Below, in pieces: positions 1 through 64,000 of a stretch of DNA of 64,000 bases (position 1 is the first letter of the stretch; each line of letters begins with the position of its first letter). The translations under genes were made by a program, and so were the position numbers. Location of the stretch: IMG/VR virus record IMGVR_UViG_3300045988_062648, positions 1-64,000 of that record. The stretch is one strand, 5' to 3'. Under the pieces are notes generated by a model. The model was given only the letters and a program-made list of their open reading frames with translations, searched no databases and was not told the origin of the DNA. This stretch comes from a virus.

Positions 1-13
1 AACTTAATGTATT

Positions 14-547
14 ATGTTAAATCTTAAAGTTAATGGTAAAGCAGGTAAATTTACTCTTAATTTGCCTACAATGTTTAATGAAATTTCAAATGAGTATTTG
101 GATAATGCTGTAAAGCATATTTCTGTTGCTCCTGATTATTCTCTTGTAGCTCTTGTTTATCGTGAGAAACTTGCTGTAATTCTTAATAGTGCTAAACAAA
201 ATAAAGAAATGAATACTTCTGTAGTTCCTGTATTTATTAAAGCTGGAACAACCGATAGTAAGTTTATTAAGAGTATTAAACTTGGAAATAAAGTTATTGT
301 TACTGGTAGTGATTTAGCTATTGGTGTTCATGTTAATAGTCCTTCAAATGCTCTTAGTATTCCTAATGTAGTTGCAGTTTGCGAAGGAGATAATAATGTT
401 TATAGAGAAGCAATGACTATTACAGAGTATTGTCATTTTGTTGAGTTTAAACTTGTACCTAATAGTGCAATTAAAGGTATAATTAGTGCTATTGACTTTA
501 GAATGATTGATCCTTATATTAGTAGTGAAAATATTAATGAAGCGTAA
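14..547 (+). CDS. hypothetical protein (possibly N-terminally incomplete at window edge)
   Basis: 177-aa ATG-initiated ORF in the + strand gene array; no recognisable motif. Confidence 0.45.
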   Translation: MLNLKVNGKAGKFTLNLPTMFNEISNEYLDNAVKHISVAPDYSLVALVYREKLAVILNSAKQNKEMNTSVVPVFIKAGTTDSKFIKSIKLGNKVIVTGSDLAIGVHVNSPSNALSIPNVVAVCEGDNNVYREAMTITEYCHFVEFKLVPNSAIKGIISAIDFRMIDPYISSENINEA

Positions 548-562
548 GGTAAAGATACTCAT

Positions 563-606
563 CATCTCTTCTACGGGGGGGCGACTAATCAACTCTCGTA
601 GAAGAA
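563..606 (+). repeat. dispersed motif copy (forward, subtype B-like) paired with short inverted partner: TCTTCTACG-(21 nt)-CGTAGAAGA
   Basis: catctcttctacgggggggcgactaatcaactctcgtagaagaac in spacer between first two ORFs. Confidence 0.7.
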
Positions 607-648
607 CTACTAATAGTAAAAATAGTAAAGATATTAAACATAATAGAT

Positions 649-1176
649 ATGTCTAAGATATATAGATTTCCTAATAATGGATATGAAATAGAAGTAGTTA
701 GAAAAGATGATGTAATAGCTAGCATTGAAAATAATATTATAGATAAAGATGTAGCTTATGAAATTATCAATCAATTAGAGATTGATGCAGCTACTATGCT
801 TAGTGATGGTAAATGGGTTGGTATTCCTAAGTTTGGAAATATTCGAGCTAATCCTTTTGGATATAGAGCTATGACAGAAGAAGATAAAGAAAAAGTTAGG
901 AATGCTAAAGAAGTTTTATCACATGATAAATATGTAATGTTTAGAAAAGAAACTATTATTAAAAACAACGAACGTGTTAAGATTAATAGATTCTTTAATT
1001 ATACTCTTTCAATGAGTATTAATCGTAATAAACAATTATATAAAAGATTATGTGTTACACGAGGTGAGAAATGGACTAATATATATTTTTATGCTATGTT
1101 TAATGTTAAAGCTATTACTAATGATTGGTTAATATTTGAAAGCGATGACGAATCAAATGCAGCAACTGACGATTGA
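649..1176 (+). CDS. hypothetical protein
   Basis: 175-aa ORF, ATG start, follows a hairpin-containing intergenic spacer. Confidence 0.45.
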   Translation: MSKIYRFPNNGYEIEVVRKDDVIASIENNIIDKDVAYEIINQLEIDAATMLSDGKWVGIPKFGNIRANPFGYRAMTEEDKEKVRNAKEVLSHDKYVMFRKETIIKNNERVKINRFFNYTLSMSINRNKQLYKRLCVTRGEKWTNIYFYAMFNVKAITNDWLIFESDDESNAATDD

Positions 1177-1768
1177 TAGTCTTATTTTAATAGATGATAG
1201 CGGAATGCCTAAAGCTCCTACTATAAGACAGCTTATGGATATAGACGCTAGAGAACTTTATAATAGAGATAAATCTACAGATAAACACAAATATATACAA
1301 GAGTGTATAGTTATTTATTATCTTGGTGACCCTAAATCTCCTGCTAGACAAGCTGGACTTAGTGAACCTGAATCTCTTAAAATGGCTATTGAACAAGCAG
1401 GTCTTAGTAAAAATTATGTACCTGATAAAATTGTTATTCGTCTTATTAAAAAATATTATGAACAAAATATTACTGAAGCTGGTCGTGTAGTTGAAAATAT
1501 TATGCAAGGAATACATAATATTAATCTTAGTATAACAACTATTAATAATCTTCTTAATGAAAAACTTAATGGTGTTATGACACTTGACGATGTTCCTAAC
1601 ATTCTAGCAATGGTAGATAATGTTAATAAAAAGGCTTCTGATTTACCTGCTATAATGAAAAAACTTCAAGAAGCTAAAGAAAATCTTATGTATGAAAAAG
1701 AAACTCAAATGGCACGAGGTGGTAATACAGTTATTAGTAGTATGATTGCTGATGAAAATGATATATAA
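1145..1768 (+). CDS. hypothetical protein
   Basis: ORF track start 1136 is a TTG; first in-frame ATG at 1145; overlaps upstream ORF by about 30 nt. Confidence 0.4.
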   Translation: MTNQMQQLTIDSLILIDDSGMPKAPTIRQLMDIDARELYNRDKSTDKHKYIQECIVIYYLGDPKSPARQAGLSEPESLKMAIEQAGLSKNYVPDKIVIRLIKKYYEQNITEAGRVVENIMQGIHNINLSITTINNLLNEKLNGVMTLDDVPNILAMVDNVNKKASDLPAIMKKLQEAKENLMYEKETQMARGGNTVISSMIADENDI

Positions 1769-1770
1769 TT

Positions 1771-2778
1771 ATGGATAGTATTTATAATAGTAATTTTCTA
1801 TACTTTCAAGAAGATGGACATAAATATACTGATACACTAGGAAATAAATATACTAGTGTAACTACTCTTATACATGATAAGTATGTTCCTAAATTTGATA
1901 AGAAGTATTGGTTACATAAGAAAAGTGTTGAACTTGGAATAAGTGAAAAAACACTCGCTAAACAATGGCAAGATATAACTGATGAGGCTTGTACTAGAGG
2001 TACTAAAACTCATAATAGAATTGAGGATGGTATTAAAGATAATAGTATGTTTAGTAAAGCAGTCCAATATCTTTGTCAAGTTGAAAGTGGTAGATGTATT
2101 ACTGTTGCAGATATTCCTAATTTAATTCCTCAACCTCTTGATTTAGATAAATTTATTGAAGCTACTGAAAATCGTTATCCAGAGATTTATCGAGTATTTA
2201 AAGTTTATCTTGATAGAGGTTATACTATTTATTCCGAAATAGGTGCTTATATACCTAATTTACTTATTAGTGGTACTATTGATATTCTGTGTTATAAGCC
2301 TGATAATTTTGTAATACTTGATTGGAAAACTAATCGTAATGGTTTACAATTTACTAGTGGATATTATAAAAAAGATAAGACTACTATTCCTGCACAACTT
2401 ACTAAAGAATGGGTTGATAAAGATGAACGTATGTTACCTCCTCTTGGTCATCTTCCTAATTGTAATGGAATGCACTATACAATGCAACTTAGTAGTTACG
2501 CTAGAATGGTTGAATTAATACTTGGTATTCCTTGTATAGGTTTAGGTCTTTGTCATATTAGTAGTCCATTTGTACTTAACGCGTATGGTCAACCATATAG
2601 AGATGAAAATAATCAATATCCTATAGACCCTAATGGTAAAGAAAGTGTACATTGGTATAGAATTAATTATCTTGTACATGAAGTAGATTCTATATTTCAA
2701 GATAGATATAATCAATTAGAAGCAGAAAAAGTTAAAGTTAATAATCAATTAAATTTATTTGGAGAGTATGAAGACTAA
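1771..2778 (+). CDS. putative PD-(D/E)XK superfamily nuclease
   Basis: 335 aa; segment GTIDILCYKPDNFVILDWKTN fits hhhD...(D/E)xK core (D...LDWK) of RecB/Cas4-like nucleases; several Cys residues; inference from motif only. Confidence 0.35.
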   Translation: MDSIYNSNFLYFQEDGHKYTDTLGNKYTSVTTLIHDKYVPKFDKKYWLHKKSVELGISEKTLAKQWQDITDEACTRGTKTHNRIEDGIKDNSMFSKAVQYLCQVESGRCITVADIPNLIPQPLDLDKFIEATENRYPEIYRVFKVYLDRGYTIYSEIGAYIPNLLISGTIDILCYKPDNFVILDWKTNRNGLQFTSGYYKKDKTTIPAQLTKEWVDKDERMLPPLGHLPNCNGMHYTMQLSSYARMVELILGIPCIGLGLCHISSPFVLNAYGQPYRDENNQYPIDPNGKESVHWYRINYLVHEVDSIFQDRYNQLEAEKVKVNNQLNLFGEYED

Positions 2779-3382
2779 TCTAATTGCACTTTGTAATAAT
2801 TATGACTTTAAAAAGTTATTTGATAAAAAAGGTTATGTTTACTTTACTAAAGGAGCATATAATCTTAATATAATTGGAGTACGTCATGAAGGAAATGTAG
2901 TGACAAATAAATTTGATGACGCTCTTGTTGTTATTTGGATTGATGAACAAGGTCATCTTTGTCGTAAAGTATTTGAGTGTACAACTCAACCTGGAATTAG
3001 TTATATGGGAAAGACTATGGGAAATGTTAAAGGTACTGCCATTCTAGTTCCTGGTCAATATAGAGGAGCATATAAAATTGGACTTCATAAAGGAAAATAT
3101 AAAGCTCTTGTTCAAGCTAAACCTGTAAAAGTTTATAGAGATAATGATAAAGATAAAGAATATGATTATAATCCAACTACTATAGATGAAGGATATTTTG
3201 GTATCAATATACATAAAGCTGGTACAGCTTCTGTTATCGTTAATAATTGGAGTGCTGGTTGCACTGTCTTGGCTAAAGAAGAAGATTTTAAAGCACTTAT
3301 GCGACTTACAAATAAACAAATTGAATCAGGATTAGGTAGTACATTTACTTATACACTATTAAAGCAGGAAGACTTAAAATGA
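2768..3382 (+). CDS. putative L,D-transpeptidase (YkuD)-like cell-wall enzyme
   Basis: Track start 2759 is TTG; ATG at 2768. Motif GINIHKAGT...(16 aa)...WSAGCTV resembles YkuD catalytic H...SxGC(I/V) arrangement; stop overlaps next ATG (ATGA). Confidence 0.3.
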   Translation: MKTNLIALCNNYDFKKLFDKKGYVYFTKGAYNLNIIGVRHEGNVVTNKFDDALVVIWIDEQGHLCRKVFECTTQPGISYMGKTMGNVKGTAILVPGQYRGAYKIGLHKGKYKALVQAKPVKVYRDNDKDKEYDYNPTTIDEGYFGINIHKAGTASVIVNNWSAGCTVLAKEEDFKALMRLTNKQIESGLGSTFTYTLLKQEDLK

Positions 3383-3597
3383 ATATTTTTAGAATAGTTA
3401 AATGGCTTGGTAGATATAGAGTTGATCAACGCCATCATATTATGTGGATATTTAGATATTGGGATAGAGGAGCAGTAAGTCTTTGTCCTACTTATACTTT
3501 TGATACTCCACATGACGCTATGAAAGCTATTAGAGAAGTTGCTGGAGATAAAGCAACTATTTACGTTAAAGTAGAAAAGTTTATATATTATGATTGA
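3379..3597 (+). CDS. hypothetical small protein
   Basis: 72-aa ORF, ATGA overlap with upstream gene, tight packing. Confidence 0.35.
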   Translation: MNIFRIVKWLGRYRVDQRHHIMWIFRYWDRGAVSLCPTYTFDTPHDAMKAIREVAGDKATIYVKVEKFIYYD

Positions 3598-3892
3598 TAA
3601 TGATACTAAAATTGCAATAGTAGCTATGATAAGTTTATTGCTATGTTGTACACTATTATTTGTTTTATTTGGATGGTTTAGTCATACAGAAGAACTTAAA
3701 CGATTAGAAACAGAAGCTGCTATTGAGATTAATAAAAATAATAAAACTATTGAAGCTTTAGATAAAACTAAAGATAGTCTGATGTTACAAGTTGATAATA
3801 TTAATACTATTAAAGATGCAGAAATTATTAAAGTTAAAAGTCTTGATAATGACAGCACTCTTAATTTGTTCTATCAACTTATTAGGAAGTGA
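3590..3892 (+). CDS. membrane-anchored coiled-coil protein (i-spanin-like)
   Basis: 100 aa; N-terminal hydrophobic helix (IAIVAMISLLLCCTLLFVLFGWF) followed by charged helical region; architecture of type II spanin. Confidence 0.35.
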   Translation: MIDNDTKIAIVAMISLLLCCTLLFVLFGWFSHTEELKRLETEAAIEINKNNKTIEALDKTKDSLMLQVDNINTIKDAEIIKVKSLDNDSTLNLFYQLIRK

Positions 3893-4214
3893 AGTTAATG
3901 ATAGTGTGCAGCAATCTCTTCTACGGGGGGCGAGAGCCCAAGATAGTGCTAAAGTAAGTTATGACGATTTACGTATTGTAAATAGCAAACTTATTGAGCT
4001 TGAATATCTTAAAGTTGAGAATAATATACTTAAACAAGTTCATTCTACTGATAGTATTATTATTAAACTTAAAGATAATAATATAGAGCATTATAAAAAT
4101 ATTTACAATACTAAATCTGAACAATATAATAAAGTTAAATTTCAACGTGATATTGCTATAGGTAGTACAGGAGTTAGTATTGTTGCTTTAATATTAATGC
4201 TGTTATTAAAGTAA
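3816..4214 (+). CDS. small signal-peptide/Cys protein overlapping previous gene out of frame (o-spanin-like?)
   Basis: Track start 3792 is TTG; ATG at 3816 gives MQKLLKLKVLIMTALLICS... (basic n-region, hydrophobic core, Cys); overlaps 3590-3892 in another frame like Rz/Rz1; contains one copy of the dispersed motif (3915-3942). Confidence 0.3.
   Translation: MQKLLKLKVLIMTALLICSINLLGSEVNDSVQQSLLRGARAQDSAKVSYDDLRIVNSKLIELEYLKVENNILKQVHSTDSIIIKLKDNNIEHYKNIYNTKSEQYNKVKFQRDIAIGSTGVSIVALILMLLLK
3915..3942 (+). repeat. dispersed motif copy (forward, subtype B): tctcttctacggggggcgagagcccaag
   Basis: translated SLLRGARAQ within 3816-4214; GGGC-GAGA-GCCC hairpin with GNRA-like loop. Confidence 0.75.
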
Positions 4215-4216
4215 AT

Positions 4217-6493
4217 ATGGATGATAGTTTAGAAAAATACATTAGAGAATATCCTTTTCTAAATTATATAAATGAGGATAAAACTCGTTATCGTCATGCA
4301 AGGGATGAAGGTTGGGATGACCCAGATGATTTATTTCTTATTGGCGATAGTGGAGGTTTTTTGCTTAATATAAATCCTGATGATAAGTTTGTCAATACAC
4401 GTTTATTTACTGAAATGGCAGACTTTTATCGAAAGGAAAAGAAATATACTTATCTTAAAGAAGATAGTATTCCTCATAGACAACTTCGTAAAAGAGAAGA
4501 ATATCGTCGTAGGCATGGTTTTACAGCACCATGCCTTTGGCATAATGGAGCTACTAAAGAAGTTCGTATTCCAGGAGCCATGTATAATTATCTTAATTAT
4601 ACTCTTATGGAAAAACTTGATATTAGTTCTGTTATACATAGTGATAAAGCAAGTGTTGGTCGTAAAGTATATGATTTTCCAAACTTTATTGATGCACAGT
4701 TTTGGACATTTCATATAATGGATTTTGCACAACGTAATGGTTTTAATCTTATTATAGATAAAACCCGTCGTGGAGGATTTAGTTATATTATGGCTAGTGA
4801 TACAGCTAATGATATTAATCTTACTCCTCATAAAGTAAATATTCATGTTGCAGTAGATAAGAAATATCTTACAGTAACTGGTGGTCTTACTGATTTTGCT
4901 ATTAATAATCTATTATTTTACGAAAATAATACTTTCTTTAAACGCGGTATTCTTTCTACTGATAAAGAAAACTTTAGACTTGGCTTTAAACTTCCTAATG
5001 GTGTAGTTAGTCCTAATAGTTGGCAATCAGCACTATTTAGTGTTAGCGCTATGAATAATCCTAACTGTGCTATTGGTAAAGATGCTAGAAAAGTAAAAGT
5101 AGAAGAGTTGTCTACGATGGAGAACTTTGATGAGTTTATGACTGTAACAGACCCTGCAATGCGTACAGGAGCTTATGTTACAGGAACTCTTATGGCTTGG
5201 GGAACTAGTACGTCTGGAGATATGCAAGTATTTGCTAGTAATTTTTATGATGTATATGGTTTTCATTTTATGCCTTTTGAGAATGTTTGGGATAAAGATT
5301 CTAGACATGAAACTTGTGGTTATTTTAAACCTTATGCTTGGGGACTTCAAGGTCAAATAGGAGACCGATATGCAATGGATGAAGATGGAAATTCTAATCT
5401 AGAGATCGGTCTTCATATTGCATTTAATGAACGTAAAGCTAAAAAACAAAGTTCTAAAACATTTTCTGATTATATTAATTATCTAGGTCAATATGCCAAT
5501 ATGCCTAGTGAATCATTTAGTTCTACTACAGAAAATATATTTAGTAGTGAAGAACTACTTGAATGGGAAGAACGTCTTAGAACTGATACAGCATTTAATT
5601 TTTATGTTGACGGAATGCTTTTTGAAAATGAAAAACATGAAGTTATATTTAAAACTAATGCTCGTATTGAAGCTGAAGGAGGAAAACATAATGTAGATTA
5701 TTTTGATTGGATACAAGGTGTACCACGTAAAGGACATGAACATCCACATGGTTGTATAAGAAAATGGTTTAATCCTATTAAATTAATGCACATGGATGAA
5801 AATGGTAAAATGATTAATGCTATACCAAAAGGACTTTATAGTATTAGTTATGACCCTGTAGGTGTTAACAAAGAGAATAAAGCAATAACACTTAAACATT
5901 CTCATAATAGTATAAAAGTATGGATGAATCCTATGGCTTGTAATGGTTTTAAGCCAGCACTTGTTGCAGCTTATTATGGTCGTCCTGAAAAACTTGAAGA
6001 AGCAGATAGAATATGTTATCTTTTAGCTAGATATTATAATTGTATTGGAACAACAGGTGTCGAAGTAAACCGAGGTGAAACTGTTAGTAATTTTAGTAAA
6101 TGGAAAGCTCTTAAATATCTAATGAAAGATCCCGTTGAAATTTGGGATAATACACTTAAAGGAAAAGTAGTTGCTACTTATGGTGTTAATATGGGTGATG
6201 GAGTAAAGAAACTTGAAGGTCTACGCTTACTTAAAGAAATGCTTTATACAGAGATTGGTAAGAATGAACTTGGACAACCTATTAAATTATTTCAAACAAT
6301 ATATGATTATCAAAGTATCATTGAACTTAAAATGTGGAATAATATAGGAAACTTCGATAGAGTTTCTGAAATGATTATTAGAGCACTTCAGTGGAGACTT
6401 TATAATGTAGAAGCAGCTAAAGAACTTGAACATAGAAGAAAGATTAGAGAAGAAAAAGATTATAATAATATTTTTGTTAGAGATTGGTTTTAA
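4217..6493 (+). CDS. large protein, putative terminase large subunit by position
   Basis: 758 aa immediately upstream of portal-like gene; no clean Walker A seen, so call rests on synteny (TerL-portal-scaffold-MCP) only. Confidence 0.3.
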   Translation: MDDSLEKYIREYPFLNYINEDKTRYRHARDEGWDDPDDLFLIGDSGGFLLNINPDDKFVNTRLFTEMADFYRKEKKYTYLKEDSIPHRQLRKREEYRRRHGFTAPCLWHNGATKEVRIPGAMYNYLNYTLMEKLDISSVIHSDKASVGRKVYDFPNFIDAQFWTFHIMDFAQRNGFNLIIDKTRRGGFSYIMASDTANDINLTPHKVNIHVAVDKKYLTVTGGLTDFAINNLLFYENNTFFKRGILSTDKENFRLGFKLPNGVVSPNSWQSALFSVSAMNNPNCAIGKDARKVKVEELSTMENFDEFMTVTDPAMRTGAYVTGTLMAWGTSTSGDMQVFASNFYDVYGFHFMPFENVWDKDSRHETCGYFKPYAWGLQGQIGDRYAMDEDGNSNLEIGLHIAFNERKAKKQSSKTFSDYINYLGQYANMPSESFSSTTENIFSSEELLEWEERLRTDTAFNFYVDGMLFENEKHEVIFKTNARIEAEGGKHNVDYFDWIQGVPRKGHEHPHGCIRKWFNPIKLMHMDENGKMINAIPKGLYSISYDPVGVNKENKAITLKHSHNSIKVWMNPMACNGFKPALVAAYYGRPEKLEEADRICYLLARYYNCIGTTGVEVNRGETVSNFSKWKALKYLMKDPVEIWDNTLKGKVVATYGVNMGDGVKKLEGLRLLKEMLYTEIGKNELGQPIKLFQTIYDYQSIIELKMWNNIGNFDRVSEMIIRALQWRLYNVEAAKELEHRRKIREEKDYNNIFVRDWF

Positions 6494-6505
6494 ATTGAAT
6501 ATATT

Positions 6506-8938
6506 ATGGCAGGCTTTTTTCCTACTACTTGGGCACATTTCCCCACACAGCGTGTGAGTGGTGCTGAAAAACGTAAAGCTGAATGGTACGCGAATTGTAT
6601 TGATTACGTTATTGCAATGGGTCTTTCTTGTAATGATAGAACAGAGGATGAACTAGAGTTATCTATACTTCGAGGTAATATTCCTGATAGTTTTTATAAA
6701 AAGACTCTTAACCCTTATAATGCTAGTAAAGAGAAGTATACTAGGTTTCCAGCTACAATGCGTAATTATGATATAATGTCTGATATTATTCGACGTTATG
6801 TTAGTGAATATTTTAAAGGTATTCATCAATTTGTTGTTGGTGCAGAAAATCCAGATATAGTTATTAATAAAGATGCTGCACTTAAACAAACTATTATGCA
6901 AGCAGCTGAACAAGCATTTCAACAAGAGTTTCAAAAACGTTATCAACAAATGCTTAATCAAGCTCAACAACAAGGTCAAAACCCAAATCAAGTTGACCCC
7001 AGTCAAGCAATGCCTGATGTTGAAGAGTTTATGAATAAGTTTAATCAAGATTATATTGATAAAGAAAGTAAACAAGGTCAAGATGTACTTAATTATGTTC
7101 GAGCAATGACAGAAGATAATCTTGTATATCTTACTTGTTATTTTCATTTTGTAGCTCTTGGAGAATGTTTTACATATTGTGATGTTAGGGGTAATAAGAT
7201 AGTTAAAGATTATATTCCTGTAACAGAAGCTTATCCTATTCCTAATTCAAACTTCTTCGTAGAAGACCACGATATGTTTGCAAGAAAGATGATGTTAAGC
7301 TATCAACAGATAATAGACATGTTTGATGATTTTCTTGATGAAAAAGATAGGAAATTTCTTGAAACATATTATGCACATCAAAATGCTAATAGTGGTATAA
7401 CACGTCTTTCTTATAATCAATATTTTGAGAATTATCCTGATGTTTGTTCTAAACTTTCTAATGAAGAACGAGACTTATGGAGAAAACAACCTGTAAGTCT
7501 TTATGAAGTAAATGATAATCTTTATGAAGTATGGCACGTCGTATGGAGAGGAGAAGCTAGACGAGGAATACTTACTTATATAAATGAAGTAGGAATTGAA
7601 GCTACTCGTGTAGTAGATGAAGATTATCAGCTTAATAAAGCTGCTGGAGATATTGATATTGAATGGGCTTATGAGCCACAAGTTTATGAAGGCTATCGTA
7701 TTGGTAATCGTTATACAGCTATTTATCCTATTAAAGCTAGACCTATAGCGTTTAATCGTAATGGTAAACTTCCTTATAATGGTATAATGGAAATTCTACC
7801 TTATATGGGCAAGTTTGACATAATAAAGATAGTAACACCATATCAAGTTATGAGAAATATTATCTCGTATCATAGAGAAATGGTGATAGCAAAGAACAAG
7901 ATGTTAATTCTAATGATGCCACAGTCATTAATACAAGATGATTCAGAAGATAAAGTTTATCGTATGGCAGCTGATGGTATTCTTCTTGTTGATGATAGTG
8001 AAGATACTAATAGTCAGAAGATGGCTCAAGTAAGATTACTTAATGCTAATATGGGTCAGTATATAACTGAACTTACTAATCTTATGGAAAGTATCAAACT
8101 AGAAGCTCGTGAACTTGTTGATATGAATGCTCAACGTTATGGCCAAATAGCTCAATCTGCTGGTGCTACAAATACTCAACAAGCTATCAGTCAATCAGCT
8201 ATTGGTTCAGTTATTATAAATCAAATGTTTGACGAGTTCCGTAAACGTGATTATAATAGAGATATTGATTATGCTAAGTTAGCTTATGTTGATGGTCTTG
8301 ATACAGCTTATTGGGATGAAGTTGGAAAACGTCAATTTATTAGTCTTGATGTTAGTAGCTTTATAAACTCTGATTATTCTGTTACTGTTCGTAATGATGC
8401 AAAAGAAGTTGATAAACTTCAACAGCTTCGTCAATGGGCATTTAGTGCAGCACAAAATGGTGACCTTGAAATGGCTATTGCTGCTATTACAGGAGACAAT
8501 GTTGCTCAAATTAAAAACATAGTTAATCGTTTTGCTGATATTAAACGTAAGCATGAAGAAGATATGCAACATATGGAGCAAATGATTAAACAAGAAGAAG
8601 TTGAAAATAAACTTCGTGAGATTGCAGCTAAAGGTGAGCAAGATCGTCTTACTAAAGAATTGCAATATCAGTATGAGCTTCAACTCAAATATATTGATGT
8701 TGATATGTCAATGATTGCATCTACTCCTGATAACTCTGACGATTTAGCACTTAAAGAGCGTATAGCTAATATGACAGAAGAAAGTAAGCGTAGAATAGAA
8801 GATGCAAAACTTAATATTGAACGTCAAAAACTTGTAGCTGACGCTTATAATGCTGCTGCTGAAAGAGAAGTAAAAAGAGAGCAAATGAAGACTGACTTAC
8901 AAATAGCTAAAACTAATAAGAACAGATACGACAAATAG
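6506..8938 (+). CDS. putative portal protein
   Basis: 810 aa, long highly charged helical C-terminus (EEDMQHMEQMIKQEEVENKLREIAAKGEQDRL...) reminiscent of P22-type portal barrel; position between large ATPase-sized gene and capsid genes. Confidence 0.45.
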   Translation: MAGFFPTTWAHFPTQRVSGAEKRKAEWYANCIDYVIAMGLSCNDRTEDELELSILRGNIPDSFYKKTLNPYNASKEKYTRFPATMRNYDIMSDIIRRYVSEYFKGIHQFVVGAENPDIVINKDAALKQTIMQAAEQAFQQEFQKRYQQMLNQAQQQGQNPNQVDPSQAMPDVEEFMNKFNQDYIDKESKQGQDVLNYVRAMTEDNLVYLTCYFHFVALGECFTYCDVRGNKIVKDYIPVTEAYPIPNSNFFVEDHDMFARKMMLSYQQIIDMFDDFLDEKDRKFLETYYAHQNANSGITRLSYNQYFENYPDVCSKLSNEERDLWRKQPVSLYEVNDNLYEVWHVVWRGEARRGILTYINEVGIEATRVVDEDYQLNKAAGDIDIEWAYEPQVYEGYRIGNRYTAIYPIKARPIAFNRNGKLPYNGIMEILPYMGKFDIIKIVTPYQVMRNIISYHREMVIAKNKMLILMMPQSLIQDDSEDKVYRMAADGILLVDDSEDTNSQKMAQVRLLNANMGQYITELTNLMESIKLEARELVDMNAQRYGQIAQSAGATNTQQAISQSAIGSVIINQMFDEFRKRDYNRDIDYAKLAYVDGLDTAYWDEVGKRQFISLDVSSFINSDYSVTVRNDAKEVDKLQQLRQWAFSAAQNGDLEMAIAAITGDNVAQIKNIVNRFADIKRKHEEDMQHMEQMIKQEEVENKLREIAAKGEQDRLTKELQYQYELQLKYIDVDMSMIASTPDNSDDLALKERIANMTEESKRRIEDAKLNIERQKLVADAYNAAAEREVKREQMKTDLQIAKTNKNRYDK

Positions 8939-8969
8939 TTGTTGGCACATCCTTAAAAGTAATTCTGGA

Positions 8970-9004
8970 AGTCCTAGTGCTAGTAATAAGCTAATGCTAG
9001 GACT
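8970..9004 (+). promoter_or_regulatory. hairpin directly after portal-like gene (AGTCCTAG-19 nt-CTAGGACT)
   Basis: 8-bp perfect inverted repeat 32 nt after stop at 8938; no T-tract, so weak terminator/processing candidate. Confidence 0.3.
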
Positions 9005-9042
9005 TAATTATGTACTATGTTATACGTTCTTCTGTATTTTAA

Positions 9043-9120
9043 AATCGTTTCTAAGCGCATCAAATTGTAGCGGCTGATTAACTTATCGGCTTAAAAATTT
9101 GAAGCCAACAGAGCTAAAAT
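9043..9120 (+). repeat. conserved intergenic element copy A (AATCGTTTCTAA...GCTGATTAACTTATCGGCT...CAACAGAGCTAAA)
   Basis: about 80% identical to 60547-60612 and related to 25453-25519 and inverted 21486-21510; contains hairpin GCTGAT-TAACTT-ATCGGC with G-T wobble versus perfect stem in copy B. Confidence 0.6.
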
Positions 9121-9126
9121 AAAATA

Positions 9127-9151
9127 GGTCTACGGCAACGTTTTGATGAAG
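9127..9151 (-). promoter_or_regulatory. TACGGCAAC iteron-like site (GGTCTACGGCAACGTTTTGATGAAG)
   Basis: near-identical to CCTCTACGGCAACATTTTGTTGAAAAG at 63569-63596 upstream of the wHTH gene. Confidence 0.45.
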
Positions 9152-9355
9152 TCTGATATGCTCTAAATACGGTTTTGAATATATCGTTAAGATGATGCAC
9201 TTAATGAACATAATAATGAAGATTACAGTATAGTATTTAATATTAAAATAAATGTTTCGCGTATTGATAAAAAAGAGTTAAATGGTTTTGTTGCTCGACA
9301 TCAAAAAGCTATATTTGCATCAAATATAGTAATGTATAATTAATCATATAAAACT

Positions 9356-10681
9356 ATGGGAGAAAATGAACTTGATTTAGGTTTCCAGCCAACACTTAAT
9401 ATAGGTGGTGGGAACAAAGGAGAAGACAACACTAAGCCAAATGAAGAAATAACACATCTTAATGGTAAAGGTGACCCTACAAATCCTGAAGATGTAACAG
9501 GTAAAGATGGTACTAAACCTGGAGAACAACCTATAATAGAAGATTCTAATAAAGGAGAAGAAGAGAAGAAAGATGGTGTAGAGCCTGCAAACCCTTCTAC
9601 GGGGGGGCTAGAACCCAATTCTCAAATTGAATATGATGGCCAAGTATATACCGTAGATGAAAATGGTAATATAGTTGATGATAAAGGTCAAATATTTAAA
9701 GAAGCTAAAGATGTTGAAGTTTGGCTTAAAGAAAATGAAATAGTTGATGAAACAAAAGAGACAGATGCAAATAAGATTGATATTAAAGCAATACAAGATG
9801 CATTTGGTATAGAAGTAACAGATGAAGATGGTAAACAAGTTGAATTTACTAATGATGCACAAGGTCTTAAATCTTATGTAGATTCTGTTATTGATATAAA
9901 GTCTAAAGATATACAAGAAGCTACTATTAATAGTTTTCTTGAGAATAATCCTCTTGTTGCTGAATTTATTGATTATGTACAAGTTAATAATGGTAGTCCT
10001 GTAGGATTTGGAACAATTCCTGATAGAAGTAAAATTCAACTTAATAAGGATAATGAACAACAGCAAGAGTATATCATACGAATGGCTGCTAAAGAATTTG
10101 GTAATAATAGTCTTAATGATAATTACATTAAATATCTTAAAGACAGCGGAGGTTTGTATGATGAAGCTAAAGCTCAACTTGAAGCTCTTGTAAATAAAGA
10201 TAAACAAGTACGTGAGAATATAGCTAAACAAGCTGAAGCTCAACGTAAACAAGAAGAAGAAGATTTAGTTAATTATTGGAAAAATGTAAATTCTATTATT
10301 GAGAACAGAAACATTGCTGAATATAAACTTCCTGAGAGTTTTACAAAAGAAGTAGATGGTAAGAAAACAATAGTAACACCAAATGACTTCTTTAATTATC
10401 TGACAAGGCGTACAGTTGTTGATGAACAAGGTAATAGAATAACACCTTATCAAAGAGATTTATATGCAATAACCGAAGAGGAAGAACTTAATAAAGACTT
10501 ACTTGATGCTTGGTTAATGTTCACAGGTGGTACATATAAAGATTTAGTAGATATGGCAATTAAAGAAGATAATGTTCGTAAATTGCGTATTAAGTCTAAA
10601 GAACAACGTACTATTAAACCTATTAAGATTGTTAAGAAAGCAAATGGAGGTAAAGTTGATATTAATGATATTGTGTTATAA
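9356..10681 (+). CDS. acidic coiled-coil protein, putative scaffolding protein
   Basis: 441 aa, very acidic N-terminal half (GEDNTKPNEE..., EEEKKDG), helical KAQLEALVNKDKQVRENIAKQAEAQRKQEEE; located between portal and capsid genes; contains dispersed motif copy (9592-9618). Confidence 0.35.
   Translation: MGENELDLGFQPTLNIGGGNKGEDNTKPNEEITHLNGKGDPTNPEDVTGKDGTKPGEQPIIEDSNKGEEEKKDGVEPANPSTGGLEPNSQIEYDGQVYTVDENGNIVDDKGQIFKEAKDVEVWLKENEIVDETKETDANKIDIKAIQDAFGIEVTDEDGKQVEFTNDAQGLKSYVDSVIDIKSKDIQEATINSFLENNPLVAEFIDYVQVNNGSPVGFGTIPDRSKIQLNKDNEQQQEYIIRMAAKEFGNNSLNDNYIKYLKDSGGLYDEAKAQLEALVNKDKQVRENIAKQAEAQRKQEEEDLVNYWKNVNSIIENRNIAEYKLPESFTKEVDGKKTIVTPNDFFNYLTRRTVVDEQGNRITPYQRDLYAITEEEELNKDLLDAWLMFTGGTYKDLVDMAIKEDNVRKLRIKSKEQRTIKPIKIVKKANGGKVDINDIVL
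9592..9618 (+). repeat. dispersed motif copy (forward, variant): cccttctacgggggggctagaacccaa
   Basis: inside scaffold-like CDS (PSTGGLEPN). Confidence 0.65.
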
Positions 10682-10714
10682 ATCCATTAATGTTTAATTT
10701 ATAGTAGTTTAATT

Positions 10715-12190
10715 ATGTACAAATTAAGAGAAGTACAACGTGGTAATTATGATGACCGTGGTTATTCTAATGAGGAAACCATAGCACATCTAATGCTTCA
10801 AAAACCTGCTGAAATTAACAGTATTCTGACTTATACTTATGGTATGGACGATGATAGGTTTCCTCTTACTTTCTTAACAGAGGGTCAAGGAAATGCTGGA
10901 GTTGTTGATATTGATACTGTTCAATGGACGTGGAAGACTATGGGACGTATGAAGTTTAATGATTATGTTCTATGGTTTGATACAAGTAATACTACACCTG
11001 GTAAAGGTGGTGCTATGTTCGATGTTGAGTTTAAGACTCACTGGCTTATTGAGCAATATGGTCTTATAGCTCCTGATGGACATACTCAAGTACGTATTAT
11101 GAAAGACCTTGGAGAAGGTGCTCATGGAGGTTATTTGTATCGTCTTAAACTTACTAGTCCTAATCCTAATGCTTATTGTGATCTTGATAATCTTGTTGTA
11201 GGTAAGTATTGGAGTATGACAGCTCCTACTATAAGTGAATCTTATAGTAAAGGTAATAGGAGTAATGTAATGGGACCTGGCAAGATGACAAGTCAACTTG
11301 AGTTCCACCGTTACTCAAAGGAAATTGCAGGTAATATTTCAAATGTTGTAGTAAGTTACGAGTTTAAGACTAAGACTGGTGGTACAACTAATCTTTGGAT
11401 TAATGAGGAAATGCGTCAACATGATATTACTTGTCGTATTATGGATGAGGAACGTCTTTGGGTTTCAGAGTATAACCGTACAGAGAATGGTGAAATTACT
11501 CTTCTTGACCCTGATAATGGTCAACCAATTCCTCATACAGCAGGTATGATTGAGATTTGTCGTGAGAGTAATTATGATACTTATGGAGAAGTTCTTACTC
11601 TTAATAAGATTGAACGTTCTGTAGGTGATGTTCTTGACAAGGATACAGATACTGGTACTATGGAGGTTGTACTTATGGCTGGTAAAGGTTTCATGGAAGA
11701 CTTTGATATAGCTATTCGTAACGATGCTCGTAGTGAAGGATTTGTTACTCCTCTTGGTGATAAGATGATTGAAGATTTCAATGGTGGACTTTCTTATGGA
11801 AAGTATTTCCGTCGTTATAAAACTGTAGATAATCATATTATTACAGTACAACATCTTCCTTTCCTCGACCATGGTACTATTGCAGAGAATGATAAAGCTA
11901 ATGGCAATATTCATCCTCGTACTGGTCGTCCTATGAGTTCTCACCAAGCATTCCTTATAGACATGTCTACTTATCAAGGAGTACGTAATGTACGTAAAGT
12001 TCGTCAAAAGGGACAAATCTATAAGATTGGTATTCTGAAAGGTCTTACAGATATTCCTGCTTCTTGGGGTGCAGTACCTAATAATTCTATATCTACCGAG
12101 ATTGATATGTCAAGGTATGAAATTAAGAATAGCTACGGTCTGCAAGTAAACAACGCTACCAAGATGATGCAGTTGAAGTGTGTACTCTAA
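10715..12190 (+). CDS. putative major capsid protein
   Basis: 491 aa, size and position (after scaffold-like gene, about 2 kb past portal) typical for HK97-fold MCP of crAss-like podophages; inference. Confidence 0.45.
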   Translation: MYKLREVQRGNYDDRGYSNEETIAHLMLQKPAEINSILTYTYGMDDDRFPLTFLTEGQGNAGVVDIDTVQWTWKTMGRMKFNDYVLWFDTSNTTPGKGGAMFDVEFKTHWLIEQYGLIAPDGHTQVRIMKDLGEGAHGGYLYRLKLTSPNPNAYCDLDNLVVGKYWSMTAPTISESYSKGNRSNVMGPGKMTSQLEFHRYSKEIAGNISNVVVSYEFKTKTGGTTNLWINEEMRQHDITCRIMDEERLWVSEYNRTENGEITLLDPDNGQPIPHTAGMIEICRESNYDTYGEVLTLNKIERSVGDVLDKDTDTGTMEVVLMAGKGFMEDFDIAIRNDARSEGFVTPLGDKMIEDFNGGLSYGKYFRRYKTVDNHIITVQHLPFLDHGTIAENDKANGNIHPRTGRPMSSHQAFLIDMSTYQGVRNVRKVRQKGQIYKIGILKGLTDIPASWGAVPNNSISTEIDMSRYEIKNSYGLQVNNATKMMQLKCVL

Positions 12191-12219
12191 AAGTTGATAA
12201 TTAAATAAGGGTCGATACT

Positions 12220-13341
12220 ATGTCACAATTAAATCTAAATCCAGATAGTGCAGCTAAAAGTGAAGTTGTAAACCAAGCTGCTCAACAAGAGATTGCAGCA
12301 GCATCTAGTGTAAGCGAAGAAAAAGAAGCTGAACTGAATGCAGAATATGTTGATAATCGTACTATCACTATATCTCTAATTCATAATTATTCTACTTATC
12401 GCAAAGCTAACATGAAAGTTCTAGGACAGCGTAAAGAGATAATTGGGAGTTCTATTACTTCATGTCGTACACTTTCATCTAATAGAGGTGAAGTAGAAGC
12501 ATATTTTCCAGCACTTATAGGTTTATCTCCAAATAATCCTGAATTTATTACTCGTGTTAAGGCTTGGCTTAGTAACATACAAGTAGCCGTAAACGACAAT
12601 GACATGGTGTTGAATATATCTTTTATATATAATCATAAAAGAGATTATTTGGCATTTAAAGCTAAGGAAGAAAAGATTGATGAGGAATATGAAAGAGTAG
12701 ACAGAGCTAATCTTAAAGCAATTAAAGATGCAATTAAGAAACGTGTTGAAGCTCTTAATGCTCTTGAAAGTTCTAAATATCAATATGGACGACCTGTTAA
12801 TCTTGAACAATATCTTATATATAGGCATTGTCTTTTGTATAAGGATGTTGCAAAGGATATGGCTTTGATTAATTCAGATAATAGTCTTAGATTCTATATT
12901 AAAGACGAGAATAAAGAAGCTGCTAAACGTAAGAAACTTACTGAAGAACGTGTTCGTGCAATGCGTAACTTTGTAGAAATTGGTGCTTCTGATAGTAAAT
13001 TTAATGCTGTGTTTGTTGCTATTGTTATTTATCTTGGTAGGCAACTTGCTACAGAACTTCTCAAGACAGATGATGAAAAGAAAGCTATTGCTATTCAATT
13101 CGTTAATGAACATCCTGATAAGTTTAATAAGATAGTTAATGATAGGAATATAAGTGTTAAAGCGTTTATTGAAACACTTATAGCTCGTGGTGAACTTGTA
13201 CGTTCCGAGTATAATCAACAAATATCTACAGCTGATGGTACATTTATAGGAAGTAATATGAATGACGCTATTGCTTATTTCAATAATCCTAATAATAAAG
13301 ATGTACGTACAGCTTATGAGAATAAATTGAAACTCTTTTAA
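12220..13341 (+). CDS. hypothetical virion-module protein
   Basis: 373-aa ORF in capsid gene block. Confidence 0.4.
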   Translation: MSQLNLNPDSAAKSEVVNQAAQQEIAAASSVSEEKEAELNAEYVDNRTITISLIHNYSTYRKANMKVLGQRKEIIGSSITSCRTLSSNRGEVEAYFPALIGLSPNNPEFITRVKAWLSNIQVAVNDNDMVLNISFIYNHKRDYLAFKAKEEKIDEEYERVDRANLKAIKDAIKKRVEALNALESSKYQYGRPVNLEQYLIYRHCLLYKDVAKDMALINSDNSLRFYIKDENKEAAKRKKLTEERVRAMRNFVEIGASDSKFNAVFVAIVIYLGRQLATELLKTDDEKKAIAIQFVNEHPDKFNKIVNDRNISVKAFIETLIARGELVRSEYNQQISTADGTFIGSNMNDAIAYFNNPNNKDVRTAYENKLKLF

Positions 13342-13352
13342 GTAATAGAGAT

Positions 13353-14222
13353 ATGACTATATCAGAGATGCATATATATTTTCGTCAGTATGCTCAACAA
13401 ATGGGTATGCAAAATGTTCGTGCTATACTTCCCGAACAAATAGACATATTGCTTAATACGAGCATTTCTGACACTGTTAATCAAATCATTAGAGAAAATA
13501 TCGGTGTTACTTCTGACAGAGTAATCACCGATAACTCTAAGATTGGTAGCATTAATTCTCTTAGGACATTATATAGAGTACATGAAGAATCATTTGAAAA
13601 TATATTTTTAAGTGGTGATAATAATGGTCACATGGTTCATCTTAAAACAAATGATACAGAACTTGAAAATATAGATTTTATTGATAGTAATAAAGGGCCT
13701 AGATATTTGTTTATAGTAGATTTTGCTATTAATTATAAAAGAACAGAGGCTAATTTTATAACAAACTATTTTCCTGTTCGTATTATAGATGATATATATC
13801 TTGCAGATGTTCTTAATGACTTTATACTTTGTCCTAGATTTCGTTCTCCTATAATAACTGTTACTAATATGAGAAGTACTAATAGTACAGAACTTTCTAA
13901 AAGTAACATTATTCAGTTAGATTTGTATATTGATAAAGGAGAAATAACAGACGATAATGTTAAAGCTAAACTTTATAATGGACTTGTTCCTAATCAGTTT
14001 AGAATAAGTTATTTAGGAAAGCCTAATACAGTTGTATTTAATGAAGATAATGAAGGTACTTCTGTAAATTGTGATTTGCCTGAATATACTCATGTTGATA
14101 TAGTTAAACATGCTGTTGACCTTTATCATACTGCTTTACAAGGTAGTTTATATGCTGCTCAACAAGCAGAACAACAACAGCAACGAGAGAACGTTCGTAA
14201 TAATGCTAGAAATGATAATTAA
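13353..14222 (+). CDS. hypothetical virion-module protein
   Basis: 289-aa ORF in capsid gene block. Confidence 0.4.
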   Translation: MTISEMHIYFRQYAQQMGMQNVRAILPEQIDILLNTSISDTVNQIIRENIGVTSDRVITDNSKIGSINSLRTLYRVHEESFENIFLSGDNNGHMVHLKTNDTELENIDFIDSNKGPRYLFIVDFAINYKRTEANFITNYFPVRIIDDIYLADVLNDFILCPRFRSPIITVTNMRSTNSTELSKSNIIQLDLYIDKGEITDDNVKAKLYNGLVPNQFRISYLGKPNTVVFNEDNEGTSVNCDLPEYTHVDIVKHAVDLYHTALQGSLYAAQQAEQQQQRENVRNNARNDN

Positions 14223-14237
14223 TTAAATGATTAAATT

Positions 14238-15125
14238 ATGAGACAGTTACTTATTGTAAATAGTGCTGCTACAGTTCCTAGTGGAAATGTTGACTTGAGT
14301 GCTTTAACTGCTGGTCAACTTGGTACTTTTGAACTTGGTGCTAAAACTTATGCCACAGCACTTCCGACTAAGAATTTTGGTATTGCTCTTGGTCGTGGTA
14401 ATAATTCTCCTGCATTTATAATTCCTGAAGTAGATGTTGATACTCTTACAGTTCAAATGGCTAATCCTACTAAAGGAAGTGGTACAAATGCTTTTGACCC
14501 AGCTGGTGTAGCGTTTACTGCAAAGATAACAGTTCCTACTACTATAGAAGTTGGACGTAATTATACAGTTGTACTTGTTAAGAAAGGTATTCAGTTTAAT
14601 GAGCGTAGTAATTATACTGTTACTACTTTTGTAACTAAGTCTACTACTACCGCAGCAGAGATTGCAACCGATCTTGCAAATCAACTTCAAGCTATGGCTG
14701 ATGCAGGTACTCTTAATATTACAGCTCAAGCTGCTGGCGCAGTTATTACAGTTACAGGTCTTAATAAAGGCGAGCAGTTTGCCCTTAAAGGTGGCGATGC
14801 ACTTATGGGATGTGAAACTGGTGATGCTACAGAAGCTCAACCTATTATATTTGACAAAGCTGCTATTCAAGATCTTGCTAGCCGTTGTGCTGCTGGTAAA
14901 GGCTTTGAGTATAGGTATAAGGCAGGAGAGTATATTTATCCTGGTGATCCCGAAGCTGTTGAAGATACTACTTATGCACTAATTACTCTCCGTTTTGCGG
15001 TTGGTCGTGCAGCTAGCAAACAACGTGATGAACGAGTATGGCAAGTTGTATATATTGCAGTTCCTACTGCCAAATATACTGCATTTAGTGCTCTGTTTGC
15101 TCCAGCGGAAGATGGAGGAGAATAA
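14238..15125 (+). CDS. Ala/Thr/Gly-rich structural protein (possible auxiliary/decoration capsid protein)
   Basis: 295 aa, locally higher GC and codon bias than neighbours, followed by a strong hairpin at 15141-15167, suggesting an abundant late protein. Confidence 0.4.
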   Translation: MRQLLIVNSAATVPSGNVDLSALTAGQLGTFELGAKTYATALPTKNFGIALGRGNNSPAFIIPEVDVDTLTVQMANPTKGSGTNAFDPAGVAFTAKITVPTTIEVGRNYTVVLVKKGIQFNERSNYTVTTFVTKSTTTAAEIATDLANQLQAMADAGTLNITAQAAGAVITVTGLNKGEQFALKGGDALMGCETGDATEAQPIIFDKAAIQDLASRCAAGKGFEYRYKAGEYIYPGDPEAVEDTTYALITLRFAVGRAASKQRDERVWQVVYIAVPTAKYTAFSALFAPAEDGGE

Positions 15126-15140
15126 GAATTAAATGAAAGT

Positions 15141-15177
15141 CTACAACCTCTTCTACGGGGGTTGTAGATTTCAACTT
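15141..15177 (+). repeat. dispersed motif copy (forward, subtype A) embedded in an 8-bp-stem hairpin CTACAACC-tcttctacggg-GGTTGTAG
   Basis: ctacaacctcttctacgggggttgtagatttcaactt, 16 nt after stop of 14238-15125; terminator-like placement but no T-tract. Confidence 0.7.
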
Positions 15178-15184
15178 ATAGCTT

Positions 15185-15808
15185 ATGGGAGAGTTTGAAC
15201 AAATAACTGAAATAGTTAATGATGCAGTTCGTAATTCTTCTTATGTTACAGTTTTAATTTCAAGTGGTGTTTTTATTCTATACACACTTATTATTAAACT
15301 TGTAGATTTATTTAAAGCTAAAAATAGAAATAAGCCATTAATTGAAATGGCTGCCGCTATTAAACAAGTTAGCGAGAATGTAGTAAAACTTAATAATGTT
15401 CTCGATAGAACTTTTAAAAGTGCTGAAGCTAAAGAAATTCAGAATATTAAGAATATAATTACTCTAAGTTGTGATAGTTGGAAATTTGATATTATTTATT
15501 ATTGTGGTGACATTATAACACATAATAATATACAAATTAACGAACACGCTATTAAACAAAATCTACATAAATATATAAATACAGAGTATTATAAACTTTA
15601 TTCTCTTTTATCAGCATATGAAATTAATGATGTTAATGTTTCTACTAAAATAAAAGACGAATGGATTGAAGAACTAACAAAAGAATGTATTAATATAATC
15701 TTTAATGGTCAAGAGAAAGATGTTCGCATAGTTCAACTTGCTAATAAAATACAGATTATTGTTAATAACTATTCTGTTTATCTTATGAATAAAGTTTTTA
15801 ATCATTAA
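15185..15808 (+). CDS. hypothetical protein with N-terminal transmembrane helix
   Basis: 207 aa; YVTVLISSGVFILYTLIIKLV hydrophobic segment. Confidence 0.4.
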   Translation: MGEFEQITEIVNDAVRNSSYVTVLISSGVFILYTLIIKLVDLFKAKNRNKPLIEMAAAIKQVSENVVKLNNVLDRTFKSAEAKEIQNIKNIITLSCDSWKFDIIYYCGDIITHNNIQINEHAIKQNLHKYINTEYYKLYSLLSAYEINDVNVSTKIKDEWIEELTKECINIIFNGQEKDVRIVQLANKIQIIVNNYSVYLMNKVFNH

Positions 15809-15820
15809 TAAGAAGTTCTT

Positions 15821-16060
15821 ATGAATGATAAAATAATAGATATTGCAATAGATAACCTTGAGCAGAAAGCAATTAAGACTAGTCTAGTTAATATTGCTTT
15901 AACTGCTCAAGGTTATGTCGTAAATAAAGCTAAGAAAGCTAAATTAGAGTGGAGTAGTATTCTTATTCATGCTTTCGAGAATTATGTTCTTTTTGATGAA
16001 ACTGAACAAAAGAATATAGAGTTTATGTATAATAAAGTTTTTAATGATGGACGAGCTTAA
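15821..16060 (+). CDS. hypothetical small protein
   Basis: 79-aa ORF, ATG start. Confidence 0.35.
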   Translation: MNDKIIDIAIDNLEQKAIKTSLVNIALTAQGYVVNKAKKAKLEWSSILIHAFENYVLFDETEQKNIEFMYNKVFNDGRA

Positions 16061-16508
16061 AGAAATAACTCCTGAGTATGTTTATGTAACTATTCCAGCA
16101 AATTATATTTGTATATATCATAAAATACTTGTACTTCTTGCTGAATATGGTATAAGTATGCTTAAAGATTGTAGTGCTAAATGTACTCCAAGAAATAAAA
16201 CAATTATAGATTGTTTTAATATGTTTAATGCTGCTGTAGCAGCTCGTAAATTAGGACAAGATAAAGTTGCTGAAACTATTATTAAATATGTTGACGGGCA
16301 ACTTAAACTTATATATAAAAACGAAATAGATACAAATATCGTATTTCCTGTCGATAAACATGGTCATCTTAAAGCTATTATAAGTTGCAATGGTGATAAT
16401 CCTAAATTTTATATTGACCCTGATAGTGGAGAACTTGTTGAAAATGCAACAGATGAAAGTAATAATGTAGAATTTGGTCTTGATGAAACTGATTTAAATG
16501 CTGAATAA
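16044..16508 (+). CDS. hypothetical protein
   Basis: 154-aa ORF overlapping previous by 17 nt. Confidence 0.35.
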   Translation: MMDELKEITPEYVYVTIPANYICIYHKILVLLAEYGISMLKDCSAKCTPRNKTIIDCFNMFNAAVAARKLGQDKVAETIIKYVDGQLKLIYKNEIDTNIVFPVDKHGHLKAIISCNGDNPKFYIDPDSGELVENATDESNNVEFGLDETDLNAE

Positions 16509-16511
16509 TAT

Positions 16512-17648
16512 ATGAAAACTATAAAAGAATATCTTGGTAAAGTTAGTATAACTTGTAATGGACTTTGGGATGTACAAAGAGAATATGATAGATTGTGTCT
16601 TATACATGATGGTTTCTTTGCAAGTTATGTTAGTCGTAAAAGTGTACCTGCCGGAATACCTCTTACTAATACAGAATACTGGCAACCTGTTGCTTCTCTT
16701 CGTGATGACGTTAAAGTTCATGCTAAAGAATTTGAAGATAAAGTTATTCAGTTGCTTGCTCAAATTCAACTTAAACTTAAAAGTGCTCGTATAGTAGTAA
16801 AAGATATAATTGAACGTGATGCTCTTACTATTAATGAAGTAGCTCCGGGTTGTGAAGTTTATGTTCTTGAAACTAAACAAAGTTGGATACTTGATAGTAT
16901 TGTCTGTTCAAGTGATGAAAATAATAATTATAAAGAATGGCATCTTGAAGTAGATAGCAAAATAGATAGTGAAGAGAAATATGAACTTGAAGGACAGTTT
17001 GGCACTCTTACAGCAGATAGAGCTATATGTGATGCTTATGGTAATATAATTCATGATACTTATATTACTCGTGAAACTATACATAATTATGTAGATGAAA
17101 TTATTAAAGAGTTTATAAAAAATTGGAAATATGAAATAGCAAACGGTACTATTACTTATGATATGTTGAGTGAAGCACTTAAACAATTTATAGGAAGTGA
17201 AGGTGCTGTTACTAATATGGCCGATGAAGAAGATTTAACCGTTATTGATAATCAACTTAAATTTAAAGATAGAGAATATCAAGATGGTTCTTTTAATGGT
17301 ATGGGTTATGTTGTTCTTCGTAAAAATATGATGAATAATATTAATCTTCTTGAACAAAGTATGATTAATAAACCTAATACTATTTATGAAGTTCGCTATC
17401 TATTTTGTCTCGACGGAAATACTATTACTTTACCTAGTAATTGTAAGATAATATTTAATGGTGGTCAATTTAATAATGGTACTATAAATTTAAATAAAGC
17501 TAAACTTATTAATCTTTTTACAGATAAAGATTTTGGTACAGCTACTAATGATGGAGATTATGCTGTTGGACAAAAACTTTGGTTTGTAGCCAATAATGCT
17601 TTAAAAGTTTATAATGGTAGTGAATGGAAAACAATAACATTACAATAA
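16512..17648 (+). CDS. putative tail fibre protein sharing a module with 21629-24661
   Basis: C-terminal half (GMGYVVLRKNMMNNINLLEQSMIN...GGQFNNGTINL...LWFVANNALKVYNGSEWKTI) aligns with GLGRVYLRKNIIDDKNILTQDMIN...GGSFTNGTLNC...LWFNTTNKTLNYWNGTEWIEL of the 1010-aa fibre. Confidence 0.45.
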   Translation: MKTIKEYLGKVSITCNGLWDVQREYDRLCLIHDGFFASYVSRKSVPAGIPLTNTEYWQPVASLRDDVKVHAKEFEDKVIQLLAQIQLKLKSARIVVKDIIERDALTINEVAPGCEVYVLETKQSWILDSIVCSSDENNNYKEWHLEVDSKIDSEEKYELEGQFGTLTADRAICDAYGNIIHDTYITRETIHNYVDEIIKEFIKNWKYEIANGTITYDMLSEALKQFIGSEGAVTNMADEEDLTVIDNQLKFKDREYQDGSFNGMGYVVLRKNMMNNINLLEQSMINKPNTIYEVRYLFCLDGNTITLPSNCKIIFNGGQFNNGTINLNKAKLINLFTDKDFGTATNDGDYAVGQKLWFVANNALKVYNGSEWKTITLQ

Positions 17649-17654
17649 GATAAT

Positions 17655-18383
17655 ATGAGCAATATTAAAGATATATGTGAAGTTGATAGAATACTACCTA
17701 TTCATCAACTTAATAAAATAAATGAAAAAGGTACTGAACGACAAAACTTTTTTCCTATTAGTGTAGTACAAGCTATATTTGATAAAACAGGTATTCGTCT
17801 TGATGCTATAATTAGTAGTTTTAATTATCTTTTTCTTCCGTGGAAAGGTACTAAAGAAGCTACTCGTCTACAAGTAGTTGGGCTTATGCGTCGTAAATCT
17901 CTTGTAGTATGTTATCGCGATTTAGATGATAATATTACTATTGAAATGTATAATAGTAATGAACGAGGTAATGACGAATGGAAGAAAGATGATAATTGGA
18001 AAGATTTTGCTGATTGGTTACTTGAAATTATAATTGGAATATTAGGTTCTTTGGATAAATATCCAGATATTAAAGAACAAATAACAAATATAATTAATAA
18101 GATTTCTAAAGAAATTATTGATAATTGGTTAGAAGAATATGCTAATACTACTATTGAAAATAAAGTAGTAGAGTTATTTAATTCTTATATTGCTGGAAGT
18201 GATTTTAAAGAATTAATAACTAATATTATAAATCAAGCAGTAAGTGACAACCTTGATACAAATTTACAACCCGCAGTAGATGAAGCTATGAATAAGTTAC
18301 AAGAATACGTTCAAGCTAATGAACGAGTTGTTGCTAATGCTCTTAGTAGACATGAAGAAGATATTTTAAATCTTAAATCTTAA
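17655..18383 (+). CDS. hypothetical protein
   Basis: 242-aa ORF in tail gene block. Confidence 0.4.
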   Translation: MSNIKDICEVDRILPIHQLNKINEKGTERQNFFPISVVQAIFDKTGIRLDAIISSFNYLFLPWKGTKEATRLQVVGLMRRKSLVVCYRDLDDNITIEMYNSNERGNDEWKKDDNWKDFADWLLEIIIGILGSLDKYPDIKEQITNIINKISKEIIDNWLEEYANTTIENKVVELFNSYIAGSDFKELITNIINQAVSDNLDTNLQPAVDEAMNKLQEYVQANERVVANALSRHEEDILNLKS

Positions 18384-18394
18384 AATCTTAAAAT

Positions 18395-20332
18395 ATGAAT
18401 TTAAATATTAAAGATATAAATCCTTCTTATATATTTCAAACTAATACTAAAGAACATAAAGAAGATATACTTAATCAAGCTAAAGCTGATAATAAAGAGG
18501 CTTGTTGGGTAGGATATGGTACTGAAGATATAAATAGTCAATATCAACCAAGTCCCATTAAAGATGATGATTATTATATGAAATATTGTAATTCTGATAA
18601 TTACGATTATTTAAAAGATTATCGCCTTGTATGGGGTTATGGTATTGGTATAATAGAAACTGATGTTATTATTAATATTGATACTGGAAAACATATTGTA
18701 GAAGGAAAAGAAGCATGTGATGCTTATATACCTGAAGAAGGAATTAATATTAAAAGAGGTATTTGGCTTAGATTTAGTGGAAATAATTTTAAAAATCCAA
18801 CTGAAATTAGAGAAGTTATATTACCTAAAGAAATAATTAGTATTAAAAATCTTACTACAAATCTTAGTAGTAGAAATTTGACTATATATGGTTTTAATTC
18901 TGAAAATATTATAAATTGGGATTATGCTTTTTGTGAAAAGACTAATTATTCAGAAATAATTCATAGACGTATTGCTATAACAGATTATATTTATGATTTA
19001 AGTTCTACTAAATCAATGTGTGGAACATTTAATGTTGCTAGTTTAACTAGTATAACTGAAAATAATAAATTATATTGTAAAAATGTAAATGAAAATATAA
19101 TTGCTCATTATTGTTTTTATTATTGTCGTATAAGTGTAGATATTAAAGAATTATGTTCTAATTATATAGGAGGAAATTATTTTATAAATTTTGGTACTGG
19201 TTATCCTACTTATCATTTAGAAAATTGTAAATTTAATTTTTTACCTTTATATTGTATTTCTTCTTTAGATAATTCTAAAGGTGCTGATATAAATTTAGAT
19301 TTAAGTAATACCGAATATATTATTAATGCTCCTTATTGTTATAAATTTGCAGATAATGCTTATATAAAAGGTAAAATAAAAAATATAATTGCTCCTAATG
19401 ATAATATAACAAGCTATAATATTATAAATACTTACACATTAGAAGAATATAATGATTATAATGCACCTGTATTAAATAATTATTGTGATGATATTTCTCC
19501 TATTTGTAGAATAAATGGTTTATTTAAATTAAAAGAAACTGATGAAGCAAAATACTATAGTTATACAGAATTAAGTTGTTTTCAAAATATAGATAACTCA
19601 ATTAATACTTATATTGGTAATATTGGTTATAATTATATTAATAACCAAGCTGAAAATTATTTTATTACAAATAAACTAAAATTATTTTTTAGCAATTATA
19701 ATGATATTAGATTTTTTAATGATACAAATAATATTGGAAATATAAATTTATATAATTATATAATATATAATACTGAAAATACTAAAACAGTATTTTCTTT
19801 TAATAATAAAAATGATATTATAAACATAGATAATTTATTGAATTTTGCAATAACTGGTGCTATATCTAATTCTATTTTTGTATCATCTTCTACAAATAAA
19901 ACTATTAATATAAATGATAAAATTGTTTTATTTAATAATAATGGAATTTATGTATCTATTCCAGAAAATTATTATATAGTTAATCATTTTATTGGTGATG
20001 TAGATTTATATTTAAGAAAATATAAATCTTCTTATAGTAATATTATTATAGATGGTACTATAACTATAATTAATGGAAATGAAACAGAAAATGTAGAAAA
20101 TAATATTACAGATATTACTTGTAATTCTTTAATAATAGAGGACAATTGTCCTATTAAATATTTAATTAATATTAGTGAGGAAAGTATTAATAATTTAATG
20201 AATGCTCTTATTACTAATACTGATACTTTAAAAACTATAAATATATATAGAAGTCAATATAATAAAATAACTGAAGAAAATATTAGTAACGTATTAAATA
20301 AAAATTATCAATTTGCTATAGAAGAAAATTAA
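18395..20332 (+). CDS. Asn/Ile/Tyr-rich low-complexity protein (possible receptor-binding/tail protein)
   Basis: 645 aa, extreme AT richness compared with neighbours; 10 Cys; preceded by AATCTTAAATCTTAAAATCTTAAAAT direct repeat. Confidence 0.35.
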   Translation: MNLNIKDINPSYIFQTNTKEHKEDILNQAKADNKEACWVGYGTEDINSQYQPSPIKDDDYYMKYCNSDNYDYLKDYRLVWGYGIGIIETDVIINIDTGKHIVEGKEACDAYIPEEGINIKRGIWLRFSGNNFKNPTEIREVILPKEIISIKNLTTNLSSRNLTIYGFNSENIINWDYAFCEKTNYSEIIHRRIAITDYIYDLSSTKSMCGTFNVASLTSITENNKLYCKNVNENIIAHYCFYYCRISVDIKELCSNYIGGNYFINFGTGYPTYHLENCKFNFLPLYCISSLDNSKGADINLDLSNTEYIINAPYCYKFADNAYIKGKIKNIIAPNDNITSYNIINTYTLEEYNDYNAPVLNNYCDDISPICRINGLFKLKETDEAKYYSYTELSCFQNIDNSINTYIGNIGYNYINNQAENYFITNKLKLFFSNYNDIRFFNDTNNIGNINLYNYIIYNTENTKTVFSFNNKNDIINIDNLLNFAITGAISNSIFVSSSTNKTININDKIVLFNNNGIYVSIPENYYIVNHFIGDVDLYLRKYKSSYSNIIIDGTITIINGNETENVENNITDITCNSLIIEDNCPIKYLINISEESINNLMNALITNTDTLKTINIYRSQYNKITEENISNVLNKNYQFAIEEN

Positions 20333-20335
20333 ATT

Positions 20336-20740
20336 ATGAAAAAACTTAATTATCAAAAAGATTACATTTATGTAAATAAAGAAAATGGCGGTGCTGGACA
20401 TGAAATTGTAGCACCTGATTCAGCTGATTTATATGTTTGGGCTAAATGTGCACAAGAGAATTACGATAAGTGGAAAGATTCTAATAATCAAAAACTTATT
20501 GATGAAGAAATAATTAATACTCTTGCTACTATTCCTCAAACATTAGATTCAGAAAGTAAAATTGATATTACTACTTTAAATATTCAATTTAGTGATAATG
20601 TATATAGTTTTGCTAATTTAATGAAAGATAGTAATATTACTTTATTTAATAATGTAGATTTAATAAATAAAGACTATTTGTTAAATCAAGTAGATAATAA
20701 TAATGATAATATAGAAGACGCAACAATAATAGAAGAATAA
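20336..20740 (+). CDS. hypothetical protein
   Basis: 134-aa ORF. Confidence 0.35.
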   Translation: MKKLNYQKDYIYVNKENGGAGHEIVAPDSADLYVWAKCAQENYDKWKDSNNQKLIDEEIINTLATIPQTLDSESKIDITTLNIQFSDNVYSFANLMKDSNITLFNNVDLINKDYLLNQVDNNNDNIEDATIIEE

Positions 20741-20741
20741 T

Positions 20742-21416
20742 ATGGAAAGAGTAATTTTGCAAGGAATCTACCAAGTGCTAAAAGACATGGTAGAAAAACA
20801 ACAAGAGAATCAAGAAGCTATGATAGCTAAACTTGATGAACTTAAAGTTTCAATAGAAAACATTAAGATAACTGTCGGTTCAATTAATATTAATACTGAT
20901 GAAGTTGAAGCCAAACTTGATACAGTAAATAGTAGTATTAATAGTCTTAAGACTAATATTGATGCAGTTAAAAATTCAGTTAATACAGTTAATACTTCTA
21001 TTACTACAATGGATGCAGTAGTTGATAGTATTAAAACTAATACTGATAATATTAAAACTAATCAGACTAATAATGGTACTAAACTTGATAATATTAAAAC
21101 TTCAGTAGATTCTAATGGTACTAAACTTACAACTATTGATACTGATATTAAAGCTGTAGCTACAGCAGTTAATGCTAATGGAGAAGCTATAATTGATGCT
21201 AAAGTAGATTATACTGAAAAATTTGATAATATCAAAACTAGTGTAGATGCAGTTAATACTAATATACAAGCTGTTAAAACTTCAGTAGATACAGGAGTTA
21301 CAACTATTGGTACTAAAGTAGATGCCATTGGTACTAAAGTAGATAGTGCTAATACTAAACTTGATAGTATTGTAGCAAATACTACTCCAGCAAGTAGTAC
21401 AGAGCCTACTGAATAA
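20742..21416 (+). CDS. tandem-repeat fibrous protein
   Basis: 224 aa built of repeating units such as GTKLDNIKTSVDSNGTKLTTIDTDIKAV / IGTKVDAIGTKVDSANTKLDSI; DNA-level direct repeats. Confidence 0.4.
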   Translation: MERVILQGIYQVLKDMVEKQQENQEAMIAKLDELKVSIENIKITVGSININTDEVEAKLDTVNSSINSLKTNIDAVKNSVNTVNTSITTMDAVVDSIKTNTDNIKTNQTNNGTKLDNIKTSVDSNGTKLTTIDTDIKAVATAVNANGEAIIDAKVDYTEKFDNIKTSVDAVNTNIQAVKTSVDTGVTTIGTKVDAIGTKVDSANTKLDSIVANTTPASSTEPTE

Positions 21417-21424
21417 TCATTCGT

Positions 21425-21454
21425 TCTCTTCTACGGGGGTTGTAAATCCCAACT
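21425..21454 (+). repeat. dispersed motif copy (forward, subtype A): tctcttctacgggggttgtaaatcccaact
   Basis: 10 nt after stop of 20742-21416; forms 15-bp inverted repeat with 21571-21596. Confidence 0.75.
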
Positions 21455-21485
21455 CATACTTCGCCAATTTGCCTATTTCTTTTGC

Positions 21486-21510
21486 GTCTGTCGGCTTTAA
21501 TCAGCTCTCG
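21486..21510 (-). repeat. short inverted copy of the conserved intergenic element (GCTGATTAAAGCCGACAGAC on minus strand)
   Basis: reverse complement matches GCTGATTAA...GCC(A/G)ACAGAG blocks of copies at 9071-9115, 25474-25516, 60568-60610. Confidence 0.4.
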
Positions 21511-21570
21511 TGAACAACATATCAGCTAAGTCATGTGAAACGGCTGACGGGCTTTAAAATGGGTCGGTCA

Positions 21571-21596
21571 CTACCACCCCCGTAGAAGAGATGATA
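21571..21596 (-). repeat. dispersed motif copy (reverse): ctaccacccccgtagaagagatgata
   Basis: reverse complement tctcttctacgggggtggtag; inverted partner of 21425-21454. Confidence 0.75.
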
Positions 21597-21628
21597 ACAA
21601 AGTTATTAATCTTAATTCAAATAAACTT

Positions 21629-24600
21629 ATGGATATTAAAACTGATAATATAGATAATATTAAAGCTCTTATGGCTAATATTCTTGATGGTCATAATGGA
21701 GAAAATCTTTATGCTTATCTAGCAAAGTTTAATTCACTTAATGTCGGATATGTAGCTAATGCTAAATCTGCACGTGAAGCTGTACCAGAGATATTTCGTA
21801 AGAATGGTTTATATATTACTTATTATATTAATAATAAACCTACAACTGAAATATTTGTTGGGGATAAAACTGTTGCTGGAAATGAAACTGAATGGGTTAA
21901 AGATGAATATTGGGAATTTAGTGATGGAATAGGTCATGTAGATTCTAATAGTATTACTCTTAATCAACTTAGTAAAGAAGTACTTGATTTAATATGCGCA
22001 AATAATGAAATTAATATAGTTAATTATCCAGATGGAGAAGATTTAACTGAATTTGATGTTTGTGGTGGTAATAGTAAACGAGCAGTTAATGCTTTAAGAT
22101 TTGCGAATAAAGAATATAATCCTGCTAATTTTAGTGGTCTTGGACGAGTTTATCTTCGTAAGAATATAATAGATGATAAGAACATTCTTACACAAGATAT
22201 GATTAATGAAAATAATATTCGTTATATTATTCAATATGCTTATGACTTAAATGATGCTACTATTAATATACCTACAAATTCTGTTCTTGAATTTCAAGGT
22301 GGTAGTTTTACTAATGGTACATTGAATTGTGATGGTACTGTTATAATGACTTATGATAAAGATTGGCTTGATGTTACTCTTAGTGGTACTTATTTCTTCT
22401 TTGGTTGGGCTGATAGTATAGAGCAAGTTGAAATTGTTAATAATTTGACAACTGATGATGCTACTAAAGCTCTTAGTGCAGCTCAAGGTGTAGTTATTAA
22501 GAATTTGCTGGATGATGCTTCTAAAGCTCTTATTGATGCTCAAACTGAAATTAATCAAAAGTTTACTCAAATAGCTGAACAGATACAAAATATTACTGCT
22601 GATATTGATATTCCAACTGATAAACCTGCTAAACCTGGCCTTGGTGATTTATGGTTTAATACTACTAATAAGACTTTGAATTATTGGAATGGTACTGAAT
22701 GGATTGAACTTAATGATTCTTTTGATAGCCAAAAGGTTTCTGCTGATGTAACTGATGTTCAGACTGTTGAAGCTAATGAAGAAGCTGAAGCTACTGCTAA
22801 AATAGTTAATAGTCAAATACAGTTTACATTTAAGATTCCTAAAGGAGCTACAGGTAATACTGGACCTCAAGGAGAAACTGGTCCTCAAGGAGAAATTGGC
22901 CCTGAAGGTCCTCAAGGTCCTCCGGGAAATGATGGTCATGATGGAGAAGATGGTAAGGATGGTGTAAGTCCTACTCTTCCTAATTATAGTATTTATCGTT
23001 ATCGTAAATCTGATAGTAAACCTGCTACTCCAACAGGTACTTCTCAGAATCCATCTGGTTGGACTGATATACCTAATGATGCTGGTAATTGGTGGCAGTG
23101 TGTTGGTGAAGTAAACGGAGCTACTGGAGCTGTTACTCGTTGGGGAGAAGTTCTTCCTCTTAATGGTCGCGATGGTATAGCACAAGACGGTAAATATACT
23201 GAAATGCGTTTTGCTGTTAATACAAGTCGTGTTACTTATCCAACTATTGATAGAAGTGTTCGTACTCCGAGTGGTTGGACTCTTGCAGCTCCTTCTGTTA
23301 GTCAAGGTCAATATCTTTGGATGACAACAGCTATTATTAATCCAAATGATACTCTTAATACTAATTGGAATATTCCTGTTTGTATTAGTGGCCCTACAGG
23401 AGCTAAAGGTGCTACAGGTCCTGCTGGTGATCCTGGTAGTCCTGGTTCTCAAGGTCCTGCTGGTATTCCAGGAGTTAATATGTTAGTTATGTATTGTGTT
23501 GGAACTGATACACATATAGGTGGAACTACTGAAGTTACTAATCATTGGAAAAGTAGCGATGTTTATGTTATTACTGTCCCTTCTTATCAAGGACTTGGAA
23601 CAGGTTGGTATAAAACTATACCTGATTATGACCCAAGTACTCAATATATTTGGTGTACACAAGGTAAACGAGAATATACTTCTAGTACTAAATATACTGA
23701 AACTTGGAATAAACCTTTTAGACTTAATGGTCTTAATGGTCTTAATGGAGAAGACGGAAGTGGCAAACGAGGACAAATAGTTTATCCAGCTGGTATTTAT
23801 GATAATAATACTGCTTATGTTACTGATGAAAATAAAGCTCCTTATGTTCTTGATACTACAGACGGTTATTATTATGTACTTAATGCAATTATGACTTGGA
23901 GAGGTAGTGAACAAGGTAATCGTACTCCTTCTCAAGATTATGCTATTAATAGTGGTAAATATTGGCTTAAGTTTGAAGGCTTTAATGCTATATATGCTAA
24001 AATAGGTATAATTGCTAATGGTCTTGTTGGTAGTGCTGTATTTAATGGAGATTGGATGTTTAGTCAAGCTGGACAAAATTCTTCTGGCGGACCTTCTACT
24101 CAATATGAAAATTTTAATCCAAGCAATCCTTATGGCGGTGCATTTAGACCTAATGTAGCTATTAATCTTAAGACTGGAGAAGTTTATTTTGGTTGTGATA
24201 AAACAAGATTTGGTGCTGATGGCTCTGGTAAATTAGCTAACGGTAATATCAAATGGGATGCTGATGGTAATATTGTTTATAATGGTTTGCTTGCTTCTCT
24301 TAATGTATTAGAAGATACTAATGTTGGTGTAACTTATGCTGATATTACTTTGCCTCATTTATCTGCTCCTGATGTTGATTCTGAATATCAAATGGAATAT
24401 ACTTATGTATTTGGGCCTAAAACTCGTGCTGGTTTAACAAGACGTGTTCAACTTGAAGAACGTAATGATACTTTGTATTATAATGGTGGTACTTTTTCAG
24501 GTTCAGGCGTTCTTAATATTGAAGATAAAATTCCATCTGCTTATGGTTTTATTAAGTTTATTTGTCGTATTGATGGACAAGATAATACTTGGTATATGGT

Positions 24601-24661
24601 TGTAGTTAAAGATTGTAATCTTAAATTTTATGGAACAGATAATAATGCAATTAGTAGATAA
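21629..24661 (+). CDS. tail fibre protein with collagen-like Gly-X-Y repeats
   Basis: 1010 aa; GNTGPQGETGPQGEIGPEGPQGPPGNDGHDGEDGKDG and GPTGAKGATGPAGDPGSPGSQGPAGIPG triple-helix-type repeats; N-proximal module shared with 16512-17648. Confidence 0.55.
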   Translation: MDIKTDNIDNIKALMANILDGHNGENLYAYLAKFNSLNVGYVANAKSAREAVPEIFRKNGLYITYYINNKPTTEIFVGDKTVAGNETEWVKDEYWEFSDGIGHVDSNSITLNQLSKEVLDLICANNEINIVNYPDGEDLTEFDVCGGNSKRAVNALRFANKEYNPANFSGLGRVYLRKNIIDDKNILTQDMINENNIRYIIQYAYDLNDATINIPTNSVLEFQGGSFTNGTLNCDGTVIMTYDKDWLDVTLSGTYFFFGWADSIEQVEIVNNLTTDDATKALSAAQGVVIKNLLDDASKALIDAQTEINQKFTQIAEQIQNITADIDIPTDKPAKPGLGDLWFNTTNKTLNYWNGTEWIELNDSFDSQKVSADVTDVQTVEANEEAEATAKIVNSQIQFTFKIPKGATGNTGPQGETGPQGEIGPEGPQGPPGNDGHDGEDGKDGVSPTLPNYSIYRYRKSDSKPATPTGTSQNPSGWTDIPNDAGNWWQCVGEVNGATGAVTRWGEVLPLNGRDGIAQDGKYTEMRFAVNTSRVTYPTIDRSVRTPSGWTLAAPSVSQGQYLWMTTAIINPNDTLNTNWNIPVCISGPTGAKGATGPAGDPGSPGSQGPAGIPGVNMLVMYCVGTDTHIGGTTEVTNHWKSSDVYVITVPSYQGLGTGWYKTIPDYDPSTQYIWCTQGKREYTSSTKYTETWNKPFRLNGLNGLNGEDGSGKRGQIVYPAGIYDNNTAYVTDENKAPYVLDTTDGYYYVLNAIMTWRGSEQGNRTPSQDYAINSGKYWLKFEGFNAIYAKIGIIANGLVGSAVFNGDWMFSQAGQNSSGGPSTQYENFNPSNPYGGAFRPNVAINLKTGEVYFGCDKTRFGADGSGKLANGNIKWDADGNIVYNGLLASLNVLEDTNVGVTYADITLPHLSAPDVDSEYQMEYTYVFGPKTRAGLTRRVQLEERNDTLYYNGGTFSGSGVLNIEDKIPSAYGFIKFICRIDGQDNTWYMVVVKDCNLKFYGTDNNAISR

Positions 24662-24980
24662 CTTTGATTTCGCACTGATGTTGATATTGAATGTAGTTAC
24701 TTATATATCAATTAAAATATTAGACGAAATAAATAAGGAAAAAAATGTTACTACTTGGCAAAAAAGAATTATATTTGTAGGAGTAAGTATAGTAATAGCT
24801 TTGGTTTATCATTTTCTAAGTGATGTAAGAACTATTGTAATAATTGATAGTATTATTATTGCTCCTGTTGCTTGGAGTTGGTTAGCTAAACCTATTGCTA
24901 AAAGATTTGGAATTGATTATAAACATTTAGATAGAAATGTCGAACAAATTAAAGAAAATGATAGAGAAGATGTCAGCTAG
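24630..24980 (+). CDS. small multi-pass membrane protein (holin-like?)
   Basis: 116 aa with 2-3 hydrophobic helices and charged C-terminus; overlaps fibre gene end by 32 nt. Confidence 0.3.
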   Translation: MEQIIMQLVDNFDFALMLILNVVTYISIKILDEINKEKNVTTWQKRIIFVGVSIVIALVYHFLSDVRTIVIIDSIIIAPVAWSWLAKPIAKRFGIDYKHLDRNVEQIKENDREDVS

Positions 24981-25179
24981 ACAAGATAACACTAGAGTTA
25001 TTAGAGCTGATACAATAAAATCTAGACCTGTTCAAAATTATTCTCCTTATGGTTCTCTTCCAACTAGAGAAATGCAAAGAGATCAACGTATGAGTAATAG
25101 ACCTAAACCAGTAGTCGCTAAAGCTGGTGTTACTCTAAATAATAGACGTTACAAAAATGGAGGTAAAGCCAAGTGTTAA
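24937..25179 (+). CDS. small basic protein
   Basis: 80 aa rich in R/K; overlaps neighbours. Confidence 0.3.
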   Translation: MSNKLKKMIEKMSARQDNTRVIRADTIKSRPVQNYSPYGSLPTREMQRDQRMSNRPKPVVAKAGVTLNNRRYKNGGKAKC

Positions 25180-25417
25180 GTTATATAAGATAGAACTATA
25201 TTTATTGAAGATAATACCAATGTTATTAGCATTGATAAACTTCATAAATATAGTTCTTTCTTTTAATGGTATAGATATACCTCTTTTAAGTTATATTGGT
25301 GGTATATCTTTTATACCTCTTATATTTCTTTATATAAGTAGTTATGTATTTAAATTTTGTGAATATCATAGAATGTTTCTACATTATATTGTTATATGTA
25401 ATGCTATAGATGTTTAA
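25157..25417 (+). CDS. small membrane protein
   Basis: 86 aa with two hydrophobic helices (IIPMLLALINFINIVL, ISFIPLIFLYISSYVF). Confidence 0.3.
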   Translation: MEVKPSVKLYKIELYLLKIIPMLLALINFINIVLSFNGIDIPLLSYIGGISFIPLIFLYISSYVFKFCEYHRMFLHYIVICNAIDV

Positions 25418-25452
25418 TTAAGTAATAATAATTCGAGCTAATTTCAGCCCTT

Positions 25453-25519
25453 ACAATCGCTCGTAACTCGTTGGCTGATAGTTACTTCACACCCGTTATT
25501 TCGAGCCGACAGAGGGCAC
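25453..25519 (+). repeat. conserved intergenic element copy C (diverged): ACAATCGCTCGTAA...GGCTGATAGTTAC...GAGCCGACAGAGGGCAC
   Basis: shares AATCG(Y)T, GCTGAT(T/A)A and (A/G)ACAGAG blocks, in same order, with copies A and B. Confidence 0.45.
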
Positions 25520-25647
25520 GTATGAGCCTCCTGCGAGGTTCTTAGCATTTGGTTTATTCAGTCAAAAACACTATATTTGCAATGTTGGAAACGTGCTGCA
25601 CTTGATATTGTAGTAAGCCGTGGCACTAATATTGAGATAGATAGTGT

Positions 25648-25675
25648 AGCAATACAACCCCCGTAGAGAAAGGTC
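25648..25675 (-). repeat. dispersed motif copy (reverse, slightly degenerate): tagcaatacaacccccgtagagaaaggt
   Basis: reverse complement cctttctctacgggggttgtattgcta; partner of 25781-25812. Confidence 0.7.
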
Positions 25676-25780
25676 GTTAATGTGTGTTTCTGTTAAGATT
25701 GCATCTAATTTAGTTTGTTTCATAGTTAAAAGGTTAGTAATAAAGTAGGTGAAGCTAATAGTGATATTCGCTAATCCATC

Positions 25781-25812
25781 AACTCTTCTACGGGGGTTGT
25801 AGTTTCCAACTT
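25781..25812 (+). repeat. dispersed motif copy (forward, subtype A): aactcttctacgggggttgtagtttccaactt
   Basis: perfect core plus extended TTGTAGnnTCCAACTT tail; 40 nt upstream of ATG 25854. Confidence 0.8.
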
Positions 25813-25853
25813 CTTTTGATAGTAATAATAGTAAAAATAATAAACTTAAATAT

Positions 25854-26564
25854 ATGGCTTCAGTTGCACAACTTGTTAGTGAACTAGCGCATAGTGTAGG
25901 TATGCCTAATAACAGAGCTTTACGAGAGAATCTTAAAAGTCTAGTTATTCATACTCGTAATGAAGTTATAAGACATAGTTATGAGAATCATGGTTATGTT
26001 GACAAAGGTCTAGTTCAAAGATATAAAGTTAGTCTTATAGATGTTCAAGATGGTGATATAAAAGAATTAGAAGGAATTAGTTTTGAAGATTTAGAACTTG
26101 ATGATTTAGAACTTACTAAAATTAAACGTACTGAGCAAAGAGTTCCAAAACCTGTTCGTCTGACTAATAATTTACCATTTGACCGTGTTAGCTCTGTTGG
26201 TTTTAAAACTAATAGAGCTTTTCCTTTTATAAAAGAGTCTTCTGCAAAGTTTAGAAAATCTGTTCCAGGTCTTTGTGGTATGCCTTGTTATGATTATATA
26301 AATGGTTATATTTATATATTTCCAGTTAGCAATAAACCATTTGATTTACAAAAGATTGTAATCGAGAGTGCTTTTGAGCATCCAACTCAAATAGAAATTG
26401 CTAATGGAGAAGTAGACGATATTGAAGGAACACTTGACCTTAATGAATGGGTTTTATCAGAAGATATGATAGGACAAATTAAAGAGATTATATATAAACG
26501 TGATTTACTATCTACTGTAAGACAAACGGATGAAGTTCCGAATACAGTTAAATTTAATGGTTAA
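25854..26564 (+). CDS. hypothetical virion/tail-module protein
   Basis: 236-aa ORF. Confidence 0.4.
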   Translation: MASVAQLVSELAHSVGMPNNRALRENLKSLVIHTRNEVIRHSYENHGYVDKGLVQRYKVSLIDVQDGDIKELEGISFEDLELDDLELTKIKRTEQRVPKPVRLTNNLPFDRVSSVGFKTNRAFPFIKESSAKFRKSVPGLCGMPCYDYINGYIYIFPVSNKPFDLQKIVIESAFEHPTQIEIANGEVDDIEGTLDLNEWVLSEDMIGQIKEIIYKRDLLSTVRQTDEVPNTVKFNG

Positions 26565-26567
26565 GAT

Positions 26568-27533
26568 ATGAATTTACAAAATGAAAAACCAAAGGCTGAT
26601 AAGCCTACTACTATTAGTATCTATTTTCATAAAATGCACGATAGAGCAGTTTATAGAGTAGATAAACTTGAACGAGAGTTAGAAGAAAAGAGATTAAATT
26701 GTATTGCATTAAGAGACGATGTTAAGTCTCAATACAATGTTTATAAAGATAAGTTTGGTATTAATCTTTTAAATTATAAAGAATTTGTAAATAATACTTA
26801 TACAGATGGTAGTTTTCGTAAAGCTGCAATGATGGCTTATCTTAATAGAAAGAATAATCATGAATTAACTATTGAGCTTTATAATCTAGTAAAACTAGCT
26901 AATCTTCAAAAACGAGTTAAAGAACTTGCTAAAGAGTATGAAGTTTATAAAAAACTTGCAGTAATTGGTTATAAAGAATATTGTAGAATAGTAAGTCTTT
27001 ATTACGAAAAAGTTCAAGAACTTATGATACTAGATGCAAAAGGTTATGCTTTTACTGGTAGAATGGGTTGGACTTGTATTAATAGATATAGGAAAAAATC
27101 AAACAATAATAAAATAGATTATGAAGCTACTAGAAAAGCTAAAGAAAAACTAATAGCAGAAGGTAAAAGACCTTATGATGCAGAAGAGGCTAAATGGTGT
27201 AAAGATAACGGTCTTCCTTATGATGGTGTAAAATATATTGTTCTTAGAAATGTAGAATACGATTATGAACTTCCTTTAATAGAAAGTCATATACCAGGAG
27301 GAAAAAGTTTTAAACATATTACTTCTGCTGATTATATAAATAAAGAGCTTAGAGGCAAGTCTTATGATGATATGATAGAGCTTTGTCATCATAATATAGA
27401 TGAAGTTCTAGATTTAGATATAGATATTAAAAAGAAACTTGCAATATGTCTTAGAATTAATCCTTTATTATATACTAAATATATTAGACATGAAAGTCAA
27501 AAATCATATAGACGTATCAAGATTGATTGGTAA
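26568..27533 (+). CDS. hypothetical virion/tail-module protein
   Basis: 321-aa ORF, lysine-rich helical. Confidence 0.4.
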   Translation: MNLQNEKPKADKPTTISIYFHKMHDRAVYRVDKLERELEEKRLNCIALRDDVKSQYNVYKDKFGINLLNYKEFVNNTYTDGSFRKAAMMAYLNRKNNHELTIELYNLVKLANLQKRVKELAKEYEVYKKLAVIGYKEYCRIVSLYYEKVQELMILDAKGYAFTGRMGWTCINRYRKKSNNNKIDYEATRKAKEKLIAEGKRPYDAEEAKWCKDNGLPYDGVKYIVLRNVEYDYELPLIESHIPGGKSFKHITSADYINKELRGKSYDDMIELCHHNIDEVLDLDIDIKKKLAICLRINPLLYTKYIRHESQKSYRRIKIDW

Positions 27534-28251
27534 AATAGACAATGACTTTAATATTAGTGAAAGTGATTGGATACCTAGAGTTGCAGCATGGTGTATAGAT
27601 GCGCTAGGACAAATGAAATGTTTACCATATGAAAAGAAATGTAGAAAGTTAGAAGTTAAAGATAGAGAAGCGTATTATCCTTGTCCTATCAATATGAAAG
27701 AAATAAGAGTATTTGATAGTCGAGGATGTGAGATTGAACCTGCTAAAAATAGTGGTTGTTGTAAATGTAATTCAGGATTAGATGCTAGTAATAATCAAGT
27801 ATCTAATTCTGAAATTGCCGTTATAGATACTACTAATAAAAGTGGAGTGAATTTCATGCAAGTTGCTCAAGTTGTTCAAGGTAATTCAAATCGTAATTTT
27901 GTAATACAAGGTCAATGTATTGAATTAAATTTTGATACAGATTGTATAACTGTAGAAGCTCTTGAAGTAGCTACATACTATGATGAATATTATGATTGTG
28001 AAGTTCCTTATATTTATGATAATGCTCTTCTTCTTGAAGCTCTAGCTTGGTATGTGTTATTTAAATATCTTAGTAGAGGAAGTAAACATCCTGTATATAG
28101 TTTAACTAGTCCTAGTCCAGTAACTAATCCTTATATACAATGGAATACTCTTAGAGTTCGCGCAGCTGTTGCTGTTCGTAATGAAATGTTTAAAGCAGAA
28201 GGTTGGAGAAACTTCTTTTATAATAGTACGTTTGATCCTAGAAATAGTTAA
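27490..28251 (+). CDS. hypothetical Cys-containing tail-module protein
   Basis: Track start 27439 is TTG; first in-frame ATG 27490; contains SGCCKCNSG. Confidence 0.35.
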   Translation: MKVKNHIDVSRLIGKIDNDFNISESDWIPRVAAWCIDALGQMKCLPYEKKCRKLEVKDREAYYPCPINMKEIRVFDSRGCEIEPAKNSGCCKCNSGLDASNNQVSNSEIAVIDTTNKSGVNFMQVAQVVQGNSNRNFVIQGQCIELNFDTDCITVEALEVATYYDEYYDCEVPYIYDNALLLEALAWYVLFKYLSRGSKHPVYSLTSPSPVTNPYIQWNTLRVRAAVAVRNEMFKAEGWRNFFYNSTFDPRNS

Positions 28252-28254
28252 GCT

Positions 28255-31200
28255 ATGAATATTATACCAGAACTTAATCTAAATAAAACTCCTAATACTG
28301 TTAAAAATGGTAGTATTATTGGAGCTAAAAATATAGCTATAGATGATTCTGCTAGTTATATAACTAACGAGTATGGTTTTAAAGAAGAAATAGCTTTGAT
28401 TCATGCTAATGAAAAGATAGTTGGTTGTATTCCTTGTAATGAAGAAATAGTTATATTTACTTACGATGGAACTACTAGTAGAATATATAGAAAACCTGAT
28501 AATGGAAATATTGCAGAAATACCTACTAAATGGGAATGGAGTGGTGGTTTAATTGTTGGTGATTATACTTATAATTATAAACATCAACTTGTTATAACTG
28601 TTGGAGAATATGATGTTTCGGATAACATTAAAGTTCCTCTTAAAAGTTGGATACTTCCTGAAATAGGAGATGTAGAAGATACATATAAAGATTATAAAAT
28701 TTGTCCAGATATTCCTGCATATAATTGTAATTATAATATAAATAATTTTGGAGGTAATCTTGTATGTGGTCGTTATGTATATTTTATAAGGTTTAAAATA
28801 TATGATGAAACATATACTAATTGGTTTAATTTAACGGATGATATTTATATTGTAAATCTTATAGAAAAACAAAAACCTATAATAAATTATTTTGCTGGTA
28901 GTGCTGGAAGTTATGCTATAGAACAAGCCACAATGGATAACGGTAATACTACTATGGCTAACTTTTATGTACATGATGATGAAAATTTTAGCAACAAAAG
29001 TATATCTCTTAAAATAAACATAAAAGATAGTGTTTATGATGAATTTCAATTAGGTTATATATTTAAACGTGAAAGTGAAACTGTCGGACGTATTATAGGA
29101 AATTATGATATAAATACCAAAGAAATAGTTATTTCTACTAACTCATATATAGACGAAATATCCATAGATGATATACTTAAAAGACCTAATCAATTTTATA
29201 ATGTGCATAATGTAAAAACATATAATAATAGAATTTATATTGGTAATTATGAAGAAGAAGATATAGAAGATTTACAATCTTATGCTAATAATGTTCAACT
29301 TGGATATAATACAATTAATGCTAATAACATTTATCCTAACGGTATTATAAATGAAGGTGGAGATGATCCTGATCCAGATCCTGATCCAGATCCTGAACCT
29401 GAACCTGGAACTAATAAATATAATATTACTTTTAATATTGGTTTTGATAGTCTTACAACAATTTTAGCTAATAATGTTTCTTATTATGAAGATGGAGGTA
29501 ATATTTATATAAGTAATCCAGGCGAGTTTATAAGAGATTATTTTCTTAAAAATATATCTGTTCATAATACTGTTATTGACGCTAATCAAATTATTAATCA
29601 ATCTTATGATGTAAATCAAGATGGACGTAATTATCATTTTAGTTACGGTATTCAAGTAGGAACAGGTACAGCACATAATGTGTGGTTATATGATACAGAT
29701 TATGCCGATAATTATTTAACAGGTGGAAGTAGTACATATAAAATTCGTATTAATTCAGATAATAGTATAACTTTTATAAAAGACAATGAAGAATATACTA
29801 TTGATAAAACTCAAGAAAATGTAGGCATATTTATTTTATGTACATATAGAATAGATGAAGGTGAATTTCAATATGCTTATATTGTAAGTAATAAAGATTT
29901 TCATACTGTTGTTGCTTATCCTAATGCCAAATATGATATTAAATTTTGGGCTACAGTTGAAGTTGTAACTCCTCCAGCTTCTAGAAATATAGAAGTTTAT
30001 GCAGATAATGTTACAGATTCTACTCCTAATTATTTTAATAAAACTCTTGTACCAAGACAAGTATATAATTTTTTTATTCATTTTATAAGAAAGAATGGAA
30101 CTTATACAAATGGATATAAAATAAATAGTGAAATAAATAATATAGCCGATAATGATTTTATAGCTTATAAAGATGATAACAATAATATAGTAGGATATTA
30201 TGCTTATGCTGTTAGAAACACAAGTATGCCTACTGAAGAAACTATTAGTGCTTATTATTATAAAAAGATAATTGCTCCTAAGTTTTATCTTGATAGTCTT
30301 CCTAATAATTTTATTGGTTATTTTATAACTTATGAAGCTGTAGAAAATGAAGTATTTACAGCATATTGTATGAAACACAATTCCGATTATAATAATAAAC
30401 GTTGGAATAGTAGTGCTTATCTTTATAATCTTAAAAGCATTAGAGGAGCTAATTTTAATTATATAAGTGATATAAATATAGCAAATAATCAAATAGAAGA
30501 TTTAGAAAATGTAAATAGAAACGATATTGAAAAACATTTTCTACTAGAAAATAGTACGTGGAATGGTATATTTAATACAGATGAACCTTATATATTTACA
30601 ATAGATAATAAGTATATTTATCAAAAGAAGTTTAAAACTTTATATAGACTAACTCAAAATATATATAAAAACTTTAATGAAGATAGTTATAATCAAACAA
30701 TGTATCTTCCAGCTTTTTATAATAGAGAAATAATACTTTATTATAGTCAAAAAGTTATTGGAAATATAACTGGAGATAAATATGTTAATGAACAAGGTTC
30801 TGCTGTAGCATTTAAAATATATCTTAATAATTTATATAATTATAGTGTTTATCCATATTTTGCTTTATCTATTAAACAAGATTATGAGCAAGCTATGGTT
30901 AATTTTGTTGATTATGAAGCTGAAAATGTCAACGACCAAGAAAAAGGTTTATATTATAATGATGGTATAATGCCAGGTAAAATAAAAGATTTTCTTGAAC
31001 TTAAGGCTTGTTATACAGCAGTACCTATAGAAATATATACAAATTACAGTACCACAAATATTGATACGTTTCCTAAAACTATATATCGTAGTGATACTTA
31101 TAGCGATGAAAATTTAAATAATGCTTTTAGAGAATATCAAACAGATAATTATAAAAATATTACAGAAAATAAAGGAAGCGTTACAAATATAGTTCCAATT

Positions 31201-32208
31201 AGCCTTAATCTTCTTATTCATACAGAATACAGTTTATTTGTATTTGATAGAAGTCCTAGACTTACAAGTCTTACTAAAACTGATATTCCTGATACGTTTG
31301 ATGTACAATATCAAGAATTACTTAATAAAAGTTATGGTGGACTTAAAGATAGACGTCAATCTATAATAACTAATTTTGGTTATATATGGTATGATATTGT
31401 AAATGATATTATATTTAGATTTGATGAAGGTAAAATTAATATTCTTAGTGCTCCAATTAATACTTTCCTAAAACAATTACAAGTAAATGATGTTAGATTT
31501 GCATTTGATAGTTTTAGAAATAGACTTATAATAAGTTTATTTACTGATACTTATGGTGTTGTTACTTTAAGTTATAATTTTAATACTGAAACTTTTATAA
31601 GTGTTCATGATTATTATTTAACTGAATGTTTTAGAACAGCTACCAAGGATTATATATTTAATGATATAAAATCAAATAATAAATTATATATTTATGATAG
31701 TGATGAATTTGATTATAAAGAATTAACTGATAAAAGTAATACTTTATTTGATAACTATACTACTAATAATAAACAAGATAGATATATAGATTTAATATAT
31801 AATAGTAATTATGAACTTCCCAAAGTTGTAGAAAGTATAAGTTATAATTTGTCTAATATACTAAATAATTTTGATTTAAATATAATTAGAAATACAGTAG
31901 AAGAAAATCTTAATCGAAGATTTAGTGGAGATAGATTATATGTTTATACTGATGAAACTTGTACAGGAGAACTTAATATAAATTGTGATGATGGGCATAA
32001 TAAATTAAATAATTATAAATATCCTTATTGGGATAAAGGTAAATGGAATTTCAATTATTTCCGTAATACTGTTGCAACTACTACTAAGCCAACTAATAGT
32101 GATAATCAATCGGTAATATACGGAAAATATTTTGTAATTCGATTTATATTTAATAATGATAGAAGATTTAAACTTGAAAATGTAGAACCTAAAATAAATA
32201 TATATTAA
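28255..32208 (+). CDS. large tail protein (muzzle/tail-spike-like)
   Basis: 1317 aa, Asn/Tyr-rich beta-type composition, internal DDPDPDPDPDPEPEPG linker encoded by hexanucleotide repeat at 29364-29406. Confidence 0.4.
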   Translation: MNIIPELNLNKTPNTVKNGSIIGAKNIAIDDSASYITNEYGFKEEIALIHANEKIVGCIPCNEEIVIFTYDGTTSRIYRKPDNGNIAEIPTKWEWSGGLIVGDYTYNYKHQLVITVGEYDVSDNIKVPLKSWILPEIGDVEDTYKDYKICPDIPAYNCNYNINNFGGNLVCGRYVYFIRFKIYDETYTNWFNLTDDIYIVNLIEKQKPIINYFAGSAGSYAIEQATMDNGNTTMANFYVHDDENFSNKSISLKINIKDSVYDEFQLGYIFKRESETVGRIIGNYDINTKEIVISTNSYIDEISIDDILKRPNQFYNVHNVKTYNNRIYIGNYEEEDIEDLQSYANNVQLGYNTINANNIYPNGIINEGGDDPDPDPDPDPEPEPGTNKYNITFNIGFDSLTTILANNVSYYEDGGNIYISNPGEFIRDYFLKNISVHNTVIDANQIINQSYDVNQDGRNYHFSYGIQVGTGTAHNVWLYDTDYADNYLTGGSSTYKIRINSDNSITFIKDNEEYTIDKTQENVGIFILCTYRIDEGEFQYAYIVSNKDFHTVVAYPNAKYDIKFWATVEVVTPPASRNIEVYADNVTDSTPNYFNKTLVPRQVYNFFIHFIRKNGTYTNGYKINSEINNIADNDFIAYKDDNNNIVGYYAYAVRNTSMPTEETISAYYYKKIIAPKFYLDSLPNNFIGYFITYEAVENEVFTAYCMKHNSDYNNKRWNSSAYLYNLKSIRGANFNYISDINIANNQIEDLENVNRNDIEKHFLLENSTWNGIFNTDEPYIFTIDNKYIYQKKFKTLYRLTQNIYKNFNEDSYNQTMYLPAFYNREIILYYSQKVIGNITGDKYVNEQGSAVAFKIYLNNLYNYSVYPYFALSIKQDYEQAMVNFVDYEAENVNDQEKGLYYNDGIMPGKIKDFLELKACYTAVPIEIYTNYSTTNIDTFPKTIYRSDTYSDENLNNAFREYQTDNYKNITENKGSVTNIVPISLNLLIHTEYSLFVFDRSPRLTSLTKTDIPDTFDVQYQELLNKSYGGLKDRRQSIITNFGYIWYDIVNDIIFRFDEGKINILSAPINTFLKQLQVNDVRFAFDSFRNRLIISLFTDTYGVVTLSYNFNTETFISVHDYYLTECFRTATKDYIFNDIKSNNKLYIYDSDEFDYKELTDKSNTLFDNYTTNNKQDRYIDLIYNSNYELPKVVESISYNLSNILNNFDLNIIRNTVEENLNRRFSGDRLYVYTDETCTGELNINCDDGHNKLNNYKYPYWDKGKWNFNYFRNTVATTTKPTNSDNQSVIYGKYFVIRFIFNNDRRFKLENVEPKINIY

Positions 32209-32209
32209 T

Positions 32210-35200
32210 ATGAGTAATCGTAGAAGTCTTAAATGTGGTGGTAGACAAAAACTTGCTTGTGGTGGTAGACGTAAAGCATCGACTGGACTAGCAATAGGAT
32301 TGTCAGCTCTTAATAGTTTAGGAAGTATGATTGGTGGAATAGTATCTGCTAATGCTCAACGCAAAGCTATACAAGAATATAATGACCAACAAAGAGTAAA
32401 TAATCAAATAGCAAGTTCTAATAATTTAGCTGCTTCTGTAAATAGAAATATAGCTAGCAATAGAAATCTAAATAATTTTAATTTAGATGAATATATTGTT
32501 TATAAATACGGAGGCAAAACTCGTCCTAAGTGTAGTTTTGGAACTGTATTCGCTAATATAACTAAAGGTATTAACACATTTGCTCCTTTAGCAACTTCTT
32601 TAGCTGCTGCTGGAAGTACTGCCCCTACAAGTATTGGTACGTCTCTTCAACAAGATCTTATAAATAATGCTACTGATGCTAATATATTACGTCAAGCTGC
32701 CACACAAACATTTAAATGTGGTGGTCGTAAGAAAGCTCGTAGCGGTATAGCTAGAAGACTTGAAAGTCCTTATATTACAGATGGAGGAGTAGCTATTCCT
32801 CTTGGCAACGGATTATCTCTTCTACGGGGGGCGACACATGAGGACATCAATGAAACAGGTCAGACCGGTATTGGTATTAATACAGGTAAAGGAGAGATAG
32901 AAGCTGAAAATGGAGAAGTAATACAAAATACTGGTAAAGAACTTCGTATTTTTAGTGACCAACCAATATTTAATGGTATTAGCCCTGCTGATGCAGTTCA
33001 AGCTGGTTATAATCCTAATCGAGTATTTAATGCTCAAGAAAGAGTTAAAAGCAGACTTGGTATTAAAAATCCTAGTAAGAAAGCTCCTTGGGGAGATAAT
33101 GTAGATATACAAGAGTCAGATGCTACTAGAACTTATGCTACTCCATTTAATGAACGTGGACGTAGAACTTCTTATGCTGATAGTTATCAAGGATGGTTTG
33201 ATCCAGTTAGTTATCTTACTGGTAGTGCATTTACTATTGCAGATTATTATTCTACTAGACGTAGAGGTGAAACTCCTGAAGAATGGGCTGAGCGTCAAGC
33301 AGTAGAAGCACAATATCGTTCTACAGGTTATGCACCTAATGTTGGCTTTCGGGGAGGAATGGGTAGAAATGCAGTACAACGTGCAGCTACTACTAGATAT
33401 GCTAATCAAGTTAGAGGACAACAAATTAGACAAACAGGTAGATATAATAGAAATCAATTACTTTCTCAACAACTTGGAGAAGCAGCTCAAGCTAGAACTG
33501 CACAAGGTGCTAGACAAATTTCTAATAAAATACGAGTTAAAAGAGCAGGACAAGAATGGACTAATGCTGCTGAAACTCCTTATGCTCCTTATGCTGGTGC
33601 TGCTGAGAGCCGTGGTGTTGCTTATCCGTATGAGAATGCAGTTGGTACATTAAATCTACCTAATGCTAGAGCTGAACGTATTAGAACTTCTATTAATAGA
33701 AGAATACAAAATGCTAAAAATAGAATAAATCAACGTAGACAAAATAATACAAATAACAATAATACTAATAACACAGAAACTAATAATTCTAATAATCAAA
33801 ATGAAAGTTGGATTAGAAGAACTAGTCGTAAAGCAGCAAATACAGCTAAGACTTATGGTAAATATGGAGCTATGGGAGTTGGAGTAGGTGGACTTATTAC
33901 AGGTGCTATAGCTCTTGGAAATAGAGAAAGTATTAATACAGCAGGTACTAATAGAAATTCTAATAATCAACAAGCTGCTAGACGTAATACTTCTTCTCAG
34001 CAAAATAATAATCAACAAGCTGCTAAACCTACTAGAAGTCTTAAAGATATAGCTCGAGAAACAAATGCTGTTGTTAATCAAGACTTTTTATCTCTTAATC
34101 AACGTAATTTAATATATGGTGCTATTAATGTAGGAAATAAAAGAAATAATAATTCTAAAAAATCTCGTGGTAATAGAACTACTAGAGCTAACAGAAATAC
34201 ATCTAAACGAAATACAACTTCACGTAGAAGTCTTAAAGATATTGCTCGTTTTACTATTCCTAATTATATTCCTACTCCTACTAGAACTACTATAAGACGT
34301 GCTCAATCTGTTTATGATTTAGGTTTAACTAATGAACAAATAGATAGACTTAAAGAAGAAATTACTCAAATTCCATCTAGACCTAGAAAACGTTTTAGTG
34401 GACGTAGCACTACAACCCCCGTAGAAAGGATTGGTAGACCTAGATTTGTTATTGGAGGTTCTAATGCTTATGATTATACTAATCAATTTCTTAATAGTAT
34501 AGCTCCTGCTAGAGTAGTGGATAATAGACCTATTTGGCAAAGAAGTAATTTTAGTCTTCCACAAGTAGCTAATCAAATTACAGGACAATCTGCAAACAAT
34601 ACATCAGTAACATCTACAAATACAAATACTTCACCTACATTTAATGTTAGAAGTAATAATCTTGGAATGGATATAACTGGTAGAGATTGGATTGGTTTGG
34701 GTACTGATATACTTGGTAGTCTTGGTGTTGGTTTATTTAATGCTAATTCTTTAAAAGGGTTAGATGTTAATTATACTATTCCGCAATATGTAGATGAAAC
34801 TCCTGTAGCATTTGATACTACTTGGCATAATGGAGCACAGCGTGCTAATGTAGAACGTAATCGTATTAATGCTCGTAATATAATTGGACGTAATACAGCT
34901 TCAGCTAATACAGCGGTTCAACGTATGCAACAAAGTGATACTGACGCTATGATGCAACAGAATGTTCTTTGGGACGAAAAAGCTAATAAAGAAGCTGAAC
35001 TTAGAAATACTGCTGCTGCAAATGAACAACAAGTTCGTGCTAGAAATGCTGCTGCTAGAAATGCTTATTATCAGAATGTTGCACAAATACGAAATGCTGA
35101 ACAAGATGCTAGAAATAATATTAGACTTGCACAAGCTAATGCGATAAGTGGAAGTCTTGCAGGTTTAGGTCAAGCTGCATCTAACTTCTTAACTTCTGCT

Positions 35201-35449
35201 GGTCAACGTTATGAAGATAATAATGCTCTTAGAGCTTATATAGCAAGTAGTGATGAAGGAACACTTGGAAGATTACTTTCTGCTGGAGTTCAAATAAATC
35301 CTGATATACTTGCCGGTTTGTATAATTATGAAGTACAAAGACCAAATGCTAATAGTAAAGAAAGCAAAGAACGTCGAAGTATAATGCTGAATAATTTAAT
35401 TAGAAATAGAGGTTACAGACGACAAGCTAGAGGATTAGGTTTAATCTAA
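32210..35449 (+). CDS. highly basic low-complexity virion protein (possible ejected cargo / nucleic-acid-binding protein)
   Basis: 1079 aa rich in R/N/Q/T/A; three KCGGR(Q/R/K)K knuckle-like repeats holding its only Cys; SLKDIAR internal repeat; contains two dispersed-motif copies. Confidence 0.4.
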   Translation: MSNRRSLKCGGRQKLACGGRRKASTGLAIGLSALNSLGSMIGGIVSANAQRKAIQEYNDQQRVNNQIASSNNLAASVNRNIASNRNLNNFNLDEYIVYKYGGKTRPKCSFGTVFANITKGINTFAPLATSLAAAGSTAPTSIGTSLQQDLINNATDANILRQAATQTFKCGGRKKARSGIARRLESPYITDGGVAIPLGNGLSLLRGATHEDINETGQTGIGINTGKGEIEAENGEVIQNTGKELRIFSDQPIFNGISPADAVQAGYNPNRVFNAQERVKSRLGIKNPSKKAPWGDNVDIQESDATRTYATPFNERGRRTSYADSYQGWFDPVSYLTGSAFTIADYYSTRRRGETPEEWAERQAVEAQYRSTGYAPNVGFRGGMGRNAVQRAATTRYANQVRGQQIRQTGRYNRNQLLSQQLGEAAQARTAQGARQISNKIRVKRAGQEWTNAAETPYAPYAGAAESRGVAYPYENAVGTLNLPNARAERIRTSINRRIQNAKNRINQRRQNNTNNNNTNNTETNNSNNQNESWIRRTSRKAANTAKTYGKYGAMGVGVGGLITGAIALGNRESINTAGTNRNSNNQQAARRNTSSQQNNNQQAAKPTRSLKDIARETNAVVNQDFLSLNQRNLIYGAINVGNKRNNNSKKSRGNRTTRANRNTSKRNTTSRRSLKDIARFTIPNYIPTPTRTTIRRAQSVYDLGLTNEQIDRLKEEITQIPSRPRKRFSGRSTTTPVERIGRPRFVIGGSNAYDYTNQFLNSIAPARVVDNRPIWQRSNFSLPQVANQITGQSANNTSVTSTNTNTSPTFNVRSNNLGMDITGRDWIGLGTDILGSLGVGLFNANSLKGLDVNYTIPQYVDETPVAFDTTWHNGAQRANVERNRINARNIIGRNTASANTAVQRMQQSDTDAMMQQNVLWDEKANKEAELRNTAAANEQQVRARNAAARNAYYQNVAQIRNAEQDARNNIRLAQANAISGSLAGLGQAASNFLTSAGQRYEDNNALRAYIASSDEGTLGRLLSAGVQINPDILAGLYNYEVQRPNANSKESKERRSIMLNNLIRNRGYRRQARGLGLI
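32815..32840 (+). repeat. dispersed motif copy (forward, subtype B): tctcttctacggggggcgacacatga
   Basis: inside CDS 32210-35449, translated LSLLRGAT. Confidence 0.75.
34407..34431 (-). repeat. dispersed motif copy (reverse): gcactacaacccccgtagaaaggat
   Basis: inside CDS 32210-35449, translated STTTPVER; shares GCACTACAACCCCC with copy at 52642. Confidence 0.7.
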
Positions 35450-35530
35450 TGTTAGTAAAATAAAAATTCCTTTGATAATAACGATGTTATCAAAGGAATT
35501 ACTTATATTTGTAAATAAATAAGTATAGTT

Positions 35531-36718
35531 ATGCCAATTAAAAATAATTATAATAGTGTCAATTTAGGTTTTTATAATGTTCCTCAAAGAGAACCTATAA
35601 GAATGAACCTAGATGCTTTTAGTAAATCTATTGATAAGATAGATGAAAAGAATCAAAAAGCACTTCAACAACGTACTGCTATAGATGTAGCATTAAGTCA
35701 AGTAGAACTTGATTCTAGTGAAGATGAATGGAAATTTAATTATGCTCAACGTATTCGTGACCAAATAGATGCACAAGCCGAATTTGGAGATTATAGTAGA
35801 GCACTTAATACAGCTACTATGTTAGCTGGTACAGCTGTATCTAGTCCTGAACTTATTGGCAGACAACGTGCTCATAAAGATAGAGAAGAAGCATGGAGTA
35901 AAGTACAAAGTAGAAACGATATTGACGAAGATACTAAACGTGCTTGGAATCTTACAAATAAATATTATTATAAAGATAATTATAATGATAAAGGAGATAT
36001 AATAGGAGGAACGAAATGGCAATCTAGTTGGACACCTGTTGCTCACGTAGATGTTGTTCCAGAATTAGCTAAAGCTGTTTCTCTTATTGCTGCTGAAAAA
36101 GCTGGGAGTTCTAGTACTACTGGTGGTACTACAGTGAAAGAAGATGGTACTAGTACTGGAGGACAACAATCTAGTTCAAGCAGTTATCAAAGACTTACAG
36201 CTGATAGAATAAATAAACAACTTAAAGATTATATAGAAAGTAATCCTCAGCTTAAAGCAAGTATTCTTCAAGAGTATAATGTAAATAAAATACTTCTTAA
36301 AGATGCAAAACAAAAACTTACTAATTCTACTGATCCTGAAGAAGCACAAGCATTAAGAGATGAAATTGCCATGCGAGAAGGTAATATTACTAATCATAAT
36401 GGTATTAACACAGGAGATTATATGACTCTTATTTATAAAAAATATGGTAATATAATTAATAATTTTGCTTATAATTGGACTGAAAGTAGTTCTACAAATA
36501 TAAGTAATACTGATAAGTACGTAAAAGGAGCAGGTAATGGAGTTGCTCTTTCCTATAATCCTAATACTCGTGAATATACTGTTCAAGCTACAAGTATGGG
36601 ACAAGGTGTTGAACAAATTGGGCAACAACTACTTCCTATAGCTCAATCATTAAATAATACTAATCAAGGTTTAGATGCACTTTTAAATGATATTCCTTGG
36701 GCTGCACCTATTAATTAA
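35531..36718 (+). CDS. hypothetical virion protein
   Basis: 395-aa ORF between cargo-like genes. Confidence 0.4.
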   Translation: MPIKNNYNSVNLGFYNVPQREPIRMNLDAFSKSIDKIDEKNQKALQQRTAIDVALSQVELDSSEDEWKFNYAQRIRDQIDAQAEFGDYSRALNTATMLAGTAVSSPELIGRQRAHKDREEAWSKVQSRNDIDEDTKRAWNLTNKYYYKDNYNDKGDIIGGTKWQSSWTPVAHVDVVPELAKAVSLIAAEKAGSSSTTGGTTVKEDGTSTGGQQSSSSSYQRLTADRINKQLKDYIESNPQLKASILQEYNVNKILLKDAKQKLTNSTDPEEAQALRDEIAMREGNITNHNGINTGDYMTLIYKKYGNIINNFAYNWTESSSTNISNTDKYVKGAGNGVALSYNPNTREYTVQATSMGQGVEQIGQQLLPIAQSLNNTNQGLDALLNDIPWAAPIN

Positions 36719-36739
36719 TAATAACTAAACAATAATATT

Positions 36740-38677
36740 ATGTTACCATTTAACCAAATAGATAGAAGTAAAATTGAACAATATAGAGATAATTTTGATT
36801 ATAATGGTCTAGCAGATTATCTCTCACAATTTTATGTAGAAGATGCACAAAGACAAAAAGAATATTTAGATTATATTCGTCAATATAGAAGTCAAGGTAA
36901 TAAATTCAAAGGAATAATGGATAGAGCTAATGATGACCAAAAGCAAGCTATTCAATTTCAAATGGGTTTACAAAATAATAGACTACCTAAAACTTTTATT
37001 AATAGTCTAGGTCAAGAACAAGAGAATAGATTTACTAAAGATTATGTTAGTAAACTAAATAATATGGGAGGTGAAGATAGTACTACTCTTGAGTTTATGC
37101 TTGAGGGTAAGACTGTTGAAACTAAAGGTTTATTTGGTATTAATTGGTGGAAAGGTAATGACATTCAATATAAAGATAGTGGATTTGATTTATTTAGTAA
37201 AGGTACAGGATATACAGAACAAGACCTTATGAATATGGGAGTACAAGTTACTCACAAAGATGGTCAAACTATTCTTACTGTGGCTAAAGATAATCCTAAT
37301 ATTGCTAATATTTTTATGGGTATGCAATACGTTAATACTAATAGAAGTACAGACGATATTAGAAATCCTATGGATGCTAATCAAGAAGGAGAAGCTAGAT
37401 ATAAAGTTCGTGGTCTTGATGCAGATGGTAACCCAGTTCAAGTTGGAGCTTCAATAGATTTTACTCCAGATAATACTATAGCAGCTACAAGAAATTCTGA
37501 TAGTATTCCAGGTTTTCTTTATAATACTGTAGTTGGTACAGGTGAAGCAATTGGTAGAACACTACGACAAGTAGCTGGTGGTATTGGAGACATATTTAGT
37601 TCTAATCAAAGAGATTGGGAAGAAGATCAATTTAATAATCCAAAGAATATTTACACATACGATACTAATACTAATCCATATACTACACTTCGTGAAGCTC
37701 AAAGTATTTATAATAATTTTATGAATTCTGATGTTGATAATACTCAAGTATCTTATGAAATAACTGGTTTAGCTGTTAATGGAGCTGCTAGAGCACAATT
37801 AGAACAACGAAGACAAGCTGGTCTTATTAGTAATGAAGATTATCAAAAAGCTCTTAATAACCTTAATGATAGTTATAAATTAGCTCTTAATCAGTCTCTT
37901 CATAATTATAGAGTATGGTCTAATATAGATAATGACGATAGTGATGACCAAGCACTTTATGAACTCAATACAGAACAAAGAGTAGATGCAGCAGAACAAT
38001 TACATCTTGATATTAATCGTGATGATGCTGTATTTATGCACGCAATGATGGGCAATAAAGTAGGTACAATGATTGTTATTCCTGGTCAAAAGAATAAAGA
38101 TGGAACAGTTAAAGAAAATACTGAACGTCGTTATTTTATTGAAGACTTTATGAAAGATGAAGCAGAAGCTGCATTTAGACGAGATACTAAAACTCGTGCT
38201 CAAATGGAACTTTCAGATATGCAAACATATAAATACAATTATGATATACCTGAAGTTGGAACTATTAAAAATGTAAATGGAGCTAGTGCAGTTCTTGAAC
38301 ATCAAGATGGAAGTGAACAACTTATAGATAGACAAACAGCTCTTGATTATCTTAATAGAGCTATGATATATCAAGACGCAATAGACATGGCTAATCAAAA
38401 CTATTGGTACGATAATGGTGTTAGCAGAGATTATACTAATCTTAAAAATGATGTTAATACTTGGTCGCAACTTAGTATGGCTGAAATATATCCTACAGCA
38501 TGGCAAAGATATATAGAAGCATTACAAAGAGCTGGAGTTAGAACACCAAATCTTGATGATAATACTCCACTTGATGAACAAGGAGAAAATGATAGACTTT
38601 ATCTTAGAACTCTTAAAAATCAAATGGCAGCTTATATTCTTCGTTCTGTAGGTTATAACTTTAATAATGTTGAATAA
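36740..38677 (+). CDS. hypothetical virion protein
   Basis: 645-aa ORF; its TAA stop overlaps the ATG of the next giant ORF (TAATG). Confidence 0.4.
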   Translation: MLPFNQIDRSKIEQYRDNFDYNGLADYLSQFYVEDAQRQKEYLDYIRQYRSQGNKFKGIMDRANDDQKQAIQFQMGLQNNRLPKTFINSLGQEQENRFTKDYVSKLNNMGGEDSTTLEFMLEGKTVETKGLFGINWWKGNDIQYKDSGFDLFSKGTGYTEQDLMNMGVQVTHKDGQTILTVAKDNPNIANIFMGMQYVNTNRSTDDIRNPMDANQEGEARYKVRGLDADGNPVQVGASIDFTPDNTIAATRNSDSIPGFLYNTVVGTGEAIGRTLRQVAGGIGDIFSSNQRDWEEDQFNNPKNIYTYDTNTNPYTTLREAQSIYNNFMNSDVDNTQVSYEITGLAVNGAARAQLEQRRQAGLISNEDYQKALNNLNDSYKLALNQSLHNYRVWSNIDNDDSDDQALYELNTEQRVDAAEQLHLDINRDDAVFMHAMMGNKVGTMIVIPGQKNKDGTVKENTERRYFIEDFMKDEAEAAFRRDTKTRAQMELSDMQTYKYNYDIPEVGTIKNVNGASAVLEHQDGSEQLIDRQTALDYLNRAMIYQDAIDMANQNYWYDNGVSRDYTNLKNDVNTWSQLSMAEIYPTAWQRYIEALQRAGVRTPNLDDNTPLDEQGENDRLYLRTLKNQMAAYILRSVGYNFNNVE

Positions 38678-41600
38678 TGAATACTGAACTTATATTTTCA
38701 CAAGGTGGTGTAGAAGTTCCTAATCCAGCTTATAATTCTCGTAGTAAAAAACGAGGAGTTTCTCCTACTATAATAGTTCCTGATGCTTCTCAAGCAAGTT
38801 CTATGGCAGATATTGCTTATAGAACTAATCCTGCTCTTTATGGTCAGTATGATTATGCTGATGTAAAAAAGTATTATGGTGAAGGTTTAATGCCTAATAA
38901 AATATCGCCAAATCTAGATGTAGAGCTTGCAGAAGCACAAAGTGGTATAAAAAAGTTTGGTAATGCTTTAGCACAAACACTTGTATCAGAAATAGCTTTA
39001 GGCACTGTAATAGGTATAACAGATTTACTTGATGTAGTAGGAAATGCTATAAGTATGAATACTAATAATGATTATCAAAATCCTATTAGTAGAACTCTTA
39101 CTGAATGGCAAGAAAAATTTAGAAATGAAGTTGCTCCTATTTATACAGACCCAACTAAAAATATAGCTAACGGTGGTTTACTTGATATGGGTTGGTGGGC
39201 TAGTAATATTCCAAGTATTGCTAGTTCACTTACTTTGCTTATTCCATCAACAGGTGTAACAAAAGGACTTTCAGCACTTTCTAAATCTACTAATATAGGT
39301 GCTTATACTAGAACTGCCGTTAGAGCTGCAACTAAAAAACTTGGTAATAAAAGTTTATATAGAGCGGCTAATCGTCCATCTACTATTACAGCTTGGAATA
39401 GAGGAATAGAATTAGGTATTAATGCTGGACTTCAACGTACAATGGAAAACTATCAAGAAGCTAGACAAGTTTATAATGATAGTTTAGAAGATAGTATTAA
39501 TACTCTTCAAAATATGTCTCCCGAAGATTATCAGAATATGCTTCAACGTAATGCTGATATGTTTGAAGGAGTCGATACAAGTAATATACAAGAAGTAGCT
39601 AAAGCTATTGCTCGTAGAGCTTCTGATAGAACATTTGCTATGGACTTTGCTAATATTGGTTTTGACGTTATGCAACTTTATGCTCTTAGAAATGTTTTTG
39701 GCAATAACAGATTAGCTAATGTTGGTAGAGCTTCTGCTCGTAGAGCAAATAGACTTAGTATTAAATATGCAGGTAAAAGTCAAGCTGAAATAGATAAACT
39801 TGAAGCAGCAAGACCTTGGAGAGAAAGAACTTTAGATAATATAAAAGATTATGCTATAGGTAGCGGTTATGCTATTAAAGCTCAACTTAGTGAAGGTGTT
39901 GAAGAAGCTGTTAACTATATTGCTCAAGAAGAAGGTATGAGTCTAGGTCGAACTATTCTTGGTAAAGAGAATCCAAGTAGTTTTGATTATAGACTTAAAC
40001 AATACATGTTTGCTCCTCAACTTTGGGAAAGTGCATTTTGGGGTACACTTGGTGGAGTAACATTTCAAGCTGCTGGTAGTGGTTTAATGCGAGTAGCAAA
40101 TACTATTAAAAAAGGAACAGAGGTTGACCCTATTACAGGAGAACGTAGACAGAATGTTGCTTGGGCTGGTCTTAGTATGCTTCCTGAAGTAGAAAGACGA
40201 GTTAAAGATATTGAATCTCGTAATATTAAAATGGGACAACTTGCAGAACTTATTAAGACTATTGATAAAGACCATAAAAATCCTTTTCAAAGAAATGCTG
40301 ATGGAAGTTTTGTTGATATACCTAATAAGATTGATCAAGATGCAGCTAAAGAACTAGCTATTAATGAATTTGTTACTGATATTGCTTTACAAGCTAATAA
40401 CAATGGTAATTATGAAGCTACAAGAGAATATCTTGCTGACGATAACGTTAGACAAGCTATGGTTCAAGCTGGTATAGTAGATGAAGCTAGTTCTAAAGAA
40501 TGGCAACAAAGTGTTCTTAGAAAGTATGACCAAGTTAAAGAACAATATGAAAATGAGTTGTTTAAACTAGATGATTTAGCAGCTACTAGTAACGTTAAAG
40601 GAAGAGTTCCTATTGAATTTCTACAGAATGCTGCAACATTTAATGTTCAAACTAAACTTAATATTGCTAATTTAAGGTCTCAACAAAGTGCTTATACAGA
40701 GCAATACAATAAAGCTAAAGCTGATGCTATAGAAAATGGTAAACTAGATGCTACTTATGATTATGATTCTATTATAAAGCTGTCCACTATTGTTAGTGGA
40801 CTTAATGCTTTATATCAACAAAGAAAAGAAATACAAGATGATATAAAACAAAATGGTGCTACTGTTGCTAAACAAATAAGTCTTGATGAAATTAATAAAC
40901 GTATAACTAAACTTCAAAAAGACTTTTATATAGATAATAGTACTAATCAACTTGTATCTCTTCTTGCTGGTCTTAGTTCTATTTATAATAGTAGAGCTAG
41001 AAACGAAGAAATAGATAAAAATCTAGAAAAAGCTCTTAATGATGCTTTACAAAATAATAAGTTTGGTGGTATAGAAACTTTGCTAGGTCTTGAGCCTGAT
41101 ACTATAACAGTATCAGAAGAAGAACATAAAAATATAGTTAATGCTTATAATAAATTTAATAAAGAATTTATTAATAGAACAGAGGGCAAACAAGGTATTA
41201 ATCAAATTGGTAAACAAAATGTAGAAGCACTTTCTAATGCTATTGCTCTTGGTTATACTATAGCTAATCAACAATCTCAAGTTATAGATACTCAATCTGA
41301 TTTAGATTATTATCTTAATATGATGAACAATAGTATGGATGAAGCTAGAAGAAATGCTATTGAAGAATCATATAATACTATAAGAGAACTTAATAAGAAA
41401 TATGGTCGTAGAAGTATTGAAGAAGCTCTAGCTCTTGCTTATCAAGGAAAATCTTCTTTAGAAGCTCTTGATGATTATGAAGAAGGAGATAGAAATAATC
41501 TTAATAGAGCTATTAAAATTCTTAATCTTACTAGTGCGCCTAACCGAATACTTTATGATGATATTCAAGCACTACTTGATATAGAGGATAAACTTAGTGC

Positions 41601-44600
41601 TGATAGACGTGCTAATACAGAAGTATTATCTACCACAAATCAAAATCCCGTACAATCGACTGAAACCTCGCAGACGAACAATCCATCAGCTGTCACGTCC
41701 GAAACGCCCACAGCGCAAGCAAATAGGCAAAACGGCAATGTTCCGCCAACTCAAACACCATCTCAAACGGCTACATCAGAGCCAATAAATGTTCGTGTTG
41801 GTACTCGCAGTGGTAATCCTTTTATTACTGCAATAAGTGATACAGGAGCACAAAATCAAAATGGTACACTTGTTCCTACAACAGTAGCTGGTCGTTATAG
41901 ACTGCAAACACAAGAAGAACAAATACTTAATAATGATAATTTCTATGATAAAGAGAATGGTGTTTCTGTTATAGATGGTGATTATAAAATTACTCAAGAA
42001 CCAATAGTCATACTTGATAATGATGGAAAATATGTTATAGAAGAGAAAGGATTATTGAGTAAAGTAAATGACGAGAAGCCCCCCGTAGAAGATAACGGTG
42101 GAACTCAACAAGGTGGAAACTCTTTTCAAGATGCTATTAGAGATAAAGAAACTCAACAAGGTGTAGTACAACAAAGTCAAGACGATGCAACCTCTTCTAC
42201 GGGGGGCGAGAGTCAAGTAGATAGTTTTATCCCAGTAGAAGATTTAAGTCAAGCTGTAGCTGCTAGAATGACTGATATCAATGTTCTTGACTCAAATCTT
42301 GATTTAGACGCTAAAGCTCAACAATATAAAGAACAACTTAATCCTGAAGAATTTGGTGTTACAAGAGAAGAACTTGATAGAGTTATAGATGAACGTATAG
42401 CTGGTTTTAAACAACTTAAAGAACATCTTGCTACACTTCAAAATCCTCAAGCTCAAGCTGCTACTGGAATAGCTTTTGCAGCTAGACTTATGGAACCTAC
42501 TAGTAATGTATTTTCATTAATGTTTGCTAGTAGTATGTCTAGTTTTGTTCAAGAATATGCTAAGTCAATGATTATACCAAAGACTACAGATGGTCGTTAT
42601 GTAATTAATCTTAGGTCTTTTCTTAGACAGCTTAGAGACGCTCTTGGCTCAAATAATAAAGATGTTATTCTTCCTATATATCGTCAAATTAAAACTTATT
42701 TCCTTAGTGCTGACGGTAAAGCAAATTATGTACTTGATAATTATGAAACGTTACTTGATGATAGTGTATTAGATAATCTTGATAAGTCTGTAGAACAAAT
42801 CAGACAAGAACAAAATAATAATGTAACGACATTAAGAGTAAATATTAATGACTTTATAGAAGCAGCCAATAACGTTTACGATGATGCTAGACGTCAAGAA
42901 TACTTTAATGTTCTTGATAATCTTAAAGTTGGAGATAAACTTACTCTTAGAACTCTCGATGGTTACATAGAAGTATCTAAAGGAAATGTAGTAGTAGGTA
43001 ATATGTCTATTGCTAAAGTTACTCCTGATGGTAGATATTATGTATATAATGAAGGTTGGAGAGAAGATGTTAATATTGGTTCTAATGGACAAATTATAAG
43101 TGATGCTAAACAAATAATAGAAGATATATTTACAGGACAGTCTGTAAATCATACTAGTCTTCGTAAAATTATTACTGATGCCATTACTGCTAGAGATATT
43201 TCAAAAAATCTAGTTAATCGTTTTGCAGCTAATCCTATTATAAATGATTTAGCTAATCGTTCTAGAGGAGAACAAGCTGGAGAAAGAATATTCTTTGTAG
43301 ATGATAAGACAGGTCTTATTGACTATGATAGAATACTTCGTCATCTTGTAAAACTTTGGAATTATTCTTTTGTTAGTAATAAATCAATAGTAACAAATGA
43401 TGATATAAAAGCTAGTCTTAATAATTGGTATGAAAAACTTTATCATACTTATAATAATATTAATTATCTAGCTCAACAACAAGATGTTACTGTTAGTTAC
43501 ATGAATGAAGGAGCTATTAATAGAAAAGTAGAAAATGATACAGCTAATGCTTATGAACAATTTGAATATGCTTCAAATGGTATTGCTGATTTATCTCAAG
43601 CTGCTCTTGGAATAACTGCTCCCATAACTAATACAATGGTAATATCAGGACATAATGGAGAATCTTCTACATGGAGTGCTGGTAGTACAGTTGTAGCTAT
43701 TTATAGTAGAAATACTAAACCTGATTTTGTTAAAGCTTATGGTCTTAGACTTACAACAGATGAAATGAAGCAAAATGCTACATTTAAAGCTATGAATGAT
43801 GCTATGCAGAATAGACTTATTTCTATTATAAATAGTTTAATAAGTAATAATTCTGATGAAAACTTTAGTAAACTTGTAGATACTATAACGTCCATTCTAG
43901 CTTGTAGAAATTTTACTGATTACGTAAATCCTAAGACTAAAGTTCCAATATATAGAGCTATGTCTGGAAGATTCCAAATTAGACCTGTTACTTATAGAAA
44001 TACTCCTAATATTAAAGGTATTGATATAATATATACAAGTCCTGATGGTCGAATGAGTAACTTCCATATTTATAATCATGGTGCTAATAGACCTCAAATA
44101 GGTTATAAACCGGCTAATACAAACAGATTTGTATTTACTGATACTGATAGTACTATTACTGGTTCTAGGATAGCTACTGATTTTATGAACTTTATAGCTC
44201 CTTATGTAAACTTTAATATAGCTCAGGCTGGTATAGCTCTTGATAATAATCCTAATGCTGATTATGCTGGTTTTATAACTCATAAAAACGGAAAAGTAGT
44301 TGTTAATATTCCAACAGAAGATAATACAATTGGATTTAATGAAGAATATGATAGTTATAGTCAATTTGTTCTTAGTAATAATCTAGTCAAAGTTAATACT
44401 TTTGTTGGTCAAAATGGTAAGAACTTTAGTTATCAAAATGGAAATCAACGTGCTAATCAAGTTCTTTATGTAGATAGTGAGTTGGGAACTACAACCCCCG
44501 TAGAAGAAACGAGATATATTAATTCTAACTCTGATGCAGCTCTTAATCAACAAGTTTATGATATACTTAACTCTAATGAGCCAACTAGTAATACAGGAGA

Positions 44601-45738
44601 ACGTATATTCCAAGCTATTAAAGGTAATAAACAACAAATAGAAATTCCTCATATAACAGATGATGAAGGAAATGTTATAAGTTTATTCCCAGCTGATATT
44701 AGGTTTGAACCTAAGATGAATGATAGACAAGATAGTCGAGGAGTAATAGCTTATACTACAAGTGATAAAAACCATAGGCATATTTATGTTTATAATAGTC
44801 CTACTGATAAAAATTCTGCTCGTGTTGGAAGAGCTGTTGGTAAAGTTTATGTAGGAACTAAATGGCTTAATATGATAAGTAGTAATAATGAAGCTGTTAG
44901 AAATGTAGCTATTTCTAAACTTATTCATGAACGTTTACATTTACTTATACATGATGCAAAATATGCTGCAAAAGCTCCTAAACTTTATTCTGATATTGCT
45001 CCTATATATGAAGAATTTTGGAAACAAGTAAATAATATTCGACAAGATGCTAATGCAGATGCTACTCTTAAAGAACTTGCTAATCATGCTGTAACTACTT
45101 TCCAACCTTATTTCAATACAGAAGCAAGTACTAGAAATGATGAAGCTGCTCATAATAGAGCAACACAAGTATTATATGAAGAGTTTATAGTTGAAAGTCT
45201 TACTAATAGTGCTTTCCTTAATCTTCTTAATGCTATGGAGGCTACAGAAGAAATAAGTAGAGGCAAACAAAATCTGCTTAGTAGAATTATTGATGCTATA
45301 CTTAATTTCCTTGGTATTACTGATAAAATAAATAAAGGTAGTCTTCTTGAACAACAAATTAATACTTTAGCTAATTCATTTAATAATGATGATGTATTAC
45401 CGCCAAATGTCAATAAAGATATTGAACAAAGTGTTTCTCAGGAAATTGAAAATGATGTTAACGAAGTACAAGAAACACAAGAAGTAAGTAATAAGGAAGA
45501 AGATACTTTAACTTCTGATGAACAAGATGATGCCGATGTATTTGACGAAGAAGGAGATGATTATGAAGATGTAGATGACAATGCTAATGCTGCTAATATA
45601 GCTGAACCAATTCTTCCAGTAAGTGAAGAAATAAGTATTTCGTCAATCGACTACTTTAGCCGCCAGCTCCCTGGGATAAGCCAACGCCAATTTAGGGCAA
45701 TGATTGACCGTGGTGACGTTAATTTCCGATGCAGGTAG
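38677..45738 (+). CDS. giant virion (cargo-type) protein
   Basis: 2353-aa uninterrupted ORF; contains four dispersed-motif copies, a GC-rich Thr/Pro/Gln linker (about 41640-41800), HERLH motif and acidic C-terminal tail. Confidence 0.5.
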   Translation: MNTELIFSQGGVEVPNPAYNSRSKKRGVSPTIIVPDASQASSMADIAYRTNPALYGQYDYADVKKYYGEGLMPNKISPNLDVELAEAQSGIKKFGNALAQTLVSEIALGTVIGITDLLDVVGNAISMNTNNDYQNPISRTLTEWQEKFRNEVAPIYTDPTKNIANGGLLDMGWWASNIPSIASSLTLLIPSTGVTKGLSALSKSTNIGAYTRTAVRAATKKLGNKSLYRAANRPSTITAWNRGIELGINAGLQRTMENYQEARQVYNDSLEDSINTLQNMSPEDYQNMLQRNADMFEGVDTSNIQEVAKAIARRASDRTFAMDFANIGFDVMQLYALRNVFGNNRLANVGRASARRANRLSIKYAGKSQAEIDKLEAARPWRERTLDNIKDYAIGSGYAIKAQLSEGVEEAVNYIAQEEGMSLGRTILGKENPSSFDYRLKQYMFAPQLWESAFWGTLGGVTFQAAGSGLMRVANTIKKGTEVDPITGERRQNVAWAGLSMLPEVERRVKDIESRNIKMGQLAELIKTIDKDHKNPFQRNADGSFVDIPNKIDQDAAKELAINEFVTDIALQANNNGNYEATREYLADDNVRQAMVQAGIVDEASSKEWQQSVLRKYDQVKEQYENELFKLDDLAATSNVKGRVPIEFLQNAATFNVQTKLNIANLRSQQSAYTEQYNKAKADAIENGKLDATYDYDSIIKLSTIVSGLNALYQQRKEIQDDIKQNGATVAKQISLDEINKRITKLQKDFYIDNSTNQLVSLLAGLSSIYNSRARNEEIDKNLEKALNDALQNNKFGGIETLLGLEPDTITVSEEEHKNIVNAYNKFNKEFINRTEGKQGINQIGKQNVEALSNAIALGYTIANQQSQVIDTQSDLDYYLNMMNNSMDEARRNAIEESYNTIRELNKKYGRRSIEEALALAYQGKSSLEALDDYEEGDRNNLNRAIKILNLTSAPNRILYDDIQALLDIEDKLSADRRANTEVLSTTNQNPVQSTETSQTNNPSAVTSETPTAQANRQNGNVPPTQTPSQTATSEPINVRVGTRSGNPFITAISDTGAQNQNGTLVPTTVAGRYRLQTQEEQILNNDNFYDKENGVSVIDGDYKITQEPIVILDNDGKYVIEEKGLLSKVNDEKPPVEDNGGTQQGGNSFQDAIRDKETQQGVVQQSQDDATSSTGGESQVDSFIPVEDLSQAVAARMTDINVLDSNLDLDAKAQQYKEQLNPEEFGVTREELDRVIDERIAGFKQLKEHLATLQNPQAQAATGIAFAARLMEPTSNVFSLMFASSMSSFVQEYAKSMIIPKTTDGRYVINLRSFLRQLRDALGSNNKDVILPIYRQIKTYFLSADGKANYVLDNYETLLDDSVLDNLDKSVEQIRQEQNNNVTTLRVNINDFIEAANNVYDDARRQEYFNVLDNLKVGDKLTLRTLDGYIEVSKGNVVVGNMSIAKVTPDGRYYVYNEGWREDVNIGSNGQIISDAKQIIEDIFTGQSVNHTSLRKIITDAITARDISKNLVNRFAANPIINDLANRSRGEQAGERIFFVDDKTGLIDYDRILRHLVKLWNYSFVSNKSIVTNDDIKASLNNWYEKLYHTYNNINYLAQQQDVTVSYMNEGAINRKVENDTANAYEQFEYASNGIADLSQAALGITAPITNTMVISGHNGESSTWSAGSTVVAIYSRNTKPDFVKAYGLRLTTDEMKQNATFKAMNDAMQNRLISIINSLISNNSDENFSKLVDTITSILACRNFTDYVNPKTKVPIYRAMSGRFQIRPVTYRNTPNIKGIDIIYTSPDGRMSNFHIYNHGANRPQIGYKPANTNRFVFTDTDSTITGSRIATDFMNFIAPYVNFNIAQAGIALDNNPNADYAGFITHKNGKVVVNIPTEDNTIGFNEEYDSYSQFVLSNNLVKVNTFVGQNGKNFSYQNGNQRANQVLYVDSELGTTTPVEETRYINSNSDAALNQQVYDILNSNEPTSNTGERIFQAIKGNKQQIEIPHITDDEGNVISLFPADIRFEPKMNDRQDSRGVIAYTTSDKNHRHIYVYNSPTDKNSARVGRAVGKVYVGTKWLNMISSNNEAVRNVAISKLIHERLHLLIHDAKYAAKAPKLYSDIAPIYEEFWKQVNNIRQDANADATLKELANHAVTTFQPYFNTEASTRNDEAAHNRATQVLYEEFIVESLTNSAFLNLLNAMEATEEISRGKQNLLSRIIDAILNFLGITDKINKGSLLEQQINTLANSFNNDDVLPPNVNKDIEQSVSQEIENDVNEVQETQEVSNKEEDTLTSDEQDDADVFDEEGDDYEDVDDNANAANIAEPILPVSEEISISSIDYFSRQLPGISQRQFRAMIDRGDVNFRCR
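42075..42099 (-). repeat. dispersed motif copy (reverse): gaagccccccgtagaagataacggt
   Basis: inside giant CDS (KPPVEDNG); inverted partner of 42189-42217 about 110 nt downstream. Confidence 0.7.
42189..42217 (+). repeat. dispersed motif copy (forward, subtype B): aacctcttctacggggggcgagagtcaag
   Basis: inside giant CDS (SSTGGESQ); GGGC-GAGA-G(T/C)CC mini-hairpin possible. Confidence 0.75.
44481..44511 (-). repeat. dispersed motif copy (reverse, extended): gttgggaactacaacccccgtagaagaaacg
   Basis: inside giant CDS (LGTTTPVEETR); reverse complement tcttctacgggggttgtagttcccaac matches full subtype A consensus. Confidence 0.8.
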
Positions 45739-45796
45739 AATACGTCCACTTTTAATTTTGAACCGCTTAAAATCGAATTTAAAATATATAATAACT

Positions 45797-48700
45797 ATGA
45801 GTGATAAAAGTTGTATTATAAAGTTTAACGATAGTAGTCTTTCAAAAGAACTTACAAAAAGAACTGGTCATAATAGTATAAAGTTTGCTGCTTATGAAGC
45901 CGCAGTAATTGAAAATGGTCAGTTTAATCAAGCATTTACAGATTGGTATAAAGCTCGTTATAAAAGAACACCAAATCTAGAAGTAAAAGACGCTAAGACT
46001 TTAGCTGATAGAGTAATTGAATATTATAATACTGAAGTGTATACTACAGCTAGAGATATTACAAATCAAAGTGTAGATGCTAAACAAGTACTTGAAAATG
46101 GTTATAATAGTTTTCAAGATAGAGAACTTGGTAAACATTTTGTAGCTGTATCTATACTTAGAACTTATCGCGATGTTCATGACCTTGGCATAAATATTCG
46201 TGGTAGTAAACGAGATTATTATACTAATACTGCTAAAAGAGCATGGAATGATTATATATTTGAATCTATAGTTGCTAGACGCAAGAAAGATATTAATCAA
46301 GTTAAAGAAGAATATGATTCTGCTGAAGATAAATATGCTTATATTAATAAAGAACTTGGTAGAAATAAAACTGTAAGCGAAGTTAATCTTATTGCAGTTT
46401 GGAATGAGTTAAATGGTAGTGCAGATAAAGCTCAAAGGTTTATAGATGAAGTTTTTGCTACTAATGAAATATCTAATATTAGAGCAGAAATAGATGATGT
46501 TGAAACAGATAAAAATATAAATGATGCTTCTGATGCTAATCGAGAAGAAAATGATTTAGATAACGGAGAGGATGTAGCAAAAGAAGAAGATGCAACTGAT
46601 GATACTATTAGTAAATTTGATCATTCAGGTGTTTATAGTACTTGGCTTAAACATCTTAATCAAAGACTTGTAGTATATTTCAATACTCTTGAAGTTCTTA
46701 ATAGTCCTACTCAAAATGATGGTGCTTGGGATGTAAATAGAAATAATAGTTTTGGTATAGCAAATACTATGGATGCAGCAGCTTGTTCTAAGCTGATATT
46801 TGCTAATAATGGTTTTGCTAATACTGATGAAATGATTTATACTATTAGACGTTTAAGTACTACTATACCTGGCTTTGAGTCTTTTGCTAAATTTGCAGAT
46901 GACCTTGAACACGATGCTGATTTACGTACAGAAGTATTTACTACGTTTAGTAAAGCTGTAGTTCCTAAACTTGAAACTGTAATCGAAAACGAAGAAGTTA
47001 ATACACGTATTAGTAATCTACGGGCTAATCCGAGACTTGCCACAATGTTCTTGGCGTATGATGATATGCGAGCTTCTATAGGTATTGATAATACTTTTAT
47101 GCAAAGTAGAGTTAATGCTTTTGAAAGAAGTCTTAAAAAGAAGAGTGGTGTAGTAGAAAATGCAAAAGAAAGACTTAATAAAGATATTGACGATATTATT
47201 GATATAGTTCGTCAATATATACCATCTATTCCAGCAAATGCTATAAAAACATTTATACAAAAGAATAATCACGCAGATAATGATATTAATGCTCAATATG
47301 ATAATCTTAATATTATAGTTGGTAATCTTAAAAACATTATTAAGAGTGCATCTGCTACCCAAACTAGATATAATAGTTTTATAACTAGAATAAATGAAGC
47401 TGTTGAACATAATGACGCAATAAAACATGATGTTAGTGGACAACCACATAGTCATACAGAATATATAAATATAGCCGACTTATATAAAGAAGATTATCTT
47501 GATGCTAGTGTTAATGGTGCTGTTGCAGCTATAGTTGATAATGTTCTTCAATATATTAATCCTGACGTATCTTTTAATTCTCGTAATCAAGATGGTAATC
47601 AAAACTCTGATGTAATTAATAATAGTTTAGTTACATATATGCGCCGACTTAATAGTCGTTGGTATATGTATAGAGATGAAGCTACAGGTAATGCTACTTG
47701 GCAAAATGATGAACTTCTTGATTGGGGAAGAGAAAGACTTTTAAGTCAGCAATATACTTATAGTAATATACTTCTTGAACACAGAGATGAAGAAGGTAAT
47801 ATTCTTAATAAAGGGTTGTTCCGTAAAGGTGATAATGGAGAACTTTCTTTAACAGAATATGCTAAAGATCTTTTTGATATTTATTATTATAATGGAGCAT
47901 CAGATTTAGATAATGGTACTAGTGCAGGTTATTCCAAAATGAATATTGGAGTATATGCACCTACTACTTATATGAATTATTTTAAAGCTAATGTTAATGG
48001 TGTTTCAGATAGTAATTTTGCTAATTATTTCTTACGTATTCCATCAGATGCTCCTAAAACTTTTATACTACGTGCTCCAAGATATAGTACAAAAAATCTT
48101 TATAGCGTAGCTAATAGAGATGAAATACGTCAAGCTGCAAGTGAAATAGTTGATAATTACGATAGAATTAGCATTAATGATTTTACTAGAGATTATTTTA
48201 ATGAAGAAACAATAAAAGTAAAAGGTAATAATATCAACTCTACAGAAGATATAATTGCTAATTATCTTACCGATAAAGGAGATATGTATGTTCCAACACT
48301 TAAAGCTGTTAAACAAATTCCTGATAGTGATGAAGTTTATGTAGCTGTTGAAACAGTTGGAACATATAAAAATCCAGATGGAACATATAGTAATCACTTG
48401 TATATAATAAAAGGTACTCTAGTAAAGAGAGGTAAAGCTAATTTCCTTACTAATAGAGAATATATTGCTTCTGTATCTGATACTCATGATATGGATGAGA
48501 AGGTTAAAAACATTATGAGAAATTACTATGAACGTAGGCTTGAAACTCATGATGTTACAGTTAAAGGAACTACATATAATAAAGCTAGACGAGAAATAAA
48601 TAGAAATCATACTATTGTTAAGATACTTCTTAATAACTTTAAACAAGAACTTCTTGACATGGCTACAACACTTAACCATTACTTTGAATTTAATGCTGAT

Positions 48701-51700
48701 GGTAGTATTAAATTTGAAGCTAAAACTTATCGTCCTGTATTTAAACCTGGAGTTAAAGATACAGATGGTTATAGATTTTATGACCTTGGAAAGAATGGAA
48801 GTGTAATTGAAGCATCTAAAACTGGTAATATTTCACATTATAGACTTGGAGGTAATGTATTTAAAAGTAATAAATTTACTGTAAAAGAACTTGGAGATGA
48901 TAATGTGCTACGTAAAGTCAATTATATGGAAGATATATTTGACGATAGTATTAATAGCACAGGAGCTGATGGTCGCATCAACCTTCTCTACGGGGGGCGA
49001 GAGTCCAAACTTAATATTGTTCGTAGTGATACTGGCTTAGTCACAGATGTTCAACTTACAGAAGCACAACAAGAAAGAGCTATTAATAATATAGTTAATT
49101 TCCTTAATAGTTACTTTACGCAAGCACAAGAAGAAGTTGCTAATTTTAATAATTTTGTTAAAGGTGTTCCAACTACTATAGATGCTGTTGTAGATTTTGC
49201 TGCTAATCAACTCATTACTCATTATGCTTATGATGACATATTTGAAGGTGGAGTAAAGTTCTATGCTGATGCTCAAACTGTACTTAAACGTGCTAAAGAA
49301 GTACAAGGTAGTGGAGTATCTTATGGTATTGTTGATTTTAATGATTCAAATATAGCTGATTTATATGATATTCCAAATGCTTATCTTAATAATGGTAAGT
49401 ATTCAGATTATACTAAAGAACAATATATTGGTGAAGATGGTAAACGTCATACTAAAGAAGTTCCTAGAACTAGAACTATTCAAGAAGTATTTGCTGGTAC
49501 TGAACTTGCTGGTATAACACAACGTAATGGCTGGCGAGCAGTTACTATTGAAAATAGTAAAAACACAAACTTTGCAGCACTTAAAGAACTTACAGGCGTT
49601 CTTGTTAAAGCAGGAATGAGTGAAGAAAATGCTAAAAATCTTCTTTATGGTCCTGTTGTAACAGATAAAAATGGTAATCCTATTTATGATAAAAATGGAC
49701 TAGAAAAACATAAAGGTGGTTATCAAGATACTAAAGTTAATGATGCACAGTCTTATATAACATTTAAAGAATGGGTTAGAAGAATAGCTGCAAGAGGTCA
49801 ACTTAAACGTTATATGCCACTTATTGAGAAACTTCTTGATCCAAATGCTGTACTTACTGATAATGACCTTAATGAATTTGTACAAGTTCAAAAGAATTTC
49901 TATTATGATTTACATTATGATAGTAGTTTTAATCGTTTTGTTCCTCGTCAAATTAAAAATGCAGAGTTTGTATTAGTTCCTCGTTTTATTAAAGGAACTC
50001 AACTTGAACGAGTCGCTCAAATGATGGAAGAAGCTAATATAGACCAGCTTAATACAGTTGAAACTAGTAAGGCTTCTAATCGTCATGTACTTACTCTTTG
50101 GGATAATGATGGAGAAATAAGTGAAGAACGTTATCAAAACTTTGCTAAAGAAGCAAAAGGAGTGGCTGAGATTTATTATTATAAATATCTTTATACTCAA
50201 CAAGAAACTCCGCAACATGTTAATACTACTAATAAAGCAGGTATTCAAATAGTCAAAAAGATGATTGATAATCTTGCTCAAGATGACCCTAATAAACTTC
50301 AATTCTTTGCTAATTATGTAGCTAATATTGAAGAAAGTTGGAGAAATCTTCTTGATAAACTTGATGTACCTCGTGATGAAAATGGTAATATACTTACTAA
50401 TCAAGATGGTCAAATACTAGGTATTAATAAAAAAGTTCTTTATGAAAGATTTAAAGAAGAACTTTATCGTACTGGCATTAATAGTAATATACTCGATTTT
50501 GTAACTCTTGATGAAACTACAAATCAACCTATTGCTCCTGCTATTAGCAATCTAGTTCTTGATAAAATAGAAACTACTCATCAAGCTATTTATAATAGTA
50601 AGATTACAAGACAGAAACTTCCTGGTTTCCATGCAGCGCAAGTAACTAATATTGGTTGGAAGAGATTAGATAATGGTGAAAGTAAATATTGTCTGAAAAC
50701 TAATGCTAATGTAATTATAAGTAAAGAAGAGTTTAATAATCTTGATGAAACAGAGAAAAAGAAATACCGTAACACACAAGTACAATATGATGGTAGCTTA
50801 CGTTATCATCCTAATGGAGAAGGTTATATTGAAGTAAAACTTACTTATAGTGCTTTAGGTATCAATAAAAATGATCCTCACTATATAGGAATGACTAATG
50901 CTGAAATCATTAAAGAACTTGAAGAACAAGGACTTGATAAAATTATTGGTTATCGTATTCCTACAGAAGGTAAACAATCAGTAGCTGTAATGAAAGTTGT
51001 AGACTTTATAGATGATGGTCTTGGTTCAACTATTGTAGTTCCTAATGATTGGGTTAGTCAAACTGGTTCTGACTTTGATATTGACTCTGTATATGGTATA
51101 ACTTTCGATACTCATAGAGGAAAAGGCGGCAAACTTATTAAAGCTAAATTTGTTGATGGAGATAATTATACTATTTCTGATTGGATTAATTATATAAAGA
51201 ATTATGCTGATAGAAATGCCAAAGGTTATGTTCGTCCTAAAATAAAACAAATTATAGATGCTATTAATAGTTCTGAACAAGAAGAATTTGTTAGTCTTAG
51301 AGCACAAGAAGATGAAGCATTTAAAAAATTTATTTCTGCTATACCTGAACAAAGTAGAGGTAAAATGGTAAATAGATTTAAGAATGAGGCTAAACGAATA
51401 AGAACTGCACTTGATGGAGCTAGTAATAAAGAAATATGGTCAGCTCAACTTGAAAAATATATTCAAATAGCTAGTGATCTTAAAGCTAAACTTAAAAATG
51501 CAAATACTATTGCATCTATAGATGAATTTATTTCTTCTTGTGATGATATACTTAATTTCCTTAATAATCAAGATGGAAGATTTGAACGAAAGAAAGATGC
51601 AGCTCTTGCTGAAGAAGAACAAAAACGTATAGATAAGTACAATGAAATAGCTAAAGAAGCTGGGCTTCTTACATTTGATGAATATTTTGATGCACTTGAC

Positions 51701-54700
51701 GCAGCTAAAACTCCAGAAGATTTTGCTAAACTTAATACCCGTCATGCTAGAAATAATGCTATTGTTCAATCTATGCTTAATATACTTCAAGATGTAAAGA
51801 ATCTTGAAGAAAATCTTTCTCGTTCTAATTCAGATGATATAGAAGCTAGTATAGATAAATGTCTTGGGGATAATGCTAAAGCTGAACGAGAAAATCGTAG
51901 CCAGTATAATGTATTTGACGAAATGCGTTATCAAGAAGAAGCTATGAGTGGTGCTGTCCTTAAAGGTGCTAGCGTATTTATGGATAGTGTATGTTCTATA
52001 TGTAATGTTGTTAAACCTACACTTCGTGGTGGTGTTAAAGTTTCTTATGATACTAAATTTTATAATCAAGAAGAAATTACCAAACGTTACGGTTTAAATA
52101 AAAATGATATTAGTAAAGGACGTATTCGTGTAGTACATAATCAATATGGCTGGAGTTCAGATAATAGAAATGTTATTGGACGACTTATAACACCTTATAG
52201 TTCAGAAACTACAGCTTATATTCTTGATGCTATCAAGAAAGGTGCTATGCCAAATGTTAATCAATTTACTTTCCCAGTTCTTAAACATTTGGTTAATCTT
52301 GGTATAGATTATGATACTGCTATATCATTTATGGCAAATCCTGCTATAAGTACAATAATACGTAATAATAATAGATTTAATTCTATTTATAGTAATGAGT
52401 TTGGAAATGCTATTCATGAAAGTATTAACGAAATAGCTCGTCAACTTGGTATAAAAGTAGATGAAAAAACACCTGTAATAAGTGTTCTTGCTTCTGTTCA
52501 ATCTAAGTTTGGCGATGTTATTAATAAGATATTTAAAGTAGATAAAGAAGACGTTAAATTTAGTCTTGAAGAAGAAGCTGCTGCTACTCTTGCTTTAATG
52601 CCTGATAAACTTATAGCAAGACTTAAAGATAATGGTATCTTTGGCACTACAACCCCCGTAGAAGAGAAGTTGATATTTGACTTAGGTAATATACTTATCT
52701 TTAATAGACTTCGTAATCAAGCACAAGAAATAGGTGGAGTAGCAACTGCTCTTAATCCAGATAAGTTTGGTGCTAAAATGAGTCTTTTTGCTACTAATCA
52801 AATATTTGATAAAATACTTGGACAAATATATACTGATAGTAGTTATGTAGAAGAAAGAACAGACCCTATTCTTAGTATTAATGGAGAACATATACTTAAA
52901 AGTATTTATCCAGGTATTACAGGAGACCCAGAAAATAGTATAGAACCTGGAGTTCCAGCAATGCTTAGAGCAGATATTAGTAAAAGTACTTATCCATCTC
53001 TTGCAGCATTTCTTAAATATGCTACAGCTACTTCTTCTGTAATTGCTAAACAAGTTCTTCTTACTCAACATCCAGCTTTTATTCGTTTTTGTAACGGACT
53101 TGCAACTAAGTTTAGTGATGTTGTACAAGAAATGGACGAAAAGCAATATAATGATTTTCAAAAGTATGCTATTAGTTATTTCTACAATAATGTAGAAAGT
53201 ATTAGGCGTCCAATTGTACCAGTCAAAAACGAAGATGGTACTTATAGTTATAATATAGATAATAGCGATACTCCAGACAATGCTACTATTTCAATAGAAG
53301 ATGCAGAACGTGAACGAGTATTTGGTTATAATAGAGTTCCAGCTTTATCTATAGTTGAAAAAGTACAAGTTACTAGAAATGGTAAAACTATTAATAAGAC
53401 TGTTACTCGTCCAATAGAAATAGAAAATCTTAATCATCCAACTCAAGAAGAACTCAATGATTTTGCTCAATTTAGTCCTGCACAAAAAGTTAAGTTTATT
53501 AAAACTCATTTTGATGATGCAGGAGTGTTCGATTATATTGATGTTCAACTTTATAATCCTACAATAAGAGGTTGGAGAACTGGTATGCAAACTCTTGAAT
53601 ATCTTGAATCTAACGTTGGTGACAATGTTATATTTAATATGTTCTATGAAGCATATAATAATCGTAATCCTCTTGTTGCTATGGCTGCTAGAGATGTAAT
53701 TAAATATGCAATACAAGTTGAAGGTTATCGTATGCGTCAAACTGCTGCTGGTAAAGTTATTAGTAATAAACCTCTTAATACTGGTTATGAAGAAGGTGGA
53801 ATGAATTTCTTTGCAGAAGTTGCTGAAATGTTTTCTACTATTGGTACAACAGGTAGTGCTATATTTGAACAAACTAGTATGGATGAAATATATGAGAGAT
53901 ATTTTAGAAGTCATATAGATAATCCTCATATTAAATCATTTAGACTTACTAATTCAAGTATGATTAAGTTTAATATTCATACTCGTAGTTACGATATGCT
54001 TGTAATGGAGAAAAAGTATGATGAAACTTCTGATGATGATAAAATAGCTAAAGAGTTTAATAATAATTGTGCTAAAGCAGGAATTAAAACTTATCATCCA
54101 GCTTCTAATACATATACTACAAATAATTATCTTAGAGTATATCGTGATAAAAAAGTTGTATTATATAAAATAAAAGATCTTGGTGATAAAGTTATACTTT
54201 ATCCTCTTAATAAACTTCAACCTAATGAAACTACTGAATGGTCAGCTAATGATAATAATAATGAATATCCTAATAAAATAACTTATGAAGGTATTATTCA
54301 TGATTATCAAAAACAACTTTTTAATGATGCTGCATTACAATTTACTAGTGGTTGGATAAAAGAAAGTAATAATGCTAGAAAACAAAATGGTGAAAATCCT
54401 GTAGTTTATTATAAGCATCGTAGAGATTATAGCAATCAAGCAGCTACAGTTGATTTCAATCTTGATAAACTTGCTAATGAACAAGGAGGTGCTTTAGCAC
54501 AAGCTCGTGAACAAATTAGAAGTAATTTTGAACGACTTAATGCTAAACATCTTTATATGCGTAATGCTGCTCTTGGTAATTATATATTTGTTCCAGGTTT
54601 TGAAAATGCTAGTAAGCAAACTATTACAATGAGAAATGGAGCTAAAAGTACATTCCTTATTGCAAAAGTAGATACAGACAGAAGTAGAACAAATAAACGT

Positions 54701-57700
54701 TATTTAGGTAATAATAAAAAAGAAAATGCTAAAGTTATTCAAACTATAGACAATCCTTCTCTTCGCCAAGTATATGAAAATGCTAATAATATAGGTCTAA
54801 AACAAGTAAGTGACTTATTTGTAGTTAGTCCTTATATTACTGATAGTAGCGAAGATATAGCTATGGCTTCTAATATAGAAGAGAATTTCTATGGTATGAT
54901 TGATAATATAGCTCGTGTTGCTCATACTACAGGAGAACAAGAAGCTGTATATGTTTATGATAAATTATCTAAAGCTGGAGTTAATTCTACTAAACAAGCT
55001 ATTAGAAATAATATAGAACTTGCTGTTCGTGAAAGTGCTAGATACTATTCTCATAAAGCTCAAGAACTTAAAAATCAAGTTAATTTCTTTATAGAAGACC
55101 CAACTCTTCCGGGACAATATATTTCAATGAACTCTGATGAAGTTTATAATAGGCTTGTACAAGACCAAGATATGACTAAACGTTATCTTAGAGTTTCAAA
55201 TGAAATTACTGCACTTAGAAATATGCTTGCTCCATTTGAAGAACTTAATCTTGATTCAGAAGATGCTCAACTTCAAGGTTATATAGACGCTTTAAAGAAA
55301 GCATATAAAATTGTACGTGAACTTCCAGTTAATGAAATTAATACTAATTATGCTAGAAAAGTATTAGCTAAAACTTCTACTAATCCTGTTATTACTGCAA
55401 ACATAATTGATGTACTTGATAATTATCATCGTAATTATGGTGCTATGTGGAAGTTTCATGATATAGCTGAATCTGGTAATCCATTTGTTCAACTTCTTAT
55501 GAGAGATATAGCTTCTCTTACAGAGGCTAAACGAATGCAAACTCAAAGATTTAAACGGAATTATCAAGCACGTATTAAAGAAATACAAGATGAAGCTACT
55601 CGTAATGGCTATACTATTGACCTTAATAAAATGATAGATAAACATGGCTATTTTGTTAAGAGTTATACTCATCAATTTATAGAAGATTATGATAGACTTA
55701 GAGTAGCTAAAAATAATGCAGCGGCTGAATATGGTATTGGTTCTATTGAATGGCTTAAAGCTAGAAATGAATATGAAGATTTTAAAGCTAAATATATAAA
55801 TCAAGAAGTTAAACAAGAATATTACGAAAAGCGTAATGCTAATGAAAAATATATGCTTGATAACTATCCTGAAATATATGAAGAATATATGAAACTTCAT
55901 TATCAGAGAATAGAACTTATGTCTTATTCTAGTGACCACGGTACTACACAAGATATAATAGATAAAATTGCTAATGTTGAACGTCAAATGTTCAATCTTA
56001 CAAGACCTAATTATTATATTAATGCTGACGGTCAATTAGTAGAAAGACCTGTAAGAGATCCTGATATTCAATATAGTCCTGAAAATGAAAGAGTATTACG
56101 TCTTTATAGTAGAGATGCACAAACTACTCTTAATAATTATCTTGACGCTCAACGTAAACTTAATGAAGAATATTATGAATATGATTCTGCATTTGGTTTT
56201 GAAGAAAATCTTGAAAAGTATCTTAATATAATAAAAGATTTTGAGCAACGTGATGCTAATGGAGTTCCTACTGTTCCAATTACTGTACTTGAAAATAATC
56301 CTAAATATGTAGAAGCTCGTAATTGGGTTCGTGAAAATGCTCAATTCGTTATTACACCAACTGATGAAGCAATTAAATCAGAAAATAGTATAGCTTATAA
56401 ACTTACTAATGCTCTTAACAGATTATTGATAGGTCGTAATGGTAAAAGTTATGCTGTTAATGATATAATGAATAACGCTAATGACGGAAAAGGTATTCGA
56501 GATGAACGTGGCATTCCAGATGGAACAAAACTTACAGATAAGGAACGAGCTAATATTAAAAAGAATCAAGAAGATGCTTATCAAATAAATGAAAGTACAG
56601 CTGGTTCTGATAGAATTCTTATTAATAGTATTAGTAAGCGTGAGGGTGATACTTATAAAGGTGAGTTCTATCGCAGTATGACTAGTGACAAGAAGATAGA
56701 TAATGCTCGTTATCTTAAACTTGTTACTGAACTTAATAGAAAACTTGAAAAGTATTATTCTGATATAGACGGTATAATTCATTTTGAACAAATACCAGAT
56801 ACTGAAGAAGGAATAGAAGAACTTAGTGAAATTGCAATGCTTTATCAGCAAATTCGTGCTGTTAAAAAGCAATATAAATCTTCTACTTCTACAGAAGCTA
56901 CTGAGTTTATTAAAGAAAATGTTGTTTTTGTATATGATAAAAATATTTATCTTTCACAAGCCAATGCCGTTAATGATAGAAGTAGCGAATATACAGAAGC
57001 ATGGATGAGAGTTAATCTTGAACGTAATGAAAATGGAGATTTTATACAGCGTCAAGACGGTTCTGTTATTCCTAATAATATGATTTATTCTTATGCTAAA
57101 CCTAAAGGTAAAAAAGGAGAAACCAAATATGATAAATGGGTAGATAATCAGAAAGCAGAAGATTTAGCTATTGTAAATCAATATTATCGTAAAGTTAAGA
57201 CACGTTATTATTATCAAGCTATGCGAGAAGCTATGCGTCAAGAAGAAGAAAATCATGACGGTAGTTATCAGAAATGGTATCAAGATAATCATATTTATAA
57301 TCCTTATACACGTAAATATGAGCCTCTTGCTTGCTGGCTTATGAATGAATATCGTGACGAACTTTTTAAAGATAATGAATTTGAAGGTCGTTGGATGCCT
57401 AAGAGAAAACAACGTGAAAGAGTTGTTAGGGATGGTAATACTTCTATTATAGTAAATGGAGTAGAAAATACTATATATAATGAGTATAACGATAAACGTA
57501 ATGCTAATTACAATCCCAATCTTCCTCTTAGCGACAATTATATTCAAGGTTCAGGTTATGATAATAATGTAGCTCTTAATCCTTATGAAGTTCAAATGCG
57601 TGATTATATGCAATCTGTTCTTCAATCTCTTGCTCATGTAGATAGTGCTAAGAAATATTTTAGTAGAGGTGCTTTACCGAGAAGACTTAAACCTGAAAGA

Positions 57701-60046
57701 GCAACTATTAAAAAGAATCTTAAAGAGATTAGTAAGATAATTGGTTTTAATGTATCTACAAATAATGGTAAGCAAGAATATTATGAGGAACTTAGTTATA
57801 AAACTGATAAAACTCCTCTAATGCCTCTTACTAATACTCTTATGTCTAAAGATAGATTTAAAGCTAAGACTATTGATGAAGCAGAGCAACAACTAGAAGG
57901 AGAACGTTCTATTGATATGCGTGATGTTATAAGACCTCAACGTGACCAATTTGAAACTGTAGAAGAATATAATCAAGCAGTTAATAGATTTGATACTGTA
58001 TCAGACCAAGTTAAAGCTCATAATAGAGAAATTCAAAAAAATCTTATGGATAGAGATTGGTATGATGTTATTGAAAACTTTATAGAACAAGCTGGTCATT
58101 ATAATGCAGTTCAAGATATTAAAGAACAACTTTATTATGGTCTTAGTATGCTTGAAAATCAACAAGCATTTATTAGAAAGTATGGTGCTTTTGGAAATCT
58201 TAAACGAGATGATAGAAGAACTACTGATAATAATCAACCTGTATATGAAACCACAGTTGACAAAGATATAGTATCACAATGGAAAACTTATATGCGTCGT
58301 GTACTATATGACCAGTGGAAAGAGCCTGAAAGTAAACTTACTGCTTTTGCTAATAATCTACAAGGTTTTACATCAGCTAACTATATGATGCTTAACATTC
58401 GTGGTGGTATAGCTAACGTAACACTTGGTGAAACAGGTATTCTTGCAGAAGCTGCTGCACATGAATATTTCCATGCTTCAGAATGGGCTGCTGGTACTGC
58501 TGAATGGTCACTTGGAGTTATGGGTTTTGTTCGTGGTATGTATAGTGAAAAAGCATATAACAAACAAGATGCTATAGCTAAGTTCTTTAAAGCTGTTGAT
58601 TATGATGAACATACTGGTGTTTCAAGACTTGTCGATTTAGCCAAATGGAGTGAGCGTATTCGTAATCTTGGATTTAGTCCTCAAACAATAGGTGAACACT
58701 TCATGCAAAATAGTGTTCTATTTGCTATGATGAAAAGTCATAAAGTAGTTCCTATGCCAAATGACCCAAAAGGTATTGGTTTTACTATTATGAACAAAGA
58801 AGAATACATACGTTATAGACAAGCTGATATACTTAATGAACTTCTTAATGATGAACAACGTGCAGAGTTTGTTCAATTTATGAAAGATATAAGTATGGAT
58901 GCAGACCTTGCAAAAGATTATGCTTGGTTTAGAAAAGAGCCTTTTAGTCAATTCTTAGTTACTCATTGTAGTAATGAACAAAGAAAAGAATTTGGTAAAC
59001 GTATAAAAGAACAACGTAAACGACTCTCAGAAGAGTTTGATAATCATAATTCTTTATATGAACAAGTTGAACTTGGAGAAGATGGTTATATGAAATTTGT
59101 TGAGGGTTCTGACTTAGCACAACTTGATGAAAAACCATATAACGATATTACACAAGCAATAGACCTTATGGGACGTTTTTCAGAACGAGTTAGAAGTGTT
59201 AATAAAAAGATACATGGTGTATATAATAGACTTGGTTCTGCTGATATAGAACGTAAATGGTATGGTAGTCTTATTATGCAATATCATAAACACTTACCTA
59301 TGGGTATTCTTAAACGTTATCGTATAAGAGGTCATTACAATGAAACTCGTGGCAGTGTTGAAAAAGGTATGATAAGTAGTGTTGCAGATTTTCTTTCACT
59401 CAATTTTGATGCAGTTAAACATGATATGGGTCTGAGTGATGATGAAGTATTTACTCTTAAAGGACTTCAAAATCTATTTACTAGTATTGGAGATTTTCTT
59501 ATTAAGATACCTACTACATGGGCTATTGTGCCAGAGTATGATAGAGCTAACATAAGACGTAATCTTGGTGACGCTGTAGGTGTACTTGCTTCTCTTTCTA
59601 CTTCTGTTGCTCTATTTGCTATTGGAGATGATGACGATGATGGTATTCTTTACAATCTCGCAATATATGAAGCTGACCGACTTGGTAGTGAAGCATTTAT
59701 GTATAATCCTATTGGAGCAATTAATGAGGGTAAAAAACTTATGTCTACTCCTATTGCTGCTCAAAGTATTATAAATGATGCTTGGAAAACTATGCAAGAA
59801 ATATGTGGGTTTATACTTGAAGGAGATGAATATGACCCATATTATAAGAATGGTAGATTTGCAGGTGAAAGTAAACTTAGTGTATTTATTCAACGTCGTA
59901 TTCCTATTTGGAATGGTATTAGAAATATAATTGATGTTAGTGAAAATAATAAGTTCTATAAAGTTGGAACTACTGGGTCAATTCTTTTTAATACTCAAGC
60001 AATGGGTAATTGGATAGCTGGAGAGGGCTATCAAGATAACGAATAA
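45797..60046 (+). CDS. giant virion protein containing RNA-polymerase-like DFDID motif (putative virion-packaged RNAP fused to cargo domains)
   Basis: Track start 45704 is TTG overlapping previous ORF; first ATG 45797 gives about 4750 aa. SDFDIDSVYG at nt 51071-51085 resembles the NADFDGD-type metal-binding loop of DPBB RNAPs; size/position typical of crAss-like vRNAP genes. Confidence 0.5.
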   Translation: MSDKSCIIKFNDSSLSKELTKRTGHNSIKFAAYEAAVIENGQFNQAFTDWYKARYKRTPNLEVKDAKTLADRVIEYYNTEVYTTARDITNQSVDAKQVLENGYNSFQDRELGKHFVAVSILRTYRDVHDLGINIRGSKRDYYTNTAKRAWNDYIFESIVARRKKDINQVKEEYDSAEDKYAYINKELGRNKTVSEVNLIAVWNELNGSADKAQRFIDEVFATNEISNIRAEIDDVETDKNINDASDANREENDLDNGEDVAKEEDATDDTISKFDHSGVYSTWLKHLNQRLVVYFNTLEVLNSPTQNDGAWDVNRNNSFGIANTMDAAACSKLIFANNGFANTDEMIYTIRRLSTTIPGFESFAKFADDLEHDADLRTEVFTTFSKAVVPKLETVIENEEVNTRISNLRANPRLATMFLAYDDMRASIGIDNTFMQSRVNAFERSLKKKSGVVENAKERLNKDIDDIIDIVRQYIPSIPANAIKTFIQKNNHADNDINAQYDNLNIIVGNLKNIIKSASATQTRYNSFITRINEAVEHNDAIKHDVSGQPHSHTEYINIADLYKEDYLDASVNGAVAAIVDNVLQYINPDVSFNSRNQDGNQNSDVINNSLVTYMRRLNSRWYMYRDEATGNATWQNDELLDWGRERLLSQQYTYSNILLEHRDEEGNILNKGLFRKGDNGELSLTEYAKDLFDIYYYNGASDLDNGTSAGYSKMNIGVYAPTTYMNYFKANVNGVSDSNFANYFLRIPSDAPKTFILRAPRYSTKNLYSVANRDEIRQAASEIVDNYDRISINDFTRDYFNEETIKVKGNNINSTEDIIANYLTDKGDMYVPTLKAVKQIPDSDEVYVAVETVGTYKNPDGTYSNHLYIIKGTLVKRGKANFLTNREYIASVSDTHDMDEKVKNIMRNYYERRLETHDVTVKGTTYNKARREINRNHTIVKILLNNFKQELLDMATTLNHYFEFNADGSIKFEAKTYRPVFKPGVKDTDGYRFYDLGKNGSVIEASKTGNISHYRLGGNVFKSNKFTVKELGDDNVLRKVNYMEDIFDDSINSTGADGRINLLYGGRESKLNIVRSDTGLVTDVQLTEAQQERAINNIVNFLNSYFTQAQEEVANFNNFVKGVPTTIDAVVDFAANQLITHYAYDDIFEGGVKFYADAQTVLKRAKEVQGSGVSYGIVDFNDSNIADLYDIPNAYLNNGKYSDYTKEQYIGEDGKRHTKEVPRTRTIQEVFAGTELAGITQRNGWRAVTIENSKNTNFAALKELTGVLVKAGMSEENAKNLLYGPVVTDKNGNPIYDKNGLEKHKGGYQDTKVNDAQSYITFKEWVRRIAARGQLKRYMPLIEKLLDPNAVLTDNDLNEFVQVQKNFYYDLHYDSSFNRFVPRQIKNAEFVLVPRFIKGTQLERVAQMMEEANIDQLNTVETSKASNRHVLTLWDNDGEISEERYQNFAKEAKGVAEIYYYKYLYTQQETPQHVNTTNKAGIQIVKKMIDNLAQDDPNKLQFFANYVANIEESWRNLLDKLDVPRDENGNILTNQDGQILGINKKVLYERFKEELYRTGINSNILDFVTLDETTNQPIAPAISNLVLDKIETTHQAIYNSKITRQKLPGFHAAQVTNIGWKRLDNGESKYCLKTNANVIISKEEFNNLDETEKKKYRNTQVQYDGSLRYHPNGEGYIEVKLTYSALGINKNDPHYIGMTNAEIIKELEEQGLDKIIGYRIPTEGKQSVAVMKVVDFIDDGLGSTIVVPNDWVSQTGSDFDIDSVYGITFDTHRGKGGKLIKAKFVDGDNYTISDWINYIKNYADRNAKGYVRPKIKQIIDAINSSEQEEFVSLRAQEDEAFKKFISAIPEQSRGKMVNRFKNEAKRIRTALDGASNKEIWSAQLEKYIQIASDLKAKLKNANTIASIDEFISSCDDILNFLNNQDGRFERKKDAALAEEEQKRIDKYNEIAKEAGLLTFDEYFDALDAAKTPEDFAKLNTRHARNNAIVQSMLNILQDVKNLEENLSRSNSDDIEASIDKCLGDNAKAERENRSQYNVFDEMRYQEEAMSGAVLKGASVFMDSVCSICNVVKPTLRGGVKVSYDTKFYNQEEITKRYGLNKNDISKGRIRVVHNQYGWSSDNRNVIGRLITPYSSETTAYILDAIKKGAMPNVNQFTFPVLKHLVNLGIDYDTAISFMANPAISTIIRNNNRFNSIYSNEFGNAIHESINEIARQLGIKVDEKTPVISVLASVQSKFGDVINKIFKVDKEDVKFSLEEEAAATLALMPDKLIARLKDNGIFGTTTPVEEKLIFDLGNILIFNRLRNQAQEIGGVATALNPDKFGAKMSLFATNQIFDKILGQIYTDSSYVEERTDPILSINGEHILKSIYPGITGDPENSIEPGVPAMLRADISKSTYPSLAAFLKYATATSSVIAKQVLLTQHPAFIRFCNGLATKFSDVVQEMDEKQYNDFQKYAISYFYNNVESIRRPIVPVKNEDGTYSYNIDNSDTPDNATISIEDAERERVFGYNRVPALSIVEKVQVTRNGKTINKTVTRPIEIENLNHPTQEELNDFAQFSPAQKVKFIKTHFDDAGVFDYIDVQLYNPTIRGWRTGMQTLEYLESNVGDNVIFNMFYEAYNNRNPLVAMAARDVIKYAIQVEGYRMRQTAAGKVISNKPLNTGYEEGGMNFFAEVAEMFSTIGTTGSAIFEQTSMDEIYERYFRSHIDNPHIKSFRLTNSSMIKFNIHTRSYDMLVMEKKYDETSDDDKIAKEFNNNCAKAGIKTYHPASNTYTTNNYLRVYRDKKVVLYKIKDLGDKVILYPLNKLQPNETTEWSANDNNNEYPNKITYEGIIHDYQKQLFNDAALQFTSGWIKESNNARKQNGENPVVYYKHRRDYSNQAATVDFNLDKLANEQGGALAQAREQIRSNFERLNAKHLYMRNAALGNYIFVPGFENASKQTITMRNGAKSTFLIAKVDTDRSRTNKRYLGNNKKENAKVIQTIDNPSLRQVYENANNIGLKQVSDLFVVSPYITDSSEDIAMASNIEENFYGMIDNIARVAHTTGEQEAVYVYDKLSKAGVNSTKQAIRNNIELAVRESARYYSHKAQELKNQVNFFIEDPTLPGQYISMNSDEVYNRLVQDQDMTKRYLRVSNEITALRNMLAPFEELNLDSEDAQLQGYIDALKKAYKIVRELPVNEINTNYARKVLAKTSTNPVITANIIDVLDNYHRNYGAMWKFHDIAESGNPFVQLLMRDIASLTEAKRMQTQRFKRNYQARIKEIQDEATRNGYTIDLNKMIDKHGYFVKSYTHQFIEDYDRLRVAKNNAAAEYGIGSIEWLKARNEYEDFKAKYINQEVKQEYYEKRNANEKYMLDNYPEIYEEYMKLHYQRIELMSYSSDHGTTQDIIDKIANVERQMFNLTRPNYYINADGQLVERPVRDPDIQYSPENERVLRLYSRDAQTTLNNYLDAQRKLNEEYYEYDSAFGFEENLEKYLNIIKDFEQRDANGVPTVPITVLENNPKYVEARNWVRENAQFVITPTDEAIKSENSIAYKLTNALNRLLIGRNGKSYAVNDIMNNANDGKGIRDERGIPDGTKLTDKERANIKKNQEDAYQINESTAGSDRILINSISKREGDTYKGEFYRSMTSDKKIDNARYLKLVTELNRKLEKYYSDIDGIIHFEQIPDTEEGIEELSEIAMLYQQIRAVKKQYKSSTSTEATEFIKENVVFVYDKNIYLSQANAVNDRSSEYTEAWMRVNLERNENGDFIQRQDGSVIPNNMIYSYAKPKGKKGETKYDKWVDNQKAEDLAIVNQYYRKVKTRYYYQAMREAMRQEEENHDGSYQKWYQDNHIYNPYTRKYEPLACWLMNEYRDELFKDNEFEGRWMPKRKQRERVVRDGNTSIIVNGVENTIYNEYNDKRNANYNPNLPLSDNYIQGSGYDNNVALNPYEVQMRDYMQSVLQSLAHVDSAKKYFSRGALPRRLKPERATIKKNLKEISKIIGFNVSTNNGKQEYYEELSYKTDKTPLMPLTNTLMSKDRFKAKTIDEAEQQLEGERSIDMRDVIRPQRDQFETVEEYNQAVNRFDTVSDQVKAHNREIQKNLMDRDWYDVIENFIEQAGHYNAVQDIKEQLYYGLSMLENQQAFIRKYGAFGNLKRDDRRTTDNNQPVYETTVDKDIVSQWKTYMRRVLYDQWKEPESKLTAFANNLQGFTSANYMMLNIRGGIANVTLGETGILAEAAAHEYFHASEWAAGTAEWSLGVMGFVRGMYSEKAYNKQDAIAKFFKAVDYDEHTGVSRLVDLAKWSERIRNLGFSPQTIGEHFMQNSVLFAMMKSHKVVPMPNDPKGIGFTIMNKEEYIRYRQADILNELLNDEQRAEFVQFMKDISMDADLAKDYAWFRKEPFSQFLVTHCSNEQRKEFGKRIKEQRKRLSEEFDNHNSLYEQVELGEDGYMKFVEGSDLAQLDEKPYNDITQAIDLMGRFSERVRSVNKKIHGVYNRLGSADIERKWYGSLIMQYHKHLPMGILKRYRIRGHYNETRGSVEKGMISSVADFLSLNFDAVKHDMGLSDDEVFTLKGLQNLFTSIGDFLIKIPTTWAIVPEYDRANIRRNLGDAVGVLASLSTSVALFAIGDDDDDGILYNLAIYEADRLGSEAFMYNPIGAINEGKKLMSTPIAAQSIINDAWKTMQEICGFILEGDEYDPYYKNGRFAGESKLSVFIQRRIPIWNGIRNIIDVSENNKFYKVGTTGSILFNTQAMGNWIAGEGYQDNE
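48981..49010 (+). repeat. dispersed motif copy (forward, subtype B): accttctctacggggggcgagagtccaaac
   Basis: inside giant CDS (LLYGGRES); one substitution in core (ttctctacg). Confidence 0.7.
52642..52670 (-). repeat. dispersed motif copy (reverse): tggcactacaacccccgtagaagagaagt
   Basis: inside giant CDS (GTTTPVEEKL). Confidence 0.75.
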
Positions 60047-60073
60047 GTTGGGATATACAACCCCCGTAGAAGA
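60043..60073 (-). repeat. dispersed motif copy (reverse, extended): aagttgggatatacaacccccgtagaagagg
   Basis: starts inside stop codon of giant ORF; reverse complement cctcttctacgggggttgtatatcccaactt is the full subtype A consensus. Confidence 0.8.
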
Positions 60074-60291
60074 GGTGATGGTAGAAGTTGTAATACTCTA
60101 CTATTCACCTCTTTCTCTTTCTTAACATAATTTTGTAATTCTGTTTAATGCTGAAACAAGTAATATTACTATATTTGTAATACCGCTTATGCTACATATA
60201 TAATATGACTTGCATTTGTTCCTGATGCAGGTGGAGGACGAAAAGGAGCAGGAGTTCAAGCTAGCTCTCCTTCATCAAAAGTTAGCTACAA

Positions 60292-60362
60292 TGGAGCATG
60301 GTGTAATGGTAGCACCACAGGTTTTGGTTCTGTTAGTAGAGGTTCGAGTCCTCTTGTTCCAA
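60292..60362 (+). tRNA. tRNA-Gln (anticodon TTG)
   Basis: Folded by hand: acceptor TGGAGCA/TGTTCCA (one G-T), D-arm GTGT-aatggta-GCAC with GG, anticodon arm ACAGG-ttTTGgt-TCTGT (U33, anticodon TTG, G37), T-arm AGAGG-TTCGAGT-CCTCT, discriminator A; GC-rich island in AT-rich DNA. Confidence 0.75.
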
Positions 60363-60466
60363 CAACGATTTTGTTTATTTGTTGATTGCTGTAAATGATA
60401 ATGTTTAAAGGGTTACTTGAAACTTTCTTTTAAAAGTTGAATAAAGTGTTTTTGAAAGTAATTCGA

Positions 60467-60496
60467 TAGCTCGGCTAGTGATAGTCGAGCTATTTT
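60467..60496 (+). terminator. intrinsic terminator-like hairpin TAGCTCG-(12 nt)-CGAGCTA followed by TTTTT
   Basis: 7-bp GC-containing stem plus T-tract about 100 nt downstream of tRNA, at point where + and - strand gene blocks converge. Confidence 0.45.
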
Positions 60497-60546
60497 TGTA
60501 TGTATTAAACAAGATGAAATAAACTACCATATTTTAAATTCCTCTA

Positions 60547-60612
60547 CAATCGTTTTAATTTTGCAAGCTGATTAATTTATCAGCTAAGATATTAGAACTC
60601 AACAGAGCCAAA
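60547..60612 (+). repeat. conserved intergenic element copy B (CAATCGTTTTAA...AGCTGATTAATTTATCAGCT...CAACAGAGCCAAA)
   Basis: about 80% identity to copy A at 9043-9120 including perfect 7-bp hairpin AGCTGAT-taattt-ATCAGCT. Confidence 0.6.
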
Positions 60613-60627
60613 GGAAAGTGGCAAATT

Positions 60628-60864
60628 TCAAATGTCCGTACCATACCAACCCGATGCGTTTGCCTGCACGGTGTCCGTTTCATAAACTCTATCATTATTA
60701 GCTTTACTTCGTGTATAATCATGTCTATTAACACTGCCAAGTAAAAATCCAATAACAATACCAATACATAAAAAGTACATATACTTCGTTATTTGTTTCT
60801 TTTGTTGCTTTTCCATATTATTTATATATAATAAAAATGCTAAGACTTTCACAAGCCCTAGCAT
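60628..60864 (-). CDS. small membrane protein
   Basis: 78 aa, ATG start, hydrophobic helix YFLCIGIVIGFLLGSV; first gene of convergent minus-strand block. Confidence 0.3.
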   Translation of the reverse strand: MLGLVKVLAFLLYINNMEKQQKKQITKYMYFLCIGIVIGFLLGSVNRHDYTRSKANNDRVYETDTVQANASGWYGTDI

Positions 60865-60897
60865 TACTCGATTTTTATTATGACTGAAAAGAAGAAA

Positions 60898-61194
60898 TTA
60901 CTTCATATATAAATCTATCCAACGTACAATAACTGGCGCAGGATAACTCCCAACACATTTAAATCTAATATCATCATTAATCATAAAAAGAGTTATAGGA
61001 TAATCTTTAGCATTAATTTTGCGAAGTAATGATCTATCAATTCTTCTATAATCTTCAAGTTCTTTGGTAATATTAAATTTAGATTTAACTGTCTTAATTG
61101 CTTCTCCAACATTTTTACTTTGAATAGTACAACCAAGACAACCAGGAGTAGTTATTATCAATATTTTTCTGTCAACACTCATGTTCTTGTTCAT
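60898..61194 (-). CDS. thioredoxin/glutaredoxin-like protein
   Basis: Track start 61278 is TTG; ATG at 61194 or 61182 gives about 95 aa with TTPGCLGC (CxxC redox motif after a beta-strand). Confidence 0.4.
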   Translation of the reverse strand: MNKNMSVDRKILIITTPGCLGCTIQSKNVGEAIKTVKSKFNITKELEDYRRIDRSLLRKINAKDYPITLFMINDDIRFKCVGSYPAPVIVRWIDLYMK

Positions 61195-61483
61195 TTTGCA
61201 GTTGACCTTGAGGTTCATTATCATTAGCAGGCAACACAATTCTATCAACTGCTTCACGATAATAACCATCTTCGTCAATTGTTACTCCCATATTTTCAAG
61301 AATACACTCAAGAGCTTCTGCTGCTTTCTTATAAGAAGCAAGTAGAATAGCAAGATTGGCATAAGTTACATGACTACGAGTAGAATCTTTTGGATTCCAA
61401 TTAGAAATAGTGTTTTCAAGTTTACTAATACGAATAACTATTTCTTTATGTTCAGTTATTCCAGCTTTAACAAATTTGTCCAT
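61172..61483 (-). CDS. hypothetical protein
   Basis: 103-aa ORF, ATG start. Confidence 0.35.
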   Translation of the reverse strand: MDKFVKAGITEHKEIVIRISKLENTISNWNPKDSTRSHVTYANLAILLASYKKAAEALECILENMGVTIDEDGYYREAVDRIVLPANDNEPQGQLQNEQEHEC

Positions 61484-61507
61484 ATATTTATTATTTAAAT
61501 TATTAAT

Positions 61508-61789
61508 TTATTTACCTGTTGATTGAAAACCTCCATCTCCACTTTCTGTTTCGCTAAGATCTTCTTTAAGAGTATTAGAATATAAAAGTTCTTTTTCATA
61601 ATTAATGCGAGTATTAAGAATAATAAGATAATTAATCATAGCTTTATGTTGTTTTATAAGAAGTTCTTTTTGATAACCATTAAGTGTAGTAAATTTTTCT
61701 CCAGTAATAAATTTAATACATTTATCTACTTTATCATAGAGTTCTTCTTTTTCTATAATCATTCTTTTTATATAATCAGGCATTTCCAT
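61508..61789 (-). CDS. small protein ending in a dUTPase motif-V-like tail (GDGGFQSTGK)
   Basis: 93 aa; C-terminus resembles RGxGGFGSTG arm of trimeric dUTPases but protein lacks motifs I-IV. Confidence 0.35.
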   Translation of the reverse strand: MEMPDYIKRMIIEKEELYDKVDKCIKFITGEKFTTLNGYQKELLIKQHKAMINYLIILNTRINYEKELLYSNTLKEDLSETESGDGGFQSTGK

Positions 61790-61840
61790 AGTTTAATCTT
61801 CTTTTTTTTATTTTAATTTCAATTCGTTATTTTATAGTTT

Positions 61841-62212
61841 TTAATCAATATTTGCACCTTTAGGATTAGGACATTTGGGGAAGTCATCATCATTATAATA
61901 AAAAGTTTTAAGACCATAATTAGCAGCAGCTTCATGCTCTACATGACAACCACGAGCTTTTTCCCAACCTTTACAGAAATAAACTGCATCACAAGTAGAC
62001 ATTTTAGCAAGAGACTGAGCAAGAAAATAAAGAGGAATATTTTGGACTCCAATATTTCTAAGACTCTCAGGCTTATCGAAATCATCACCAAAATAAGTAT
62101 TAACTATTTCATATCCTTTTTCTTTAAGGACTTTAACAGCTTTATCTTTTTCAGCTAAGATAGTAGCTTCACCTTTACCAGCCATAGGCTGACTAATCAT
62201 TGCTTTCTTCAT
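61841..62212 (-). CDS. DUF4406-like / nucleoside 2-deoxyribosyltransferase-like protein
   Basis: 123 aa starting MKKAMISQPMAGKGEA... with Rossmann-like N-terminus typical of phage DUF4406 proteins; weak, from memory of family hallmark. Confidence 0.3.
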   Translation of the reverse strand: MKKAMISQPMAGKGEATILAEKDKAVKVLKEKGYEIVNTYFGDDFDKPESLRNIGVQNIPLYFLAQSLAKMSTCDAVYFCKGWEKARGCHVEHEAAANYGLKTFYYNDDDFPKCPNPKGANID

Positions 62213-62215
62213 AAT

Positions 62216-62431
62216 TTAATCCTTTCTAAGTTTAAAATAATTCATAAAATCGTCAATAAGACGAACGAAACGAGTAACTTCATTGTCATTTTCAGAAACA
62301 TAACAAATACAGTTTTTCCAATCGCCATTTATTTTAACTCTTGCAAAAGTGTCAGTAATAACATATTTACTATCTTTGTATGTAATATGCTCAACTTTAG
62401 CACCAATTTTAATATCTTCAAGTTTAATCAT
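62216..62431 (-). CDS. hypothetical small protein
   Basis: 71-aa ORF, ATG start. Confidence 0.3.
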   Translation of the reverse strand: MIKLEDIKIGAKVEHITYKDSKYVITDTFARVKINGDWKNCICYVSENDNEVTRFVRLIDDFMNYFKLRKD

Positions 62432-62437
62432 AGTACA

Positions 62438-62989
62438 TTATTTTTCTGTCGAACCAAAACCGCCTTCTCCACGGTCAGTAGCTCCAAGTGTATCTTGTGT
62501 TTCAACTTCATCCCAAACAATACGTTCACGGCGACGAACAAGTATTTGAGCGACTCTGTCTCCAACACTATATTCAGCACAAGAACTTGTTGGGTCATCT
62601 ATTTGACGATGAACAAGCATAAGTTCTCCACGATAACCTCCATCAAGGGTCCCTGGGGCATTCTGCATAACAGCAAGAGTTTTAGTATTACTACTACGAG
62701 GACGAATTTCCATTTCGTAATCTTTAGGAAGAGCAAAATGAAGTCCAGTATGATAAACTACTCGACCATCATCTTTATACTCTATTGAATGAACATAAAC
62801 ATCCATACAAGCATCACCAGGTTTGGCATAAGTAGGAAGTTTAACTGTTTCATCTTCACGCCAAACTTTAACGTAACAGGTATCAAGTTGACTAAGTACA
62901 TCTTTTACCATGTACTCCAAATCATCTCCACGTCCATTTTGTACAGCTAGTGTTATAGCACTAGTTAAAACATCTACAATTTTACTCAT
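62438..62989 (-). CDS. dut: dUTP diphosphatase (trimeric dUTPase)
   Basis: 183 aa with dUTPase motifs: GDACMDV, RPRSS, GTLDGGYRGEL, GDRVAQ and C-terminal RGEGGFGSTEK (motif V). Confidence 0.6.
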   Translation of the reverse strand: MSKIVDVLTSAITLAVQNGRGDDLEYMVKDVLSQLDTCYVKVWREDETVKLPTYAKPGDACMDVYVHSIEYKDDGRVVYHTGLHFALPKDYEMEIRPRSSNTKTLAVMQNAPGTLDGGYRGELMLVHRQIDDPTSSCAEYSVGDRVAQILVRRRERIVWDEVETQDTLGATDRGEGGFGSTEK

Positions 62990-63488
62990 TTCTTTTAAGT
63001 TTTAATTTACGTAAATTATTTAAATATTCAATACGATTTTTATTTTCTTGTTCTAACTTATATTTACGTTCTTCTTCTTTTCTTTCTTTATCTTTTTTAA
63101 TTATAGTATCTATATTACCTTTAAAAGATTGGTCAACAGGAACTTTATAAGTATCTTTATCTATTATTTGAATAAAGTTTTTTTCAACTAAACTTTTAAT
63201 AGCTTTACTTATAGTTCCTTTATCAAGAGTAAGAACTTCCTCAAAAGTATTACGTTCTATTTTAACAACATTAGTATTTTTCTTTAGACAATCAAGTATG
63301 TAAAAATATACAAGTTGTGTAGATCTATTACAATAAGCAATATCGTAAAGTCTATCTATTTTGACTCGTACACTTTCATTTAAATACTTACAAGGTCTAT
63401 TAATTACTTCACCTTTGTTATTATATTCAGGAACTGTCATTTCATCTATATTAAGAAGTTCTTGTTCATCAATAATAATTTCATTCAT
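62982..63488 (-). CDS. winged-helix DNA-binding regulator-like protein
   Basis: Track start 63602 is TTG; ATG at 63488 (MNEIIIDEQ...). Segment TLDKGTISKAIKSLVEKNFI resembles HTH recognition helix; Lys/Glu-rich helical C-terminus; iteron-like repeats upstream. Confidence 0.35.
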   Translation of the reverse strand: MNEIIIDEQELLNIDEMTVPEYNNKGEVINRPCKYLNESVRVKIDRLYDIAYCNRSTQLVYFYILDCLKKNTNVVKIERNTFEEVLTLDKGTISKAIKSLVEKNFIQIIDKDTYKVPVDQSFKGNIDTIIKKDKERKEEERKYKLEQENKNRIEYLNNLRKLKLKRNE

Positions 63489-63511
63489 AACTAGCTTTAG
63501 ACCGTTGACTA

Positions 63512-63533
63512 TACGGCAAAAATACGGCAAAAA
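63512..63533 (+). promoter_or_regulatory. tandem TACGGCAAAAA direct repeats (iteron/operator-like) upstream of minus-strand regulator gene
   Basis: atacggcaaaaatacggcaaaaag; on the gene strand these read TTTTTGCCGTA twice. Confidence 0.45.
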
Positions 63534-63568
63534 GTTGATAATTAGGCAATATTTATAAGATTTTGTTT

Positions 63569-63596
63569 CCTCTACGGCAACATTTTGTTGAAAAGT
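63569..63596 (+). promoter_or_regulatory. third TACGGCAA site: CCTCTACGGCAACATTTTGTTGAAAAG
   Basis: near-identical to 9127-9151; followed by GTTGAAAAGTTGCCAAAGTGTCAAC partial palindrome. Confidence 0.45.
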
Positions 63597-63615
63597 TGCC
63601 AAAGTGTCAACAAAA

Positions 63616-63648
63616 AAATCTCCTAACTAATTGATAGTCAGGAGATTA
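63616..63648 (+). promoter_or_regulatory. hairpin ATCTCCT-(15 nt)-AGGAGAT
   Basis: 7-bp inverted repeat in the leader region between regulator gene and downstream intergenic region. Confidence 0.3.
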
Positions 63649-63745
63649 CAACGGTCTAAGTAGTTCCTTATATAATATATATAAGTACAATACAAATATA
63701 CTTATCTTTATTTACATCACCATGCGCATTAACTCTTTTAACACT

Positions 63746-63775
63746 CTTGGGATATTAAACCCCCGTAGAAGAGTG
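63746..63775 (-). repeat. dispersed motif copy (reverse): cttgggatattaaacccccgtagaagagtg
   Basis: reverse complement ctcttctacgggggtttaatatcccaag; partner of 63901-63935. Confidence 0.7.
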
Positions 63776-63900
63776 TACATCGTAGCCTTACTTTGGTAAA
63801 AAGTTCAATCATCATTTGTTTCAAAAGCATATTCACTCTATCTAACTCTATTTTGTCTAGTACCAATATCACTACTATCTAGACTAAGACTACAACATCT

Positions 63901-63935
63901 CATTTCTTCTACGGGGGTTGTGTATCCCGACTTAC
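63901..63935 (+). repeat. dispersed motif copy (forward, subtype A): catttcttctacgggggttgtgtatcccgacttac
   Basis: intergenic, 130 nt downstream of its inverted partner. Confidence 0.75.
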
Positions 63936-64000
63936 AGCTTCACCAAGTTACACCGCAACTCCGTAACCTGCTGCACTAATAAGAGCATGGTTCATTACTT

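Follow-up and report, generated by a model that had tools for sequence, protein, structure and literature searches.

Dispersed short recognition sites are known from several bacterial and phage genomes. REP elements of enterobacteria and pseudomonads, including their BIME and REPIN arrangements, are short, GC-rich repeats, found either singly or as inverted doublets around a short spacer. They are over-represented in intergenic DNA and often switch orientation from one copy to the next, and host proteins (gyrase, IHF) bind them. Rickettsia palindromic elements are repeat-bounded short segments that sit in frame within an intact ORF, in surface or disordered regions of the protein. Among phages, those of mycobacteriophage cluster A carry 20-35 stoperators per genome, asymmetric sites of the 13-nt class that lie mostly in short intergenic gaps, also in genes, and vary in concert with the phage-encoded protein binding them. 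Promoters of the T7/T3/SP6 type measure about 23 nt, are repeated 10-20 times at fairly even distances, are highly conserved within each genome and, from genus to genus, co-vary with the phage enzyme. Finally, the virion nick consensus of T5, phiKMV-like and tf-like phages is a dispersed, asymmetric 10-20-nt sequence found at a handful to about 15 positions irrespective of coding.

Here, we describe a motif that resembles each of these systems in several of the features just listed and differs from each in others. It was analysed in a 64,000-nt stretch of viral DNA (positions 1 to 64,000 of IMG/VR record IMGVR_UViG_3300045988_062648; hereafter, the window) from a crAss-like gut phage of the Intestiviridae (alpha-crAss). 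While REPs are imperfect palindromes, strictly extragenic, mobilised by RAYTs and variable between strains, the crAss motif unit is non-palindromic, more than half of its copies lie inside ORFs, at deeply conserved positions, and its carrier is a 90-95 kb phage of lytic type. Rickettsia elements have homologous bodies of 100-150 bp that are sporadically present or absent among orthologues, whereas the crAss sites share just arms of 13-15 nt, their spacers are unrelated, and the right arm at the locus described below is ancestral. Stoperators follow the direction of transcription and are the targets of an immunity repressor; the crAss motif, in contrast, is independent of gene orientation, with many copies conserved in giant ORFs. 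T7-type promoters all face the direction of transcription upstream of genes, yet half of the crAss copies are antisense and many reside in ORFs; besides, no T7-like polymerase is annotated here. Known phage nick motifs are unrelated in sequence to the crAss motif and, in T5 and phiKMV, occupy one strand only. Searches by exact sequence and by topic found no description of the motif in the open-access subset of the literature, and it is not described in the phi14:2 RNAP preprint, the Crassvirales review, the C. communis phage-plasmid preprint, Yutin 2021 or the crAss002 paper.

The locus at the centre of this study lies within an ORF for a 2353-aa virion protein, which, from synteny and its HExxH signature, is probably the counterpart of p-crAssphage gp45, an RNAP-associated protein fused to a zincin protease. 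A Pfam search of both giant ORFs returned only a sub-threshold EAD5 match. Two 15-nt arms, GCCCCCCGTAGAAGA and, on the top strand, TCTTCTACGGGGGGC, are exact reverse complements (15/15; repeat finder and sequence), are both in frame and leave a gap of 100 nt (Table 1). The first-pass annotation had already reported this inverted pair and its peptides, KPPVEDNG and SSTGGESQ, and in this it was right; its separation of 90 nt applies to the wider, 24-nt peptide-coding blocks rather than to the arms, and its coordinates were off by one at either end (42076-42099 and 42193-42216 being correct). The 34 codons enclosed by the arms encode DNGGTQQGGNSFQDAIRDKETQQGVVQQSQDDAT, and the spacer contains a 14-nt direct repeat, AACTCAACAAGGTG, at 42102-42115 and 42150-42163. 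That repeat, a third, degenerate direct copy of the motif (TCCCAGTAGAAGAT) at 42230-42243 and the greater age and conservation of the right arm were absent from the earlier description.

Table 1. Motif copies and associated features, in window coordinates (inverted pairs are given with the strand of each copy).
Feature	Position	Strand	Detail
Close intergenic inverted pair	567..605	567-581 (-), 593-605 (+)	593-605 degenerate
Copy upstream of terminase gene	3917..3931	-	
Copy near N-terminus of gene upstream of major capsid gene	9593..9607	-	PSTGG; exact orthologue in cr271_1 gp19
Intergenic copy	15149..15163	-	24 nt past stop codon
Intergenic inverted pair	21427..21589	21427-21441 (-), 21575-21589 (+)	133-nt spacer
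Intergenic inverted pair	25658..25798	25658-25670 (+), 25784-25798 (-)	plus-strand copy is variant GTAGAGAA
Copy in folded conserved beta-domain, ORF 32210-35449	32818..32832	-	LLRG
Copy in ORF 32210-35449	34416..34428	+	TTTPVER
2353-aa virion 'giant' ORF	38677..45738	+	C-terminal HExxH invariant
Predicted disordered inter-domain linker, aa 1132-1188	42070..42240	+	pLDDT, alignment, identity islands
Left arm, sense copy GCCCCCCGTAGAAGA	42078..42092	+	(K)PPVED
Spacer of 100 nt, Gln/Gly-rich coding	42093..42192	+	holds 14-nt direct repeat
Right arm, antisense copy, top strand TCTTCTACGGGGGGC	42193..42207	-	SSTGG; ancient conserved site of the locus
Third direct copy, degenerate, TCCCAGTAGAAGAT	42230..42243	+	IPVED; 92% to 42081-42093; right edge of exchanged block
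Copy in 2353-aa ORF, low-confidence loop	44493..44507	+	TTTPVEE; model residues 936-945 pLDDT <50
Copy in 4780-aa vRNAP-like ORF	48984..48998	-	LLYGG (third frame)
Copy in 4780-aa ORF	52651..52665	+	TTTPVEE; orthologous to cr271_1 position 59062
Intergenic copy	60059..60073	+	13 nt past 4780-aa ORF stop; orthologous to cr271_1 position 66209
Intergenic inverted pair, minus-strand gene module	63758..63919	63758-63772 (+), 63905-63919 (-)	

We interpret the pair as two adjacent, opposed copies of a dispersed DNA motif, together with a third, degenerate direct copy, that are maintained by selection at the nucleotide level and probably serve as double-stranded-DNA sites for a co-evolving phage factor (rough probability 0.55). 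The motif has the core CCCCCGTAGAAGA, which in intergenic copies extends to about 30 nt (aGTTGGGAnnTACAACCCCCGTAGAAGAGgTTGAt). There are 16-18 copies in the window, one per about 4-5 kb on either strand; at up to three mismatches to the 15-mer, 16 were observed against 0.09 expected from shuffles. Every one of the 18 runs of at least five C or G in the 64-kb window falls within a motif copy, and shuffles predict about 7 such runs. C5 is thus avoided in the rest of the window. The corresponding fractions are 17/18 in cr271_1 and 15/19 in p-crAssphage. A general avoidance of G/C homopolymers could explain part of this exclusivity.

Conservation in relatives places the constraint on the nucleotides. 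In the giant ORF, the right-arm codons TCT TCT ACG GGG GGx are identical in six of seven orthologues, down to 33% protein identity, and the arm is present in all seven at the DNA level. The left arm is intact in the window phage and the relatives L125 and L127, carries one mismatch in L126 and L118, and has decayed in L116 and L117. Judged by these alignments, the right arm predates the left by far and is the better conserved of the two. L116, L117 and L118, whose proteins are 33-41% identical, likewise retain orthologous motif positions: the copy at 44493 recurs in all three and in cr271_1, and the variant GTAGAGAA at 48984 is also found at the orthologous site of L116 and L118. A megablast search of 40000-46000 against the phage collection gave no match, nor did a search of IMG/VR for relatives with the linker region as the query.

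The peptides could in principle be what is conserved, for instance if SSTGG and PVEE were where a maturation protease cuts virion cargo proteins. S-T-G is (nearly) invariant across 50 homologues in an otherwise unalignable linker, and the protein itself has a zincin HExxH domain. However, antisense coding copies read one nucleotide string in three frames (SSTGG, LLRG and L/F-YGG; sense copies yield PVEE), other copies lie in non-coding spacers, and synonymous positions are fixed on the least-used codons (GGG 2.2%, ACG 2.3%, CGG 0.5%, TAC 5.9%). Given the SSTGG peptide, codon frequencies put the chance of TCT TCT ACG GGG GGC at about 3e-6. Orthologous positions, three reading frames, rarest codons and intergenic copies together indicate selection on nucleotides. 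Peptide-level conservation is therefore refuted as the primary cause, and we regard it as highly improbable, though the forced peptide may have been put to secondary use.

The first-pass annotation viewed the pair as a cassette bounded by inverted repeats, possibly a tolerated insertion. A miniature inverted-repeat element of the Rickettsia palindromic element or REPIN kind, inserted in frame in a tolerant linker, would account for a perfect 15-nt inverted repeat around a low-complexity segment in a disordered region, for close inverted doublets at several other loci and for the differing segment lengths of orthologues. This idea did not survive: the arms are two of the 16-18 dispersed copies, and the right arm, nucleotide-identical at 33% protein identity, is ancestral and hence not polymorphic for an insertion. 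Most copies are singlets at long-conserved orthologous positions, and the core is under purifying selection instead of decaying. No homologous body links the doublets, since the four doublets in the window have mutually unrelated spacers (11, 133, 100 and 132 nt) and blastn of the present spacer against the window returned the self-match only. A transposase or RAYT-like gene likewise did not come to notice in those annotations of relatives that were read. Altogether, an inserted element is largely refuted and very unlikely. Perfect inverted repeats around a short segment would also suit an invertible switch, in which a site-specific recombinase flips the segment and alters or truncates the giant protein. 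Invertible DNA is, besides, common in Bacteroidales and in the phages that infect them. Yet the flipped segment has four in-frame stop codons, and none of the roughly 26 homologues whose alignment spans the linker carries the flipped allele. Distant orthologues, moreover, can do without the left arm, and the motif also occurs genome-wide as singlets, so that a switch is hardly tenable.

Beyond the window phage, variants of the motif are present in all four other Intestiviridae genomes examined (cr271_1, ctcc615, crAss002 and p-crAssphage) and, across genera, include GTAGAAGA, GTAGAGGA and rTArAGGA, the 5' flank varying as well. Within each genome the copies vary in concert, reading TACAA-C5-GTAGAAGAG in the window phage, AGCT-C5-GTAGAAGA in cr271_1, GAC-C5-GTAGAGGATGGA in p-crAssphage and ATT-C5-rTArAGGAG in crAss002, as would be expected if they co-evolved with a trans-acting factor. 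By tblastn, the site in cr271_1 gp19 maps exactly to the copy at 9593; antisense copies at a similar relative position (aa 66-86) occur in crAss002 gp11 and p-crAssphage gp75, these two being placed by annotated-gene coordinates, which tblastn mapping did not confirm. In crAss001 (Steigviridae), the motif is absent from the first 50 kb scanned. When viral contigs were scanned for exact 14-mers, most matches were single ones of the kind expected by chance, and several contigs of roughly 90 kb carried 3-5 copies. With over-representation, positional orthology, synonymous conservation and concerted variants all observed, we class the motif, on the sequence evidence, as a putative dispersed cis-acting recognition motif. 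Since the flanks of the core do not keep their inverted-repeat potential from genus to genus, it would be the linear sequence that is recognised.

A signal in transcription or RNA is possible, though rather improbable in our estimate. The motif could act as a promoter-like start, or as a terminator or processing site for a phage-specific polymerase (e.g. the adjacent giant virion RNAP), or paired copies could form hairpins that stabilise or process polycistronic transcripts. In line with this, 32% of copies lie in intergenic DNA, which makes up 5-10% of the sequence (about 4-fold enrichment), and many of these are found 6-33 nt past stop codons. Size (about 25-30 nt) and concerted variation recall the co-variation of T7-group promoters and polymerases, and the 3' half of the motif, GTAGAAGAG, appears similar to the start region of the SP6 promoter, TATAGAAGAG. 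The arms of the pair are predicted to base-pair (MFE -42.4 kcal/mol, z-score -3.1), with a 15-bp stem kept in the centroid structure. Internal signals could also help if crAss002 has just two transcription units, as is thought (PMC8042965). However, orientation relative to genes shows no preference in intergenic copies (17 sense, 13 antisense), and the 25 sense and 40 antisense coding copies match the 2:3 ratio expected from frame availability, as one sense frame contains TAG. Antisense copies are moreover conserved deep within ORFs of 7-14 kb, the doublets lack the following U-tract or T-run of a terminator, and the local hairpin potential of single copies is not conserved between genera. In Rfam 15, the only gathering-threshold match in the window was a tRNA-Gln at 60292, and 41800-42500 gave no match at E<=1.

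Several known sites were also considered and rejected. Hairpins or cruciforms of single copies would use CTAC/GTAG and GTTG/CAAC stems that exist here and are not conserved in cr271_1, p-crAssphage or crAss002. A Shine-Dalgarno-like purine half would suit the AAAGGAG of crAss002 but not the sequence of the window phage, and one copy in two is antisense. Resemblances to ops/RfaH, Chi, topoisomerase IB and IHF sites were set aside, either because the bases in common are not kept from genus to genus or because the copies break the orientation rule.

Copies are also spaced more evenly than chance, with a coefficient of variation of 0.38-0.63 in all five genomes; P values were 0.001 and 0.0008 in two genomes and marginal (0.065-0.098) in three, the five tests being non-independent through shared ancestry. 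Besides, crAss002 copies, which include an intergenic pair at 28707/28744, alternate in orientation at 24 of 29 transitions (P = 0.0003), which simple orientation-blind binding does not predict.

The linker that hosts the pair has a history of its own. In the AlphaFold2 model it joins a beta domain to a helical domain, with pLDDT 20-39 over aa 1132-1188 (model residues 132-188 all below 50), in keeping with the low-complexity linker proposed at first pass. Nearly all of the roughly 26 homologues aligned across it have the PVE...SSTGG peptides and vary in spacer length alone; the orthologue alignment that the first-pass annotation had called for thus shows differing segment lengths, with about 5 to 60 residues from PVE to SSTGG. 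Compared with L125, 42065-42246 is about 95% identical between flanks of about 72%, and compared with L126, 42083-42244 is about 75% identical, with indels, between flanks of 96-99%. These identity islands show that the linker block has been exchanged between lineages as a unit, independently of its flanks, and they bear out the earlier suggestion that recombination alters the linker without breaking the frame. The edges of the exchanged block coincide with the left arm and the third direct copy, not with the inverted right arm. Lineages have swapped this hypervariable, indel-prone linker by homologous recombination, for which the conserved motif copies would plausibly serve as the only identity patches.

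This raises the question of whether the copies exist as recombination linkers, that is, as identity patches or nuclease targets that let RecT, Gam and exonuclease exchange modules when diverged genomes co-infect a cell, the linker being one such module. In two independent comparisons, the history of the linker differs from that of both flanks, with edges at motif copies; four genomes show intense mosaicism, with 36 topology switches in 27 kb, and two of six motif loci (32818 and 44493) lie within 10 nt of a switch. Relatives also carry annotated RecT, Gam-like and PD-(D/E)XK nuclease genes. However, in this 27-kb four-genome comparison, breakpoints were not significantly nearer to motif loci than to random positions (P = 0.14-0.17), so a micro-homology role of the motif rests on one locus, and at such a density of breakpoints some should fall near motif loci by chance. 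Both orientations occur, moreover, and inverted copies cannot mediate simple exchange, and a core of 13-15 nt is short for RecT-type annealing. We consider this explanation unlikely.

Most likely, then, the motif is the double-stranded-DNA recognition site of a phage-encoded, co-evolving and sequence-specific protein, a reading whose mechanism we infer and to which a signal dependent on transcription direction, a peptide motif and a mobile element are all less likely alternatives. Such a protein would act along the whole chromosome, with the initiation of replication or recombination, site-specific nicking and genome organisation as candidate activities. In long ORFs, sites would settle where the protein tolerates the forced peptide, mostly in loops or disordered linkers, and occasional coding sites would use folds that already read LLRG or YGG. 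The first-pass annotation had proposed a disorder check of the copies and named folded conserved domains as evidence against its view. The pair at 42078/42193 and the copy at 44493 do lie in low-pLDDT regions; the copy at 32818, however, lies in strand E202-207 of a modelled domain of pLDDT 71-90, L204, L205, R206, G207 and H210 being invariant in 54 homologues and the codons CTT CTA CGG GGG being retained in six relatives. Copies thus also occur outside disordered regions, and the outcome in part goes against the first-pass view.

More specifically, but only tentatively, the motif might be an entry or recognition site for a crAss-specific DNA transaction that is needed regularly on both strands; the giant virion RNA-polymerase complex might, for example, prime or initiate there where DNA is locally melted, or packaged DNA might be nicked site-specifically. 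If so, the Intestiviridae would carry a previously unrecognised 'punctuation code' that dictates amino acids in their largest genes, and the alternating orientation in crAss002 would reflect sites functioning as inverted pairs.

In summary, the apparent cassette is an accident of two motif copies falling within one disordered linker. No other phages of the human gut are as abundant as the prototype crAssphage and its family, and to our knowledge very few of their signals for replication, transcription and packaging have been described. The motif is family-wide, roughly even in spacing and orientation-independent, and in virion RNA-polymerase genes it takes precedence over codon choice and even over the protein sequence. 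As the most conserved nucleotide string among diverged genomes, it may seed recombination as well as mis-assembly. The motif should offer a concrete handle for tracing a central DNA-binding or DNA-cutting activity in these phages.

The inverted pair proposed by the first-pass annotation within the 2353-aa giant ORF does exist. Its arms, GCCCCCCGTAGAAGA on the left and the perfect reverse complement on the right, are both in frame and encode (K)PPVED and SSTGG on either side of 34 codons rich in Gln, Gly and Asp. The annotated coordinates were one base out at either end, and the 90 nt of separation hold for wider blocks, the arms themselves lying 100 nt apart. A third copy, degenerate and direct, follows. 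The pair comprises two copies, next to a degenerate third, of a dispersed, anciently conserved nucleotide motif, and these copies occupy a disordered, recombinationally mobile linker. Pairing of the arms as RNA is predicted (minimum free energy -42.4 kcal/mol, z-score -3.1), as is inevitable for a perfect 15-nt inverted repeat; no Rfam family match was found. Within the linker there is also an exact 14-nt direct repeat, which suggests slippage duplication in a low-complexity stretch.

Allowing up to three mismatches, the 15-mer occurs 16 times in the window (0.09 expected), and a relaxed pattern recovers 18 copies. Dinucleotide shuffles predict about 7 runs of at least five C or G in 64 kb; all 18 runs present belong to motif copies, so C5 is enriched in the motif and avoided in the rest of the window. 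Intergenic and sense copies align to an extended consensus of roughly aGTTGGGAnnTACAACCCCCGTAGAAGAGgTTGAt, and most antisense coding copies are of a CTCTCGCCCCCCGTAGAAGAG subtype. Close inverted doublets recur in each relative as well. Intergenic spacers with a copy measure 59-212 nt, versus typically 6-33 nt for those without, indicating that the motif largely makes its own gap. One inverted pair encloses a non-coding spacer in an unusually long gap (212 nt) upstream of a tail-fibre-like gene.

Coordinates of the features discussed (nucleotide positions in the window)
Feature	Position	Detail
2353-aa giant ORF	38677-45738	
Left arm	42078-42092	GCCCCCCGTAGAAGA
Right arm	42193-42207	
Third copy	42230-42243	TCCCAGTAGAAGAT
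Direct repeat in linker	42102-42115; 42150-42163	AACTCAACAAGGTG (TQQG), 48 nt apart
Close inverted doublets	567/593; 21427/21575; 25658/25785; 42078/42193; 63758/63905	
Spacer inside inverted pair	21442-21574	133 nt
Coding copies shared with cr271_1	9593; 44493; 52651	
1010-aa ORF	21629-24661	collagen-like stretch, aa 370-450
1079-aa ORF	32210-35449	
Copy in folded domain	32818	encodes L204-G207
Hypervariable island	41334-41552	
HExxH	44926-44940	aa 2084-2088 of the 2353-aa protein
Listed TTG start, 4780-aa ORF	45704-45738	35 nt inside the end of the 2353-aa ORF
tRNA-Gln	60292-60363	anticodon TTG

The motif extends to other Intestiviridae, with 17-18 copies in cr271_1 (AGCT-CCCCC-GTAGAAGA), about 32 in p-crAssphage (GAC-(C/T)CCCC-GTAGAGGATGGA), 30 in crAss002 (ATT-CCCCC-rTArAGGAG) and 15-16, by strict pattern only, in ctcc615; it was not found in the first 50 kb of crAss001 (Steigviridae). 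Inside each genome one flank variant is common to all copies, as expected if a trans-acting partner co-evolves with this cis site. Three of the window's coding copies map exactly onto cr271_1 copies. For the copy in the gene that lies upstream of the capsid gene, crAss002 gp11 and p-crAssphage gp75 likewise hold an antisense copy at a comparable place, as judged by coordinates only, mapping having given no confirmation.

In the orthologous DNA of three distant relatives (L116, L117 and L118; giant protein 33-41% identical), the motif keeps its gene and its position but is read differently: as SSTGG in giant ORF 1 (phase 0), as LLRG in the homologue of the ORF at 32210 (phase 2), as L/F-YGG in giant ORF 2 (phase 1) and, in sense copies, as T/P-PVE-E/D. 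Its codons are the genome's rarest (GGG, 2.2% of Gly; ACG, 2.3% of Thr; CGG, 0.5% of Arg; TAC, 5.9% of Tyr). A peptide motif is ruled out as its identity by the several reading frames and the retention of the rarest codons. Codon-aware alignment of seven genomes shows an identical right arm (TCT TCT ACG GGG GGx) in six of them, even though the linker around it defies alignment. Only the window's own clade has kept the left arm intact, and in L116 and L117 it has decayed. Of the two arms, the right is therefore the ancient one, and the left is a neighbour that is younger or under less constraint. Judging by these comparisons, selection targets the nucleotides of the motif rather than the peptide.

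The main rival explanation, a transcription or RNA signal, is favoured by the enrichment of copies in intergenic DNA, which makes up 5-10% of the total and holds 32% of them across five sequences (the window, cr271_1, ctcc615, crAss002 and p-crAssphage). However, these copies follow no orientation rule, and antisense copies are conserved inside ORFs. Relative to the neighbouring gene, 17 intergenic copies are sense and 13 antisense; the 25 sense and 40 antisense coding copies match the 2:3 ratio expected because the motif carries TAG in one of three sense frames. Orientation relative to transcription is thus immaterial. In all five sequences, motif loci are spaced more evenly than random (coefficient of variation 0.38-0.63; P = 0.001 in the window, 0.0008 in p-crAssphage and 0.065-0.098 in cr271_1, ctcc615 and crAss002), against a null with close pairs merged exactly as in the data and with tests that are not independent, the genomes being related. 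Over the whole crAss002 genome (NC_055828.1; loci L124 and L128), neighbouring copies alternate in orientation (24/29 transitions, P = 0.0003), and 7 of 12 distances between convergent neighbours are 3.0-3.9 kb; the tendency to alternate is weak in p-crAssphage (21/31) and absent in the window.

As to the linker itself, the idea of a cassette bounded by inverted repeats was borne out only in part: the segment is disordered, length-variable and exchanged by recombination, while the inverted repeat is not its defining feature. In an AlphaFold2 model (aa 1001-2200, 49 homologues, mean pLDDT 74), pLDDT falls to 20-39 at aa 1132-1188 (nt 42070-42240), between beta-rich and helical domains, and a loop that was likewise modelled with low confidence holds the copy at 44493. 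Among homologues, the distance from PVE to SSTGG varies from ~5 to 60 residues. Compared with a closer relative, L125 (81% protein identity), positions 42065-42246 are ~95% identical in nucleotides and the flanks 71-75%; compared with another, L126, positions 42083-42244 are ~75% identical with indels and the flanks 96-99%. The linker therefore has its own history. The left edge of the exchanged block falls in the left arm and the right edge at the third, direct copy, not at the right arm. An invertible switch is excluded, as flipping 42078-42207 would give four in-frame stop codons. So is a mobile cassette: the spacer at 42093-42192 resembles neither the spacers of other doublets nor the rest of the window, and the motif is dispersed and anciently conserved. 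Nor are copies confined to disordered regions. The copy at 32818 in the 1079-aa ORF (CTT CTA CGG GGG, codons kept in six relatives) encodes residues that are invariant, along with H210, in 54 homologues and make up strand E202-207 in a folded domain (pLDDT 71-90).

Across 28677-55738, the best-supported four-taxon topology of the window, L125, L126 and L127 switches 36 times in 27 kb; recombination blocks average <1 kb, and these close relatives have genomes that are mosaic throughout. Motif loci were not significantly nearer to these switches than random points (P ~0.15, four genomes, 27 kb), so it is the linker locus alone that suggests the motif may cause recombination there. The giant ORF contains another short hypervariable island, this one free of motif copies, where L126 and L127 fall to 70-80% identity and L125 holds 93-96%.

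PHROG profiles recognised crAss-type large terminase, portal and major capsid genes in the window (30% G+C). Its capsid protein shares 88% identity with those of Intestiviridae MAGs (ctcc615, cr271_1) and 66% with that of Carjivirus communis, the prototype crAssphage. Genes lie on the + strand up to ~60 kb, and the two giant ORFs close the late module. Given synteny and an invariant C-terminal HExxH, the 2353-aa and 4780-aa ORFs are probably the counterparts of p-crAssphage gp45 (an RNAP-associated protein with a zincin protease) and gp44 (virion RNAP), respectively; the HExxH is invariant in 50 homologues and fits the gp45 annotation. In relatives, a 40-80-nt gap separates the two giant genes, so the true start of the 4780-aa ORF is probably further downstream than listed. 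A tRNA-Gln directly follows the late module where two gene modules converge, as annotated likewise in cr271_1. The collagen-like stretch of the 1010-aa ORF matches many tail-fibre PHROGs. The N-terminal ~260 aa of the 1079-aa protein are common to hundreds of crAss-like proteins of 595-1673 aa (~50% identity); with its conserved C-terminal coiled region and hypervariable middle, its architecture resembles that of a receptor-binding or tail protein with swappable modules.

On the most economical reading, the motif is a candidate site that a co-evolving factor, encoded by the phage, recognises in double-stranded DNA. This is favoured by its independence of gene direction, its fairly regular occurrence across both gene modules, the conservation of linear sequence rather than structure, the concerted variation of flanks per genome and the avoidance of stray C5 runs. 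Such a factor would act on copies along the whole chromosome, perhaps in initiation of replication or recombination, site-specific nicking or genome organisation, and where a site is required inside an ORF of 7-14 kb, the protein would have to make room for it, most often in a loop or linker. The nearest analogues (REP/BIME/REPIN repeats, Rickettsia palindromic elements, cluster-A mycobacteriophage stoperators, T7-type promoters and phage nick-site consensus sequences) all have some features in common with the motif, but every one fails on at least one defining feature, by the tests made here or by what is established about these systems. We found no description of it in the accessible literature, by exact sequence or in crAss papers, which does not prove novelty. 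What underlies the pair is more interesting than the cassette as first noted: a family-wide, roughly evenly spaced and orientation-independent motif of crAssphage genomes that takes precedence over codon usage and even over the sequence of proteins.

Follow-up and report, generated by a model that had tools for sequence, protein, structure and literature searches.

Few viruses of the human gut are as abundant as the crAss-like phages, and the closest described counterparts of the crAss-like control region considered here come from other phages and from plasmids. The plasmid antisense RNAs R1 CopA/CopT, pT181 RNAI and ColE2 RNAI are transcribed opposite the leader of their target and are perfectly complementary to it. 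In work attributed to Citron and Schuster in 1990, the complementary segments of c4 RNA reportedly differ between phages P1 and P7 and set specificity, and c4 is said to be processed. The order of the phage P1 operon, c4-icd-ant, and the action of C4 RNA are described in a published account that cites this 1990 work (PMC8198154). In p-crAssphage (Carjivirus communis), repL genes have been described together with a predicted origin upstream (PMC10983915). How crAss-like phages manage to persist without lysogeny is debated, and one proposal is a phage-plasmid lifestyle that relies on RepL genes (PMC10983915).

We analyzed a stretch of viral DNA of 64,000 nucleotides (the window), which is part of the genome of a crAss-like phage. 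The closest named relative is Bacteroides phage crAss002 (Intestiviridae), with about 72% DNA identity to the window across the dUTPase gene. Late and structural genes occupy the plus strand up to position 60046 and include the portal (6506-8938), a crAss-type capsid and giant proteins of 2353 and 4780 aa. A tRNA-Gln lies at 60292, and beyond it replication-side genes are found on the minus strand. Our subject is a 460-nt noncoding gap on this side. It is bounded by the stop of a DUF932 gene, at about 63948, and by the start codon of a 168-aa gene, ATG 63488, after which comes the dUTPase gene. Octamer repeats occur in this gap, and we lean toward the view that they are operator-like sites on a host-type promoter, within a two-level control region that also contains an upstream small RNA. 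The best-supported part of the region is this predicted small RNA, which would pair with the mRNA leader. The features are as follows.

9129..9150, plus strand: distant 22-mer TCTACGGCAACGTTTTGATGAA, in the portal-scaffold spacer
62985..63488, minus strand: gene for a predicted winged-helix, RepL-like DNA-binding protein of 168 aa, start ATG 63488
63489..63507, minus strand: 3' arm (anti-seed) CAACGGTCTAAAGCTAGTT, in the mRNA leader and touching the AUG; complementary to 63649-63665
63512..63519, minus strand: octamer S4, TTGCCGTA; its TTG completes the -7 box, and the remainder lies over the predicted transcription start
63517..63524, minus strand: -7 box of predicted promoter P2, TATTTTTG; fits the Bacteroidota consensus TAnnTTTG
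63523..63530, minus strand: octamer S3, TTGCCGTA; an extra copy from the duplication of TTTTTGCCGTA, whose TA starts the -7 box
63542..63549, minus strand: octamer S2, TTGCCTAA; its TTG is the predicted P2 -33 element, 22 nt from the -7 box
63573..63580, minus strand: octamer S1, TTGCCGTA; 31 bp upstream of S2 and inside the 22-mer 63571-63592
63595..63602, minus strand: S0, TTGGCAAC, an inverted copy of the core; with S1 it forms GGCAAC-N13-GTTGCC
63612..63646, minus strand: predicted intrinsic terminator, with stem ATCTCCTGACTA, loop TCAAT, stem TAGTTAGGAGAT and then T7
63649..63665, minus strand: 5' arm (seed) AACTACTTAGACCGTTG, predicted to be single-stranded, between the 5' hairpin and the terminator
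63667..63685, minus strand: AT-rich 5' hairpin CTTATATATATTATATAAG; a hairpin is at the same place in all lineages, with differing sequence
63693..63700, minus strand: -7 box of predicted promoter P1, TATATTTG; candidate promoter of a short transcript of about 75 nt (about 63688 to 63612)

The AlphaFold model of the 168-aa product is confidently folded (pLDDT 96) and comprises an N-terminal beta hairpin, a winged helix-turn-helix (wHTH) domain, in which a beta wing comes after the helices 79-86 and 90-102, and a C-terminal helix of 40 residues. Foldseek matched this model to the DNA-binding domains of CRP and Vfr, and a profile search gave the MarR structure 3nrv at 6.4e-7; the matches in structure and profile searches were solely CRP- and MarR-type DNA-binding domains. 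The assignment of the adjacent gene to a winged-helix protein in the original prediction is thus upheld by the model. Pfam RepL (PF05732) matches the window protein at 22.9 bits, just above the gathering cut-off of 20.3. RepL is also the commonest Pfam match in the protein family (12 of 34 members, best E 5.9e-8), but because only one of the seven closest homologues matches it, membership in the RepL family is distant. A longer reading frame that would start from TTG 63602 (206 aa) is excluded, since relatives differ by an indel of 2 nt ahead of ATG 63488. The family is small, with 45 cluster representatives among 1.84 billion proteins. No homologue was found by tblastn of the window protein and of the homologue from a distant lineage (L017) against 50,697 phage records, nor any relative by a single-protein scan of IMG/VR, and an alignment query was needed to recover relatives. 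The gene, along with the whole module, is absent from crAss002.

Twelve orthologous leaders were compared. Seven form the window group (the window, L001, L166, L002, L165, L004 and L005; 56-99% protein identity), one is decayed (L006), and four represent distant lineages (L017, L018, L019 and L194; 32-38% protein identity).

The repeats upstream of the regulator gene proved to be real. Exact copies of TTGCCGTA occur four times in the 64 kb, all on the minus strand (9131-9138, 63512-63519, 63523-63530 and 63573-63580), versus a mean of 0.59 in shuffled sequences, and none of 100 shuffles reaches four. Three of these copies fall within 63512-63580, on the gene strand, and a degenerate local copy, TTGCCTAA, is present at 63542-63549, in a slot that reads TTGCCGTA in the relative L002. 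On the gene strand, the start-to-start distances of successive slots are 31, 19 and 11 bp. S1, S2 and S4 are thus 31 and 30 bp apart, or about three helical turns, which places them on one face of the DNA. S3 and S4 constitute an 11-bp tandem duplication, in which TTTTTGCCGTA occurs twice. When the motif is relaxed to TTGYYRTA, 36 copies are found in the window, which corresponds to about 0.04 expected per 136-nt leader. The window's leader contains three, the leaders of seven related genomes contain two or three each, and no cluster of the motif was found elsewhere in the window. The proposed partial palindrome is likewise present, with TTGGCAAC (63595-63602) as one half and GTTGCC as the other.

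The octamers overlap a predicted promoter. P2 consists of a -33 TTG at 63549-63547, a 22-nt spacer and the -7 box TATTTTTG at 63524-63517, and this TTG-N22-TATTTTTG arrangement fits the pattern of Bacteroidota sigma-A promoters (TAnnTTTG at -7, with TTTG or TTG about 19-21 nt upstream). Both P2 and a predicted late promoter at 9287-9317 match the two-box consensus for the primary sigma factor of Bacteroidota (-33 TTTG, -7 TAnnTTTG). Compared with the classical promoter, the P2 spacer of 22 nt is one above the range of 19-21, and the boxes bear extra C(C/A)GTA tails. A TAnnTTTG box is located 31-57 nt before the ATG in 12 of 12 leaders examined. The TTG lies 19-23 nt upstream of this box in all 11 tabulated leaders, and 22 nt upstream in L194, as read directly from its sequence. 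The -7 region, GTATTTTTGC, is invariant among close relatives. The late promoter reads TTTG-N20-TATATTTG, which is canonical, and relatives retain its boxes while the spacer varies, which shows that host-type promoters are used by the phage. In phage phi14:2, host RNA polymerase reads the middle and late crAss-like genes (bioRxiv 10.1101/2020.03.07.982082).

A second predicted promoter, P1, lies farther upstream. Its box is the sole other gene-strand TAnnTTTG in the leader of about 250-280 nt in 10 of the 11 tabulated leaders, at -195 to -230, and lies about 75-105 nt upstream of the T run of the terminator. L166 and L194 each have one additional TAnnTTTG box. When a -33 TTG was sought at P1 in the tabulated leaders, it was lacking except in L018, which counts against our main reading.

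With respect to P2, S2 covers the -33 element, and S3 and S4 cover the -7 box and the start, so that the repeats lie over the gene's own promoter, as expected for an autoregulatory operator. Because the octamers coincide with the -33 and -7/+1 elements, an operator is favored over an origin, and these positions argue for repression. Counting against our main reading, the promoter alone explains the TTG of S2 and of S4.

This overlap bears on a simpler account, in which there would be promoter sequence only: a -33 TTG, a -7 TTTG, an 11-bp duplication produced by slippage and an upstream promoter-like remnant, with no dedicated reader protein. We consider this account unlikely, although it carries appreciable weight. 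It fits the fact that S2, S3 and S4 each overlap a promoter box, the drift of the CCGTA tails at CpG (to CCATA or TTGTA) in close relatives, and the retention of just TTTGC/TTTGA repeats in distant lineages. Against it stand the absence of any C(C/A)GTA tail behind the TTG boxes of the late promoter at 9287-9317 and of P1, and the presence of at least two good sites in every genome of the window group though the slots differ. The arrangement in L194, described below, is also difficult to reconcile with it.

Within the window group, the slots keep their positions while the octamer takes the forms TTGCCGTA, TTGCCATA, TTGCTATA, TTGTCATA and TTGTTGTA. Each genome has two or three good sites in differing slots: S1, S3 and S4 are used in the window group, and S1, S2 and S4 in the L002 group. 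S1 is the most variable slot among relatives, S3 is degenerate in L002 and L004 (TATTGTA and TGTTGTA), and the S0/S1 palindrome is partly kept (GACAAC/GTTGCT and GGCAAC/GTTGTC). Across the proteins of the window, L002 and L004, the predicted recognition helix (residues 90-102) varies at its last residue only. That the octamer is loosely conserved despite this near-identity is an observation against our main reading.

The distant lineages differ from one another in this respect. In L194, whose protein is 38% identical to that of the window, TTGCAGTA occurs exactly three times, at 1108, 1138 and 1168, where 0.15 copies are expected. The copies are 30 bp apart, and all of them carry an A in place of the C found in the window. 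Copy 2 lies over the -33 element and copy 3 over the -7 box and the start site, the third copy overlapping TATCTTTG; a palindrome, TTGCACAATTTGCAA, is found at the position equivalent to S0. The L194 recognition helix is SDATVSRSIQS, versus DKGTISKAIKS. That one base has changed in concert in all three copies, with the geometry unaltered, speaks for a shared reader, and most simply this putative reader would be the adjacent wHTH protein. Binding sites that co-evolve with a neighboring protein would look like the L194 array. The octamer was sought in L017, L018 and L019 and is absent; they have just TTTGC/TTTGA-type repeats, which could be plain promoter boxes, and the operator reading is therefore likely but not secure.

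The original prediction also allowed that the repeats are iterons. An operator-type layout on the gene's own promoter is seen, but we found no origin signal. Iterons are typically three or more direct repeats of about 17-22 bp in helical phase; the repeats here are phased, but the unit is 8-11 bp and there are four copies. No DnaA box (TTATCCACA, within one mismatch) is present in 63400-64000, and GC skew shows no inflection at 63.5 kb, its only sign change being at about 60.4 kb. If the octamers were nevertheless replication-origin iterons, the RepL-like protein would melt the AT-rich stretch 63662-63715 for replication of the phage/plasmid type, with autoregulation as a by-product. In many plasmids the initiator binds iterons that lie over its own promoter, which we count in favor of this possibility, as we do the facts that RepL is the best Pfam match for the family and that the repeats are direct, phased and adjacent to the AT-rich stretch. 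For p-crAssphage, moreover, which has two repL genes, an origin has been predicted immediately ahead of one of them (PMC10983915). The terms iterons, direct repeats and DnaA boxes have zero occurrences each in that paper. Counting against the origin, iterons are not known as a defined feature of RepL replicons, and phage P1 has its origin inside repL (PMC10983915). The short unit, the lack of a DnaA box and the distant skew change count against iterons, P1 and a conserved RNA hairpin explain the AT-rich stretch, and the RepL match of the window protein is marginal. Since the related phage crAss002 is without the whole module, the locus is not an essential origin of the phage group. We regard origin iterons as very unlikely.

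The strongest signal in the region is one that the original prediction missed: covarying long-range RNA pairing, accompanied by a second promoter and a terminator that also covaries. Two mutually complementary arms, 63649-63665 and 63489-63507, flank the octamers. The arm duplex of the window has a predicted free energy of -20.2 kcal/mol, which 1 of 500 shuffles equals. Within-genome duplexes are -20.2, -19.4, -12.9, -20.4, -23.7, -17.9 and -17.0 kcal/mol, matched by 0-3 of 500 shuffles, whereas duplexes formed across sequence classes are weaker, at -4 to -12.7 kcal/mol. In L006, whose gene is truncated to 103 aa, the pairing is weak (-10.0 kcal/mol, with 86 of 500 shuffles as good). Arm sequences are unrelated among five lineages, yet complementarity to the leader is kept in each, at -17 to -24 kcal/mol, as follows.

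Window: 5' arm TTAGACCGTTG, 3' arm CAACGGTCTAA
L019: 5' arm ACACTGGAT, 3' arm ATCCAGTGT
L017: 5' arm ATTTTCATCCG, 3' arm CGGATGAAAAT
L018: 5' arm ATTTTTGTTATA, 3' arm TATAACAAAAAT
L194: 5' arm AATTGTTGCT, 3' arm AGCAACAATT

Like the weak pairing in L006, the position of the 3' arm in L019, about 26-34 nt before the AUG and not on it, counts against our main reading. Single compensatory changes are seen within the window group, as in L002 (ATAGACC/GGTCTAT) and L005 (AACC/GGTT), and in L166 a position with G in the 5' arm and T in the 3' arm pairs, as G-U, only in gene-strand RNA. A transposon-like inverted repeat was considered as a source of the arms and rejected, because the arms change completely around an intervening sequence (terminator top and promoter boxes) that is itself conserved, and because the L166 position pairs in gene-strand RNA alone.

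The terminator is supported in a similar manner. RNAalifold applied to 10 leaders gave 13 pairs, 6 of them with compensatory changes and none broken, followed by a run of T5-T8. Pairs that are G-U in RNA are kept in this stem, which points to gene-strand RNA. In minimum-energy folds of the short transcript from four lineages, a 5' hairpin is followed by an open linker of 15-19 nt, which is the 5' arm, and by the terminator; the leader of the P2 mRNA is predicted to be unstructured. The two ends of the putative transcript, the -7 box and the terminator, are conserved, with the seed predicted to be open between them. Comparison of leaders thus reveals the two predicted promoter boxes, the terminator and the pairing of the arms; that the short RNA is transcribed and acts in trans, and that protein binds the octamers, is what we infer. 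The upstream unit looks like a putative small RNA of the c4 type known from phage P1, which would control the RepL-like gene.

Database searches gave no known counterpart. At gathering scores, a tRNA-Gln is the sole Rfam match in the whole window, and in 63400-64000, searched up to E 10, the best match has E 0.44 and all matches are far below gathering scores. A literature search with the sequences of the terminator loop and dispersed motif returned nothing relevant, and no description of such an element was found in the literature searched or among Rfam families. To look for a second target, we searched the window for complements of the seed with up to three mismatches, and the seed locus alone was returned; the real 3' arm pairs in a bulged register and so falls outside this threshold.

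The arms could instead act in cis, as parts of one 5' UTR. Transcripts that begin at P1 or in an upstream operon would read through the terminator, the arms would close a domain of 150 nt that hides the start region, and only transcripts from P2 would be translated. The fold of 63480-63700 (221 nt) has a free energy of -61.5 kcal/mol (z = -6.45), with a long-range arm helix that closes the domain, and covariation proves pairing while being silent on whether one molecule or two are involved. Against action in cis, compensatory changes have preserved a strong terminator (12-13 bp plus T7), the stretch between the arms has kept a complete promoter, and the 5' arm is open in the fold of the short transcript. 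We consider the cis arrangement rather unlikely.

The control region that we favor would operate at two levels. At the DNA level, the gene would be read from the host-type Bacteroidota promoter P2, with S2 over the -33 element, S4 running from the end of the -7 box over the start site, and S3 as an extra copy from the duplication; the gene's own product would bind the octamers and shut off P2, a form of autorepression. At the RNA level, P1 (63700-63693), about 175 nt upstream, would start a transcript of about 75 nt that ends near 63612 and contains the AT-rich 5' hairpin, the open linker of 15-19 nt and the strong terminator. The linker is complementary to the leader of the P2 mRNA directly 5' of the AUG. 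Bacteroidota mRNAs require an unstructured leader, and the small RNA, by pairing with this leader, may block the initiation of translation.

An almost identical 25-mer had also been reported in the spacer between the portal and scaffold genes. The match exists, but it spans 22 nt rather than 25: TCTACGGCAACGTTTTGATGAA and TCTACGGCAACATTTTGTTGAA (63571-63592) are identical at 20 of 22 positions on the same DNA strand. In a BLAST comparison of the 512-nt leader region with the rest of the window, its E-value is 0.018, so that in a scan of the whole genome the match exceeds chance by a small margin only. The portal-spacer 22-mer is unchanged in relatives at 97% identity, and reads GTCTACGGGCTTAATTTCGGTC at 87% (L010) and GCGACAGGGCACGAATTTCAAAC at 76% (L020), while the flanking blocks and the late promoter at 9287-9317 are kept where it diverges. 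RNA structure in the spacer is weak (-5.9 kcal/mol) and uninformative. When a leader/spacer pair was sought in three IMG/VR genomes with distant proteins, none was convincing: 073497 and 117192 had none, and 074430 had a weak, AT-rich match of 19/22.

The suggestion that a satellite site couples the regulator to the late region is not supported by these comparisons, as the portal-spacer copy is not conserved at 87% and 76% identity. As a functional pair, 9129-9150 and S1 would couple the winged-helix gene to the late operon, either as sites for the same protein or as complementary RNAs, the latter being conceivable because the two loci are transcribed in opposite directions. In support, a 20/22 identity is not expected at all in shuffled sequences, and S1 of the window resembles the portal site more than it does the orthologous S1 of relatives with about 87% protein identity. 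The genome-wide E-value, the location of the portal site in the least conserved part of the spacer, its loss in L010 and L020, and the results for 073497, 117192 and 074430 count on the other side and make such a pair most unlikely. From these alignments, 9129..9150 is probably not a conserved functional site, and a conserved coupling of leader and portal spacer seems unlikely.

A dispersed motif, TCTTCTACGGGGG, had been proposed to share its core with the octamers. The motif itself is real, with 20 copies at up to two mismatches where 0.12 are expected. Its link to the octamers amounts to an overlap of 7 nt, TCTACGG, in S1 and the portal site only, and is lost in the S1 of relatives.

By themselves, the octamers amount to a promoter-operator feature of an ordinary kind. 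The locus as a whole represents a concrete, testable control circuit for a RepL-like gene, in which a host-type promoter with phased octamers would be combined with an upstream small RNA. Should this RNA prove real, the lineage-specific seed provides a simple test of copy-number control or of exclusion between related phages. More speculatively, and in our view doubtful, a dedicated small RNA with a lineage-specific seed would control a RepL-like initiator, the seed being a determinant of immunity or incompatibility and the octamers serving as both the operator and the origin sites of the initiator. In that case, the seed would set copy number in plasmid-like carriage and exclude superinfecting relatives that share it.

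Of the systems introduced at the outset, c4 of phages P1 and P7 offers the closest parallel: it is a small RNA located upstream of its target on the same strand and complementary to the region of the target's translation start, and its segments differ between phages much as the seed and anti-seed here covary between lineages. It differs in that c4 is cut from the transcript of its own target and controls an antirepressor in a temperate phage. The RNA proposed here has an apparent -7 box of its own, a strong terminator and a separate promoter between itself and its target, which is a RepL-like winged-helix gene of a crAss-like phage, and there is no sequence similarity to c4. In R1 CopA/CopT, pT181 RNAI and ColE2 RNAI, as would be the case here, a short, structured RNA that ends in a terminator limits synthesis of the initiator by pairing with the rep mRNA leader, as is generally known; unlike those antisense RNAs, the RNA here is encoded in tandem with its target and shares just a seed of 9-17 nt with it. 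With P1 RepA, pPS10 RepA and lambda O, the locus shares a winged-helix gene that follows phased direct repeats and an inverted copy over its promoter, but its repeat unit is 8-11 bp, it has no DnaA box and its product has a single wHTH in 168 aa. Finally, as for repL of p-crAssphage, a RepL-annotated gene in a replication-side module is preceded by a noncoding stretch that has been proposed to be regulatory or origin DNA.

The sequence TCTTCTACGGGGG is dispersed throughout the window, in which 20 copies are found when up to two mismatches are allowed, versus 0.12 expected. These copies are divided evenly between the strands (ten on each), and extended forms of the motif read TTGTAG..CCCAAC or GCGAGAG.CCAA. 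The positions of the copies are as follows.

567, 3917, 9593, 15149, 21427, 21577, 25658, 25784, 32818: copies of TCTTCTACGGGGG, first part of the window
34416, 42080, 42193, 44495, 48984, 52653, 60061, 63760, 63905, and others: copies of TCTTCTACGGGGG, rest of the window

Copies that lie within genes use every one of the three sense frames (reading SLLRGA, SSTGG and LLYGG), and antisense copies (TTPVEE) occur as well. Because the coding copies thus occupy all sense frames and the opposite strand, selection on the motif acts on nucleotides and not on protein. Conservation was assessed in a gene for a 441-amino-acid protein by comparing 80 divergent crAss-like loci from IMG/VR, whose proteins are 43-76% identical. 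A copy with at most two mismatches is present at the homologous place in 72 of the 80, where it is retained despite AT-rich codon usage, and in most of the 40 loci listed it continues as TCTTCTACGGGGGAGCT. A literature search did not find the sequence of the motif in a relevant context.

Some copies are arranged as inverted pairs, which could form long RNA hairpins.

63760-63772 (- strand) and 63905-63917 (+ strand): inverted pair, about 130 nucleotides apart, in the interval from the DUF932 stop codon to P1, the -7 box of the candidate small RNA in the leader of the winged-helix gene; kept in relatives
567/593: similar inverted pair
21427/21577: similar inverted pair
25658/25784: similar inverted pair
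42080/42193/42230: similar inverted pairing

A canonical Bacteroidota promoter, TTTG-N20-TATATTTG, located at 9287-9328, precedes the gene at 9356. One half of the perfect palindrome TATATTTGCATCAAATATA serves as its -7 box, so that a -7 box is present on each strand. In four relatives compared at the portal-scaffold spacer (L008-L010 and L020), the promoter boxes and the 5' leader are kept, and the spacer is variable. A second canonical promoter was observed at 25548-25579.

The invariant top of the terminator predicted for the small RNA, CTGACTATCAATTAGTTAG (63622-63640, - strand), is not confined to the phage. The exact 19-mer is present in the genomes of 27 GTDB species, which belong almost entirely to the Bacteroidota and span several orders (Bacteroidales, Flavobacteriales, Cytophagales, Saprospiraceae), and in approximately 20 of the 27 it lies directly 3' of a tRNA gene. 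In these tRNA-adjoining copies the sequence caps a hairpin whose outer stem is different, and a T run comes next. Without its leading C, the sequence (then an 18-mer) is present in 65 metagenome contigs. The terminator top includes a perfect IHF consensus, WATCAANNNNTTR, and matched no family in Rfam. It may represent a terminator-loop motif shared across the phylum, of which the phage has made a copy.

L101, L123, L126, L128, L135, L161, L164, L167-L193: loci carrying the terminator top

Palindromes of the form ACTTATACTTTTGT.ATAAGTATAAGTT flank the terminator top in three very AT-rich metagenome contigs (L106, L144 and L158; GC 0.23-0.27 for these three) and in L183, a contig of a Flavobacterium MAG. 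In the three metagenome contigs, an ORF that begins MSKKGQITTTSFIEWNDF or MSRLGQNTTTSFIEWNDF lies downstream of the terminator top. The arrangement in all four may point to a further context, mobile or phage, in which this element occurs.

In one relative (L006, 2420-3312), the winged-helix gene is shortened to 103 amino acids and followed by three extra small ORFs, and pairing between the seed and anti-seed, the complementary arms of the leader, is weak (-10.0 kcal/mol). These features are consistent with decay of the module after damage to the winged-helix gene. In crAss002 (63136-69681), the neighborhood from DUF932 to dUTPase is the same as in the window, with three small ORFs replacing the winged-helix gene and its 460-nucleotide leader. 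Given this replacement in crAss002, the gene and leader form a cassette that is accessory within this group of phages.
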